Shown piece by piece: positions 1 to 64,000 of a stretch of DNA of 64,000 nt. The DNA lies in contig NC_092676.1 of assembly GCF_964355755.1 (NCBI RefSeq), positions 15,456,871-15,520,870 on the forward strand, in the 5' to 3' direction. The translations under genes and the position numbers were made by a program. The notes beneath the pieces were generated by a model. That model saw only the letters and a program-made list of their open reading frames with translations. It was not told the DNA's origin and did no database searches. Numbering within the stretch: position 1 is the stretch's first letter; every line of letters starts with the position of its first letter. The stretch is from Antedon mediterranea. Lineage: Eukaryota; Animalia; Echinodermata.

Positions 1-1272
1 CAGTAACATACAAAAATCGTAACCTAGGCCCGGGCCTACTTACTATAGTAGGCGGCTAACTCTAACAATAACATACAAACAACATTGTTTTCTCGTTGCT
101 GCGATCCAAACAAACTGTATAGTATATTTTACGACATTATATTAGGAATAAAACGCAGCGGCGGTGATGACAGACGAAAGAAAAAGGAAGTTTAAGCCTC
201 GGCCACTTTTGGGTCGAAACGTCCCGGACTTAGTCAATTATGCCATAAAGGGCGAAATGCCGGTGTGAGAGTGTGCTAGTATAAATAGTGGTAGCCTTGA
301 TAGCTAGGGCCTATTTGTTCGGTTTATCTGTATAAGAAACAACGAGCGGTAAAGGCAAACATAAATACAAATAAAAATAGTAAAAAGTAATTAAATAAGT
401 CTTACGTTATTCTAGGGGCCTACTGCTTGTTTTGTTGTTGTGGAATTGGAAAACAAACACGTGCTCTTTCTGACATCATCCCATGCACTCAATTTAGTTT
501 AAATGGGATTTTCCAAGGAAAGGGGGGTTTCCACTTTTGGGATGGAATGTTGTAAAATTCTTATTTTATTATATCTTCAATCAAATAAAATATCTGGTGA
601 ATAATAATTGAATCAATTATATTATTACGTTAATAATACAGTATTTATAACAAAAAAATGCAATATAAGTGTATTGTATTTTAAATAAATCCGAAAAAAA
701 TGGTTAGCCCACCTTTTTAAAATGTCGATCAGTCCATCCCACACACCACCTTCTTGTGGTGGTGGTGTGTTGATGCCGCGGCTCCGTTGTATTCATACTA
801 ACTACTTTGCCTTTGTCGAGCTTCCTAAGATTTTCCTGTAAGAAGAGCTTTTCATTCTATTTATTTGATTGTTATATAAATGTGCCGAATGTAGGAGGTT
901 TTTATTGATTTATTAGCAATAGCAGACAATTTTGAATTTGGTTTATTTATTATCTCTCTCTTTTGACATAAAACTCACTACACACGAGGCTTTTTTGGCC
1001 TAGCCTACTAGCTAGGCCTAGCTTAGCTAGGCCTAGTAATGTACTACTCTAGTAGGCCTAGCTAGCCCCAGACTAAATTAGCTACCTATGGTAGCCCCAA
1101 TTCCAGCATGCAACCAAGCAACCAACGGCGCTAATGCAGTTTCGTCCCTATAGTATAGTTATAGAGTATAAAGTTACAGAACCTCTGTAGGCTAGCCTAG
1201 GTCTACTAGGCTATAGGTTATAATAATAAGGCCTAATACTACTAGCCTAGGCCTAGTAGTAGTAGTACTAAG

Positions 1273-1313
1273 CATGGAGTAAAGAATAATATAATAATAT
1301 TCTTTACTCCATG
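1273..1313. mobile_element. 41-bp P-element-like mini-MITE with 7-bp TSD
   Basis: 16-bp perfect TIR CATGGAGTAAAGAATA; TACTAAG on both sides. Confidence 0.7.
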
Positions 1314-1850
1314 TACTAAGCCTATTAAGACAGATTTGATTGCGGTCACTTTTTTATGGGGCGCAATATACATTTTCGGCATTATTTTTTCAAATAATAT
1401 AGATTTAAAATTTATATTAATTATTATAATAATAGGAGCTAGATAGATTATTTTACCGTGCGTCTGGATACATTTTATTTGGTTACGTCATTGGAATATT
1501 TATTAAGCCTATTATTATAAATAAATTGTTTTATTTTTAAATTTTACAGGTGTGTCGGAGAAGAATATGCATGCAAATTTGTAAACATTGTTTACTGATT
1601 TAATATAAATATTAATTTTGTTAACATAGTTTAATGTTATTGTTATTCACAATGGTCTTCCCTTCCTTTGGACCTTATGTTTATGTTATAATTAATATAG
1701 TAGGGTAATGATTTATGGTTTATACTGGTTTTACACCTTACAACAAGGACTATAAATAGTTAATTTACACAACAGTAATAATGGGAATCCTGTTTGTATA
1801 TCATCAGTAGATAAAAAGGTGTTTCTTATTTTTAGTTTGAAAAAAAAACA

Positions 1851-2091
1851 ATGACGGTTGAAAAGAATGAAGCTGAAATAAATTTCGTCACTGAGAATGG
1901 TGAAGACATTACTCCAAAAAAAGATGGAGGTGTCCTTAAAAAGATCATTAAAGAAGGTGACACAACAGAAAGTGATCAGCCACGGCTAGGTGACGAAGTA
2001 TCTGTACATTATGTTGGAACATTGTTGAGTGGAGAACAATTTGATTCCAGTCGAGATAGAGGCTCACTCTTTCAATTCAAATTGGGCAAAG
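1851..2091 (+). CDS. FKBP4: FKBP4-like coding exon 1
   Basis: MTVEKN...FKLGK G|GTGAG. An acceptor (ttttag) just upstream of the ATG suggests an earlier non-coding exon. Confidence 0.92.
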
Positions 2092-5000
2092 GTGAGAGAG
2101 AATTATTCACAGTTCCCAGTCTGTTTTTGGAATGGGTGAAAGGGTTCTATAGAACTTAAGAGTCTCTACTTGAGTACCAGGCCTTGTCTTTTAACCCATT
2201 GACCCCTAAGTTTATTTTGCTCCCCTGGGACCCAAAAAGCATATGTCATATAATTAACCCTAACTTTTTTTCTAAACACAGACATTAAAAAAATTAAAAA
2301 ACAAAAATAATGCAAAGGACATTTTATTTTCCAATATGTTATCAAATTTGTGTTACAACTTATTTTGGCGGAGTATGGATTATGCAAATTTTAGAAATAT
2401 TTTAGGAAAATTATTAAAAATTTGTAATTTATCTTTGACTACCAAATGCACAAAAATTAATACAAATTTCATAATAAAACTCATCTCTTCATCAGAACCT
2501 ATTTCTTCTCTTCAAAATAAGACCAAACTTGACCATTATGAATGACCGGTTTCGAAATTATGAAGAAATTAGTAGACTGACTCATCTGACGATGACCATA
2601 TGGGGCCTAGGCCTATCGGGAGCCGCCCCGAGAGCGTCGTCGCCGCTGTTTGTTCACCGGGAATGTTAAAAAAACATCCCGAAAGCGACTTGGAATTCGC
2701 GATTCTCACGCGCACCGGCATCCCTCGGGAGCTTAGTCCGCTGTTTTAGACGTGTAGCTTGCAGAAAATTTGACGAAAATGTGTCGAAAACTTATGAAAT
2801 TAAAACAAGTTTGGTATCAAAATGTTTGTCAAAAGTTATGCTTCAATAAACTAACCTTTGCGCAGAGTTTGAACAAATATGTCATGCCCATAATGCATCT
2901 GACAAGTGACATGTCAGGGTTCATATTACAATCAAAGGTAAACAATATGGCGCGGCCCTCGTGAGGACATCTTCACGACTTTTCTCCGGTAGAAAAATCA
3001 CATTTTTACATGGAAATATGACGATTTAGACACTGTAACTGATACATAATCTTTATTTATTATACATTTATTGTATACAAGCTTCAAAATAGTGATTATT
3101 AGAAATAAAGATGGATTTTAGACGATTTTACGTTGTATGTTTAGGCCTAGATTCATTCAACGCGCCTGTCGCGTTTCGAACAGCGTGCTTCGAAAAACGG
3201 TTATATTTTCGAATTTTATTTTCAAACTAACTTCAACAATTGTTTTTATATATTTAGAAGCACATTTTTTTAAAAAAAGTTGTGAGTATTTTGTATAATT
3301 TGTTGTTACGATTCATGCACAGCAAACTGCGCATGTAAATTCGAAATACTTTTTTTTTGTTGATAATTTGTTTACAATGACCTTGACTTTTAACCTCTTG
3401 AGCGCTTTAAGCGCTTATCGTGGTGAATCGGTTAAGGCGAGCGACTGCGATCACTTACCTAACACACTCCTACTGCCCCTGAAGAGTGCGATTTACAACC
3501 AAAATACAAACAGCACACCTACAGCACCCTGAATGTATTGAGGAGTGCAATTTTTAGCACACCTATAATTTTCAAGGCCTGGAGTACAGTATACACTTTC
3601 ATAAAGCATAGTGTATACAGGTATGCGCCTTGAGATACTCTTCCATAAAAGCGTATCTCAATTTAACTTAAGTATACACATTCATAAAGTGTACTGAATA
3701 CTTTACCTGAGTATTACTCTTTCAAGGCGAATACTTAACTTGAGTATACATCCATAAAGCCTACTGTGTACTCTACTCAAATTCATAAAGCTTACACTCT
3801 TTCATAAAGCGTATACAACTTGAGTACACTTTCATGAAGTGTATATAATACTCGAGTTGAGTTAACCTTTTCTACTACTTACAGGATATATTTTATTTGT
3901 TTCATTTTTAGGGCAGGTAATTAAGGCATGGGATTTAGGAGTTGCAACAATGAGAAGAGGAGAAATAAGTGTGTTTACATGTAAACCAGAATATGCATAT
4001 GGATCAAGAGGTATCATTAATTTTATAATAATTATTTCATGTGCGACGAATTTTTTTTAAATAAAAAAATCATCAATCTAAAGTATAGATACTAATATTT
4101 ATGAATCAAGTAAAAAAAAATTGGGGAAACTATTTTGCGATCCACGCCAGGGCCTCAAAGTTGTAAGAAATTCAAAGATTTTATCTGTCGGCAAGATCAA
4201 TCAGATGTACCTATTGTTCTCTATTTACGGATTTAAGGCAAACTTTACTACGAGGAACAAACTGTATAGGTAAACTGAAAGGTCCTGAATAATTTGGAAT
4301 TACGTTTTAATATAAACACAAACTAAAAATAAATTTCTAGTCAATTTTAACGACTAGCGCATGATGAAATTAAGCAATTACTATCTGAGCTAAACATTAT
4401 AGCTTAGCTTCATCAAGCCTGTTATGATTTTTCACAAGGTGAATTTATTCGCGCGAATTGAACATGTTTGCGCATGCGCAGTTCATTTTTTTTAACAAAG
4501 TTTTCCATTGGGCGTGCGCAGGGCTCGATTTATCTTTTTCATGTTGCTAGCCCACTGGGCTAGTTCACTGTAGATTTCACTAGCCCATACATTATTTTAC
4601 TAGCCCACTCTTATTATCGCACCGTGATAGCTGCAGCAGGGCCGCCATATAAATGAATTCAGGCATTTTGTTCAATAGAGGGCGCACTAATCTAAACGTT
4701 TGAGAATTGCTACACATTTACATACATACTGTATTAAACTATTATTGCATGAAAAATTACACAAAATTGTATTTCTTTATTGTTCACATCCCGGTTCACA
4801 TTATAAAAATTAACTTTGCGTCGCGACGCATAGTCTATTTCATGCTCACCATATTCAAAGAATCGATTTATTGAGGTCTTTTGTTGTTGGGCTTCAACCT
4901 AGCCAAGAAAACTAATTAGATTCTGTCTACCTTAGGCTAGGCCTAGCCTAGAGCCTATTATTATAGTAGGGTAGCTAGGATAGACCTGGCCTAGGGCCTA

Positions 5001-8000
5001 GGCCTAGATCGCATTGGAGCACCTGGCCTACTGTTACCAAAATGGTAGTATCTAGCTAGGCCTAGCTGCTGAGCAGCCATTACGATGCCAAACGATGGCT
5101 TTTGATTCTATCTAGGCCTCCTACGCATATTATAAAATATGGCCTCCATGGCCTACCTACAGGGATAGAGCCAGCCACCCGGCCCTACAAAATATCCCTA
5201 GCTTTGATCTGTGACAACCAGGCCTGACAAGACTAGTATTTTTAACATTGACAAAATTCTACTACATTTGGCCAATCACAGTTCGTTATTTATGGTCATA
5301 TTTTTGTGACATGTTTGACCTGATAATTAAAGCCCCATTCCCTACGTTTTTTAGATCTAATTTAAGATCACAAACTATATTTAATGTAAAAATAATACTA
5401 TGGTCCTATTGCGATAACTTTTTTCGTCTTTAAACGGTTAAAAATGTGAAAAATAAGTCGATTCTAATAATTATAGCGGCCCGCTATAAATCCCAAAATG
5501 CATTGCGCGCGGATTGATATTTTTGTTTTTCACCTGTAATTTGCCCACTTTTCGATCGATCGTGAGGCCAAAACAAATGGAAGACTCCTTTTCAGCGAAA
5601 ATACCGGGTTTTCCCCAATTTGTATCAACGGAGTCTGGCAAAAATAGAAAGACAATTAATGCAGCAACTATACAACGTCAGGCTAGGTATATAGCTCGCG
5701 TACGATGTTCGTACGTTACCGATGTTTACCAGCTAGGCCTACAAAACTAAGCCTACAAAACTAAGCCTAGCTAGGCTAGGCCTAAGACCGTCCACGAGAG
5801 GTCGATCGCCGCGAGCTACTTAGGTAGTGCATTGTTTCTCACTTTTTATCATAATTTACCATAAAACGTACATTTAAGACAAGAAATGACATGGTTTAAT
5901 GTTTTTAAAGTGATATACTGTATATGTATAATTTTCCAAAAAACGTCCAAAATTGCAGGGAAGGGGTCTTTAAGCTCCGCCTACTTCACAATAACCTGGG
6001 TGACAAAAACATAAATGGCCAATCATAATTCGGGAAATTTGCTTGATTATGAGAGGCTCCGCCTACATCATCACTTGTTATGGCCACAGCAGCGCGCGAG
6101 TGGTTTTTTTTGCTGATGTTTCCAAGACATATGTCTTTTATGCTGGAGTTATTTTTATGAGGTCATTTCGTCCCAATTTCGAGTTCCCACAACCTACTAG
6201 CCATCCGGGCTTAAAGGAAGATACTTTAGGTAGCCCGGAGCTGTTTTTACTAGCCATTGTACGCCGGGCTAGCACTAAATCGAGCCCTGGTGCGTATACG
6301 CGAAAATAATTTCGCCTAGTGGAAAACAGGCTTTACAACATAATGTTCTTATCTTCTCATATAGGGAGTTTTCGCACGGGCACGTAAATGTTAACCTTAA
6401 CGCTATTTTCCAAGCTCCGCCCACTTTGTAAAGAACTTGATCTGTGCGTGTGCAAGCATTACGAAAAACTTTAGTTACGTGCGTTGAGAACCTTATTTCT
6501 GAAAAATAGCGTCAATGAAAAACGTTAACCGAAACATGATTAAACATGCCTAGGCTTAGTCTCTAAACCCAAGGTATTCCATGATTTGTTTTAATAAGAG
6601 TGGCGTATATTGTGTGCGCTACACTTCCCGTCGAAGCGTGAAATCAAAACGAGCAAGTACGTTAACGCAACTGTTCGCTGAACTCCGTTGTTATGCAAAT
6701 GAGTAGAATGTTGACGTCATCCGTTAACGTTTACGTTCTCGTGCGAAATGTCCTAATAATTCGTAGCCTAAACAATACATTATTGTTTTACCATTGTTAT
6801 TGTTATTTTAAAGAATTCTCACAGACACAGTTTTACCTTCGTTGCTACCTTAATCAATCGAGCAACTGCACGTGGAAACCAGCTTTCCCTGCCTATTGTG
6901 TCCAGTACGGTTTGCGACAAAAGTTGAATTTCTCTTTCTTTTTCCGTTTTTGAATCGTCTCCATTTTCTTCGATTTCGTCACCATCTTCATTACTATCGT
7001 AATCATCATCTTCGTCATCGTCATCATGAACGGCTGCATCTGTCCTTTTTTTAGCCAAGCGTGAGAAAAAACTTGCAATCTGCTGTGCTGTTAAAAATTC
7101 ACTCTTGCTAAATAATGTGTCTGGCCGATCTCATCTCTCATGGATCAGCTTTCTGTCCTGTCTGAAGTGTTTTTCTAGGGAAGAGTACCTCTGATACGAC
7201 CTAATGCAACCTTGTTCACGACAAAAGAACAGTTTGCTGGGGTGCCAGGACTTTCTTCACTTTCTATTTGGTTGTCGTAATGTATATCGGCTTGTTCTTC
7301 ATGAGATTTCTTGGCTTGTATTCTTGCTTTTACTGTAATAAATGATACTTGATTTTGATCAGACGTTATATCCTTGTTATTAATTAAATTGGGTAGTTTC
7401 GAGGGAACACAGAATTTACTCAAAAGTAGATTTTGTCCTGCACCAATACCATATGCCATCCACACCTTCATGGACCTGCTTCCATACTCTATGTTGTTGA
7501 TGTGACTCACGCCTTTCCATTTCCCTGCTGCACAAATAGTACCAGTAGGCAAAGCACAAACTATGACTTTCACTCCAGGAATGCCTCCAACAACTCAATT
7601 GCTGCCTTCATCATTCTGCTCTGGATTTTCAATATCTTTTCCTGAATTAAGATATTTATTCATGTGATTTTTTATACTGGCTGCCTTGCGGTCACATGCA
7701 CCCTTCCCCCCTTGAAGGTCCGAAAAATCAATACTTCGGATTGTGATCTTAGTTTCTTTCGCTATCTTTGGTAACGAGAGTAATGTTAGGGCAGAGTGGT
7801 AGCATCCTGCATTATCTAGGGTGCAATAGATGGAAGCTGCCTCAACGCATCGTCAATGATTGCCACAACAGTAGTACTATCTTGACTGCAAGATTGAAAT
7901 ATATGCACAAACGTAAGCATCTGTACCTCTCTATCTTTATTCTTTTTCGTCAAGACTGTTATGTGCCACGGAAGTCCACGCTTTCCAAACCAGTCTCTTT

Positions 8001-11000
8001 AGCTTTCGCGGTATTTACGTGGTACAAACTTCATCGCCCAGTCTAAAACAATTAGGGCACAACCAGGATTCAAATCTCCTAAAATATCATGTTGTGCAGC
8101 GTCTTGGTTAATGGATCTTAAATATGACTGCTCGACTAAGAATTAGGTCTACCTCACTATCGATGCCCGTAAACCTAAACATGGATCTGTGTGCAGCGAT
8201 TTCCTTCTGGCATGCTTGTAAAGGTAGAACTTCAGTGCTCTGTTTGCGGTCTTTTCTATCGATTCCACAAGCTCCACCAACAACCGATTTAAAAGAACAT
8301 GAAATCTCCATGTTGTTTGAACTTAAAGCCATCAGACAATAATTATATATAAGAATTATTTTCAACACGTCTTTACATTGTAAGACATAAACTAAAATGG
8401 ATAACAAATCAGTTCAGTTGTCAACGTCAATGAAGATATCATTGTCTATGGAATATACGCAGTAAAGTGTTTTGTCTACTGTGGTTAATGTTTTGAAACA
8501 TTCTCGTTGAGTAAGTACGACCAGGTTCGACAAACGGGAAAACGATAACAAGTTAAAACAAATGTGTTTTTAAGTTTTATGCTATAAACTACGAGAGGAT
8601 GGAATAATTTATAATAATATGGTTTGACAAAGCATAAGCGAGTGATTTTTAGTTAATTGCTTAATTTCGTATATTGGTTAGTAATTGAAATTTTACAAGA
8701 AACGTATTTTAGTTTGTGTTTAAATTGCAACTTAATTCAAAATTATTCCAGGAACTTTCAGTTTATCTTTCAAGTTTGTTTCTCGTAATAAAAGTTTGGC
8801 TCAAAGCGACTTAGATTCCTAAATAGAGAACAATAGGTAGATTTAATTGATCTTGCCAACAGATAACATTCTTTACAACTTCGTGGCTCTGGCGCGGAGC
8901 GCATAATGGTTTCCCCAATTTTGTTTTACTTGATTCATAAATATTAGTATCTATACTTCAAATTGATGATTTTTTTATTTAAAAAAATTTCGTCGCACAT
9001 GAAAAAAAACTCATTTGTTTTTGCCCTACTTTTTAAGAGTTTTATATATGCTAATGCTAATTAGTAATTAATTAGTAAAAATCTTAGAATTTCATCAAAT
9101 TTTTTGAAACTTTATTAAATTATTGTCAAGATGCTAGTTAATGTAAGTCTAAAATATTAAAACGCTAGGTTGCTACGTTTGGCTTCCAGAGGCTGTTAAA
9201 CTTAATGTAAATTATACACCAAAAATTAACAAAATTGGCCGAAAATCGTTATTTTTCGATTTTCTCGAAAACTAAGCGATATTTTACCAAACAAACTACA
9301 CATCAGGTTTACTTACATCAAGGTCTACCAATGTGGAAAATATGAGCCAATTCGAAATTTTGACCCTTGCCACTTAATGATGATTTTTAGTGACTGGCTC
9401 TCTTAAATTACAAGTAATTTAACTCTTCCGTGATAAGAATACTTTTTTTTGATGACCCAATATATATTTGATTAAGCTGCGTTGAGTAATCAGTTTAAAA
9501 AAAGATTTTTTCAAATATATATTTGATCATCAAAAAAAATCTTTTATCAATGGATGATACATTATATTGTTTTGAAATACAAAACAGTGTATTGTCCTTC
9601 GTGGAAACAGTGTATTGTCCTTCGTTGAGTGCAGACGTGTTTGAGCGGAGCTCTCACACGTATACGTTTTTAGATACAGTACTCGCTTACCTGTGATAGC
9701 ATGTTGCAAGGATAAGCTACTAACTGCATGAGACCTGTATACCTACCTGGATAGTGAACGTATCGGTTGCATTAAATATAGGTACACTTTTGTTATTTAT
9801 TCTAACTAAACATCTACAATGGCCAACGTGGAAAACAATGAGCCAAATATTTCTAATTTAAATATTAGCGCCGCTGAACCGAACACCTGGCTGTCGACTC
9901 TCATCAAGTCAATCATGGGCTGCAAATCCATTGCTGATATTAAATCAACATTATGCGACGCAGTCACCAAGATTGTCTCCTTGGAAAAAGACATTACCAT
10001 CCTCAATCTTGAAATCACCGGTTTACAAAAAGAACTGAGGAATTTGCACGCCGATATGCAGGAAAATTCTGATTGAATCATGGATGTTAAGCTGAAGGAT
10101 ATTGCCGAGGATACGCAGCATCTTAATATTAGAAGTATTACGCATAAAGTTAATGATCTCGAATGTCTTTTGAATTCAATTAATAACAAATTTTCCCTAA
10201 TCGGTATCAGTGAAACATGGCTTAATGAAAACTCCCCTATTCCTTTCATTAATAACTACTCCTTCTTTGCAAGCAATAGAAGCAATAATCAAATTGGCGG
10301 AGGAGTTGCATTTTTTATACGTAATGATATTAGCATTACAATTCGAAATGACTTAAAATTACCAGACGACCTGTCCGAATCACTTTTTGTTGAGATTGAA
10401 AATTCAAAGACAAAAAATGATATTATAGGCATTATTTACAGAGCCCCCTGTGGAGGGCTAGATTCTTTTACTAAATCCGTCGATAATGTATTAACCCAAA
10501 TTAACAATGAAAACAAAAATTTTCATCTCATGGGAGACTTCAATATTGATTTATTAAAATAAATATACTTCTTGACGGAATTCAAATTGAACGCAAAACT
10601 GAAACACTTTTTTTAGGTGTATATATTCATGAAAACCTCAAATGGACCAGTCATCAAAATTACGTTTTGAAAAAAATATCAAGATCTATTAGTATTATTA
10701 ACAGACTTAAGCACTTCTTCCCTCTAAATATTTTAATTTCTCTTTATAACACACTTGTACTTCCTTATTTCCAGTATTGTAACATTATTTGGGCTGCAGA
10801 TTACTCTTCTAATATTGCTAGATTAACTAAATTACAAAAACGTGCAGCTAGAATTATTACTTTTTCACCATATAGAACCTCATCTGAACCCCTTTTTAAA
10901 CGTCTTGGTATATTAAAATTAACGGATATCCACAATGTTCAAGTTGCCAGTTTTATGTTTAATTATTTTAAAAACCAACTTCCTATTTCTATGATTGATA

Positions 11001-14000
11001 TGCTCTGTAAACGTACCAAATTTCACAATTACAATTTAAGAACTTCTCATTTAAACATTCCTTTTGCTAGACTTACTAAAACTAAATTTTTTATAACTAT
11101 ATCAGGTCCTAATTTGTGGAATCATATCCCACCAAATATCAAAACGTCAATATCATTATTTACTTTCCGAAAAAAGTTAAAGAATCATTATATATCTAAA
11201 TATTATACTGCTTAGTTAATATGCTTATTATCATTATTTATACTCATATACTATTTATGTCTTACACAAAATATTAGTAGTTGTTTATTATTGCAATCTT
11301 TAATTTATACTATATATAATGTATATATAGTATATACTATATATATACTGGAATTATAATTTATGTATACATATTTTTTTTTTCCATTTACCAATATCGG
11401 TAGTTATTTCATTTATAATTATCATGAAACTATTGAAATATAATTTAAATAATTTTTATAAAGAAGATGTTAGTTATGTTATTATACTGTAATTTTTTAT
11501 CCTAAATTATATAATTATATATTCTAGGTTATTTTTTATTTTTTTAGTAATGTGTTTTGTTGTGGGTCCCTACGAGACAAGTTTTTAACTTCTAGAAGAG
11601 ATCCATGATAATAATGACTACCAATTACTGCTTTATCTATGTTCACTTTAATATCTTTTTTCTATTTTGTATATATTCATTCATTATTATCTAAATAAAT
11701 ATTATCTGAATCTGAATCTATCTCCCAACATGTTGTTGACAATATAGTATTTAGTAATTAATTTTAGTATTTTTAATCCACAAAATGTTTCTTTTTTACA
11801 TTTGATTGGTTGATTATCATGAGCTGTTATTTTCTTCTATTTTAACAATTAAATGCACTAATTGATCGTACTGTAGGCTTTTTATAAAATTATTTCTGTG
11901 CGACCAGAAAAATAAATGTGTGGAGTGAACTGTCTATAACTGCTTTGCTCCGCTGTCAGAGCAAATGCTTCTTTTATAGCCCAAACATTCAAAATCTAAT
12001 TATTGAATGTATTATAAAATAAAGAGTCTTGTATTCATTGAATCTATACAGTAGAACATTTCAGTTAATCGTTCAACTCATGAGAATATTCTCCCCATTC
12101 AACTCATGAGAATATTCTCCCCATTCAACTCATGAGAATATTCTCCCCATTCAACTCATGAGAATATTCTCCCCATTCAACTCATGAGAATATTCTCCCC
12201 ATTCAACTCATGAGAATATTCTCCCCATTCAACTCATGAGAATATTCTCCCCATTCAACTCATGAGAATATTCTCCCCATTCAACTCATGAGAATATTCT
12301 CCCCATTCAACTCATGAGAATATTCTCCCCATTCAACTCATGAGAATATTCTCCCCATTCAACTCATGAGAATATTCTCCCCATTCAACTCATGAGAATA
12401 TTCTCCCCATTCAACTCATGAGAATATTCTCCCCATTCAACTCATGAGAATATTCTCCCCATTCAACTCATGAGAATATTCTCCCCATTCAACTCATGAG
12501 AATATTCTCCCCATTCAACTCATGAGAATATTCTCCCCATTCAACTCATGAGAATATTCTCCCCATTCAACTCATGAGAATATTCTCCCCATTCAACTCA
12601 TGAGAATATTCTCCCCATTCAACTCATGAGAATATTCTCCCCATTCAACTCATGAGAATATTCTCCCCATTCAACTCATGAGAATATTCTCTACATTCAA
12701 CTCATGAGAATATTCTCCCCATTCAACTCATGAGAATATTCTCCCCATTCAACTCATGAGAATATTCTCCCCATTCAACTCATGAGAATATTCTCCCCAT
12801 TCAGCTCATGAAAATATTCTCCCCATTCAACTCATGAGAATATTCTCCCCATTCAACTCATGAGAATATTCTCCCCATTCAACTCATGAGAATATTCTCC
12901 CCATTCAACTCATGAGAATATTCTCCCCATTCAACTCATGAGAATATTCTCCCCATTCAACTCATGAGAATATTCTCCCCATTCAACTCATGAGAATATT
13001 CTCCCCATTCAACTCATGAGAATATTCTCCCCATTCAACTCATGAGAATATTCTCCCCATTTAACTCATGAAAATATTCTCCCCATTCAACTCATGAGAA
13101 TATTCTCCCCATTCAACTCATGAGAATATTCTCCCCATTCAACTCATGAGAATATTCTCCCCATTCAACTCATGAGAATATTCTCCCCATTCAACTCATA
13201 CACATTCATTATTTGTATAATAATAACATTTTGAGATTTTGTTTTGTACAATATTTAACAGGTCATTTGAAATAATCATCTTAGGAAAAAAATATTCTAA
13301 ACAGATGAATTTGTTTCATTTTAGGTAAAGGAAAAATTCCAGCCAATTCAACACTTGTTTTTGAGGTTGAACTCTTTGATTGGAAAGGTGAAGATTTAAC
13401 AGAAGAAAAAGATGGTGGTGTCATTGTAAGAATTCAGACAGAGGGAGAAGGTGAAGAAACACCAATAGATGGCTCAACAGTTAAAAGTAGGTGCAATTTT
13501 ATGCTCTAATTAAAATTAAACATTTAAAAGAAAGTAAAAATAAACCTACACATGCTTTTTTCAACTTATAATTAAGTATTAACTCCCTGACAAAAAATAG
13601 GTACGCTTATGTTGACACGGAACTGGGAGGAACTCAACTCAAATATACATTGAGAGAGCGCTTTTGTCAACTTCTAGACCAACTGATAGTAAACCAGTGT
13701 GTGAACGCATATGTAGACACTGGAACCGATTCTGGTTTCCTGGGTGCACAGTGCAATCATTCGTATATTTGCTCGTGGTTACCCATACTGCACTCATTGC
13801 ACAATTCAAAGTTTTCAGTTGTGTTTAGTTCATCTAACTAACTCCCGGGAAAAAGTAGAATTTGTTCAGCTTAACACAACTGTGCATATTTCGAGTTGAG
13901 GTCAGTTACAATCAATTGCTCACACAGTTCAATTGAGTTCTGTGTCGAAATAAGCATACCGTTATACAGTAGTAACGATGTTAACGCAATACCCACTGTT

Positions 14001-17000
14001 TCTTTGGCCAAGCTCAGTATAGATGTAAACACCAAGCTAATAGTGGGTTTGAGCCCCACTCAAAACATGTAAGAGTATCTTAAATGTACTAGTTCAATTT
14101 ACATCAAACATCTGAATAAAGTATTTCAATACAGTGCAGTTTATCTTCAGTAGTTTGTATTGCAGATAGGAACATGTCAAATGGAAAAATATATTGGAAG
14201 GATACAATTTATATATTTATAAAAAAACAATATTAAATTTAGATTTTTTGTTAAAGTTCATCTGACAGGTGATTGTAGTGGAAAAGTGTTTGATGACCGC
14301 GATGTTTCATTCACCATGGAAGATAGTAAGTATTTTAAAATAAAATGTGTATTTGAATGCTTTGAAATCATGTTTTACGCACATGTGGGCCTTTTTAAAG
14401 AAAGGGGTTTCTGTTTTGATTTGATTGAAAATGTTATTGGCTGTTGTCAAATTTTGTTACTATACAGTCCGAAAGTAGAAACAGGAAGTGAAATAAGTTT
14501 TAAGTGTTATAAACTTCTTTGCCTGGAAAGTTAATGTTAATTTCATTTATTAGTTGTGTTGAAATATAAAAGTGTAAACAAAATTTTCCCAAATCACTCC
14601 ATTGTAGAGTACCCTTGTTTAACCACCTCTCCTTACTATCTTAATTTTGCACACTGAAACCAATGCAGTGTATTTAAAAGATTGTAAATTGTTTATACAC
14701 AAAGATCAAACTATTATAAAATTTAAAAAAAAATCTTTTGCACTGTTTTGACTTTGTCACTATTTAATATTTCATAATCATTCAACCATGAGAAAAGTTA
14801 CTATGCCAAAATTTCAATTTGCACTATAATACATCAAAATCATGCATATGATGTGCCACTACACCATTTATGTTCTTGTTTTATACTAGCTGTTGTGTGT
14901 CTATCGGATAAAAAAAAACAATTGTGGTGCAAGACCTATTGTTTATTTGATCATTTGTGGTACATATATGGGATTATAACAATAAATTGTAAACACTACA
15001 GTACTATTGTAAATACTTTCACGCCACTTTCATTGAAATTTTTAATGTAGATTCTTTTTATGTGGTTTTGAGTTATCATAAAGTATTATAATGGTGTTTT
15101 TATTATATTGTATGTAACTAATGGAACAAATTATTCAGTACATACATGCAGATATAGAAAATTTCTATTAAAATACTATTATAATATCCACTATACTAGC
15201 CAAATGAACAATACATGGATGCTTGCATACTGTACATTATCTACATAAACAGCTCTTCGTGTGAATTGCACTTGATATTATTCTTCATTCGGAGCCTAGC
15301 ACCTGATGATTGAAGAGATTTCATTTTTATCACCTTTATGAAACAGTCTGTAGTGTGCAAATAAATTGTTTAAATTTAACTATTTATACATCTAATGTGT
15401 TTTTATAATGTGATAGGCAGTGAACATGGCATTGTTGAAGGTGTGAGTATGGCAATCAAAAACATGCATAAAGGAGAAACGGTCAGTGTTTCTCTGAAAC
15501 CTAAATATGCATTTAAAGATACTGGCAACCAAGAACTTGGAATTGCAGGCGATGCAAACGTATCATATACCATTAAACTTAATGATTTTGAAAAGGTTTG
15601 TGTTTTATAACGTTCTTATTTATTTGTTGATACAATTATTATTTCATAAAATTTGGAATTATTAACATTTCATATAAATATTAGTAAACCCCTTGACATG
15701 ATTTTGTGGGATCAAACCATAGCTATCCCTCCCTCAATCCACACTTCTGATAAAGTGCATTTTGGTTAATGAAACTTTTTTTAACAGTCCTTCAACAAAA
15801 TGTTTAAGCAGAAACGTGTAATTGAATTATATACCGTATATTATTATTACGGTATTTTTATATCGTATATTGATGATATGGAGCAGAAACAGGGCCACAG
15901 ATGTAGAAAATAAAAGACAAATTGGAATGGCTTTACCAAAAACTGGGCCCATCCCAGATGTCCCCATATTTGGATTATATTATAGTCAATGCACCCATAC
16001 TCTGTTATGATCATATCATCAATTTGATACATGAACATATATTGTAGCAGTCCTACAGTATATATGCTATGTTGTCTTATGTGTGTAATACACTACTGAA
16101 TTGAAACTTAAAATGTAGACAATCAAAGACTTGTGAATACTGTATATGCAGTTATTTTCGCGCTGGCAAGACATTTTGTACGCGAAAATAATGGCATATA
16201 CAGTACTCTGGATCCTACATTTACAGGGAATGGAAACTTGGGAGATGGATACACCTCAAAAGATTGAAGCAGCAGTGCATGCCAAAGAAAGAGGTACCAC
16301 AAAGTTTAAGGTAATGAAGTAATTTTGATACAGTTATATATCATACAGTATTCTTGAAATTAATTAAGCATCACGTGCCATTCAGGATAACAGAAAAGTG
16401 ATTTATAATGAAGATGGGTTCTAATGAAATATTTTGAGAATTGTTGTCGCACAAGGTTGTTGACAGATCTGCTCTTAGTGCACGCCTTCTGTTCTACTTT
16501 GAAATAGAACCTAATTAATTTATCATACATTTTTTGTACTTTACGTCTACTTGATAGGCTGGGGCATACTCAGATGCTATCAAGAACTGGACTCGTGTTA
16601 CATCCTTGTTAGATTATGCCAGTGATCTAGATGATGATGCAGAGCAGAAAGAGAAATGGAATTCATTGAAGTTAGCTGGTTTCCTCAATCTTGCCATGGC
16701 ATATCTAAAGACTGCAGAATACCTTCAAGCTATCAAAAATTGTGATAAAGTAAGAATATTTTTTATTTAATTGATTATGACCACATGGCATACATCAATA
16801 TTTTGCGATCATACTTACGTACGTGCATGTTGTTTTTAAATTAGGCCTAAATGTCACTAAAATTATAAAAATGATCACCTATAATTCGTCAAAGTGATGA
16901 ATTAAAATCTAGTTTTCATTGAATTTATTTGTCAATGTTTGTTAATAGTAGAGATGCACTGTAAAACTAAATTGTATAGTATGTTTTTGGTTTATACATT

Positions 17001-19819
17001 TAGAATTAAATTCACAACTTTTAAAAATGAATGAAATAATGTAATTTAAAAAATGTTCATTATTGCATTTGGACATTTTAGGCATTTGAGATGGATGCAG
17101 ATTGTGTAAAAGCTTATTACCGTAAAGGTGAAGCTAATATGGGTATGAGCAACCCTGAAATAGCAAAACTGGATTTCCAAAAAGTACTTCAGTTGGATCC
17201 TACAAACAAGGCAGCAAAAAATAAAATAGCAGTCTGTGATCACAAAATCAAACAACAGCGTGCAAAAGAGAAGAAAACTTATGGCAATATGTTTGCTAAG
17301 TTTGCAGCTCAGGATGCTAAGGTAATGTGAACATCTTTAATTATTGCTATTCATCTCCAATTATATGGGTGTAAAATACAAGTATTTTGTATACTTTTAG
17401 TATGATGTTAGAAATGACATAATACTATTTAGGTATAAATTCCTAAAATTCATACTTTATTAAAAAGTAAGCTTACACCCTTTATTAATGAATGTTAATG
17501 AATCCAAATAATTTCATGAGGTGAAAGATGAAATATTATATTTTCACTAAGAGAATACTGGTGAAATATAAAAAATGTTGATTTTCACTGAATTAAATTA
17601 TTTGGTCCATTACACAAACATTCATTATTTGTTTTATAACAACCTACTCTTAATGGGAGGATTGGCCAAAGGTAGTACAATTATAGACGGCATACACTTC
17701 AAGTTCATAGAACGTATTAAGTCAACAGTCGAACGTGTGGTTGCTCACTGTGTAACCAAACCAGTGGTGGATCTAGGGTGTGAATATGGTGTCTAGCCAC
17801 CCCTTAATTTAAAAAAAAAAAATGAAATAACAAATAATGCAACCAACCCCACCAACCATCGCTGGATTCGACACACCTGACTCTTTTAATTAAGAAGAGT
17901 AGGCCTAGAGCTAAGGTTAGCATTATATAGTTAAGGCCTACATAATTAAAGAGCTAAGAGTTTAATTACTATTTATGAATTCAAGAAGAAATAAATAAAA
18001 CGCGATTTAAAATCTCCAATAAATATCCACAACTGAGTTATTTTCACACACACTCCTACTACTACTACCAGCGGCATGTTGTCTAGCTCGCTTCCCGTGT
18101 GAATGCTGACGTCATCACTCTCCAGAAATACACCATTTTGCATTCAGTTAATTGCCACCCTGGTATGTGTGTGCAAGAGTTAGCGTGGTATATTTACACC
18201 CCTGTACAGAGTGGAGTGTATAATAAATAATGAAATGTCTTTTTTTTGTTTGTTATAGACACGGCGATTACTGCAATCATTGTATACTAAATTACTATAC
18301 ATTAAGTTATTCACACTTCTGTAGGGTAAATATCACAGACGACCACAACACAGTACACACATATCAAGGAAATAACAGGCATTAAAATGTGTTGAAAAAA
18401 GGCAACTTAGGCTTCCTAAACCAGAGGTGTCTCAGACCTCTGTGTTGCGCCTCTGCAGAATACTCTATACATGTATATATATAAATTATGGTTAATTCTG
18501 ACATAGGCGAGCACAATGCAAAAACTTCGGTACAAATCTCCGCCTTGGATACCTACCTTATCTATCTCAGATGTACCGCGAAACATAGATTTGATAACAT
18601 TAGTTTTCACATTGACGCTATTGCTCTATATTTCTATCTTAGGAAGATATTATAAAGGGTTTTGGTGCTTGGTGGCGATAACCATTTTGGTTTTTTGTTT
18701 ATTTTCCAACCGTGCGTGTGAAGGTATAGTAGTACATAAAGATCAAGCCTAAAACGCTATTAATCATCTAAGACACTTAGGTTAGTGAGTACGTTTAGTT
18801 TTAGGAATATCAAAAGCATTTAACTAATGGTAACCGACCGAAATTGTCCTGGCCAGAATGTCGTCCTAAAACTGTTTATGTCCCGAGTCATTATCATTCC
18901 GAGAACCATCGTCTACACTTCCTAGAGGGGGAGCGAGCGAAGTATTAAGTATTCCATACAGAGTTGCACTATACAAAATATGATGATAACCATATATTAT
19001 TTTTTGCCTTATACAAACTCTCTTGTGAAGTCTACCTCTGGATTTATGGCAATGCGAAAATGAGAATCTAAATAAAATCCTTTTCTCATTATAGAAAATC
19101 CGAAAATATTCTCTAATTTAGTATTCATTAAATCTCACTTGGTTTAATCCCTGCTTCATTTCATTTTTTCAGTTTACGTCAGAAATTAATTCAGTAAAAT
19201 TCTTGCATAATAATAATGCATTTTTACAGAATTTGTTTAATGATTACAGTAATGAAGGTTTCTCCAATGTGATTGTGTAGTCAGTTAATTACCTTGCTAT
19301 TGAAAAGCGTTTTTGTCCTTTTTCCACAACTCAATTATTTTTTTATTGGGTTTTATAAGGCAAACACCAGCTTGCAGAACTTCACTTGGCAAGATAGGGA
19401 CTTCAATCTACTCCTTCAATCTTATCTTGGCTACAAATACTAGTTATATCAACATTCTTTCAATGAATCATAATATTATACACATAACTTTATTCAATCA
19501 ATTCGCTGCTTCCATTCGATCAATGGAGAATCTTAGACAAGAAGCTAGGCTATCAGCGTTCAAAAAGAAAATGCTTGGATTTTTTACTGCAGAGCTAAAA
19601 CGGCTTTAGTTTTTTTTAATTTTATGATTTTCTGTATTGTAGGCTGAAGAGAAAAGAAGGCAAAAAGAAGATAAAAGAGCGAAAGAGATGTTTAAAAAAG
19701 CTGGTGAAGATGCAAGGAAAGACGATGAAAAAAATAATATAGAAAATAATAGTGAGGAACCTGAGAAAGTAATAGATCAAGATACAAAAGAAAATGATGA
19801 AGGAACGGCTGTTGACTAG
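1851..19819 (+). CDS. FKBP4: FKBP4/FKBP5-family peptidyl-prolyl isomerase (2 FKBP domains + TPR), 9 coding exons, 480 aa
   Basis: Exons 1851-2091, 3912-4010, 13325-13486, 14257-14325, 15417-15595, 16227-16310, 16558-16749, 17082-17321, 19643-19819. All are GT-AG and phase-compatible, totalling 1443 nt. Motifs: [55 protein letters not shown] ([46 protein letters not shown]). FKBP4 vs FKBP5 is probably not separable in an invertebrate. Confidence 0.93.
3585..3860. repeat. Degenerate short tandem repeat (TTCATAAAGCGTATAC..CTTGAGTA-like units)
   Basis: Recurrent TTCATAAAG and CTTGAGTATAC words. Confidence 0.55.
3912..4010 (+). CDS. FKBP4: FKBP4-like coding exon 2
   Basis: [32 protein letters not shown], bounded by AG/GT. 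Confidence 0.92.
4416..6332. mobile_element. PIF/Harbinger-like MITE, split by a younger insertion
   Basis: Ends AGCCTGTT..TTCACAAGGTGAATTTATTCGCG / CGCGAAAATAATTTCGCCTAGTGGAAAACAGGCT; flanks TCA/TTA. Confidence 0.55.
4519..6289. mobile_element. Non-autonomous hAT-like element with 5-bp TSD (1,771 bp)
   Basis: Perfect 14-bp TIR CAGGGCTCGATTTA/TAAATCGAGCCCTG, subterminal TAGCCC repeats, GTGCG duplicated at 4514-4518 and 6290-6294. Confidence 0.75.
6362..6755. mobile_element. MITE (~390 bp)
   Basis: Imperfect TIR TAGGGAGTTTTCGCACGGGCACGTAAATGTTAAC / GTTAACGTTTACGTTCTCGTGCGAAATGTCCTA. Confidence 0.6.
6819..8311 (-). pseudogene. Sola3-type DDD transposase pseudogene (stops, frameshifts, internal deletions)
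   Basis: Minus-strand motifs [27 protein letters not shown] (~8045-7960), [17 protein letters not shown] (~7816-7796), [20 protein letters not shown] (~7729-7670), [17 protein letters not shown] (~7100-7045). Confidence 0.8.
9626..11719 (+). mobile_element. Internally deleted CR1/L2-group LINE
   Basis: ORF1-like coiled-coil start (9819-10076). APE endonuclease ([33 protein letters not shown]; to 10562). Post-RT C-terminus ([43 protein letters not shown]; to 11215). 3' AATAAA + (TCTGAA)n tail. RT core absent. Confidence 0.85.
12071..13198. repeat. 26-bp minisatellite (TTCAACTCATGAGAATATTCTCCCCA) x ~43
   Basis: Near-perfect head-to-tail units without spacers. Confidence 0.97.
13325..13486 (+). 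CDS. FKBP4: FKBP4-like coding exon 3
   Basis: [53 protein letters not shown]. Confidence 0.92.
14257..14325 (+). CDS. FKBP4: FKBP4-like coding exon 4
   Basis: [22 protein letters not shown], donor GTAAG. Confidence 0.85.
15417..15595 (+). CDS. FKBP4: FKBP4-like coding exon 5
   Basis: [20 protein letters not shown]...KPKYAF...[10 protein letters not shown]. Confidence 0.9.
16140..16203. mobile_element. 64-bp Tc1/mariner-type mini-MITE
   Basis: TA|CTGTATATGC..TTATTTTCGCG / CGCGAAAATAA..GCATATACAG|TA. Confidence 0.6.
16227..16310 (+). CDS. FKBP4: FKBP4-like coding exon 6
   Basis: [28 protein letters not shown]. Confidence 0.9.
16558..16749 (+). CDS. FKBP4: FKBP4-like coding exon 7 (TPR)
   Basis: [11 protein letters not shown]...[26 protein letters not shown]. 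Confidence 0.9.
17082..17321 (+). CDS. FKBP4: FKBP4-like coding exon 8 (TPR)
   Basis: [18 protein letters not shown]...[18 protein letters not shown]. Confidence 0.92.
19643..19819 (+). CDS. FKBP4: FKBP4-like terminal coding exon
   Basis: Phase-0 acceptor tgtag|GCT, charged tail [10 protein letters not shown]...[15 protein letters not shown] at 20235-20240. Confidence 0.8.
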   Translation, partial: AEEKRRQKEDKRAKEMFKKAGEDARKDDEKNNIENNSEEPEKVIDQDTKENDEGTAVD

Positions 19820-20420
19820 ACTTTACATTCTAATTTGATATCATTATTATCATAGCATAACAGCTAATACTGCATTCCTTCAAATTACTTTTATACTTTG
19901 TGTATGTTTTTATGTGACTTTATGTTATATTAATTTAAATCTTTATAGTTTAATTTTCAACATAAAAACTTCAATCTTATTAAAAGTTTATTAAACTACT
20001 AGACTGTATTTGATGGGGATAGAATCTTAATGCTTATTAGTATATGGGGATAGTATCAGTATAATAGAGGTTGGATATACTAAATAATAAGTATTAATGT
20101 ACTGTACTGTATAACCTACAACTCATTTTACTGGCATTTTTTTGTAAGAAATATTTCTTGTTACAAATGCTATTTATTGCTACAATTTTTATTTGAGTCT
20201 ATGAATGTTACTACTGGTATTAATATACAATACAAATAAATTAAAAAACAAAGGTACATTTTGTGTTTATATTTTAGGTGCTTGAGTCTTTGTTTAAAAC
20301 TAAAACATCAATCATTAAGTTGTGTCGTGAAATGGTCTTAAATAATAAAACGTTTTGTTGTTTTGTGTGGAATTCACTACCTTCAGAAGCTTTTACTGCT
20401 TCAACTCTCATTTTAACATA

Positions 20421-20753
20421 CCGTATTTATTCGAATAGACGCCTCACCCAAATCAAATAAATTCCCCCATAGAACGTCATTTTGAATAAACGCCCCCCCT
20501 TCGAATAAATTACCCGCCACATGCATTATCTACACAATATGGTATTATAACACATTTCTATTTATAGTAGAATTCATTGATTAACATTATTAACCAAGCA
20601 TTTTTTACTGTATTAATTGTGTTGTGTTTTTTTCATCTAGGGGTTATTTATTTGAGTATACATGTTACAATGTTACACCCAAAAAAATAAACACCTCTCA
20701 TACAACCCTCCTGAACAATAAACGCTCCGGGGCGTTTATTCGAATTAATATGG
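20421..20753. mobile_element. pogo/Tigger-like MITE
   Basis: TA|CCGTATTTATTCGAATAGACGCC ... GGCGTTTATTCGAATTAATATGG|TA, with internal GAATAAACGCC repeats. Confidence 0.7.
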
Positions 20754-20879
20754 TATAAGCATTCTGTATACTACTTTAAACAAACTAGGACCAACATCTG
20801 TTTAAATTGCCTTAACATACAAATGTTTAATCAAGGCATCGTATATATAGTATAATATAGATAATATCAAGCTCAAGCA

Positions 20880-22385
20880 ACGGTGCAGATCCTAGTGGGA
20901 TGTCGAAAATGCTTGTGATGCGCTTTTCCGGGTGGGATGTCGCAGATCCCGATGGGATTGCACTTTTCCCAGTGGATTGGAATGTTGCAGATCCCAGTGT
21001 GATATCGCAGCTCCTGGTGGGATGGCGCAGATTCCGGTGGAATGTGAAATAGTCTGGTGGAATGGTGCAGATCCTGGTGGGATGGTGTAGATCCTGATGG
21101 GATGGTGTAGATCCTGATGGTATGGTGCAGATCTTAGTGGGATGTCACTAATCCTGGTGGGATGGCACAGACCCAGGTGGAATGGTGCTTATCATAGTGG
21201 TATGTCGCACTGGTGGTACGTGTGGCGTAGATCCTGGTGAGATGGTGCAGATCATGGTGCTATGGTGAAGATCATGGTGGGATGGTGCAGATCCTGGTGA
21301 GATGGTGCAAATTCTAGTGGGATGGTGCAGATCCTGATGGTATAGTGCAGATCTTGGTGGGATGGTGCAGATCCTGTTGGTATGGTGCAGATCATAGTGG
21401 GATGGTGCAGATCCTGGTGGTATGGTGCAGATCATAGTGGGATGGTGCAGATCTTGGTAGGATGGTACAGGTCGTGGTGGGATGGTGCAGATCCTGGTCG
21501 GATGGTACATGCAGTTCATGGTGCGATTGTGCAGATCCTGCTGCTAAGGCGCAGATCCTGGTGGGATGGTGCAGATCCGGCCTGATGGGATGGCCCATAT
21601 CCTGGTGGGATGGTGCAGATCATAGTTGGATGGTACATGCAGATCGTGGGAGCGATTGTGTAGATCCTGGTGCTATGGTGCAGATCGTGGTGGGATGGTG
21701 CAGATCCTGGTGGGACGGTGCAGATCCTGATGGATTTGATTTTATTTTATTCAGGTTTCAACATAAAATTACAAGACAAATATTAAAAATACAAAATGAA
21801 ACAAGCAAGGAATTGCACAGAATACAAGAAACCAAGGATAGCCCATAAAGTAGAAAAAACAACTTATTTCCAATGGAGTCCTATACCACTTATTTCTAAT
21901 TGGGTCCTATAATGGTGCAGATCCTGGTGCTATGGTGCAGATCCTGATGATATGGTGGGATGGTACTGCTGATCGTGGTGGGATGGTGCTGCTGATCGTG
22001 GTGGGATGGTGCTGCTGATCGTGGTGGGATGGTGCTGCTGATCGTGGTCGGATGGTGCTGCTGATCGTGGTGGGATGGTACAGATCCTGGTGGGATGGTG
22101 CTGCTGATCCTGGTGCTGCTGATCCTGGTGGGATGGTGCTGCTGATCCTGGTGGGATGGTGCTGCTGATCCTGGTGGGATGGTACTGCTGATCCTGGTGG
22201 GATGGTGCTGCTGATCCTGGTGGGATGGTGCTGCTGATCCTGGTGGGATGGTGCTGCTGATCCTGGTGGGATGGTGCTGCTGATCGTGGTGGGATGGTGC
22301 TGCTGATCGTGGTGGGATGGTGCTGCTGATCCTGGTGGGATGGTGCTGCTGATCGTGGTGGGATGGTACAGATCCTGGTGGATAC
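20880..22385. repeat. GC-rich minisatellite: 20-bp GATCCTGGTGGGATGGTGCA block followed by 23-bp GATCCTGGTGGGATGGTGCTGCT block
   Basis: Directly visible tandem units; they account for the repetitive ORFs at 21148-22388. Confidence 0.93.
21732..21885 (-). mobile_element. Probable 5'-truncated LINE 3' end inserted in the minisatellite
   Basis: On the minus strand: GGACTCCATTGGAAATAAG..stem-like segment, T-rich body, AATAAAATAAAATCAAATC tail. Confidence 0.4.
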
Positions 22386-23214
22386 CACTACATTTTATAA
22401 AACAACTTCATATTAATCACAGTACATTTACTGTCAGAAAACCGAAACCCGATTTTAGCGTCACAATGGATCAGTGATTCAGATATATTTGGTTCTTGCG
22501 GAAATTCATGACAGGCACAATCACTCACATAAAAATACAATAACATACATAATATATATAAGTAAAATAAATATAAACAAGAGTTGTAATAAAGATACAA
22601 AATAAACTACAAGGCGAGGAAAGAATAGTTTAACATAGTTTTGATTATTTGCTGTTTTTATACGTTTCATAAAACCACATGATTATCAAACATTTGTTCC
22701 TAGCTCTAAAAGTCAATCAAGTGTTTATAGTTGTTGGAATTTGTTTGTCTTACACTGTATTTTCTAAAAGAGTGAAATCCCGATTATTTTCGTGCTGTAT
22801 CAAAGGTTATCCACGTCCGTATACACCAACATTTGTTTTTGCACTTTTTTGGTGTAGTAACCAGATATGGTAACATTAAGTCGAACCACCTCATTACTGA
22901 AAGAAATCTGACTAGTTGTGCCAAATTCTTTCCTTCTTTTGTTATGCAAGTTACTGTAAATAAACTAATTTGTACATAAATGTAAATAGTGCAAATAAAA
23001 AAACACTAAAAAGAAGAGTTACGGAACACATTGATAATGCTATACTCTACAAGCAAATAGTTATTGAGTTATTTTTTATTCTCTTTATATTTATTGATAT
23101 TATTTCAATTTGTATGTAATGTAAATGTATGAATGATCTTTTGCAGAGATTTTTTAAGATGTAAGGGGATAGTTAAAATGTATAAATGAAAATATTATAC
23201 AATGACGTTATCCA

Positions 23215-23385
23215 AATTCACTGATGAAGGGCTAGTGTTGCCCAAAAGCTCTGCTAACTTTTCTGGCTGTTTTACTTATCGTTTTGATTTAGCTTTTCGC
23301 TTTTTTTTGTATCTCCATTGAGATCCAGCCACTGATACCCACAGCATTGTCATTTTTTCAGTAATTTGCCTTTGGATTTATATTT
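23215..23385 (+). mobile_element. Penelope-like pseudo-LTR fragment with degenerate hammerhead ribozyme
   Basis: CTGATGA-A-GGGC(TAGTGTT)GCCC-AAAA-GCTC; the downstream ~100 bp recurs at 41820-41955 and, more diverged, at 42975-43100. Confidence 0.65.
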
Positions 23386-25412
23386 AAATGTATAATACAC
23401 AAACATAATAAGAATGTTTATTTATCCAAAATTATTAGGCCTATGTTTTGAAATGAAATAAAGATGACTGAAGCTCACAAAAGACAAAATAAAGTTGTGC
23501 CAAATTCTGTAAATCCATGGGTATTTTGTTCTTGTTTTCTATTACGTATTTAAAATTTATACATATATTAGCCAAATTTAATATCTGAAATTTATGCCTC
23601 GATTTTAATCTGTTTGTACTTTAAAGCGTTGGTTCCCATTTAAACACAATGGTACAATGTACTTATTGGAAACCCAAGTGAGTCGACCAACCACTAGTCT
23701 GGGTTCCACCAACCACAAGCGAAGAAAAGGATGATCCATCATATCGTAATTGGTCAATCAAATCAAGCTTTATGGTTTGATAGATACCATTCACTCGACT
23801 GAAAATCTTTTTCTCGATTTCATACTTAACTGTGTTGCTTCGAAGTTTAATAAACGTCATACATAATATTTATATTTGATAAGATATTAACTCTAATTGA
23901 GGTAACCAAACGTTTTCAAAGCGAAACAAATAAGTTCTTACAGTGCTTTTTCTTTATTGCTCATACAACTATTAACATACATTCACATAATAGAAATACA
24001 TTCTCATAACTTCCTTTTAACACTAATTCAAACATATCCATCAAACAATTATATACCTATATATACTTACTATAATAATTATACAATAAATAATCTTTGT
24101 TCTTTCTGTATACTATTAAATCTGTATTTTCTATACATAACATAATAATTGCTTTTTAATACACGTAGAAGTTCAACATAAACGTTGACTAAATTGCACG
24201 TACGGTAGGTCTGTTTCTACCAACTTAATTAATGTAGGCCATAGGCCTACTGTAAGAAATGATGGTCTTTTAAACCAGACATTCCCAGACTTGGATGATA
24301 CTTCCCTAAAAGTATAATCCTAAATGGAACACACAGTTGTAATACAAGGTAATCCCTAATAATATGCTCTTGCTTATTTTATTATTTTTAAAAATAATAA
24401 TTATTATTTTTTTTAATTGTGTAAGTGTATATTTTTTACAAGAGCATACATTTTGGAAGAAACTAAATGTAAAACCGTTTGTTGGCAAGTAATTTTTAAA
24501 TTCCACTATTATCAAAATTTGTAACAAACTTCTACTGTACTTTATGAATATTTCTACAACTGCTTATATTTCGTCTTACACTTGATCTGCTATTATAACT
24601 TCGTTAGTTATAGTATTAAATTATAGAATATATTATACTTAATAGTTTTTGGTAATTTTGTAGTAACTAAATAAAGTAAACAATAATGAAAATACATTTA
24701 AATACGAAACGTACACACTGTTGTTCGTTGCGACGATATTTACATCTAATTTAGTTTGACTGTTAATTTCACTGTCTCACTGCTTTGTCCTTTATATAGG
24801 CCTACCTCGCTTTCAAAAGAGAAATATAAAAGTAATTCTAGGCACCAGTATATCATTATCTTTTTATTAGGCCTAACTCAAATAATTAGTTTCTATACTA
24901 CTTTAGTTGCAAAAACGCACTCATCACTTGCAATGCTGGTCACGTGTTCCGTTGTATGTCATTGAGTGGTCCTTATGCAATTGGGGAACGGTGCATTTGT
25001 ACATAGCGCGGCTTGCCGTTTTATTAACACGTCTTACGCTTGTAGTGAAAGCTAATACTTTACGATTAATGATGACAACTTTATATTCACAATTCAAAAA
25101 CATTAAAAGAAGAATTGAATTTAAATAATCCAAATTATGAGCTGATGCATATTAGCGGATTAACGTGGAAGATCCGATTGAAATGACTTAATTTTTTGAT
25201 AAACGTCCACTAAGTAAATACATATTTGCTTGTATATTTTGTATAAAATGAAATACAAAATTTACAGACCAATGAGCACCATGTGAATCATAAATGCAGC
25301 GAACATTAATTTTATATTCACTAACAAGATCACATTGCAACATTATAAGAATCGTTGATATAAAATTTGCGGTACACCACGTGTATTAGTTCTGAAAAGA
25401 ACTGTTGCGTTT

Positions 25413-25452
25413 CTCGACGTTTCGATCAATATGCTTTGATCGTCCTCAGGAG
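25413..25452 (-). ncRNA. Type I minimal hammerhead ribozyme (Penelope-associated)
   Basis: Minus strand: CUC-CUGAGGA-C-GAUCAA(AGCAUA)UUGAUC-GAAA-CGUC-GAG; core, stems I and II and palindromic stem III (ACGU) present. Confidence 0.7.
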
Positions 25453-26314
25453 TGAGAATATAAGAATTAAACATTAGTTTTAGTAGCCGTTCGTTACCTT
25501 TGATTTATAAGTTCCAAATTATGATCGTAAGATATCACCTTTTTAGGAAATTGAATTGCCAAATACGACATTGTGCAGCACTAGATAATGCTTTCTACTA
25601 TAACAAGTTGCTGGAACTCATACCTCTAAAACACCATACACGGTGTTCATACTTCTAAACCACCGAGTTTGTATATTCATCATTTAGCAACTTCCCAAAC
25701 AGACGCAAACAAAATCGAATTATTACGCGAGTAACAACATTTCTTATATTTTAAGCCATTTATGTTGTTTAGGCCTATATAAGATATTGTAAACGTAATG
25801 CACTTATTAGGTCTACGAGCACACTTTTAGTTGTGGGTGTGGGGTAGAAAGTGTTCACCATTTATTTTGTCAAAAAAATCCAAAATATATTAGTGTTATT
25901 ATATTCTAAAGAAATGATATAAAAATAACGTTCTTAGATGTCCATAAATTGAACTTCAAAAAGGGAGACTTCATACTTAGTTTAGATATAACAATTTTCT
26001 TAGATGAACATGAGAGATGATGTTTGTGTAGGTCTTATGGCTTCACGGGAAATCACACATTTCCGTTCCAAAGAGATCCTGGTTCTCCGTTCTCAAAGTT
26101 ACAAATGTTACTATTTTTCAACCACTCTTCCCCTCGACATTCTTTGATTTCTAAATATTAATACCCCTGAGAATGGTAATGAAAAAAACAAAACAAATTG
26201 TGTTTATCTTAATTCACTAACATAGTAAAAACTTTGTTTCTAAATTTAAATATGTATTTCGCCATTGTTAATTTCTGGAATGCAGTATCTACGGGTGTGT
26301 ATGTTAGTAGCGGG

Positions 26315-26638
26315 TTAATCTGATTCTACAAGGTGTTCTTCATTTTCGTTGGCTGTAGGTTGCACTGATTCTTCCTTTGTTGTGGGATAGACACCATTCG
26401 GAGTACCTTCCCCATAATTTGAGTTGTGTATAGATGTTCCAAATGTTGTAGTACTGATGTCCGTCATCGCACCGTATCCCTTGAGCGTATCTGTACCATT
26501 CGTGGAAGAGAAGTCGGCAACTTTCGGGTAGTCTGCCCACGGCTGTTTCTCACCAGATGCAAACATACCATAAAATATAACGCCTACAAAATGTATGATG
26601 GCAGCAATTAGAAACACTTTCTCCCATTCCTCGGGTGT
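26315..26638 (-). CDS. VGLUT: VGLUT terminal coding exon
   Basis: [35 protein letters not shown]...EEHLVESD*. Confidence 0.92.
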
Positions 26639-29600
26639 CTGTGAAATTAATAATACCATACCATAGTGACGTGTTACTAGCTTTTAAATCACATAAATTA
26701 ACCTCCTCTATTATTCTTTAACAATCTCTAGAATGCTTTCATTTATTTTGGTTATAAATTTCAACTGATGTATATAAACCGTTGTCATTTGTATTTCAAT
26801 TGTGACAATTAATTTTCATTTTTTAAGCATTAGTCAAGATTATAATGTGAATGTTGTAGATAGAAGACATATAAATTTCCCAGGAGAGTTGAACCTAAAG
26901 GTTGATTGGAAAATAAATTGTAATTAATTTATCTTTTTTCTTGTGGCAATTGCAGTGAATTGCTGTAGTTTTTATATGGATGAAACGAGAAAGGTAGCCC
27001 TGTAGAATAAGCATTAAGTTTCGACAGAAAGAACTTATATGACTATGAATTTGTAATTTGATTCTCTCTGTAAAGATAATAAGCAACTTAGTCTTATATA
27101 TACTGTATTATCCTTATTGCAACATTTTTATCACAAATTTAAGCCTACAGAAATTTACTTTAGATTATTACAGTATAAGACTACCTTTTCTGATGTGATA
27201 TTGGTAGTAATTAGTGGGCAGAGAATACCAGCAAGTGTGCCTGCCGAATTGGTTATTCCCATCAGAATACTGGCGTAGCGTGGTGCAATATCCAGATGAT
27301 TAACATTGAAACCTGTAATAAAACAAATAAAAAACCAGATCATATTGAGTTCCAATCGGCTTGAAAAATGATACACATCCAATATTGTGTATATGACACT
27401 TTATACATTAGTTGAAACCTAGTGAAAGTGCCTTTTACCCCAAGGACAATGTATAATACAGCACAGACTGGGTGTTTCGTAAGATATTAAAGGTATAGTA
27501 TATTTCTGTTGTTTAACTCCGTAAAATTTAGCACTTTTTATTTCATTATAATCATATTAAATTTGTGTGCAAATTATTTACCCGTCAGCTGTTTTCCATT
27601 GAGTATTAATGACGTTTGATGACGCACGTTATCAATATTTAAACAAACACCATTAAAAAATAAAACAGTTGACATACAGCAATTTAATTATGCATTGGAA
27701 AAGATACATTTAGAAATATTTCTGAAGATTAGAAACAAACCAATCGATCAATTTTCTTGCTGGCTTCTAATTATAATACAGTTATGTAAAGCATAATTTA
27801 GGATTGAGCTATTAAAACCGAATGGTTAGGATACTTATTGTCATAGAGAAAGACTCGAGTTTAATTCAATGATTCTTTGATGAAAGTTATGATTTGTACG
27901 TTACATTTTCTTTTTTAAAAAACCTAATTATTACGTTTCATTGTTGTATGTTTCTAGTCTGCAATTTAAGGAAATAAATGTTTATTTTGAATTGAAATTT
28001 TGAATATGAAATTGCCAGGAAGGTAAAGGGTCTGTGGCCTGACAGAAACACTTTACCTGAAGCAGCAAAATAGTACTGTATTCCTACATACACTATTTAA
28101 CTACCGGTACTCTTCTGTCCATTAAATGATGCGGGAAGAGCCTCTGAGAATCGTTGGAAATTTGTTGATGACATATCGGAGTCAATCCTAACCCTGACAT
28201 GCTATACTCAAGCAATCTCAATGTAAACTTTATGAAATCCTAAATACATTACCCCCAATTTACTATAAGTGAAAAACTGATACTGTTTACAATATGTAAT
28301 TGTTAGGTCTTCAGTTACAAGACAACTGTTGGGATATCCAAATTAAAGGTATTATTTCTAGAGCAAGTAGAAGAATGTTTCTTCTTTATGCACTGAAGGG
28401 CTATAATGCACCAATTAGTGACATGTTAAGTTAATTGATCAACTCTATATTCGATCAGTGACTGAGTATGCATGCGTAGTTTGGCACTCTGTCATTACCA
28501 AATATCACATGCAAAATTATGCTCGGCCAGGGCAATGAGAGTTATTATATTGTCCTTTTAAAACACCAGTCTTGCTGAACGTAGAGAAAAATTAATATTA
28601 TTTAGAGAAGCCTGAATCCTCAAGTCAGAGAGAGGCATCGTAATATATAGCCTGCTTAAAGAGCCAATGTATCTAGATTACTTAACCCCAATAGATTTAC
28701 CTAGAATAAGCACTAATTGATAAAACAATTTAGCGATTCCCTATATTATAAAAAGAAACCGGAATGCCACCTATTTAATGTAAAAAATAATCAATTGAGC
28801 AGTGCAGATAACTTAATTTTTATTTATAGTATTATATTTCATTATTCCTATTTCATTAATTTAACATTCTAATTGTATTTTTCGAAGTTGTATTGATATA
28901 TATATATAGTTTATATATTTGTTTATTGTAATGCAAACTTGTTTAGCTGTGTGCTATCGCTTTGTACTTGCATGTGAAACCACCCAAAAAGTGGTCATGT
29001 CGGTCATATAGGAAAGGATCGATGAGGCCTAACTACATTGAGTCTGAAGTGAATAATCAGTTACGTATGATTGTTTTATGTATAAAATAATAGTATGTAG
29101 GCATTAAAATTAGAAACTGTAATTTTGTTATTAAAATCCGGTAAATTTAATAATAATTCTTACCTGAAATTGCAAAGCCACTTGAGCCGACAGCTATTGT
29201 CATACAAATGATAGCCATTTTGGCGCCTCTTGCATATGCGGTGATAAGAAGAAATAATGCCTCACCACCAAAACCTGAATTATAAAATACGTTATCGCTT
29301 TACAAATTCTGAAAGTATTCAGGAAAATTGTAAATTTGATCGGGTGAGATGTGATGCCTTTTTCTTTTGTGTTGAGGTATACAGTAATGTTGGCAATTTT
29401 GTTTTCATTCCTTCTGTCTTTTATTTTACGTATGAAATATAAAAATCTAAAATACTCTGATCAAAATACTCCTTGTCTACTTATATATTTTAATGAATAT
29501 GTTGAATTTATAATAATACTATTAAAAAAAGCTACTTAAGCTATGTCATCTCTTAAGTATAACAATAAATGGTATTTTCAAAGAAATACATTTGACAATA

Positions 29601-32600
29601 AATTTTATCGTGAATAAAGTACCATCCACGAAATCAAGGTTTTACGTATACGGAATTCATAATCAAAAACTTCATCCAATTTGACATGTATAGTCGGCTA
29701 CTTGAAAGACAAACTATACCTTTTAAACTTAATGAAAATATTTTTTAAGTGCTTTATAAAACGTTTATAAACCAGTCATTGTTCCGTTTCTTTTAAAACC
29801 CAATTTATTTTGATAAAAAGATATAAATTCATAATATAATAATGTTATGAATAATTAAAAACATGTACTAAGGATCCACGAAAATGCAAATTTGAGACTG
29901 TTATTACTTTATTTTATATATTATATAATTAGTAATATTATATGTAAGCGAACTATAAATAAAAAAAATGACTAACGCAATTCGAATAGTTAGGAGATAA
30001 TTTTTGTATCAAATGATTTCAAAGGCTTACCACCACAGTTGAACAGTTTGCGCACGGTGGTCGTTGTCATCAATTGTCGACGTCGAAGGAAATCAGCTAG
30101 TTGACCGCCCAGAGGAACAATGATAGCCATTACCAGGTGAGGCAAAGCTGATAACACACCAACCTATTTAATATCAATACCATTGAAAACAATTAATAAT
30201 TATTATTGACAAGTATTCAATTTGCTTGTTCGTTTCCAATAATATATTGTTTTCCTTCGTATACATTTGCATATTGTTAAATATGGGTTTAAAATAAATG
30301 TAGAATCAAGCTTTAATTTAAAAACCAAACACAAGAAAAAAAACGTGTCTAGTATTAAATTCCATTATTCTTGTTTTATGCAAAGCATGTTTTATTGATG
30401 ACTTTGTCTATAATTACCTATCAATCCAATCATTTATTCAGGAGTCAGTAGCAAGCACGTTGTATTATAAAATTAAGAATAGACTTGATCTTTTTTCTCA
30501 TTAAGAATACATCAGTGATAAATAAATACGAATTTTACATTCTTATAATTTAGTAGTCTGTGGTCGTAAATCAATCATTATACATTGGCAGAGACTTACA
30601 GTCTCATTGGGTCAGTCGAGTCAACCTGAAATAGACGCTCGTCTGTTTCATTATTACACTCACATTTTTCCTTTCAATCTTTTATTAATCAATCGATTAC
30701 TGAAGTTTGAAAAAAAGGGTTTGTTGCCCTTTTCGTCAATATATATGGCATTTATCAACCAGCTTATTACAATGAATACGATACTTTAGTTTGCATTCAT
30801 GAATGTGGTATGTGTGCTATAATGTATTAACTAGAAGAGTTCGACACTTTATAAGAAGAAGAACGTATCTACAGTATTTCTATATAAAATCAAGTAGGAC
30901 CTACCTTTGATATTTCGTAATGAAATACTTCCTCCAAATAAGATGGTTGACCAGTAAGAAATAAATAAAAAGTCCAGCTTCTTGCAAAATTTGCTACGAT
31001 TATAGCATAGACAGGCATTGATGTAAAGAAACTTGACCAAGGAGTCGTACTGAACTGTAAATAATAAACATTACATTAATAATAATAATACCAATGATAA
31101 TGCAAGAAGGCATTGTCAGATAGATGATAAATAAAAACATTCCCAATAAATTTCTGATTAGTGGATTTTCTTAGAAGTGTATTAGTGATTCTGATACTGT
31201 TTGCTTCAGCCGGAAGGCTTTCATTTTACATTTTGTCTCAATCAGTTTGTTTTTTCTGCTCAAAATTATAAAAAGTATTTAGAACTAGAAGTTGTAATGA
31301 CTAAACACAGATTGCTTTGTCATCAGTTTCCCATCAGAGTTTTATGAACTTTTAGGAGCCGGTTTACTTAGGCCTAGGATTACCAAACCCGGAGAGATAC
31401 GATACAAAATTTGACATTCCTGACTGTCCTTCAGTGTGCAAGCACAGTACCTTTACTTTTACAGCAGGGGCACTGACATTCAGTGTCAGAATAATATTAA
31501 CCTAAACGTGGAATTATTTTATGAATAAATGACAATTAACATTGTTTTGTTTTATCATATATTATTATTCAAACCCACTATTTACTAAATGTTTACAATT
31601 ACAACCTAATACTCAATTTTGATGCTGTGCCGTCGAAGCAAGTATTTTCTGAAATTTCTGTCATATATAATAATACCTGCTGTAGAAACATATTGTTTCA
31701 GTCTAGAGACAAAACTCTATATATCCTTCAAAAAGTGAAAGCCAAAATCGATGATACTCTCTCAGTCTTGATAATACAGTATCTGATTCTTTATTGTTGA
31801 AAATAGAAATAAAGTTTACGTTGAAATAGAAAATCATCGGAATGTCGTTTAAAGTATCATCGAGCAGTTGATGTGGGAATAACTGTATGACGAACACCAA
31901 ACCGCTATAAATTGTTAACTGGCGTTATCATTCTCGAGAGATGGTTAGCTTTTTATTTATAATCTCCAAGATATCACTTCATATCCATGTCTGTCGTGTC
32001 CTATCATAAAAATACTGATTTGAAGATAGATATGAAATATCTTAATGTACTGAAGACTTCCAAGATTGTTTCAACGTACGTAATGTATACTCAATTCACC
32101 TTGGCATTAAGAATTGATGAACGGGCTATAACAATGTTTGCAAATTGTAAGAAATATATCGCACTTATTCCCTTTAATGCCTTCTTTTCCCCCGGTAACA
32201 CATAACTTTCTTTTCCACATTTTCCACATACTTCCGTCTGAAGTTATATTATATCCGAATACAATAAAGTACATGTTTGAAAAGTATATTGTAGTACTTT
32301 GCCTATACTACCGATTGTATGCCCAACCATGAACATATTACATGCTGGTTTATTATTATTATTGTAGTACTTTGCCTATACTACCGATTGTATGCCTAAC
32401 AACATATTTCATGCTGGTTATTTATTTACTCTTATTTAAAGATGTATTGTCTACCTGAATATGCCTTTTTTTTTTGGCCACTTTGAACAAACATTGAATC
32501 GAAAAAAATGTTTCACTTGAAAAAATGCGTAATTTAAAGTAAAAAAATAGAATAGTAATATTTGTTCATGTTTTGTGGGAGGAAGGCAATACATCTTTAA

Positions 32601-35600
32601 GTACCATAAATTAATTTCCTCTAATCATTCTCACTGTATATACCAGCAGTAGTAGCTTTTATATGTAATTTTTGATTTGTTAGTTATTGAATTATTGCAA
32701 AGTAATTAGATTATGATACAGAAGACTGCCACCTTTCATTTATTTATGTTTAAATAAAGTTAAAACTTATGTGATCGGACCTCCTAATAAAAGTATACTG
32801 TTATCTATATAAAAACACTATATAACTGTAGAATAATAGTTTTTAGCTCGGTTAAAAATATTGTTATCATCACATTTTGAGCAATTTTATGTAAACATTT
32901 TCTTTGGAACAAAAGGCAAATAACATAACTAGACGCTAGCAAGAAATTGATAGAAATGCGTTTTAATGACATTTATGAGTTGTACTAAGAACAATGTGTT
33001 TCTTATTTTGGTCATCATTTCCTATAGGTCTAGATTCATCGGCATTTCAACCAAGTTCATGGATCAGTACCGGTACTGTATATCTCTTTTTTGGAATCAA
33101 CCCGATTTTTGTCTAAAGAATTTAAAAAATAGAAAAAAAAATTAAACAAACCTTTGTACTTGTGGCTCGTTCGCCTATACTCTCCAAGATGTAATTCTTT
33201 TCTTGTAATGTAATAGTTGGGTGAGAGGATGGACTGTCATGGCTAATTACTATAAACACAATGGCCCATGTGATACCCATTACACCTAAATACAATTGAA
33301 ACAAGTTAAGGATTATCTGTGGAGGAGATGAGAGCTATCAGGGAATATACACATTCCTCCTATAATACCATGGTCTATACATCGAAATAACATTCTAAAG
33401 TTTAGAGTTTGCTCATCTAAATCATCACAACTCAAGATTGTGTTCTTTTTGATAGATTAAAACAATTATGCCTAACAGCCGTTTAACTAACAGAATAAAT
33501 TAATGAAGTATCACTGATACAATATAGGCCCAAAAACAAATCAGAATTTGGTATATTTATAAATGAAATGTAGTTTTACAGACTTTTTTTTTTACTACCA
33601 GTGTATTTTTTATCAAAATAATTTCAGTTTTTGTTGAAGTTTTTTTACACCAAATACAATTAGTTTCATTCAAAAGTATTAATGTCATTATTTATCTTGT
33701 TCAATTACACTTTGCATTCCAAAGGTAATTCGTAATTGGTTTTTGTTTAAAAATAACCTTACAACTTGTAAATTATCATTTATCTAAAGTATGAAGTAAG
33801 CCAGCGAACTGTCTGGAATTTAGACTATTTCAAGTATTACAAATATTACTTCCAAGAAAAGTTAGCTTCTTTAACAATTTCATCGATATAATACATCTAC
33901 CTTCATAAACACCATTAGAATGTATCTTAAAGGAATGCAGTATTATTTCTTTTAAAATGTGTAGCATTGTAGATATAATTCATATAAAACGAAGTGCGGT
34001 AAAAATTTTTTGAAATTTATTGTTGTTTAGAGTAAAATCGATTTTGAAGTGTAGATTTTTCAAAAAAACCGCGGATTCTCTATGAGCCGCCATGTTTAAC
34101 ACGAAAACGAGGTTGTGACGTCATTGGTTTGACAGAGAAAATCATCCAACTGTGAGACTGCCCGTAGAGCGTGGATGCCTATATATACACAGAGCTAAAT
34201 TAAGATGAATCACGGATTACAACCTTACCAATTAGAACCCAGAAGAAGAAGAAGAAGAAGAAGAGATGTGGAGGAAATAGAAGGTTTAGATAATATTGTC
34301 GCACATGAAGGAGAAGATATAGAATGGAGGAAAGTAAACAAGGAGGAATGGTGCCAATGCGGACGGTGTGAATTGATGGACACTGCTGTGGAATGCCTTT
34401 GTTGTCGGGAAATTGAAAATGTACGAGCGAAGATGAACATAGGATCAGAAAACGAAATGGCATGCATTTTAGACCATTTTGAATTCGAATTTGTATGTTT
34501 ACATCCTGCAGTAATTAGAACTGCACTTGTTGCCCGGACAGACATTAGGCGAGACAGCATCGTTGACCCGATCCCGAACGAAACATTTCGCCTTCAGGCG
34601 TACAGGCAGTTCACCTACTGGGTGCATGACCGCCTTGGTAAAGCCGTACGACGAGTCATCCCAGCCTGCGTCGTAAACAAAATCAGAAAGGACTTTCCTA
34701 GCATTGATGGAAATTATGTTGGATTTAAAGAAGTCGAATAAATCGAATGGTATCAAGATGTTAATTCATAACATTTAATTATCGAATGCATCAAATAGTA
34801 ACATTTTTTATAGCTAGGCTATGCCTACCTAGTTAGGCTAAATAAAAGCCATTTCCTTGATTATAAATTTTGTAATAGACATTATTAATATACTGTAACA
34901 AGAAAGAAGGGCGATTTATTTTAATTCACTTAACAAGGGTATGTAAATAAAAATTAAAAGCAACAAACAGTAACAAGTGTTTTCTGTTTATTATTTGTAT
35001 GCAAGCATTGTATTAAAAGCTGTTCCAAAACAGGGAAGAATCAAATCCAATCAAAATGTAGTTATTTATCATCTGGCCGGCCAAATATGTGAAATATAAT
35101 TCGCGAATATAATTAGACGTATTTTGCAGAAAGTTACTGAGCGTCATCTTACAGCAATTGCACAACAACACAATAATTATTATAATAAACATTTTTGCAT
35201 CGGTAAAATTAGTTTATTCACTATTTTCAGAGAATTTCCTTCAATGCCTTTTTTTTATTAATTCAACCAAAAACTATACACTAATAATTGCATCAAGAAA
35301 ATATTTAAGAAATTGTATTTATAGTAATATAATATGTAAGGTTTCATCTTTAGCAGTTTAAAAAGATTTTTTTACAAAACAAAATAAGCATAAATTAGCT
35401 TTGTTGGTTTTAATGTAAACACACTATGAAAGCAGAAACCTAGTTCTAAAATCTTCAATCGCATCTTCTTTCTCTGGTTTCTCAGAAGAAGCAATGTTTG
35501 TTGGAAGATCTGGTCTGTCTACATAACGTTGACCTAGAACTATAGCGCTATCTTCACGTCGGTCACACACCATTTCCATCAGTCTCTTTCTAAATTCGAA

Positions 35601-38600
35601 GGTTTTGTCTACATAAATTTTCTTCAATACCCACTGCTTCTTGCGTTTGGGAAATGCCAGTCCAAATCGAAGAGTGCCTGTTAGGAAATGCACATAATTA
35701 TTCCTCATTGTAAATATGTCTTTATAGATTACTAATCAACAAATTAAAGAAGCTTTTATAAAACTACTTACCTTCCTCAGTAGTTGCTTGCTGTCTACCA
35801 ACATTCTCATTGTGGTCCATAATTGCCAATTGATGACGGGCTCTCATGCCTTCATAGCTGAAGTGTTCCCTCTTTGGACAATATTTTAACAACATCCCAT
35901 GAAAAACCTCTAGCGATCCTGTAAGAAGGTTAAGCATTAATTTTATTATAAAAATTGTTATATTATAGTGTTTATTATTGTATGTTAAAGAATGTAGTAT
36001 AGCAGGGCTTCTTTTGCCTTTAATTTATTCGAATGATCCCAGAGCAAAAATAGTACATTTCATATATCTTTTTACATACATACCTGTGTGTTTAAAAAGT
36101 GCCATCTTGTGCATATCTTTTAGTAATTTAGTGTTCATAACAACACCCCGAAGTGCATCATGAGCATCGCTACCTGGTGTCAGCCATTCAATTTCATGCA
36201 TGTCCTCCAATAGTGGGTCGTGACTGCACTTGTGGAATTTATCTGCACTAGCCCATTCATGGAGGTTGCAGACGTGCTGTAGTAAAGAAAGCCACTTGTC
36301 CTTAAGGTCCTAAAAGTGAAATATAGTATAAACTATTAAATGAAAACTATTAACATAAATGAATGTTAACATAATAATCAATAAGAATGTACAACACATA
36401 CTGTACTTCAATACAGTATACACAAACAAATCGTGATAAAAAAACAGCTTTAATATAACTTACAGCATAATCGCCATTGCAGGAAGCACAGCACCACCAC
36501 AGATGATTTTTTATGGACGGTATCCAAAATCTAAGGTCTTCGCAACCTTTCTTCTTCGATTTTTCTCTAAGCTTCTTGGTGACGCTTTTAACAACATGAA
36601 AAATGTCAAACTCATGTTTTAATTCGGGGTAGTTCTTATTCATGTCACTTGCAATTTGGACATGTCTATCTGTAGTCACTCCCACGACATTTACATCTTC
36701 CTCTAGAAGGTAGTCAATTGCCCTTGTGAAACCGACTCGCTCCATATTTGTTGAAGCTTGGCCTGGCGCTTCCGATACTTGGACAAGCTCAAAATGAATA
36801 ATGAGCTCACTATTCTCCTCCATCAGAGAATATCCCAAATACTTAGCACTATGGCCAGGCGTGTCACTGCGCCCATCCCCACCAACGAAAATATCTTGGT
36901 AGCGAAATGCATCTATCCATATACCATGGTTTTCATTGTACAGATCATTTATTACAGGGAAAAGGTAAGACCTCTGAATATTGTAAAAATGTTTTTCTGA
37001 AAGCATGTGTAGTTTCATAGTGGTTGCAATGTCAAACATTTTTTGGTATGTGCCACCTGAAAACAAAATCGATGCCGCTAACTCAAGGTTTCCCTTTGCC
37101 ATGTTTCGCACAAGTGGTTGTGATTTCCACCTTCCTCTGTGATTGTTGTGGCATGTCCATTCAAATACAATCATTGTTCCCCGGTACAGTTTATGTATTT
37201 CTAATAGACTACCACACTCTTGGCATGTATTAAAAAGATGGTCCAATGACGACTCATAGACGAGGAAGACTCCATCACTCTTCTTTCTTTCAGCCGTATT
37301 AGTTTCAGAGTCACTATCAGAGCTGCTCGGTGAATATGAGCTATCAGAATCAACATCTGAAAAAGGCATGTTAGATAGAAAAAAATTATTTGATATTTTC
37401 AAGTACAAAAACCTCATCTTTTTTTTTAAAAACCATTCAAATCTTAGCTTTCTTGGTCATAAACAAATAAATGTATTGTAAATGTGCCCATAGTTTTGAG
37501 TTGCAGAACAAATAGTAAACATAAAAAGAATAAATAGTACCTTCATCACTGTCATTATCAGAATTATCTACTTCTGAATCTTCTTCTTCTGGAACTTGTG
37601 GTATGTTTTGTGGGATGCTGGCTGTACTTGAGGCCGATGGACATTTGCGAGTTTTGGCTACAGACTTGGGCTTTTTTTTAAACAGCTTCACATAACTATG
37701 ATCATGCTGGATCTTTAGTGGATCTGCGAAAGTGTCTGTCTGGAATGTACAATTGTAATATTTTGATAAAAAATAGCATTTATATGTAACAATCATTGCA
37801 TTCCATTATTTATTAAGAGCCTTATTTGTATACACTTACTTGTGTTGATGAGTTGACCTTAGTTACTTGTCCACATTTACACCCTTCCGAAAACAAAATC
37901 TCTGGCTGAATTACTTCTACCGAATCTCTTGGTATTGATGTTTCATCTAATTCCACTTGGCCCATATCCAAAACTTTCTGAAAATGAATGCATAAGTTAA
38001 CCATAATCTGCATGTTAGACTTGATGAAGACATGAACAAAATACTCGATGTTACAAAAGCCAAGTGTAGCACCTGATGATCCAAGAGTAATTTTTATCAC
38101 CTTAACTCAACTTCATTCATGAAACAGTAAAATGTTGAAATTTATTTTATATCTACATATTTTCATTTCGTTTTGTGGGAAGATGTTATTTTTTAACATA
38201 ACTAATTAACACCACTAGGCCTAGCTTTAAAATTAAGGGCAATCAACTCAGAATACACAAGCCGTCTAGGCCTACTCCTACTACGGCAGTGCTGGCTAAA
38301 GCAGCTAGCCGCCTAGTTTAGTTAGAGGAGAAGAAAGAGAAGGGCCTCTCGCCTATCTATAGGCCTAACTAGAGCCTGTTTATAGTTTAATAAATACACA
38401 GTATTTTAATTATAATTATCAACAGAGCCGCGCATTATTATTTATATTTTGCTGTAGATTTTCGTAGCTTACCTTTTTAGGCCATCGCTTTTGTTCCATC
38501 AATTTTTGACGATCTTGTCTTCTTTTCGATGCTTCGCTGGCAGGTTTGATATGAGCAAGCTGTGTTGGTACAGCGTCCGGCTTTAATCGCCTTGTTGGTT

Positions 38601-41600
38601 TTCGACCGAGTGACACTTTCACAGAATTGTCTTCAAACATATCTTTCTCAAAATGTTCACTACACACTCGAGAATGTACATTTACATGAGGATTCTCTAA
38701 CTTCAAAGATGCCACCCACTTACGAAGTAAATCTTTATTGTGCAAAGGCAATCGATGAAAGCTGACGTTAACTTTGTTGGTAGATTTCCTGTCTTTCCTA
38801 CTTGATGCATTACTGCAACCGAAAGCCATACAAAATACCATAATTTTTGCTGGACGTACACGGTTACTACCGTTTAAATTAATAAATAAAAAATCAGCAT
38901 ACACTATAAAACGCAAAACTTTGAAGAAACGGGAAAAAAGCGAGAAATTACGGTGAAAATTAGCTGGACAAATACAGTCAACTGACACTACAGTGATATT
39001 CGCACGTGTACAAAGTATACGAAGATCCCGGATGAAGGGACTTCCGCCCCACCACCGATCGTAGCTTCCTGGTTTTTTTCCAAGATGGCGGAGCACCATT
39101 ACCGTGGAACAAAAATAACTAAAAAATCGGATTTTTGCTATTGGTTTCAACTTTTTAATTTATCCTTTGTTTATTTTTATATACATTTTACTATATACAC
39201 TAGTTTAAAAGAAATAATACTGGATTCCTTTAAACGATATATTCAATCCTAATATGGATTGTGGCAAATTGATTAAGAACATCCTTGGTTTAAAAAAATG
39301 AACGATGCATTTGCAAAGGTTGTTGATCTAGTAAACGTGTTGATTCTTATAGCAATGCATTTAGCCAAAATCTATTTTTTATATTATTAGTATTATTTTA
39401 GATAGCATTTTCAAATGATTAATTCCAAATTATTATCACGTATATATATATTCATATATTTGGCTATAGATGTTCAATTTAAATAAGGCACTCAGTTTTT
39501 AAAAAGAAAATTTATTCCCGGGAGAGAGACACTGTTCATTTAGGAGGAGTATTTTTTTTTATCGAGTTTAATCATTATAGAACTTAGTCAAATTGATCTA
39601 TATATTATTTTCACTATGATGTTTCTCAATATATTTTACTTGCAAAGATCAAAAGACAATAAATGACATAGGCTTATAACTGTTTATAGGACATTAACTT
39701 TCTGTTTATCTGAAAACGCAAATATAATATGTTTCAAGAAAAATTTATTTTATTCAATGTTCCAGAAGTATAAAATGGTGATGATGTTGCTTAATTGGAA
39801 ATATTTGGATTGTGAGGTAATAATTATACATCTGAATTACGTACCAAAGAAATAGAAAGGGCTTGGCCATCCTGCGTATTCTACAAGTACGCCCGCTAAC
39901 GGCATACCAACGACTGCCCCAGCGTAAGATCCTGTAATAAAACAAAAATCACAATTAATTATTAATTTTTTTTAATTCATCAGAATACTGCAGTGTGTTG
40001 TCTAATTTATAGCGTGTTTTAATAGATAATTTATTAAAAGCCGATGTTTAATATAAGGAACATTGATCTGAATACCAAACCGGTAATTGTTTAAATTCCA
40101 AAAATGCCCTTACGTAAATTTATATATAGATAAAATCGTATTAAAAAACACAATCACGTAAACACAAAATACAAATTGAAGTTTGAGTCAGTTGCAGTGC
40201 AGTTGCAGTGCAGTTGCAGTGCAGTTGCAGTGCAGTTGCAGTGCAGTTGCAGTGCAGTTGCAGTGCAGTTGCAGTGCAGTTGCAGTGCAGTTGCAGTGCA
40301 GTTGCAGTGCAGTTGCAGTGCAGTTGCAGTGCAGTTGCAGTGCAGTTGCAGTGCAGTTGCAGTGCAGTTGCAGTGCAGTTGCAGTGCAGTTGCAGTGCAG
40401 TTGCAGTGCAGTTGCAGTGCAGTTGCAGTGCAGTTGCAGTGCAGTTGCAGTGCAGTTGCAGTGCAGTTGCAGTGCAGTTGCAGTGCAGTTGCAGTGCAGT
40501 TGCAGTGCAGTTGCAGTGCAGTTGCAGTGCAGTTGCAGTGCAGTTGCAGTGCAGTTGCAGTGCAGTTGCAGTGCAGTTGCAGTGCAGTTGCAGTGCAGTT
40601 GCAGCTCGGCGTCATGTGCAGTGCTGTGGGTCCACTGAAGTACATAATAAAAAGTCTCAATTTGAATCGGTCAGGAGAACCCTTTTAGTAAAAGGGATTT
40701 CGAGAATTAATATACTGTTAATATATACGATATCTGAAAGGAAATGACTAAAAGAAATATGATTTAAAAAAAACCTTAAAAATCTTAAAGGAAATTTTCT
40801 CAGAAGAAAATATTTCTTATTGTCTAAAATAAAACACAAACAATACGTCGTGTAATAACTGAATTTGTAACTCTGATCCGTCTCGAATCAGTCAGTGAAA
40901 TAATGCGTTTTTCCCGCTGCTGCTCTAGCCCGCTACGTCACACGAGATGACTCATTCATTAGATGAAATCAAGCAGCAGTATAGTACTACACTTTGACAT
41001 TTTTGTTAAAATGGAAACTCGACTATAATTTATAGGTACCACCTGTTGAATCCAAAAAACGGCTGGGAAAAGAGTCTAATGACAAATCCCAAAGCATTTC
41101 TGGTATTTATGAGTCCCATGATATTACTATAATTCACTGTCAGATAATCATTGAATTATTATCAAAACAGTCCATTGAAGTTTTTGTTTGTAATAGGATA
41201 CTTGAAGTATCTAGGCTTGATGAAGTGACCCCGAGACTTGACCTTAGCAATAACAATAAGCAAGCAGCGTTTTTTGTAAGAAATATTCTTGTTAATAATA
41301 AGTTTTTTACGAATTCTTAAACTTCCGGAACTTGTTTACAGAAAAAAAAAAACAGCCAACGACCTATCAGAGCCATTTTTTGCATTGCAATATTACATAA
41401 AATAACTATATACAATAGTACCGTGAAATTACATTACAGTTACTTATGTTAAATTCCGGCATTGATAGGCCTAACTAAATCGTGATTTTAAATGAAAGTG
41501 ATTTATCGTTTTAGATTACACGTTTCTATTTCTCACCTGATTTGTACATTACACATTTTTATCGTCGGCGTTCTTTACATGCCTGTGGCTTGAATGAATT

Positions 41601-44600
41601 CTTTAATTTCACGATTGTAATGGTATTTTTTTGTGAATGTCAATGTATTCAATATAAATTGTTTTCCGTATTCCTTAACTATGCATAAATATTTTTATAT
41701 AATAATTGAGGTTTTATGTATACGAAGTTGTATCAAGTTGTACAACTGAATTACTACATAGATACCCATTGGAACTGCCGGCTTTTATTTGATATTGATA
41801 ATACAGGCATTCTGTTCACTTTAGCCTGAAAGCTCTGCTAATATATTCTGACTGTTTTACTTGATCGTCTTGATTTTGTATCTCCATTGAGATCCAGCCA
41901 CTGATACCCACAGCATTGTCATTTTTTCAGTAATTTGCCTTTGGATTTATATATCTTCAATTTAATACAATTTTTTATTTCTATGCATCAACAATTTACA
42001 AGTCAAGTATGTATACGTACTTTTAAATTGGCGCGCATGTTCAGTGATGTAGTGCTAAATTATAGAAATTCCAATAGTTTCTCTCTTGAAAGAGAAGTTA
42101 TACTTCAAAATTGATTAAATCAAAGTATTGAGTATTTCGAATTATTTATCTCAAACTGTTAATGAGTTTATCAATTCGATTACTCGTTTATATTTGTTAT
42201 TTTATTTAGTTAGTAATTTTGATATTAGGATTCCTTGTCATCGTCTTAGAAGAAACCCCACTTCTCATCTTTTAGCAGAGTAAATTCCTGTCTGAAATTG
42301 TTTCATTAGTAGAATAAATAAAATGCATTATTTTGCTTTAAGGACATTTGAGTAACTTTAGCAATACTTTTCGTATGTTTCGTAACATTATTAGTAGTTT
42401 AGAGCAATTGCTATGTATTATGTGTCATTGTTCGTCTGCGTTCCCTCCTGTAGTGAACTTTGAATTTACGGTTGATTGAGAAAAGAAACACACACCAATC
42501 GCATTTTGCACGGCTGGCGATTCAAATACTTCACCCTTTTCTAAATCATCGCCAGTCGCAACGCACACTTATGCTCATGTTCCTAAAGTTTAATTCTTAT
42601 TTCCAACTAGTTCTTCTCCTTGTTATGAAGTATCTACCAATCGAAAACTACGATAATCGTAGTATGATAAATCGAATAGAGCAGAGTGACATATTCCTCA
42701 CACTCACCTTGCAATCGTTAATGGAACACATTCAATATTGATTACAAATAACATTTTTTAAACATCCTACGATATATAAAAAATACATAGCAATAAAGTT
42801 TATGAAATAGTTCTTATAAATATCTAATGACAAATAGAGTAAGCATTCAATTGAACATTTCACGAGACATTTTTATATGGAATTCATATGAAATATTGAC
42901 ATCTTTCTTAAACGGAATAACTTCTTAAATATCACATAATGTTTCATGATTGATATTGAAGTAATGCAATATACACTGGCCGTTTACTTTATCGTTTTAA
43001 TTTAGCATTTTGCTTATTTTATCTATTTATTATCTCCACTGATATCCAGTCACTTATACCCACAGTATATTGTCATTTTTTCGGTAATTTGTTTTTTTAT
43101 TTAGTATAATGTCAAAAATGGTATTGCGAATGTTGATTCTACATCTTTATGAAGGGTTTCAAGGCTACGATAAGTGTTGCTACTTCAAAGTAACTGGTTT
43201 TATTTTTTAGTAGGGAGAGATAATTGAAAAGTTAATGAGGAGCTCAAATCCAACACCTACAGATCTCTCTAGACAACTGAGCTAATAGCTCGGTTTAGTT
43301 ACGTTCCCAAATCAACTACTACAGTACCAATATAACTATTAATTAAAATATAACATCAAGAAAACAGTAGTCTAGTCTCAAACTAAGTTCGTTTTAGAAC
43401 ACTTGTGACACAGTAGTTCTGGAATGAGACTTGAATAAATTAGCCTGACTATATCAATATTATTAAACCTATATCCTAAAGTTATTTGAACTTATTAAAC
43501 AGAAAGTTTGAGCTTTTGACTGGAAATTAACAGTTGTTACCGTTCGGTATGTATCATAAGTATAGTGAATTAGTTTGAATGCATTCCTTTTGTATTTTCT
43601 GACACTACCGTACATTATTTGATTTAGCTAATTGAAAGTTTTATAATATATCCAACGTTATTATTAAAATAATTAGTATTATAGGATTCGGTTAAAAGCA
43701 CGTCTCCGCATAAATGGCATTAAAAACTCTATAATTAGGTGTGTTATGCTAAAAAATCCATTTGTGTTTTGGGCTAATGTGACACAATACATTATATACT
43801 GCCTTGTGTCTGCCGCCGACAGATGTGATCGCGAAAATTGAATCGTATATTTGAATTTAAAGATCGGGAGTTACGGCTTACTAAATTGTCGAATAATTTG
43901 TCAAGCTGATTCATCATTATAATCACTATCTTTAACCCTTATCTTTATGAATTTATTAGCATGGATATTTAACAAGACCAATGAATTTGTGAGTTAAAAA
44001 TCCAAGTTAAAAAGCACTGTTTTGTCGAGTATCATTAAAAGTGTAGTTGGTTTATAAATAAGGAGAAAACTGATTTCGTACTTCTGAAACTTCTACGGTA
44101 TCTAGTCTTGATACACGTAACTGTATGATAGGAATACCATCATTATGTTAACATTTAATTAGCGTTGTCTTAAAAGCAATTCTTATGATATAACTGCGAG
44201 AAGATACAATCATTAAATTAAAACCTCACAGTGAAAAAGACATGATGATATGAATACATTTTGTTATGCTCCCTGGCCGTGAATATTGTTCTTTATTAAA
44301 AAAGTAATAAAAACATTTATTGCAGTGTATTGATTTATTTTCAGTCTTGATGTATAATGTGCATTTGTTAAATACGATATATTTGGGGTCAAAAACATAT
44401 AAAATGTATAGGTGTGACAGCACTTGACTGACTAACTTAATCGGTTAAAGTTTTTTTTACAAACATATATGAGATCATATTCAAACTAATGACCGAAATT
44501 TTATTATGACGTTTAATTTATACGGAACTATAATATTGTTTTTATATTTGTCCGGGTCAAAGTGACATTTATATTCTTTGTATTTCAGTTTAAATTATGT

Positions 44601-47600
44601 AATTTCAATGAAATAAACTACTTTTTTTTAGTCTGGTATGTTTGTTGGAGTTATTAGATATAGGCCTATAGTATAACAGAAAACATTACGTACCTGCAAA
44701 TGCAATTGTTGCGAGCATACTCCTCTCAAGCGGCGGTGCCCATTTACTCCACATACCATGAATTGATGGATATTCTACGCCCTGGCAATAAAAACAAAAA
44801 CAAATTGTAGTCATACTGCTTATTTTTTACTTATTACTTACATTTTACTTAACTTTCCCAGGTATTTTGATGGATACTGTTCATTGTTTACAGTTAACAC
44901 TCCTGTTTTTCTAGAACACAACAAAATAATAGATATATTAACAAGAGGAGGAGGTTTGATGACCATAATTGACGCAATTTGGTCACACATATGTCATTTC
45001 GAGTCTGCAGTCTGAATATAGGGCGATTGGTTTACATTTTAAAATAGTTGGCGATGGTTATTTTAGCTAGACCAATAAATTATAGATAATTAGGCCTACT
45101 GAGGTTAATTTGTGTTCACTGTACTGATATTTTAGTGTATGTGTATTGTGTTATTTTGCACTGCATGCATTCAAATAGAGACGAGCTGATTGGATAAGAG
45201 TTTTCTGTTTTTCAACTCTATTCAGAGTGATGAATAATTAAAAAGCAAAAAATAATATTTAAATGTTTAAATATTTATGAAAGATTACTTGCAACCTGTG
45301 TGCATGTGACGACACTTCCTTATAAAGATATGCTTCAGAATTAGTTATACCTACAAAAAATGTATAATGCAGGGTATTTTTATTGATACACTGGATATTC
45401 AAGAAGGTTGTAATTATTTCATTGATCTGAAGATGTATATCGGCGCTAATAAATCGACCAAGACATCTTTAATAATATTATTATTGGCAAAAAGTAAATG
45501 TAAATATTTATAAATATAGTATATAGAGGCGACCGAATGCGTGATCTATGACAATAAAGTGCATTATTATTAGGCCCGGTGCCTACATAATGTATAGGAG
45601 TATGAAAGAAAGCAATATCAGTCATAATAATATAACTCAGTGCAGAGGGCGCCAATAGAGGTATCTGTGATATTCCGCTTCGCTAGTGGTAAAATAGCGA
45701 CAATCATCAATATATCTAATTGCCGGTTTAATTTGAACTTTTGAAATATGATTCTAAAACAAACCACCGTGAGGGGCGAACCAGGTTTTTAACAAATAAT
45801 TAATGTTTATGAGTGCGATGGTACAAATAATTCCATGAAATGAAATTAGTTGTGCCTACAGACACATTTAATTTACTTTAAATGTAATGGGAATGTTAAA
45901 TGCTTAAGTTGTACCTTTTGCAAAAGCCTCTGGGCCTAGCACTATGGACCGCGTATTTCCTTGTGTAAATTCTTTTCTCCATAGAAGTGGCTAATAACTA
46001 TAAATACTATAAGAACAATCAAGTTGGTCGTATTTTAGCTTTCTACGTCCGCTAAAGTTTTACTTAAAGCTTTTGCAAAGGTCTCTAGCCTATGGACCGC
46101 ATATTTGATTTGTCTCTTTGTGTTACGAGCCTGCATCAGCATGTAATTTAGCAATTTCATCGTAATTCAACAGAGCAAAATTGCAACCTTGGCAATTAGG
46201 AAGTCTAGCTAAAAAACAGCCCAAAAAGTGAAACAAATTGCAAACAGAGATTTTTCTTTTTTAAATGGTCACATGAGGAAGAGATCAGAATCTGAGCATC
46301 ACAACTCTGTCCCTCATCTTGATAATATGCAAATTAGAGTGAAATTACATGGTTACCATATCTAAAAACCACTAGTCAGAGAGAGTTGATTTTTTTTTCA
46401 GCACGTATTCATTCATTTGCTATATTTCGGATTGTACATCCATATACAAACATACAAAATGAAAGGAAAACATTTCAAGCAGGAAATTAACATCTTACAC
46501 AAAAACGACCTAAAATATAATTTTAAACCAACGCTAATGTATATATTTATATTTCCTCAAATGAAATATTTTACGAAAAAATGACTGGAAGTATGACATT
46601 GGGGCAAAATATATACATTAGTGTTGGTGCAAGTAATATTTTAGGCTGTTTTTGTGGTAGATGCTATTGTTAATTTACTGGTTGAAAAAATGTTGTAATT
46701 CTTAATAAGTCTGTGTAAAAACAACTCTCATTAGATTTTTTGTGTTGTTAAGACAGAGGTGTGATGCTAACATTTTGATCTCATAATATGCGACCTTAAA
46801 TTTGTTTCACTCAAAATGCTAGATTGCTATAGCCTAACCGTAGATCGCTATTGTTCTGATCTTGTTTTAGAGGGGATATCGCGTCGTGTTGAGTCGGTGC
46901 TATAGATTTCACGCAGATTTTTTATACTATAGGCCTAGAAGAATTCTTTTTTGTACAACAAAATTATTGAAAACAAATTAGTATCACACAATCGTTTAAT
47001 AATATCGTCTATTGAACGCCAAATGACCTACAATCGTCCAATCAAATAACAGGAATATATTTAGGTGTTTTATAAGGTAAAAAGTGGAGAACTCCAAGCG
47101 CTACCCCTGAATCCGCCCTTTAAAACTGGAACGAAACATTATGGCTTAAATGAGTTTTAAAGATTCTTTATTTGTTATTATATAACTTCATAAATATCAT
47201 ATAAATTATCATACTAATTTATGATGCAAATCTGCAAGCATTATTTATTATTTATTACGTGGATCACGTGATTGTAACACTTGGTTAGTATATGTCAACA
47301 AACACGAACGAAATGACGCGTGGTTAACATCCCTATACCGATTGCATTCATCAAACACTATATTTGCATTTATGAAATGATGAATCATAACGCAATGCTT
47401 TCCATCAGCGTATCACGTGACATGAATAGAGCTGTAATGGAAAAGGATTTTAAATAGATCACTATTAGTAATCCAGATTGTAAAAAGATACAACAACAAA
47501 TCAAAGCTTTGTTTTGTTATGATCTTCTTTTTGATGAAAGTTTTGATGATAGACAAATGGATCGTCCTTCTATTGCTTGAAACACAATTTCTTCATATTT

Positions 47601-50600
47601 TATCATTAGTCAAGCTTGATGTAACATGGCTATGTAACCCGTGGTAACATAGCGCGCGCATTCACCGGCTGTCAGATTGGCTACTTAGATTACCTATTTC
47701 AAAATTCGATGATGTTAGGCCTACATGCTAAGCAAGTATGGTAATACTTATTCACAATACTTAAAAACGTGATGCAAAGTTAAGATCTTATAAGATATTG
47801 ACTTTGTTCTTTGAATTTCTTTGAATCCCATTAAAAGAGCAGACAAGCAGACTTGAAGCGATTCACGTTATGTTAATTTCATCTTAAGTTTGCAGGTCTA
47901 TACATCAGACGAAATATTAAAAAACAAGTTTGGTTAAAGAAGATTGTCAAGAGAAATATTTAATATATATTGTACTTGTCGCAATTAGTAGAATAATATC
48001 ACCGCATTGATGGTCATAATGTGTAGTTTATTGGTCTTGTTTAAATATGGCTTGCTACTGCAGCCTGCCTGTAATGATCAATTTAACGACACGCTTTATA
48101 TGTAATCTTGACAATCACGGTAACTATAACCATCAAGATTGCCCCTAGGGGTTATTGTGTCTATTTAATTCACTATGCAAATAGATAATGAAGCTGTTAC
48201 GAGGCATTTAAAGAATCATTCTTTCAAATCTATCATTCTCTAAGTGACTAAATGTTTTAAGATTAGTGCATGTGCGCCGTCTATTTGCATACCCCAGGTT
48301 GTTTTGCAAGTATTAATATCACTGACATTTATGGAATATAAAAGATTATTAATTTAAAATAAATAAATAATATTCCATTAAATTTAAAATTTCTATCATT
48401 AGGTTCGTGCAGATTAACAATTATTGGGGTTTTTAAATGCAGCAATTATAATACAGTACTTGCTGATTTATTATAAAAAAATATTATGAAAGTTATAAAT
48501 TTTAGTATAACATAAATTTAAAAGATAATTGTATGAATCTTTGTTGTATAACACAACAATAAATACATTAATTTCTATCACATTGTAATAATAATTCAAA
48601 AGATGAAACATTAATCTTATCAACTGGACTTGTTTGTTGAAATAGTTGATAAGATTTAACTGTTCATTTTATGTTCTACCTGGATGAATGATAACATTCA
48701 TAACTAATAATTTAAAGGGAACGATTAATTAAGATGAAGTCGGTAAAGGACGACCTGTATCATCCAACAGCTTAACAGTCAAATACTAACGTAACACAAA
48801 TCGACCAGTAACGCAATCTATTAACCACTAACGTAACACAAATTAACCAGTAACGCAATCTATTAACCACTAACGTAACACAAATCTACCAGTAACGCAA
48901 TCTATAAACCACTAACGTAACACAAATCAACCAGTAACGCAATCTATTAACCACTAACGTAACACAAATCAACCAGTAACGTAATCTATTAACCACTAAC
49001 GTAACACAAATTAACCAGTAACGCAATCTATTAACCACTAACGTAACACAAATCAACCAGTAACGCAATCTATTAACCACTAACGTAACATAAATCAACC
49101 AGTAACGCAATCTATTAACCACTAACGTAACATAAATCTACCAGTAACGCAATCTATAAACCACTAATGTAACATAAATCAACCAGTAACGCAATCTATT
49201 AACCACTAACGTAACACAAATCAACCAGTAACGTAATCTATTAACCACTAACGTAACACAAATCGACCAGTAACGCAATCTATTAACCACTAACGTAACA
49301 CAAATTAACCAGTAACGCAATCTATTAACCACTAACGTAACACAAATCTACCAGTAACGCAATCTATAAACCACTAACGTAACACAAATCAACCAGTAAC
49401 GCAATCTATTAACCACTAACGTAACACAAATCAACCAGTAACGTAATCTATTAACCACTAACGTAACACAAATTAACCAGTAACGCAATCTATTAACCAC
49501 TAACGTAACACAAATCAACCAGTAACGCAATCTATTAACCACTAACGTAACATAAATCAACCAGTAACGCAATCTATTAACCACTAACGTAACATAAATC
49601 TACCAGTAACGCAATCTATAAACCACTAATGTAACATAAATCAACCAGTAACGCAATCTATTAACCACTAACGTAACACAAATCAACCAGTAACGTAATC
49701 TATTAACCACTAACGTAACACAAATCAACCAGTAACGCAATCTATTAACCACTAACGTAACACAAATCGACCAGTAACGCAATCTATTAACCACTAACGT
49801 AACAAAAATCAACCAGTAACGCAATCTTAATAACCACTAACGTAATACAAATCAACCATTAACGCAATCTATTAACCACTAACGTAACACAAATCTACCA
49901 GTAACGCAATCTATTAACCACTAACGTAAATCAATCAGTAACGCTATCTATTAACCACTAACGTAACACAAATCAACCAGTAACGTAATCTATTAACCAC
50001 TAAAGCTTGGTTCCCACTAGAACGTAACGCAAGGACGTAAACGCAACGCAAGCGTTTTAACCAATGACAAGCGAAGTTATAGACAGTTAGCAATCACAAG
50101 CGAATAAGCCATCGCTTGTGATTGGTCAATTCACTTGCGTTGCGTTACGTCCTTGCGTTGCGTCGCTAGTGGGAACCACGCTTAACGTAACACAAATCAA
50201 CCAGTAAAGCAATCTATTAACCACTAACGTAAATCAACCAGTAACGCAATATATTGACCACTAACGTAAATCAACCAGTAACGCAATCTATTAACCAGTA
50301 ACGTAACACAAATCAACCAATAACGCAATCTATTAACCACTAACGTAACATAAATCAACCAGTAACGCAATCTATTGACCACTAACGTAAATCAACCAGT
50401 AACGTAATCTATTAACCACTACCGTAAGACAAATCAACCAGTAACGCAATATATTAACCACTAACATAACACAAATCGTGTTACGTCCTTGTGTTGCGTC
50501 GCTAGTGGGAACCACGCTTAATGTAACATTAACCACTAACGTAACACAAATCACCCACTAATGTAACATTAACCACTAACGTAACACAAATCACCCACTA

Positions 50601-53600
50601 ATGTAACATTAACCACTAACGTAACACAAATCACCCACTAATGTAACATTAACCACTAACGTAACACAAATCACCCACTAATGTAACATTAACCACTAAC
50701 GTAACACAAATCACCCACTAATGTAACATTAACCACTAACGTAACACAAACCAACCAGTAACGCAATCTATTTACCACTCAAGCTTGGTTCCCACTAGAA
50801 TGTAACGCAAGGACGTAGACGCAACGCAAGCGAGTTAAAAATCACACACGGCTGTTCGAATAATCCATCGCTTGAAGCGTGGTTCCCACTAGCGACGCAA
50901 CACAAGGACGTAACGCAACGCAAGTGAATTGACCAATCACAAGCGATGGCTTATTCGCTTGTGATTGCTATACTGTCTATAACTTCGCTTGTCATTGGTT
51001 AAAACGCTTGCATTGCGTTTACGTCCTTGCGTTACGTTCTAGTGGGAACCAAGCTTGAGATTGGTCAGATCACTTTGCGTTGCGTTACGTCCTTGCTTTG
51101 CGATCTAGTGGGAACCAAGCTTTACGTAACACAAATCAACCAGTAACGTAATCTATTAACCACTAACGTAACACAAATCAACCAGTAAAGCAATCTATTA
51201 ACCACTAACGTAACACAAATCAACCAGTAACGCAATCTATTAACCACTAACGTAACAAAAATCATTTTCTATCGCAATCTATTCCCCACTAATGTAACAA
51301 AAAATCATCCACTAACGTAGGTCTAATCTATTAAACCCACTAAACGTAACACACTTTATTAAGCGGGGTTCCCACTAGCGACGCAACGCAAGGACGTAAC
51401 GCAACGCAAGTGAATTGACCAATCACAAGCGATGGCTTATTCGCTTGTGATTGCTAACTGTCTATAACTTCGCTTGTCATTGGTTAAAACGCTTGCGTTG
51501 CGTTTACGTCCTTGCGTTACGTTCTAGTGGGAACCAAGCTTTATAACCACTAACGTAACAAAAAAACACACTACTAAAGACATTCTAAACTTCATGTTTA
51601 TTTTCAGTTTGAAGTTTATGAATTTAAAGCTTTTTTTTTCTATCGGGTTTTGTTTAACAAAAATACATTCTGTGTTATTCTTTCAGTGCAATCATTGGCT
51701 CTGGATAAATTCGATGTAATGCAACCATAATCTCTTATGTATGTGTTGGGATATATCAACCACGTACACTTAACAATGCATTGTTGTTTCCTTGGAAATC
51801 TCATTCCCAATGTGTGTAGTTTTGAAAATATTTTTGTTGAAATTATTTATTAACATTTATTTATTTTTATCCGCATGAATGTATATTCTTTGGCATGTTA
51901 AAATAACTTGTAATAAAATGTGTTATGAACACAATATAAAACTCAATATCTGTCTGTTATAATATCTCCGCATAATGTCTTTGACTATTTTGTATTTCAA
52001 CATCAACATAACAGGTGTAGTAATAAAGGTGTATGCATGACTTGCTAGTGAACAAGTTCTACTATAGCCCCTTGTATATGCATAATTAGTAATCAATATT
52101 TAAATAAACAAAGGTCCTAGTCTAGTTTCTTGTACACATTTTCTCTTTACCTCTTATAGCACATCAATTTTACAAATTAAACAATATTGTTGGGAGCTGT
52201 CGTGTATACATTTATTGAGATTGCAATAGAAGTAAGTTTAAATACGCGAAGATTGTCAATATTATCATAAATTTGCTCTATCAATCATGTGTAAAGATTT
52301 GAGATCAATTGATATACATATATATATACATTCGTTTAGCAGATATTTTCTAAAATTAATTTTCCGCCATGTTTTGCCGCACCTCCCATGACATTCTATT
52401 ACAACTGGTACAACAACGTGCAACAACATCCTTCCACGATTCTACCATTATTATATATGTTACTGCAGAGTGCATGTATTTATTTTATATTACTTTAGTT
52501 CCTATTATTCTACAAGTTTCTGCCCTATGAATATTCATTTATTCTGTTACTTTCTTATTTGCATTCTTATTTACATATTATTTGCCAAGTGTGCACAGTG
52601 TGCTGTTTCTCCTTTGTTTGCCTTGTCCTGATTTTCTTTTGTTCTGCTCAGTTGTTGTTTGCCTGTGCAAGGGTACAGGTCTGTGCAAGTGCATAAGCAG
52701 CCATTATTTTTTTTTTACCAGCTCTAGCTCTACAGTTTATTATTTACACTTTATTACTATTGGATATTTCTGGGATTTTACTTTGCAAATGTTGAGATTA
52801 TTGTGGATGGTGCATATTAAAGGAAGTACTTTAAACATTAATTTTACTCTTTTGATTTCTGTATGTTGTGAGAGCTGCGTACATTAAAACAAGGAATCAA
52901 CAGCAGCTGACCTAATTGGTAGATCCAATTAAATTATAACTTATATACGAGCAACCACAACATTATCAAGTACTACTCTCCACCTTAAATATACTATAGG
53001 CCTATTCCACCACCAGAAAGTACAAAATTATCACTTGTAAGCGCCACCACTACGAACTACCGCGACCTTAATATTAATAATCTCTACAACCATAATTATA
53101 TAATACTCATAATGGCTACTTTATCATTATAATCACATTAGACGTATTCGTCTGATCACTCGCATCGCAAACACCTCGTAGTTACTCCCAATGATCGCAT
53201 GAGGAGGCTGATCAGAGCTAGCTCAAAACAGCCCAGCCAAATACCTACCCACTATTGCCAACTGGAAGTTATTCAAGTTATTTAGAACATTTTTAGTTAA
53301 ACTGGAAACTTTATTTATGAGTAAAAAGTTGTGATTTCGTGTCTTTGTCATCCGCAGTTGATGTTTTGAGAATGTTAAGGCAAAAAACTCACAAGATCAT
53401 AGCAAGGAACAATGACACGTGACTTACCTCCACCAATCCCTGTAAGATTCGTATGAAAATAACGAGTGAATAGTGGACATTACACGCAAACGGAATACAC
53501 ATATTAAGAATGGATGTACTGAAGATAGCAATGCAAAACACTCTACAAAGAAAAAAAGAACACCATATTGTTAGTGAACCATAACTATTTCAACTGGTCA

Positions 53601-56600
53601 ATTATTCGACAATTTATTTCCATTTGTATCTACTAGCAGTAAGTGTAAGAAAAGTAATAATGGACAATATCCATGGTAACTATATGTCTAAGATGATTAT
53701 TAGTTAGCATCAGAAAAGCCTCAATACACACAATATTACTTTACCTGTTTGCTGGAAATCTTGCGGCCAGGTAACCACCTGGAATTTGTGTTAATATATA
53801 ACCTAAGAAGAATGACAGGTGCAGTAGTCCAACAACCTTAGGACCCCAGAAGAATTTTTGATACTGAAAAAAAAAATAACATCGTATATCTTATAGTGAA
53901 ATATAGTAATAGAATAATCTCAGTATACAAATTAGAAATATAAAATATTTAATATCAAGAGTGAATAATCTATGCATTCATTTACATAAGAATGCATAGA
54001 TTGACATATTTTAAATATGAAAATTTACAGTATTCTGTTTATATCATAACAGTTTACTATTCGTATACACTATCCAGCCATCTTATTTCTTTCATTTTAT
54101 TTTTTATTTATTTCCTCAGCCAAGAATTTTAATTTGGTATAGATAGACTATAACTGTGGTATATCAACATATATCATATCACTATCTGGTCACGTAGATG
54201 TTTTAATCATTGATGGTTTGTTGAATTATGATTACATTAATTCATATTTCATTTTAGGTTCATTCTTTTATAAATGTGCACTTTAAAACAAAAATAATTA
54301 TTGGTTATTTATGTTAATTTAGTTCTCTCGTATTTTCTAAATGATGATCAAATCATTTCTTTTAATAAAGATACCTAATAAATGTTAGTCACTAGTGAAC
54401 GAGTAAAGTATTTGAGCTTCTTAGATTAGAATATATAATCAAATGTTGTTTTGTATTCAAAATTAATATCTGTTTGCAAGAATATATCCATATGTAATTG
54501 GCCACAAAACATGTCATTAAACCCGATGATTGAAAGAAATAGCGTAACGAATCCATTTATTAAATCATGAAATGAGTTCAACCATGCTCTAATCAATATC
54601 TGATGGATGGACGAGTTCGTCAGTGAATGACACGTTAAAAATAGCACATGTCAGCTCCTCAAGAATAAACGCTAGTTGTTCGTACCGTACTAATTCCTTA
54701 AAAATAACCTTTCTGCGCGAACTCTTTACAATTCAATTAAAATAATATTTCTTCATCAAGTTTTTCATCGTAAACTTACCATAAACCATGTGTTCTTCAA
54801 TGTAAATAATTTACTATTCAAGTCCGTAACTCGGGAATGTTAGTGTGGATGGGATGTGGAAGAAACCCACACTGCTGTTCAAGGTCCAAGGTCTATACCC
54901 TACCTTCCTCGAAATAATTATCACTTCTCGCCTTATTTATTTCTTTCTTATTAATTCTTAACAATACATAGACCTATATAGTGTTTAAAAATAAAACGAT
55001 TTTTTAAACAATTACATCATGGAGCTAAAAAATTAGATTGTTTATCTCCATGATTACATTTGCAGCTGTGCAGTACTGAAATCGGTCTTTGGTCATTACA
55101 ATTTTAGCAATATGCAAAGTTTATACTTTTCCATAGTTAAAATTAAGAATCATAATTTACTTTCTTGACATTGTATTTATTACCGTACTGACAATAACTC
55201 AAGATTATAGATAGAACAAACGGCTCAGAGAGTGGCAGCCAAGAAATGGTAAAAGGGGGATCGGGAGACAAAAGAGAAGATGGAGAGATGAGATCATTAA
55301 ATACACAAACACGGCAACCTGGACGAGAATGGCATATTACAGAAGAAAATGGAAATTGCTAGAGGAGGGTTTCATCATTACATATTACACCTCGAATTCT
55401 GTAGATATTATGTATTTTAAAAATAGGGTCTACTAATACATTCTTCTTATTGTAGATGAATAAGTTATAAACATATAGAATCACGATGACTTAACTCACG
55501 TTGTTTTGGTATTTACTAGATAGGTTTTTTTATTGTGTATAGTGATAACAAAATGGGAAATAGTTTTAGTACTCAATTTGTTTTCTGATTTGTATGGACG
55601 TAGTTTAACTAGATATGATAGATCATAGTCATTAACTGATGGATTTCAGTTGTTATCAAATTACTATAGTATTTATTATTCAATTCACGTATATAAAACC
55701 TGTATACATTATCTGCTTTATGGACGGTCAATCAAAAATGTAATCATAATAGTTTCGATTCTAATTTAACACTTGCATTGTGTGTGAAAAAGGCATTTGA
55801 AGAAGCTCTATTAGGAAACATAGTACATAATCTACTTTAAAAAAACCCTATAAATTCAGACATGTAATGTAATACACATCTATTTATTACATGGTCACAA
55901 AACAACAATTTCCTTGTTGACACGAAGACAATCTTCCTATCCTCCCTATTTTCTATCGTACTGGTATTAAATACATTACTAGTTGGCTATTTTGATTTAG
56001 TATAATTAGTGGATATCGGATACAATGCTTCTGGCCTTCATATACATGTTTATAAAACAATACTCGAAAACAGATAAAAGAGATGTTCATTAAATATCAA
56101 TTTAGCATTTAATCACAGTTAATACTTTATTACCATGTATGGCCAAAAGCCTTGAAAATCCATGTGAATAATTATGATATTACTTACATGAGTATAATCA
56201 GCAAAATTGGAAAACTGATAATTTCAGCTATAAACCTACAGTAGAATACTACTTTAATGGATTTTAAATTTATTTCGAATTCAATATGTAGGCCTAACTT
56301 TGTGTTCTTGAATATTCGCATCAATGTAAAGTGACTTAACTATTTGCGTATGATAATGTGTAAAACGTTAGTTAGTTTGTCTACGTCAACTCGCTCATGC
56401 GAACATGAAGAGTAAAAGATAGGCTTGAATAACAATTCTTAAATCTTTTGCATATTCAAGGTTTGGCATTCAGACAGGCGATGATAAATCAATGTTGAAG
56501 TATAAATTTAATATATTGTAATCCTTAGTTCATAAATAATAATATAAATGATAAAGAAGAATAAAATTGTTTTTTTAATCAATTTCCATAAAAATAACTT

Positions 56601-58092
56601 TATATATAAAGTATTAAGAATGCCTTATTTTTAAGAATCCAAAATGTTTCAATTATTTCCACAAGCGCAAGCAAAGTTTTGCTTAGTTTAATATGACTTA
56701 GTAAGTTATTGGGTCGATTCGTGATACATTAGAGACAAAAGTTATACAGTACTATCAAATCAAATTAAAAATTAACGTTTATTTCTTTTGTCTCAATGAT
56801 CTTCTTCCCTGTTAAAATTATATGTTTCAGTTGTTCTTCTAAGCAATAACCTATACTTTTGACTTCCTCGTTTTCTTGCCTTAACCCTCTGTCTGTCCTC
56901 ACCAGCCGAAGAACATGTTCGATAGTTGTGTATATACCATTGTAATATCATCATTCTTCTATAATAAACCATATTTCTGTGGCTTCGATTCTTTTCCATA
57001 GATTCGGACTTACTACCGAATATCTCAACTTATTAGGTAAATTTCAGATTAAACAACTAATACTTAATAGTTTTTCATATTATCTTGCTCGTTTTCCAAT
57101 CAATGTTTTCTTCTGTAAATGTATGTCTTCTTTAAGCCAAGAAAAAGCTTACAATATATTGACAACGAACTTTTTCTTCTCTAACATCTTTACATTTGGA
57201 ACGTTTTACCTTTTTGTGTCCAATTTAAATTGATTTAAAACTAATAATTTCAAAATAATTTCTTTTTTGTTGTTGACAGAATCAATTTAATCTTAATTTG
57301 TTTACTACTTCCTTTATTGGTAATGTTTGAAGTGGCGCGTTAAAAATGTTGCATAATAATAGGCCTCCAACGTCACATTCCTCCTTAACTGTTACTGCTG
57401 GGACACGATATATTTAAATGGTCATTCAAAGAATCGATCGGATTCATACTAAATTCATAAAGTTCCTCGGCCCAGCAGCCGGTTCTCTCAACACCAGTAA
57501 ATTCTTGCCAAGTACTAGACGCACACGAACCGACATGATTTTTCTTTTTAAATGACTAAATTCAAAGTTTGATTGTAAATTTGTCTCTCAATTTCATTTT
57601 CGTGTCCCTGTGCGTGAACTTCGTATTAATAATCTTTAAAGGTGCAGTCTTCTCGTGTTAATGTTTGTAGTAAAAACGGTATTTTTATCTGTTTGTTCCT
57701 TGTTCTTTTTATGTAAATCATATGTATATTTTATGGCGATCCAGTTTTGGTGTTTTTCTTTACACTGTTGGATCTTGAATAAATTAATTAATTAATTTTT
57801 AAAAAAGTAGGAAAAAAAAATCAATTTTCTTACGTGTATTTCTTCTTTTCCTTTTATATGAACTGTGTTGTTATTGGTCATATCAATAATTGCCACTCCC
57901 AGATTACATCGAATACCAAAAGTAATCATTAAACCAATGCACGTAAATATTGCAAGAACATAACGTTTTGCAACACAACTACAGCATGCACAGTGATATT
58001 TCATTGAAACGTCAGTACTTGTATATGTATCCGATGTGCTATCTGGGTTAGAATTTATCAATGATACTGTATCATCTTTTTTTGACGTTAAC
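26315..58092 (-). CDS. VGLUT: Vesicular glutamate transporter (SLC17A6/7/8-like, MFS); 11 exons seen, 5' start exon not located
   Basis: Minus-strand exons 58092-57834, 53863-53745, 53542-53428, 44781-44694, 39931-39845, 33285-33152, 31054-30905, 30163-30031, 29274-29164, 27312-27185, 26638-26315, all phase-compatible. Motifs: [94 protein letters not shown]-terminal GYGAM. The TM2 His and the CNLGVA/ARSWTFY motifs favour VGLUT over sialin. Confidence 0.93.
27185..27312 (-). CDS. VGLUT: VGLUT exon
   Basis: [42 protein letters not shown]. Confidence 0.92.
28150..28780 (+). pseudogene. Decayed LINE (L2/CR1-group) RT 3' fragment
   Basis: Frameshifted remnants [32 protein letters not shown]. Confidence 0.65.
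29164..29274 (-). CDS. VGLUT: VGLUT exon
   Basis: [36 protein letters not shown]. Confidence 0.9.
30031..30163 (-). CDS. VGLUT: VGLUT exon
   Basis: [44 protein letters not shown]. Confidence 0.9.
30905..31054 (-). CDS. VGLUT: VGLUT exon
   Basis: [50 protein letters not shown]. Confidence 0.9.
32287..32420. repeat. Local tandem duplication (~73 bp x2)
   Basis: TATTGTAGTACTTTGCCTATACTACCGATTGTATGCC..AACATATT..CATGCTGGTT occurs twice. Confidence 0.8.
33152..33285 (-). CDS. VGLUT: VGLUT exon
   Basis: [44 protein letters not shown]. Confidence 0.9.
34086..34190 (+). promoter_or_regulatory. Putative inward-facing promoter of the KolX-like gene
   Basis: YY1-like GCCGCCATGTT (34086-34096), CRE TGACGTCA (34116-34123) overlapping ATTGG, and TATATATA about 20 bp before the ATG; motif-level evidence only. 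Confidence 0.45.
34205..34741 (+). CDS. KolX-like accessory protein, homologous to the P2X7 cytoplasmic ballast / nanor-like domain (178 aa, intronless)
   Basis: QPYQLEP, poly-Arg, [56 protein letters not shown]. Aligns by eye with the P2X7 tail (WCQCG.C, LCCR, R..AYR.Y..W, LPSC....IRKEFP...GQYSGFK). Confidence 0.88.
   Translation: MNHGLQPYQLEPRRRRRRRRDVEEIEGLDNIVAHEGEDIEWRKVNKEEWCQCGRCELMDTAVECLCCREIENVRAKMNIGSENEMACILDHFEFEFVCLHPAVIRTALVARTDIRRDSIVDPIPNETFRLQAYRQFTYWVHDRLGKAVRRVIPACVVNKIRKDFPSIDGNYVGFKEVE
35424..38841 (-). CDS. Kolobok transposase: THAP domain + Zn finger + DDE core, 7 exons, 741 aa, open frame
   Basis: Exons 38841-38473, 37977-37840, 37739-37541, 37356-36464, 36309-36084, 35918-35772, 35677-35424 (2226 nt, GT-AG, phases 0,0,1,0,1,1). 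THAP: C..FGC..FHRLP..W..VCSEHF..AVPT. Zn finger: CQECG..CHNNH. Core: [37 protein letters not shown]. Confidence 0.88.
39003..39091 (-). promoter_or_regulatory. Putative inward-facing promoter of the transposase
   Basis: YY1 site AAGATGGCGG (39082-39091), ACTTCCGCCCC ETS/GC box (39040-39050), CACGTG (39003-39008); motif-level evidence only. Confidence 0.45.
39845..39931 (-). CDS. VGLUT: VGLUT exon
   Basis: [28 protein letters not shown]. Confidence 0.9.
40190..40605. repeat. 11-bp perfect tandem repeat (CAGTTGCAGTG) x ~38
   Basis: Directly visible; stop-free in several frames, which produces spurious ORFs. Confidence 0.97.
41820..41955 (+). repeat. Second copy of the Penelope-like pLTR fragment
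   Basis: Near-identical to 23240-23385 (GTATCTCCATTGAGATCCAGCCACTGATACCCACAGCATTGTC...); retains GAAAGCTC. Confidence 0.75.
42975..43100 (+). repeat. Third, diverged copy of the same repeat
   Basis: ATCTCCACTGATATCCAGTCACTTATACCCACAG..TTGTCATTTTTTCGGTAATTTG. Confidence 0.6.
44694..44781 (-). CDS. VGLUT: VGLUT exon
   Basis: [29 protein letters not shown]. Confidence 0.9.
46146..46825. mobile_element. Old MITE-like element with degenerate long inverted repeats
   Basis: GAGATCAGAATCTGAGCATCACAACTCTGTC (~46280-46310) is inverted at ~46752-46782; AGTGAAACAAATT/AATTTGTTTCACT; ends ATTTAGCA/TGCTAGAT. Confidence 0.5.
50004..50182. mobile_element. PIF/Harbinger-type MITE (~180 bp), TAA TSD
   Basis: TAA|AGCTTGGTTCCCACTAG...CTAGTGGGAACCACGCT|TAA. 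Confidence 0.85.
50782..51121. mobile_element. Related MITE carrying a nested copy (50876-51055, TGA TSD)
   Basis: Outer AGCTTGGTTCCCACTAG...CTAGTGGGAACCAAGCT; inner copy in reverse orientation relative to 50004-50182, flanked by TGA/TGA. Confidence 0.85.
51362..51540. mobile_element. Same MITE family, reverse orientation, TTA TSD
   Basis: TTA|AGCGGGGTTCCCACTAG...CTAGTGGGAACCAAGCT|TTA. Confidence 0.85.
53428..53542 (-). CDS. VGLUT: VGLUT exon
   Basis: [38 protein letters not shown]. Confidence 0.9.
53745..53863 (-). CDS. VGLUT: VGLUT exon
   Basis: [40 protein letters not shown]. Confidence 0.9.
55018..55052. mobile_element. 35-bp P-element-like mini-MITE with 7-bp TSD
   Basis: CATGGAG...CTCCATG termini; ATTACAT on both sides. 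Confidence 0.65.
55200..55385 (+). pseudogene. RTE-clade LINE 3' remnant
   Basis: [41 protein letters not shown]. Confidence 0.6.
57834..58092 (-). CDS. VGLUT: VGLUT exon (TM1)
   Basis: [34 protein letters not shown]; starts in phase 2, so an upstream coding exon is required. Confidence 0.9.
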
Positions 58093-58369
58093 CTATAAAG
58101 ACAAAAATAAAAATAGAGTTTAAATAACAAGTTCTTACAAACTGTTTAATTCACATTCATGGAGGAAGAACAAATGCTGTCCGGTTTCTATATTTCAATT
58201 CCGAAAAATTATTTTCGTCACGTGATAAGCCAATCTAAACGCATAATTCATGGATTGGATTCATCGACTGAGAAAGAAAAGACGTTTAGTAATTCTACGA
58301 GGTTGACGGATACGAATCTTAGATGGGATGAAAGTATATTCTTTTTAAAGAGGGTGTTCGATTTGTGAG

Positions 58370-58880
58370 AGAATACGTTTAACCACGGAGAGAACAACTG
58401 CATCATATTTATTAAGTATAAGTTAAGTTAAGATATAATACATCAGTTCCAATAATACGCCCTGCACTTTTGGTGATCTTATCCAACATTATCTTGACTT
58501 TCGTGAGTAAGCTAGCCTCCAAATAACACGAAAGACACGAAGAAACATAAAATAATAAACATAATATGTGTTCGCTAACATTAAATTTCCTAATCTTTCG
58601 TAACATGTACAGACGTTGTTGCCTTTTTTATATAGGCCTAGCGAAGTGTATTACTACTATACACCAGTCCAATCTATCATCTATCAACTTTAATCAGCTC
58701 ACCACCTAATTTAAAAGGCTCGTAAACTGATAAATTAATTATTTAGTTGACAGGTTTTATTCGAGAAAATTATTTTTATACCAATTTGTAAAATGATTCA
58801 CTGCAATCAAATAATTTCTAATAGGATGGTCTTCATTTACAAGACTGATAAGAACAGTGTCAGTGTATTATGAAAGAGTG
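58370..58880 (-). pseudogene. Rex1/Babar-like LINE RT C-terminal remnant
   Basis: QQRLYMLRKIRKFNV..FY..LDKITKSAGRIIG with a degenerate upstream segment. Confidence 0.55.
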
Positions 58881-61800
58881 CAGAAAACTTGTTTTTAACT
58901 ATCATCCGTGCATTGCTGTAGGTGAAATTCTGTTCTTATTAACTTGGGATGCTATGAATAAATATAACTTCAAATGCCAGACACTAATGTGTCAACTGTG
59001 CGTTTCTATTTTACCGGAAATGCGTTCGCCTCCATGCCTCTTTGTCGTCTTTTCTCGTACTTTCGCCGAGTACATGTGACGATCAATCAATCAAGTATCC
59101 ATCTGTGCTGTCAGATATTCATCCTAATCTAGCCATATCACTTTCTAATTTGCTCACCTATCGTGCTATTGATCGATTAGACGACGGTGTGCCTAATTGC
59201 GTCACATTCGTGCTTATTTTTGTTGATGCCTACAAAGATTGTCAAATGAATGTAGGCCTAGCCTATGTAACAGAAAATTCAAATAATATTTATTTTAGTG
59301 TTAAATATTATTACTAGCTAGGCCTTTATTATTTTTAGTTCTATCGAAAAAAGTCAACAATCACGTGCTTTTAAGTTTTACTGAAGACAGTTAGAGAGGG
59401 CGCTAAATTAAAATTATTATTGATTATTTAGCCGAGTCTTAAGGACGATAAAATAGATTTGAATTGATACTTGATTGATTGTCACCGGGAACAAACTGAC
59501 ACTGAGGTTATTATTCTTTGATGCCCTGACACCAAACCCGAGTTCCACTAAGGAAATGGGTGCGTTAAAACTTTTCAACATAATAATGGATTCATTGTTG
59601 TTCAATCTTTCAACATTGGTGTATACCAAATGGGTAGTAGTGAAATACCGCCAGGTAGCATTTATGATCTCGCCAATATAATATCTCGGTGCGTTGGGAA
59701 GGGAGCACTCGAACTATAGGCTACTATGCGGTTAGAACAAAAGTAGGTACAACAACCAATGGAATTATTTGCGGAAAGATCGTACCTTTTATATTTAGGG
59801 AAAAATCATGTACTATACTGCTGTACGATATATGGAATGTTAAAAGAAGGTTCATTAACCAATAAGCTAGATAAACTATAAATACTGACATAAGAAATCC
59901 ATGTCACAATTTATCACTAGCGTATGTCATGTTATCTAAAATTAATCTACCATATATCTTTGGTTATTAACGTTTGATATTTTTGGATATATAAAATATG
60001 AATCGATCGTTGCATTCGACATTCTACACTTATTTGGGTGAAGACGACATCGTTTGTATAAGAAAACTGTCACAACTATTGGTAAAAGGATGTGGATTAT
60101 GTTCCAATCACCTTCTGATAGACATAATCTTCACATATTCAATGGTTTAACACAGTGGTATCTAAGCTGGAATCCGAAAAGGAAGGGTGACATTCTAAAG
60201 CAATTTTCAGATCAAATCATCATCAAATAAGAAAACGAGTCTACCTGACCAGTGAAATCTTCCGTTAAAAAAAAACATTGAATGTCAATAGTTTTATGAT
60301 TTTTGAATGTCCAAATTTAAACATCCTTTAACCAATTCAAATAGTTCGTAAACATTTCTCATTCATTATAATAGCTTGCAACTATGCGTAACGTGAATTG
60401 TTATTCCTTCAATACCCGAAGCGAGGACTATCTTTTAATTTAAATATTTATGATTGAACATTAAATATTCAAAATGGACTATTTATTACGCAATGATTTA
60501 TGAGTACCTCAATAAACAATGTCAGGAAATATCCAATACAAATAATTTTATATCATAATCAAGAATATAGAAAATTGTATTTTGAAAAATTGCATCAGCG
60601 CATGGCAATTGAAATCACCAGAGGGACTTCCATTAACAGATATCGGCCACATCGTTTACATGTTATTCATGTGTTTGATATGAAAACCGTCTACCTTAGT
60701 AATTATAGTGGTTTTTTGTCACTTTCAATAGAAAATAATGTAATTGATTTTAGTGTCCAATACTCGAATGGTGAATGTCTTATTAAAATCAGTACTGTAT
60801 GTGTGTGTTCGTTTACTTTAATCATCAATGCCGCAAGTCACAGAAGTTACCGTTTCACTACTGTATCCGACATTCGTGACTTTTTTTGGAAGATCAAGAA
60901 TGAAGCTGGCAGTGCCGTTAAAATATTATGTAAAATACGCTGCTAATGCCGTTACGCATAGGCCTAGTTCTTTGGATTTTCTTCATTCATTCAAACGGAT
61001 ATGTTTAATTTCCCTATTGAATAATGTTAATAATATGTTTTAAGAATAAATATACTATATAATAATATAATATTTATAATAACGTACTGCAGCCAAACAT
61101 GACAAGATACGTACTTTTACATTTCATTTTCTTGGCGTATAAACATTATCATGTCTAATATTATTTCATAACATTAAGATGAATATAGGCTTGATTTGAC
61201 TAAAATACCGATTCCGTATTTGTCGTATGCCACATTCCTTACGTCGTAGTGATCTATCATTTTGTAAACCACCTTTCTAAGCCAGTTCCCAACAGCTCTA
61301 TCTAAATTACTACAGATTCTACAATTTTAATTCTTTCATGTGCTATTTTACCAAGAGTGATTAGAATGTAGTGTTCATTCATGACTCATTTTTCTGTCGT
61401 CACATAGTGTGCTCTTCAAAAATGCACCCTTGCACACTGTATTTCTCGTCGTCCAATGTAATTGCTGTTAGCCCTAAATACAATTACAACTTTTATAGGC
61501 CAACAGTAGGCCTACCGTACATTAATTTCTGCTGACTACAACCTTTCTAATCTAAATTCACCCATGGTCAATGTGTCTTTGTCATTTCAGGCCTTTCTGT
61601 GTTTATACCAATACTTAATTCAACAAGTTAATTCTGATTGTTTCGTATCTTTTACAAATCTTATTTTTTTGTCTAGTCTATTGCTAAATTGCTTTCTAAG
61701 TCTGATCAATTATTTATAGCACGCCACCTTTTGTACGCTTAGTATGTGGCTCTCGACCATAATTATATTTTAATAAATAAGGTATATCAAACGCACAAAC

Positions 61801-64000
61801 TGCAGCAAAATGCTATACTTTGAATAAGGTAAAACAGATAAGTATACTTGGCCGTCGCTTCTATGTCAATCTTCATTTGTGATGCACGGCTAAGGTTTTA
61901 CTTTACATATTTTTTTGCAAATTCAAAGTTATTTAAGCAAGTAGACCTACAGTTTACTATCTTTATAAGTTAAAGTTATCATTATCAATAGTTCGGTCAA
62001 GCAGTAAAAGAAAAATAAATAAACACAGTCATTGGTATTTCAATACGTGATAAGCTGTATTTCCCGTAGCCTACACGGTTAGGCCCTAATCATAACTAGA
62101 AGAAATTATACTTACTTAACATATAGAGAAATGGCTAACTAGACTTCTAAACTGAATTGGGTAACGATCATAACGACCCGTTTGTTTTATGCACTAAACA
62201 GTGTTTGCAAAGCTAATGATCTCTGGCACATTTATATATTAAACGTTAAATTAAATAAAAAACTTACTATGGCAAATTAGATTTTGAGAAAAGAAACAAC
62301 GGAAATTATATATGGCCATGTTGTTTGCGAGATATTAGGGTTTGGTCTAGTCTCACGACACTGAGTGCATACTAGCAAGGATAACTTCACTGTGCACTGT
62401 ACAGTACAACCCAAAGGTTACACGATAGCACTATCTATGTCATTTGTTTTTTCAGTATACTTAGATATATCTTACATAGATATTTTGTGAAAATATAGGC
62501 CTATTAAACATGATGAGCATGAAGCGAAGAAGATTACTACTGTCTATTGATAATATTAAAGTCGTTGTTATTGGCATGTTATAGATTATTCCAAACACAA
62601 GTGAGAACTGTTCTGCACAACTGCGTTTTCATGTTGAAGCGAACAATTTTCCACTGGGTATTCCGTTTACAATTAAAGTTGCACGGTTGGCTAGGAAATG
62701 TATCCATCCTGCATATTTTAGGTCACTAGTTCGGTCCTCTGGAGGATCATAATTGTTTTATTCTTAATCTGATTTCATATTTTTATTTATTGTTGGCGGC
62801 AATTTCTTTTATGTTTTTTTTTTCTGATAATGATGAATCACATGTATCAACACATACCGTAGATACATAAACATATCATTATACATATATCACTATTATA
62901 AAATATCTATCCATGGACAACAAGCAAAGGTTAATATTAGATTATTCAAATTAATAATGCGCTTTGCTAATTAATTTAATTTCTTTTGTTTTTTTTTTAT
63001 TTTACTACTGGTAACTCGTCAAAATTCCACATTAAATGTTGTTGGTCTAAACAATTACATCCTATATTAACTAAGATATACTGACTCTCTAAAACATCAT
63101 CTTCCTTCAGGTCATGATCATATTACATTCGTAAAATGCCACGTGCATTCGATATTAACAACTTGTACTGATCATAATTCTTGATTCTTTGTTTTATGAT
63201 ACGGCCATGTTTCGTTGAGAAATTTTCGTGCACCACCGGTTTCCAGTTCAGCTTAAGTACCTTCCATTTACCCACTGGCAACAATCTGTAGTACCATGAA
63301 GGTTCGAGTAGTAGCACCTAATACATGAGAACGACAGTTCTGCTAGCTGTTTAGCAACCACACGTATAGCATTATAATGCTTTATTATGCAGTTATTAGT
63401 TATGCCAACATGTTACTTTTTTGGTTAGTGGCAAGTAGTTTTTAATAATCCATGATGCTCTATTTAATATTACGTACAAGGATGGACGGGCCTCAGGAAA
63501 TACAGAAACAATTTAATCTATTCTTAAGTCAATTCTTAAACAATAAAGATGACAATAATTGTGAGGAGTTCCATATTTTAACAGATATTAAAACCTAGAA
63601 TTGTAATGCCATTCTGCATGATTCGGTGATATCTTGTGAATATCCACAGTAGACACAGGACTAATAAATCTAACTTACTGTTATATTTGTAGTTTTAATG
63701 TATAGAATTGATGATTAATATTGTTTTATAAGATTTCTCTGACATTATAATTAGAAAAGTGCACTGTATTTGCCATTTCTAAAATTAACCGACACCTTCA
63801 GAGAGTAGACATATTATGTGTCAAAATTATTCATTGAACCAGCCGGATAAAAAGCTTGCTGAGCAATTCCAACTGACATGTTTGCATTACTTTGTTCGAA
63901 AAACACAGTGTTGGAGTATATCAAACTTTAATCTAACATGAATAAGCGCCTTCAAATATTGACAGCGCATAGGTTACAGCGTGTTCATTAAATATTTGCC

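What the first reader, a model, noticed from the sequence alone, without database searches (positions are those of the whole stretch)
33931..39229. Apparently intact two-gene Kolobok transposon pairing a THAP-DDE transposase with a stand-alone P2X7-ballast-like protein
Seen: TTAA duplications, 26-bp TIRs with one mismatch, a 741-aa transposase that splices into an uninterrupted frame across 6 GT-AG introns, and a convergent intact 178-aa ORF. Known: Kolobok elements use TTAA TSDs and encode a THAP-DDE transposase plus a second protein, KolX, of unclear function. Inference: this copy is young and possibly autonomous, making it a complete two-component mobile system suitable for reconstitution. 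The superfamily is described; this family and the role of its accessory protein may not be.
Basis: partly seen in the sequence, partly recalled or inferred. Interest (0 to 1): 0.85.

Follow-up and report, generated by a model that had tools for sequence, protein, structure and literature searches.

The report
Live two-gene Kolobok transposon in crinoid
This is an intact two-gene jumping gene of a known kind (Kolobok, Kol0 lineage) in an intron of a feather-star glutamate-transporter gene, with nearly identical sister copies and an empty version of the same site, so it likely still moves and would be a ready system for testing what its small second protein, a relative of the human P2X7 receptor tail, does.

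Summary
The element is 5,299 bp (33931-39229) between TTAA duplications, with 26-bp TIRs (one mismatch). It carries a 7-exon, 741-aa THAP-DDE transposase (minus strand) and a convergent 178-aa KolX gene. My spliced protein equals RefSeq XP_071954979.1 of Antedon mediterranea at 741 of 741 residues. Catalytic D396/D465/E612, DxxH and the H2CH finger are intact and colinear with Kolobok-1_XT, so it is a Kol0 Kolobok. The KolX/P2X7-ballast link is already published (PMC9587614).

Youth is supported. Five annotated loci encode proteins differing by at most two residues. A contig joins the two flanks across a single TTAA, an exact empty site. A differently labelled organism B holds the family at about 2% divergence, with its own flanks and a 1.4-kb deletion derivative; horizontal transfer is possible but unproven.

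KolX-like genes face a transposase in 30 of 30 informative metagenome loci. Transposition, splicing and KolX function were not shown. Verdict: a new, likely active family of a known kind, useful as a test system.

The parts
33927..33930 (.). TTAA target-site duplication, left
   Evidence: Sequence. The empty site keeps one TTAA: joint 33926->39230 skips 5303 = 5299 + 4.
33931..33956 (+). Left TIR, 26 bp, begins AG (5'-RR)
34087..34096 (+). CCGCCATnTT motif (YY1-like; label recalled), inward-facing, 157 bp inside the left end; likely part of the KolX promoter
   Evidence: 3 matches in the window, 0.30 expected; 2 of the 3 are at the element's ends. GCCATnTT lies 147-209 bp inside both ends of 4 metagenome elements of 2 clusters.
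34116..34123 (.). TGACGTCA (CRE-like; label recalled) next to a CCAAT-like site; TATA-like site at about 34180
   Evidence: function inferred
34205..34741 (+). KolX gene, intronless, 178 aa, P2X7 cytoplasmic-ballast fold; Cys 50, 52, 55, 66, 67, 87, 155; R129 and R161
   Evidence: Pfam P2RX7_C E 2e-18; phmmer to P2X7 chains E 1.5e-5; model pLDDT 89; the top 14 Foldseek hits are all P2X7; conservation in 134 homologues
35424..35677 (-). Transposase exon 7 (aa 658-741 and stop TAG 35426-35424)
35772..35918 (-). Transposase exon 6 (aa 609-658), catalytic E612
   Evidence: E in 39 of 42 rows, 2 gaps
36084..36309 (-). Transposase exon 5 (aa 534-609), H545/H550/C561/H563 finger; private L549
36464..37356 (-). 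Transposase exon 4 (aa 236-533): C280/C283/C304/H308 cluster, RNase H core D396 and D465, DxxH D486-H489
   Evidence: (D396 42 of 42, D465 42 of 42)
37541..37739 (-). Transposase exon 3 (aa 170-236), predicted disordered linker
   Evidence: pLDDT < 50
37840..37977 (-). Transposase exon 2 (aa 124-169); M128 starts the annotated 614-aa THAP-less isoform
38473..38841 (-). Transposase exon 1 (aa 1-123), THAP domain (C4, C9, C60, H63; P32, W42, F64; AVPTQL box)
39041..39091 (-). Inward-facing YY1-like (39091-39082), GC-box and ETS-like motifs (labels recalled); likely transposase promoter; CpG o/e 1.45
   Evidence: function inferred
39204..39229 (-). Right TIR, 26 bp, ends CT (YY-3')
39230..39233 (.). 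TTAA target-site duplication, right
33286..39844 (-). Host intron of a VGLUT (SLC17A6-8)-like gene that holds the whole element
   Evidence: Spliced contig of run X7 joins 33283->39843 with CT..AC ends; exon ends read; VGLUT3 match E 5.2e-15 for an upstream exon

Best explanation
This is an intact, multi-copy Kol0-lineage Kolobok DNA transposon inserted at a TTAA in an intron of a crinoid VGLUT-like gene; it is likely still mobile by cut-and-paste, with its small KolX protein likely acting in trans as an accessory factor for transposition. SHOWN: ends, TSD, two intact convergent genes, conserved catalytic residues, near-identical sister loci, an exact empty site, and a deletion derivative in organism B that keeps only about 665 bp of the left end and 751 bp of the right end. 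INFERRED: (1) two inward-facing promoters just inside the ends drive the two genes; (2) the THAP domain binds the ends; (3) the RNase H core (D396/D465/E612, DxxH, H2CH finger) cuts the element out and joins it into a new TTAA, as in its fold relatives of the IS256/MULE, P and hAT groups; (4) aborted gap repair at a 4-bp microhomology made the 1.4-kb non-autonomous derivative, which the full element moves; (5) KolX is a zinc-stabilised ballast-fold protein whose conserved arginine patch binds a phosphate-bearing ligand (guanine nucleotide or nucleic acid) and helps or times transposition. My odds: Kol0 membership 0.97, recent movement 0.9, this copy autonomous 0.75, KolX a trans-acting helper or regulator of transposition 0.6, guanine nucleotide as its ligand 0.25.
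For: Ends and genes. Independent gene model identical at 741 of 741. Five loci by accession number, on at least four contigs, encode proteins with 0-2 differences from the window protein. Empty site: a 1,294-nt contig of run X1 runs from the left flank through one TTAA into the right flank, and a 2,995-nt contig matches the element body with 1 difference. Triad and DxxH are kept in 39-42 of 42 homologues and are colinear with Kolobok_1_XT1p in the supplement of PMC9587614 (compared by eye). Foldseek best hits are ISCth4 (E 2.7e-6), P-element and Hermes transposases. Organism B contigs reach the TIR from other flanks and begin at 33923-33927, i.e. include the TTAA; joint 34595->38479 has 4 letters of microhomology. 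Of the listed exon-4 differences to B, 8 of 9 are synonymous against 0.20 expected (only 40 of 229 table rows were shown). KolX linkage: 30 of 30 metagenome loci with at least 1.5 kb downstream have a convergent transposase; they fall into 14 clusters; of all 67 loci, 43 have a transposase hit and the 24 without one all have under 1.5 kb downstream. KolX keeps all 7 cysteines (126-131 of 134) and R129/R161 (132 and 127 of 134), the counterparts of rat P2X7 R546/R578.
Against: No excision or insertion was observed; run X1 may be the window's own source, so the empty site is not an independent population sample. The one RNA-like contig that crosses a transposase intron (run X7, 36286-36610, intron 4) is unspliced; it has 25 differences and 18 gap letters in 325 nt, so it comes from a diverged copy. 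RefSeq models are predictions; I did not see their read support. Three of the five rat GDP-contact residues (H547, R574, K583) are not kept in KolX (L130, V157, S166). Pfam calls the core only weakly (MULE E 0.029), and Foldseek TM-scores are low (0.25 by query length). Many Kolobok lineages carry no KolX (PMC9587614 section 10), so KolX is not universally needed. Three loci of 2 clusters have the genes back to back rather than convergent (L002-L004).
Confidence: 0.8

Rival explanations
1. The element is a live Kol0 transposon, but KolX does not touch the transposition machinery. It would shield the element from host silencing (an anti-silencing or chromatin factor), and is kept because silenced copies do not spread.
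For: Tight linkage (30 of 30 loci) needs only a benefit to the element. The transposase already has its own DNA-binding THAP domain. Both end regions are CpG-rich (o/e 1.43-1.45), which makes them plausible silencing targets. Zebrafish nanor, a KolX relative, was proposed to act in transcription regulation (PMC7016195 section 14). One annotated fish protein fuses THAP to a ballast domain (P0161).
Against: There is no chromatin-reader or enzyme domain in KolX. The basic run R13-R21 is not kept in close homologues. There are no expression data.
Confidence: 0.25
2. The family burst recently but is now silent or dying. The intact frames would only reflect its young age, and this copy would be a passenger rather than a source of transposase.
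For: No spliced transposase contig was seen. Three annotated loci already carry A603T plus E612Q, which removes the third catalytic residue. THAP-less 614-aa isoforms are annotated at four loci. This copy has one private change, L549 against I in sister copies.
Against: An unfixed insertion (exact empty site) and 0-2 amino-acid differences among five loci point to very recent movement. Position 549 is variable among homologues (I 18, K 15, V 5, L 2, Q 1 of 42).
Confidence: 0.15
3. The locus is a domesticated host gene pair, like the domesticated Xenopus Kolobok transposases or nanor, fixed in place and serving the animal.
For: Kolobok transposases were domesticated many times in Xenopus (PMC6004289 passages). 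Six introns and intact frames would fit a host gene.
Against: Intact TIRs and TSD, an exact empty site, near-identical copies on several contigs and different flanks in organism B.
Confidence: 0.02
4. The filled allele is an assembly error: a repeat placed at a TTAA where the animal has none.
For: Among the rows shown, no contig bridges either filled junction, and the empty-site contig runs on unbroken into the right flank.
Against: The left-flank contig stops exactly at 33931 in two runs, where filled and empty paths part. The copy carries a private base (36264) that the same-sample contigs do not show. Contigs drop junctions next to high-depth repeats. The family is real at other loci either way.
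Confidence: 0.05

Closest known systems
Kolobok superfamily, Kol0 (Kolobok0) lineage, type Kolobok-1_XT (Kojima and Bao 2022, PMC9587614; Xenopus XKol-Tpases, PMC6004289)
   Same: TTAA TSD, RR...YY ends, AGGRR terminus as in T2-MITEs, THAP + DDE + DxxH + H2CH transposase, second gene KolX with ballast fold and 7 cysteines; core motifs colinear with Kolobok_1_XT1p.
   Different: A new family in a crinoid: 'Antedon', 'Anneissia' and 'crinoid' have 0 hits in the paper's four supplements; Repbase and Dfam could not be searched. Six introns. Nearest named relatives are far off: Glandiceps 64%, Anneissia 62% over exon 4; Anneissia KolX 68%.
P2X7 cytoplasmic ballast (PDB 6U9V, 8TR5; Pfam PF20478) and nanor/ZCD proteins (PMC7016195)
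   Same: Same fold (Foldseek E 8e-5, TM 0.55, rmsd 3.3), same seven cysteines, R546 and R578 counterparts kept.
   Different: Stand-alone, no channel or membrane anchor; H547, R574 and K583 counterparts not kept; an N-terminal PYxxEP motif (P7, Y/F8, E11, P12 in 81-116 of 134 homologues) lies outside the part aligned to P2X7.
Maize MuDR (mudrA + mudrB) - recalled, from no call
   Same: A MULE-related DDE transposase and a small accessory gene transcribed convergently from promoters at the two ends; the accessory gene is recalled to be needed for new insertions. This is the closest working analogy.
   Different: MuDR has long TIRs, 9-bp unspecific TSDs and no THAP domain; MURB has no known relation to KolX. 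Not a member.
Drosophila P element transposase (PDB 6P5A, 6PE2)
   Same: N-terminal THAP, DxxH-type RNase H core (Foldseek E 7e-5), spliced gene, truncated isoforms; its use of GTP as cofactor is recalled.
   Different: 8-bp TSD and one gene (recalled). P carries its GTP-binding domain inside the transposase; here the D465-E612 span is only 147 aa and any nucleotide-binding module would be the separate KolX (untested).
piggyBac
   Same: TTAA target and TSD; a few families carry a KolX-like gene (PMC9587614).
   Different: piggyBac ends are not RR...YY, the catalytic triad is DDD (recalled), and its KolX-like proteins lack most of the seven cysteines.

Membership tests
Kolobok superfamily | 4-bp TTAA target-site duplication | tested here: met
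   TTAA on both sides; the empty site has one TTAA.
Kolobok superfamily | TIRs with 5'-RR and YY-3' termini | tested here: met
   AG...CT, 26 bp, one mismatch.
Kolobok superfamily | [quoted passage not shown] | tested here: met
   D396 42 of 42, D465 42 of 42, D486 40 of 42, H489 41 of 42, E612 39 of 42; RNase H-type fold hits.
Kolobok superfamily | THAP domain (C2CH, P/W/F, AVPTIF box) | tested here: met
   Pfam E 2.3e-16; C4, C9, C60, H63, P32, W42, F64, AVPTQL; definition from PMC6004289.
Kolobok superfamily | H2CH zinc finger between DxxH and the catalytic E | tested here: met
   H545, H550, C561, H563 kept in 40-42 of 42.
Kol0 (Kolobok0) lineage | Second gene KolX with ballast fold and seven cysteines | tested here: met
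Kol0 (Kolobok0) lineage | Transposase core groups with Kolobok-1_XT in a tree of Repbase families | tested here: inconclusive
   No reference family was in my tree (one search holds only database homologues). By eye the core is colinear with Kolobok_1_XT1p: [14 protein letters not shown] / GDGQFDSPGHSAKY, TDRH / TDRH, FDIFH / FDVWH, NHLWWC / [15 protein letters not shown] / HTGDLENFH.
KolobokP / KolobokE / KolobokD / KolobokH | Long terminal direct repeats, or His-Me, lambda-exonuclease, DEDDh or RecQ accessory gene; CCHC finger after the first D | tested here: not met
   No long direct repeats at the ends; no such Pfam domain; no cysteine between D396 and D465.
piggyBac | Termini other than RR...YY and a piggyBac-type catalytic domain | tested here: not met
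   Ends AG...CT; no piggyBac family in Pfam or among Foldseek hits listed.
Autonomous active transposon | Near-identical dispersed copies and insertion polymorphism | tested here: met
   Five loci with 0-2 amino-acid differences; exact empty site.
Autonomous active transposon | Spliced transcript across all six junctions | tested here: inconclusive
   RefSeq model identical; no spliced transposase joint in the runs laid.
Autonomous active transposon | Excision and integration catalysed by the encoded protein | not testable with these tools
   Needs a cell or in vitro assay.
P2X7-type guanine-nucleotide-binding ballast | GDP-contact residues R546, H547, R574, R578, K583 (rat; from PMC7016195) | tested here: inconclusive
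   2 of 5 kept (R129, R161); L130, V157 and S166 at the others. Binding itself is untested.

The most novel reading that the evidence does not exclude
A currently jumping Kol0 family that has recently crossed between a feather star and another, unrelated organism (organism B holds it at 1.5-2.3% divergence, introns included, at its own TTAA sites, in two samples), and whose KolX is a separate GTP/GDP-binding subunit that does for this transposase what the built-in GTP domain does for the P element. That would be the ancestral job of the P2X7 ballast. My odds: horizontal transfer alone about 0.4 (B's identity is coded and its distance from the host is not established), nucleotide-dependent KolX alone about 0.25, both about 0.12. 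My paper searches listed no report of Kolobok horizontal transfer in echinoderms and no Kolobok transposition assay; subscription journals are mostly missing.
Probability: 0.12. Interest if true: 0.78.

Novelty: new member of a known kind. Interest (0 to 1): 0.45.

Why it matters
Kolobok is a widespread superfamily for which my searches found no transposition assay, and KolX has no known function although it is the published probable source of the P2X7 receptor's ballast domain. A family with intact genes, an exact empty site and a natural 1.4-kb mini-element gives both the enzyme and the donor for a direct test with and without KolX. The result would settle what the second gene does and hint at what the P2X7 tail did before it was captured. 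It could also give a second TTAA-targeting vector besides piggyBac. The value is as a test system: other recently active Kolobok families are already described in Xenopus (PMC6004289).

Tried and rejected
No whole genome was held, so copies and their flanks in the host could not be counted by BLASTN; I used annotated proteins and contigs.

No RNA holder listed. Run X7 holds spliced host VGLUT (5 joints with CT..AC ends) but shows no spliced transposase joint; most junctions are not covered, so this blank is not counted.

Depth: element-body contigs in X1 are 3.8-5.1 times as deep as flank contigs, and the ends in X5 8-10 times as deep as the interior. The tool states that depth is no copy number, so I give these only as description.

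Horizontal-transfer test (host stretch 26200-34000 at 80% likeness): X2 and X7 (organism A) and X12 (organism C; 26200-27897 with 64 differences and 52 gap letters) cover the VGLUT gene, while the listed pieces of X5 (organism B) on the host part are only 37-45 nt long. A filter can drop records, so this hole is not counted as evidence.

Complex prediction KolX with transposase 262-741: no verdict (score 0.39, one control 0.41; alignments not used).

No KolX match in phages; no Rfam match in the window. The search for related loci could not use the 134-row alignment; the 8-row one was used. No near-identical DNA in the 67 metagenome loci (best 74% over 99 nt). No protein of 65-99% identity from another species in two exon-4 searches. 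An alternative acceptor at 38073 breaks the frame (exon of 233 nt against 138, whose first run also had a 2-base start error, corrected). The tree (42 rows, none dropped) puts the crinoid protein with a hemichordate (100/99) and not with the sea-urchin row, but that row is a long branch and paralogues abound, so I draw no transfer claim from it. McCarthy et al. 2019 was not held; its residues are cited through PMC7016195. Rejected: piggyBac, KolobokP/E/D/H, domesticated gene (see membership rows).


Full report
Observation. The element runs from 33931 to 39229 (5,299 bp). TTAA lies directly outside both ends, and the ends form 26-bp inverted repeats with one mismatch, starting AG and ending CT. 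The end pattern occurs only at these two places in the window and in none of 100 shuffles. Seven minus-strand exons joined at six GT-AG introns give 741 aa without an internal stop; the introns are AT-richer than the exons. A convergent, intronless ORF at 34205-34741 gives 178 aa. Pfam finds THAP in exon 1 and P2RX7_C in the small ORF.

Host and context. The exon-4 search returned a 741-aa RefSeq protein of the feather star Antedon mediterranea, XP_071954979.1, identical to my spliced model at 741 of 741 positions. It shares the window's private L549, so it probably is this locus: an independent gene model, not an independent copy. The element lies in an intron of a minus-strand VGLUT-like gene (E 5.2e-15; further exons). 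A contig of run X7 joins 33283 to 39843 with CT..AC ends, so that 6,559-bp intron is spliced in that sample; whether that animal carries the insertion is unknown. The transposase reads in the host gene's direction and KolX against it.

Transposase. Among 42 homologues, D396 and D465 are invariant, E612 is kept in 39, D486 in 40 and H489 in 41, and H545/H550/C561/H563 in 40-42. PMC9587614 (seen: abstract, sections 3, 9, 10, passages of sections 12 and 16, supplement searches) defines Kolobok by TTAA TSDs, RR/YY ends and C/DxxH, and the Kol0 lineage by KolX. PMC6004289 (passages) adds THAP and H2CH. The Kolobok_1_XT1p core in the supplement is colinear with ours motif by motif (by eye; no reference tree was built). 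The second, CCHC finger of KolobokP/E/D is absent. The model is confident over the core (pLDDT mostly above 90 from 270 to 700) and disordered at 118-260. Its best structural matches are ISCth4, P-element and Hermes transposases, with low TM-scores.

Youth. The 90% cluster of the transposase has 10 members, all A. mediterranea. By accession they form five loci, on at least four contigs, with 741-, 627- or 614-aa products that differ from the window protein by 0-2 residues, and three further loci with short products that share A603T and E612Q. In run X1 a 1,294-nt contig starts in the left flank and continues through one TTAA into the right flank, skipping 5,303 nt, which is the element plus one TTAA. 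That fixes the boundaries, confirms the TSD and shows the site is not fixed. A 2,995-nt contig matches the body with one difference. X1 may be the window's own source, so this is one animal. No listed contig bridges a filled junction, so I leave 0.05 for an assembly error.

A second organism. Runs X5 and X6 (organism B, two samples, one study) hold nearly the whole element, introns included, at 1.5-2.3% substitutions. Their contigs reach the left TIR from other flanks and include the TTAA; one is 9.8 kb long. One joint, 34595 to 38479, has 4 letters of microhomology and would leave a 1.4-kb element with both ends but neither gene whole. Of the listed exon-4 differences 8 of 9 are synonymous (0.20 expected), while 5 of 7 in exon 1 change the protein, as expected if those come from the derivative (40 of 229 rows were shown, so this is a partial count). 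B may be a close relative that inherited the family, or a distant organism that received it. My test of B's distance gave a blank that is not counted (see Tried and rejected). I put transfer at about 0.4.

KolX. The protein matches P2X7 chains by sequence (E 1.5e-5) and fold (top 14 Foldseek hits; model pLDDT 89). The family is large: 4,845 representatives at E up to 0.001. In 134 homologues of 140-260 aa (20 of 154 dropped by length) the seven cysteines are kept in 126-131, R129 in 132 and R161 in 127. These two arginines match rat P2X7 R546 and R578; the counterparts of H547, R574 and K583 are not kept, as PMC7016195 (passages and section 14) reports for invertebrate proteins. Of 67 metagenome loci with a KolX-like gene, 40 have a convergent transposase, 3 a back-to-back one and 24 none; all 24 have under 1.5 kb downstream, and all 30 with more (14 clusters) have the convergent gene. 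So KolX travels with the transposase across distant families. The derivative in B suggests that neither gene is needed in cis. That KolX is a ballast-fold protein and the likely source of the P2X7 tail is published; its job is not.

Ends. A CCGCCATnTT motif faces inward 157 and 139 bp inside the two ends (3 matches in the window, 0.30 expected), with CRE-, CCAAT- and TATA-like sites on the left and GC- and ETS-like sites on the right, and CpG o/e near 1.4 (labels recalled). Four complete metagenome elements of two clusters have GCCATnTT at 147-209 bp in both ends; two other paired-end hits (L002, L012/L013) do not. Earlier scan notes pointed me to this (e1-9395325, e1-9076013); they are leads, not support.

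Mechanism. Shown: anatomy, catalytic residues, sister copies, empty site, derivative, gene linkage. Inferred: inward promoters drive both genes; THAP binds the ends; the DDE core cuts and pastes into TTAA; gap repair makes mini-elements; KolX acts in trans. I commit to KolX as an accessory factor of transposition (0.6), by analogy with maize MuDR's second gene (recalled), with anti-silencing as main rival (0.25). A guanine-nucleotide role, by analogy with the P element's GTP cofactor (recalled), is the bold version (0.25).

Novelty. A new member of a known kind. 'Antedon', 'Anneissia' and 'crinoid' have no hits in the four supplements of PMC9587614; Repbase and Dfam were not available. Searches for Kolobok with excision/assay, heterologous/human cells, horizontal transfer/echinoderm, and crinoid/transposon (listings only, plus two passages of bioRxiv 2021.09.26.461848) showed no Kolobok transposition assay and no transfer report; subscription papers are mostly missing, so this is weak. 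Recently active Kolobok families are already described in Xenopus. Interest 0.45.

Noticed in passing
Proteins P0131 (XP_063959511.1, Lytechinus pictus) and P0181 (XP_068105448.1, Hyperolius riggenbachi): Two annotated membrane proteins end in a ballast/KolX domain: an Ig V-set + C2 protein in a sea urchin and an MHC class I-like protein in a frog (four isoforms). They may be further independent captures of KolX as a receptor tail, like P2X7, or annotation fusions. One paper search listed nothing on it.
   Followed up: partly
Protein P0161 (XP_057682231.1, pipefish Corythoichthys intestinalis): Annotated THAP + ballast fusion of 381 aa; single record, may be a gene-model artefact.
   Followed up: partly
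P0053, P0054/P0057, P0058 (three A. mediterranea loci): Short transposase products share A603T and E612Q: a catalytically dead subfamily that spread to three contigs, possibly moved in trans or acting as repressor.
   Followed up: partly
window 37966 (M128) onward; P0051, P0055: A 614-aa isoform without the THAP domain is annotated at four loci; it could be a natural inhibitor or a catalytic-only subunit.
   Followed up: no
window 34595 / 38479 (runs X5, X6): Organism B has an internal-deletion derivative of about 1.4 kb joined at a 4-bp microhomology, and a 398-nt replacement in intron 1 of its longer copy.
   Followed up: partly
window 34031-38991 (run X7): RNA-like contigs of another organism A sample come from diverged copies that share many alleles with organism B rather than with the window copy; unexplained.
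   Followed up: no
L002:795-4510, L003, L004: KolX-like and transposase genes arranged back to back; in L002 they lie inside an inverted repeat of about 100 bp flanked by TTAA.
   Followed up: no
L041:871-4610; L043:1-6323: Relatives with long inverted ends (148 bp; 55 bp cut by the contig end) that include the GCCAT and TGACGT-type motifs.
   Followed up: partly
window 26318-58145 (minus): Vesicular glutamate transporter-like gene with at least ten exons; five junctions are spliced in run X7.
   Followed up: partly
window 10077-11215 (+): Fragment of a non-LTR retrotransposon: endonuclease (Exo_endo_phos E 2e-5) abutting a C-terminal ORF2-like piece; the middle seems deleted.
   Followed up: no
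window 12072-13199, 20978-22367, 40189-40604, 48785-51317: Tandem arrays: 26-bp x 43, 20/23-bp GC-richer array, 11-bp x 38 (very deep in X1), and a 42-bp x 40 array with strong strand skew.
   Followed up: no
window 7175-7594 (minus): A 139-aa open stretch that looks like a decayed transposon C-terminal piece; no Pfam match.
   Followed up: no
window 34241-34263: An (AGA)n microsatellite in KolX encodes nine arginines, a possible nuclear signal not kept in the closest homologues.
   Followed up: no

What the first reader, a model, noticed from the sequence alone, without database searches (positions are those of the whole stretch)
34205..34741. Transposon-borne homolog of the P2X7 receptor's Zn/guanine-nucleotide-binding ballast domain
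Seen: WCQCGRC, CLCC, ACI and PAC supply at least seven Cys, followed by R.QAYRQF..W and [15 protein letters not shown] at the very C-terminus, with no transmembrane or P2X ectodomain. Known: the vertebrate P2X7 tail has a dinuclear Zn-Cys cluster and a GDP/GTP site and ends IRKEFP...GQYSGFK; free-standing nanor-like relatives exist in invertebrates. Inference: many genes annotated 'P2X7-like' are transposon accessory genes, the receptor's ballast may have been captured from a Kolobok element, and transposition might be guanine-nucleotide regulated (the THAP-containing P-element transposase uses GTP). Some basic residues of the P2X7 pocket look substituted here (RH to RL, CR to VV), so nucleotide binding is uncertain. 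The KolX-P2X7 link may already have been noted in the literature.
Basis: partly seen in the sequence, partly recalled or inferred. Interest (0 to 1): 0.8.

Follow-up and report, generated by a model that had tools for sequence, protein, structure and literature searches.

The report
Young Kolobok transposon's KolX helper gene
This is the small cysteine-rich second gene (KolX) of an intact and likely recently inserted Kolobok jumping gene in a feather-star-type genome; its kinship with the tail of the vertebrate P2X7 receptor is real but was published in 2022, and the protein likely helps the transposase in a way nobody has tested.

Summary
Observation confirmed. ORF 34205-34741 (178 aa) matches Pfam P2RX7_C (E 2e-18). 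Its model (pLDDT 88.5) matches only P2X7 among solved folds (VIA Z 12.2, next 3.0). It lies tail-to-tail with an intact 7-exon, 741-aa THAP-DDE transposase inside a 5299-bp Kolobok element with 26-bp TIRs and TTAA duplication. Near-identical transposase copies and an empty-site contig suggest a young family. The headline inference, that the P2X7 ballast came from Kolobok KolX, is already in print (Kojima & Bao 2022, PMC9587614). The scan noted the same thing 19 times in at least 6 genomes. Census: 24 of 24 homolog loci with 2 kb or more downstream have a tail-to-tail Kolobok transposase. All seven Zn cysteines are kept, but only 2 of 5 rat GDP contacts. R574 is matched in 0 of 151 homologs and K583 in 1 of 149, while an Arg that P2X7 lacks is near-invariant. 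GTP regulation is therefore unsupported. Verdict: new member of a known kind, low interest, good test substrate.

The parts
33927..33930 (.). Left TTAA target-site duplication
   Evidence: empty-site joint 33926->39230 leaves one TTAA
33931..33956 (+). Left terminal inverted repeat, 26 bp, begins AG (5'-RR)
   Evidence: 25 of 26 bases match the right TIR
34205..34741 (+). KolX gene, single exon, 178 aa. Acidic/basic N-terminal arm; Cys7 cluster (C50, C52, C55, C66, C67, C87, C155); basic-aromatic C-terminal lobe (R129, Y133, G145, R149, R161, Y171)
34742..35423 (.). Convergent 3' region between the two stop codons, with polyadenylation-like hexamers on both strands (untested)
35424..38841 (-). 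Kolobok transposase gene, 741 aa, 7 exons (38841-38473, 37977-37840, 37739-37541, 37356-36464, 36309-36084, 35918-35772, 35677-35424). THAP at aa 4-93; D396, D465, E612; DxxH at 486-489; H545/H550/C561/H563 zinc-finger-like motif
   Evidence: six GT-AG introns and no internal stop; 741 of 741 residues equal to a RefSeq protein; THAP E 2.3e-16; D396 39/39, D465 39/39, E612 37/39 in alignment A3
39204..39229 (-). Right terminal inverted repeat, ends CT (YY-3')
39230..39233 (.). Right TTAA target-site duplication
33125..39971 (-). Host context: the element lies between two exon-bearing frames (39840-39971 and 33125-33334) of an SLC17/VGLUT-like transporter gene, so it is inferred to sit in an intron
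   Evidence: exon-like frames from 26318 to 53890; MFS_1 E 2.1e-5, below the curated cut-off; VGLUT2 E 1.9e-8

Best explanation
The ORF is the KolX accessory gene of an intact Kol0-lineage Kolobok DNA transposon (33931-39229), and its product is predicted to be a zinc-cluster, non-catalytic protein that likely assists the element's own transposase by binding a phosphate-bearing ligand, more likely nucleic acid than GDP. Shown: element ends, TSD, intact transposase, ballast fold match, conservation pattern and tail-to-tail linkage across relatives. Inferred: the two genes are transcribed convergently from the two ends. The THAP-DDE enzyme binds the TIRs, cuts the element out and inserts it at TTAA. 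KolX folds around two Zn ions held by seven Cys. Its near-invariant R129, Y133, R149, R161 and Y171 would form a basic surface that contacts DNA (element ends or target) in the transposition complex. A P2X4-like gene later captured such a gene as its tail (published) and gained H547, R574 and K583, which would have made the pocket a GDP site. Confidence: about 0.97 for identity as Kol0 KolX, about 0.45 for the nucleic-acid-cofactor mechanism.
For: TIR 25/26, AG...CT termini and TTAA TSD fit the Kolobok definition read in PMC9587614 section 3. The transposase is intact and has the DxxH signature. The fold matches P2X7 only: Foldseek's 14 matches at E up to 0.001 are all P2X7; VIA Z 12.2, rmsd 3.0, 119 aligned, next row Z 3.0 of 48,161 chains. 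All seven Cys are present together in 123 of the 136 homologs that span them. Linkage among 67 metagenome loci: tail-to-tail transposase in 35 of 42 with 1 kb or more downstream, 30 of 31 with 1.5 kb, 24 of 24 with 2 kb (10 of 10 sequence clusters), never on the same strand. KolX and transposase identities co-vary over 17 dereplicated elements (Spearman 0.42, 136 pairs, 1 of 2000 permutations as high). For a nucleic-acid ligand: residues 125-178 have pI 9.65; R149 is kept in 147 of 151 homologs where P2X7 has F566, and position 150 is K/R in 94 of 151; one fish protein model fuses THAP to the ballast (P0146).
Against: No function of KolX has been tested here or in the papers I read, and DNA binding is inferred from charge and conservation alone. 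No DNA-binding fold stands out. Several Kolobok lineages lack KolX altogether, so the chemistry does not need it. Co-divergence is expected of any two linked genes and does not show cooperation. The census rests on one motif pattern and on loosely defined clusters, many of them near-duplicates. The whole protein is not basic (pI 6.25). The empty-site joint has only 25 bases on its short side, and the runs may be the assembly's own sample.
Confidence: 0.85

Rival explanations
1. KolX is a guanine-nucleotide sensor: it binds GDP/GTP in the ballast pocket and gates transposition, with KolX-specific R149/R150 standing in for the basic residues that only mammalian P2X7 has.
For: R546 and R578 equivalents are kept in 149 of 154 and 145 of 152 homologs; Y588, G590 and F591 in 134/148, 121/148 and 123/147. 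R149-R150 align next to A567/L569, named as GDP contacts in PMC9859053. Rump et al. 2020 suggest from homology models that invertebrate domains may bind GDP (PMC7016195). The isolated human ballast binds GDP (PMC9574498).
Against: H547 is matched in 20 of 154, R574 in 0 of 151 and K583 in 1 of 149; 120 of 149 homologs keep only 2 of the 5 contacts and none keeps more than 3. The P2X7 pocket is partly walled by a helix of the neighbouring subunit. A search for Kolobok + GTP + transposase gave 5 papers, 4 listed, none on this topic by title or abstract start.
Confidence: 0.2
2. KolX does not touch the transposition complex but acts on the host, for instance as an anti-silencing or chromatin factor or a protein-interaction module, which would explain why hosts have kept it as nanor and as receptor tails.
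For: The domain has been reused outside transposons: P2X7 and nanor, and protein models with Ig or MHC-I-like ectodomains. The human ballast binds calmodulin. Many Kolobok lineages do without it.
Against: No direct evidence. The strongest conservation is on basic and aromatic residues of one lobe, which suits a fixed chemical ligand.
Confidence: 0.25
3. The ORF is a host gene or passenger fragment (a truncated P2X7-like gene) that happens to lie in a transposon and has no role in it.
For: Close relatives are named 'P2X purinoceptor 7-like' in NCBI. Internally deleted derivatives that cut through KolX are abundant in a second organism's run (joint 34595->38479).
Against: Fixed tail-to-tail linkage in 24 of 24 informative loci, co-divergence, and near-invariant Cys and Arg among proteins only about 30-45% identical. 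Deletion derivatives are normal non-autonomous copies.
Confidence: 0.03

Closest known systems
KolX of the Kol0/Kolobok0 lineage of Kolobok DNA transposons (type Kolobok-1_XT; Kojima & Bao 2022, PMC9587614)
   Same: Two-gene element with DDD/E transposase plus ballast-fold KolX with seven Cys; TTAA TSD; RR...YY termini; DxxH signature.
   Different: Only the host and family. 'Antedon' and 'Anneissia' have 0 hits in the paper's four supplements (Figure S6 gave only its legend). Repbase itself could not be searched.
Cytoplasmic ballast of vertebrate P2X7 (PDB 6u9v, 8tr5, 9e3m; Pfam PF20478)
   Same: Fold (Z 12.2, rmsd 3.0), seven Cys, R546, Y550, P570, C572, R578, Y588, G590, F591.
   Different: Free-standing, with no channel. 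Sequence match covers only about residues 464-593. H547, R574 and K583 read L, V and S; there is an LG[KR]xxR loop with invariant Arg where P2X7 has QDMADF.
Zebrafish nanor and invertebrate ZCD-only proteins (PTHR36981; Rump et al. 2020, PMC7016195)
   Same: Short ballast-only proteins that keep R546 and R578 but not the other GDP contacts.
   Different: nanor is thought to be domesticated; this gene is still inside an intact element.
MuDR mudrA/mudrB (recalled, no call)
   Same: Related DDE superfamily with a small second gene transcribed convergently with the transposase.
   Different: No sequence or fold relation of MURB to KolX was tested; analogy of layout only.

Membership tests
Kolobok superfamily | TTAA 4-bp target-site duplication | tested here: met
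   33927-30 and 39230-33; empty site with one TTAA
Kolobok superfamily | TIRs with 5'-RR and YY-3' termini (unlike piggyBac) | tested here: met
   AG...CT, 25 of 26 match; definition read
Kolobok superfamily | DDD/E transposase with C/DxxH signature and a zinc finger before the last E | tested here: met
   D396, D465, D486xxH489, H545/H550/C561/H563, E612, conserved in 39 homologs; catalytic roles assigned by conservation, not assay
Kol0/Kolobok0 lineage | Second gene is KolX with ballast fold and seven conserved Cys | tested here: met
Kol0/Kolobok0 lineage | Transposase groups with Repbase Kol0 families in a tree | not tested
   Reference alignment (Data S5) was not obtained. The exon translation shows no CCHC finger after the first D, which argues against KolobokP/E/D/5
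P2X7 ballast as Zn site | Seven Cys at rat positions 477, 479, 482, 498, 499, 506, 572 | tested here: met
   C50, C52, C55, C66, C67, C87, C155. That these seven are the ligands is recalled from McCarthy 2019, which was not held; metal binding itself is untested
P2X7 ballast as GDP/GTP site | R546, H547, R574, R578, K583 | tested here: not met
   2 of 5 kept (R129, R161); L130, V157, S166 substituted
P2X7 ballast as GDP/GTP site | Measured nucleotide binding | not testable with these tools
   needs purified protein
P2X receptor | Two transmembrane helices and ATP-binding ectodomain | tested here: not met
   178-aa single-exon ORF, only PF20478 matches

The most novel reading that the evidence does not exclude
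KolX is the ancestral nucleotide-sensing module: a third, KolX-specific invariant arginine (R149) completes a phosphate pocket with R129 and R161, ties Kolobok transposition to a nucleotide signal, and this ready-made switch has been captured repeatedly as the cytoplasmic tail of immune membrane proteins (P2X7, sea-urchin Ig receptors, a frog MHC-class-I-like protein).
Probability: 0.15. Interest if true: 0.7.

Novelty: new member of a known kind. Interest (0 to 1): 0.22.

Why it matters
The evolutionary story is published, so the locus adds no new concept. Its value is practical. It is a compact, intact two-gene Kolobok that appears young and insertion-polymorphic, so it could be used to ask what KolX does and whether the ancestral ballast bound a nucleotide. 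That bears on the open question of what the Zn/GDP ballast of the inflammation channel P2X7 is for. The census also shows that 'P2X purinoceptor 7-like' labels on short invertebrate proteins are often transposon genes.

Tried and rejected
Complex prediction of KolX 36-178 with transposase 255-741 and 2 Zn gave no verdict (score 0.00 in both runs, alignments not used, controls not folded); it is no evidence either way. No whole genome is held, so no genome-wide copy count or census. McCarthy 2019 was not held. The ESM Atlas did not complete. Expression: no RNA holder listed; run X7 is only guessed to be RNA, and no joint at a predicted intron was listed; nothing follows on expression. Syn/nonsyn counts in KolX from run variants were too few or came from decayed copies: 3 syn and 3 nonsyn in organism B, 5 and 13 in X7, one X7 contig with a 1-base deletion (4 rows of that table were not shown); no test of selection. 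Viral contigs: 0 loci returned with the single protein (2 of 5 stretches passed tblastn but none was served) and 0 of 60 with the alignment. Prokaryote genomes: 1 of 4 stretches, which looks like animal contamination. The search for longer fused homologs found 2 proteins among 7169 candidates and no P2X7, so no tree of P2X7 against KolX was built and the direction of capture was not tested here. No shared subterminal motif over 9 bp between the two ends beyond the TIR. No DNA-binding or nucleotide-binding family is excluded by its absence from the fold lists.

Full report
Only Pfam P2RX7_C matches it (E 2e-18, residues 21-175). Against PDB sequences, 4 of 5 hits at E up to 10 are P2X7 (E about 1e-5) and the fifth is at 0.39. 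A profile of 106 homologs hits the same four at E 4e-22 to 4e-20 and nothing else at E up to 1. The AlphaFold2 model has mean pLDDT 88.5. Foldseek's 14 matches at E up to 0.001 are all P2X7. VIA-align over 48,161 chains gives 6u9v at Z 12.2, rmsd 3.0, 119 aligned, and the next row at Z 3.0. Z 12.2 is near the level that helical models can reach by chance according to the tool's note, but it stands far above all other rows and agrees with the sequence match.

The element. An inverted repeat joins 33927-33956 and 39204-39233. Read in detail it is TTAA, a 26-bp TIR starting AG (25 of 26 match), 5299 bp of element, ending CT, then TTAA. These are the Kolobok criteria given in Kojima & Bao 2022 (section 3 read). 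On the minus strand seven exons with GT-AG introns give an uninterrupted 741-aa protein (two other last-exon acceptors also gave open frames of 755 and 759 aa). The 741-aa model is identical at 741 of 741 positions to a RefSeq protein of the crinoid Antedon mediterranea. It has an N-terminal THAP domain, D396 and D465 invariant in 39 aligned homologs, E612 in 37 of 39, and a D486xxH489 signature. The two genes are tail-to-tail, 682 bp apart. The element lies between exon-like frames of an SLC17/VGLUT-like gene, so it is inferred to be intronic.

Age. The transposase cluster has 10 members, all from that species. Full-length ones differ from P0009 at 1 and 2 of 741 residues and a 627-aa one at 1 of 627, on contigs of different lengths. 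In run X2 contig depth is about 94-310 across the element and 13-23 in the flanks; the tool warns this is not a copy number. One X2 contig joins 33926 to 39230 (depth 11.3, 25 bases on the short side). In X1 a contig leaves the window at 33931 and continues with the right-flank sequence. This is an empty site with one TTAA. X1 and X2 share a sample that may be the assembly's source, so a heterozygous insertion is the simplest reading. A second organism holds a close copy (74 differences and 68 gap letters over 3391 bases) and a deep internally deleted derivative.

A metagenome scan with an 8-sequence alignment gave 178 pattern matches, of which 67 were relatives. With a transposase profile, a tail-to-tail transposase was found in 35 of 42 loci with 1 kb or more downstream (16 of 18 clusters), 30 of 31 with 1.5 kb (13 of 14) and 24 of 24 with 2 kb (10 of 10). 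None was on the same strand. Of 31 loci with 1 kb or more upstream, 3 (2 clusters) had a divergent transposase. The other 25 of 67 loci had under 1 kb downstream and are left out of the downstream counts. Over 17 elements dereplicated from 29 with both genes, KolX and transposase identities correlate (rho 0.42, 136 pairs, 1 of 2000 permutations). This shows long linkage, not cooperation. The sample is biased by one motif and by many similar contigs.

Zn and GDP sites. I aligned 154 homologs (7 and 147, which lists the best 150 of 4845 representatives at E up to 0.001). Each of the seven Cys is kept in 96-99% of the rows that cover it, and all seven together in 123 of 136. The rat GDP contacts R546, H547, R574, R578 and K583 are taken from Rump et al. 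2020 (passages; section 11). R546 is matched in 149 of 154 and R578 in 145 of 152, but H547 in 20 of 154, R574 in 0 of 151 (V in 129) and K583 in 1 of 149. The query keeps 2 of 5. KolX has instead G145 (140 of 153) and R149 (147 of 151) where P2X7 has D562 and F566, next to A567/L569, which contact GDP (PMC9859053 passages). Rump et al. had already seen that only R546 and R578 persist outside deuterostomes and left binding open. The R149 point was not in the passages I read; the KolX alignment figure (S6) could not be read, so I do not claim it as new.

Mechanism. Cut-and-paste by the THAP-DDE enzyme at TTAA follows from the family. For KolX I favour a Zn-stabilised, non-catalytic cofactor whose basic C-terminal lobe (pI 9.65) binds phosphate backbone in the transposition complex (about 0.45). 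Rivals are a host-directed factor (0.25), a GDP/GTP sensor (0.2) and a passenger (0.03). All functional steps are inferred.

Literature. Kojima & Bao 2022 (PMC9587614; abstract, sections 3 and 10, passages containing sections 12 and 16, supplement term search) state that KolX adopts the ballast fold, that P2X7 arose by fusion of a P2X4-like gene with KolX, and that nanor is likely domesticated KolX. In the passages read their support is an alignment. It was the only paper found for Kolobok + KolX and for P2X7 + ballast + transposon. PMC9574498 (passages) shows the human ballast 395-595 is a trimer that binds GDP and calmodulin. I found no functional test of KolX in searches; subscription journals and Repbase Reports are not covered. 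The scan's own notes hold 19 findings with the same words in at least 6 genomes, none by sequence or in this genome.

Verdict. Real, well-preserved and already explained: a new family member of Kol0 Kolobok with its KolX gene. The guanine-nucleotide idea remains possible but the residue pattern argues against a P2X7-type GDP site. Interest 0.22.

Noticed in passing
P0166: A RefSeq model from the frog Hyperolius riggenbachi (4 isoforms) joins MHC class I alpha-2 and C1-set domains, a hydrophobic segment and a complete seven-Cys ballast as its tail. If the splicing is real it is another capture of KolX by an immune membrane protein. No paper found for 'ballast domain' + 'MHC class I' + amphibian and no scan note. 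It may be a gene-model fusion.
   Followed up: partly
P0116: Sea-urchin (Lytechinus pictus) protein with IgV, IgC2, a transmembrane-like segment and a ballast tail; the same architecture as earlier scan finding e1-8152567.
   Followed up: partly
P0146: Pipefish protein model with THAP fused to a ballast; Rump et al. mention a similar tick protein.
   Followed up: partly
L002 766-4539; L003; L004: Kolobok-like elements with an intronless THAP-DDE gene and KolX head-to-head instead of tail-to-tail. L002 has 129-bp inverted repeats (99%) that reach the contig end.
   Followed up: partly
L068: A fragmented tail-to-tail KolX plus transposase pair next to retrotransposon-like ORFs and a CA microsatellite in a contig of a bacterial MAG; looks like animal contamination, not a bacterial KolX.
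   Followed up: yes
window 26318-53890, minus strand: Multi-exon SLC17/vesicular glutamate transporter-like host gene spanning the element.
   Followed up: partly
window 4032-9007: Long imperfect inverted repeats (four blocks of 42-140 bp, 84-90%, from 4032-4328 and 8707-9007) around about 4.4 kb; probably another DNA transposon.
   Followed up: no
window 11916-13300, 20900-22430, 40180-40620, 48700-51540: Tandem arrays of 26, 20/23, 11 and 42 bp; the last is mixed with nested inverted repeats of up to 185 bp at 99% (50001-50185 / 51359-51543), MITE-like.
   Followed up: no
window 19865-19906: 74% inverted match to the element's left end (33904-33945); possibly a decayed end of a related element.
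   Followed up: no
P0010: An acorn-worm transposase is 64% identical over the catalytic exon, well above the next hits (46% or less); could reflect descent or transfer, untested.
   Followed up: no
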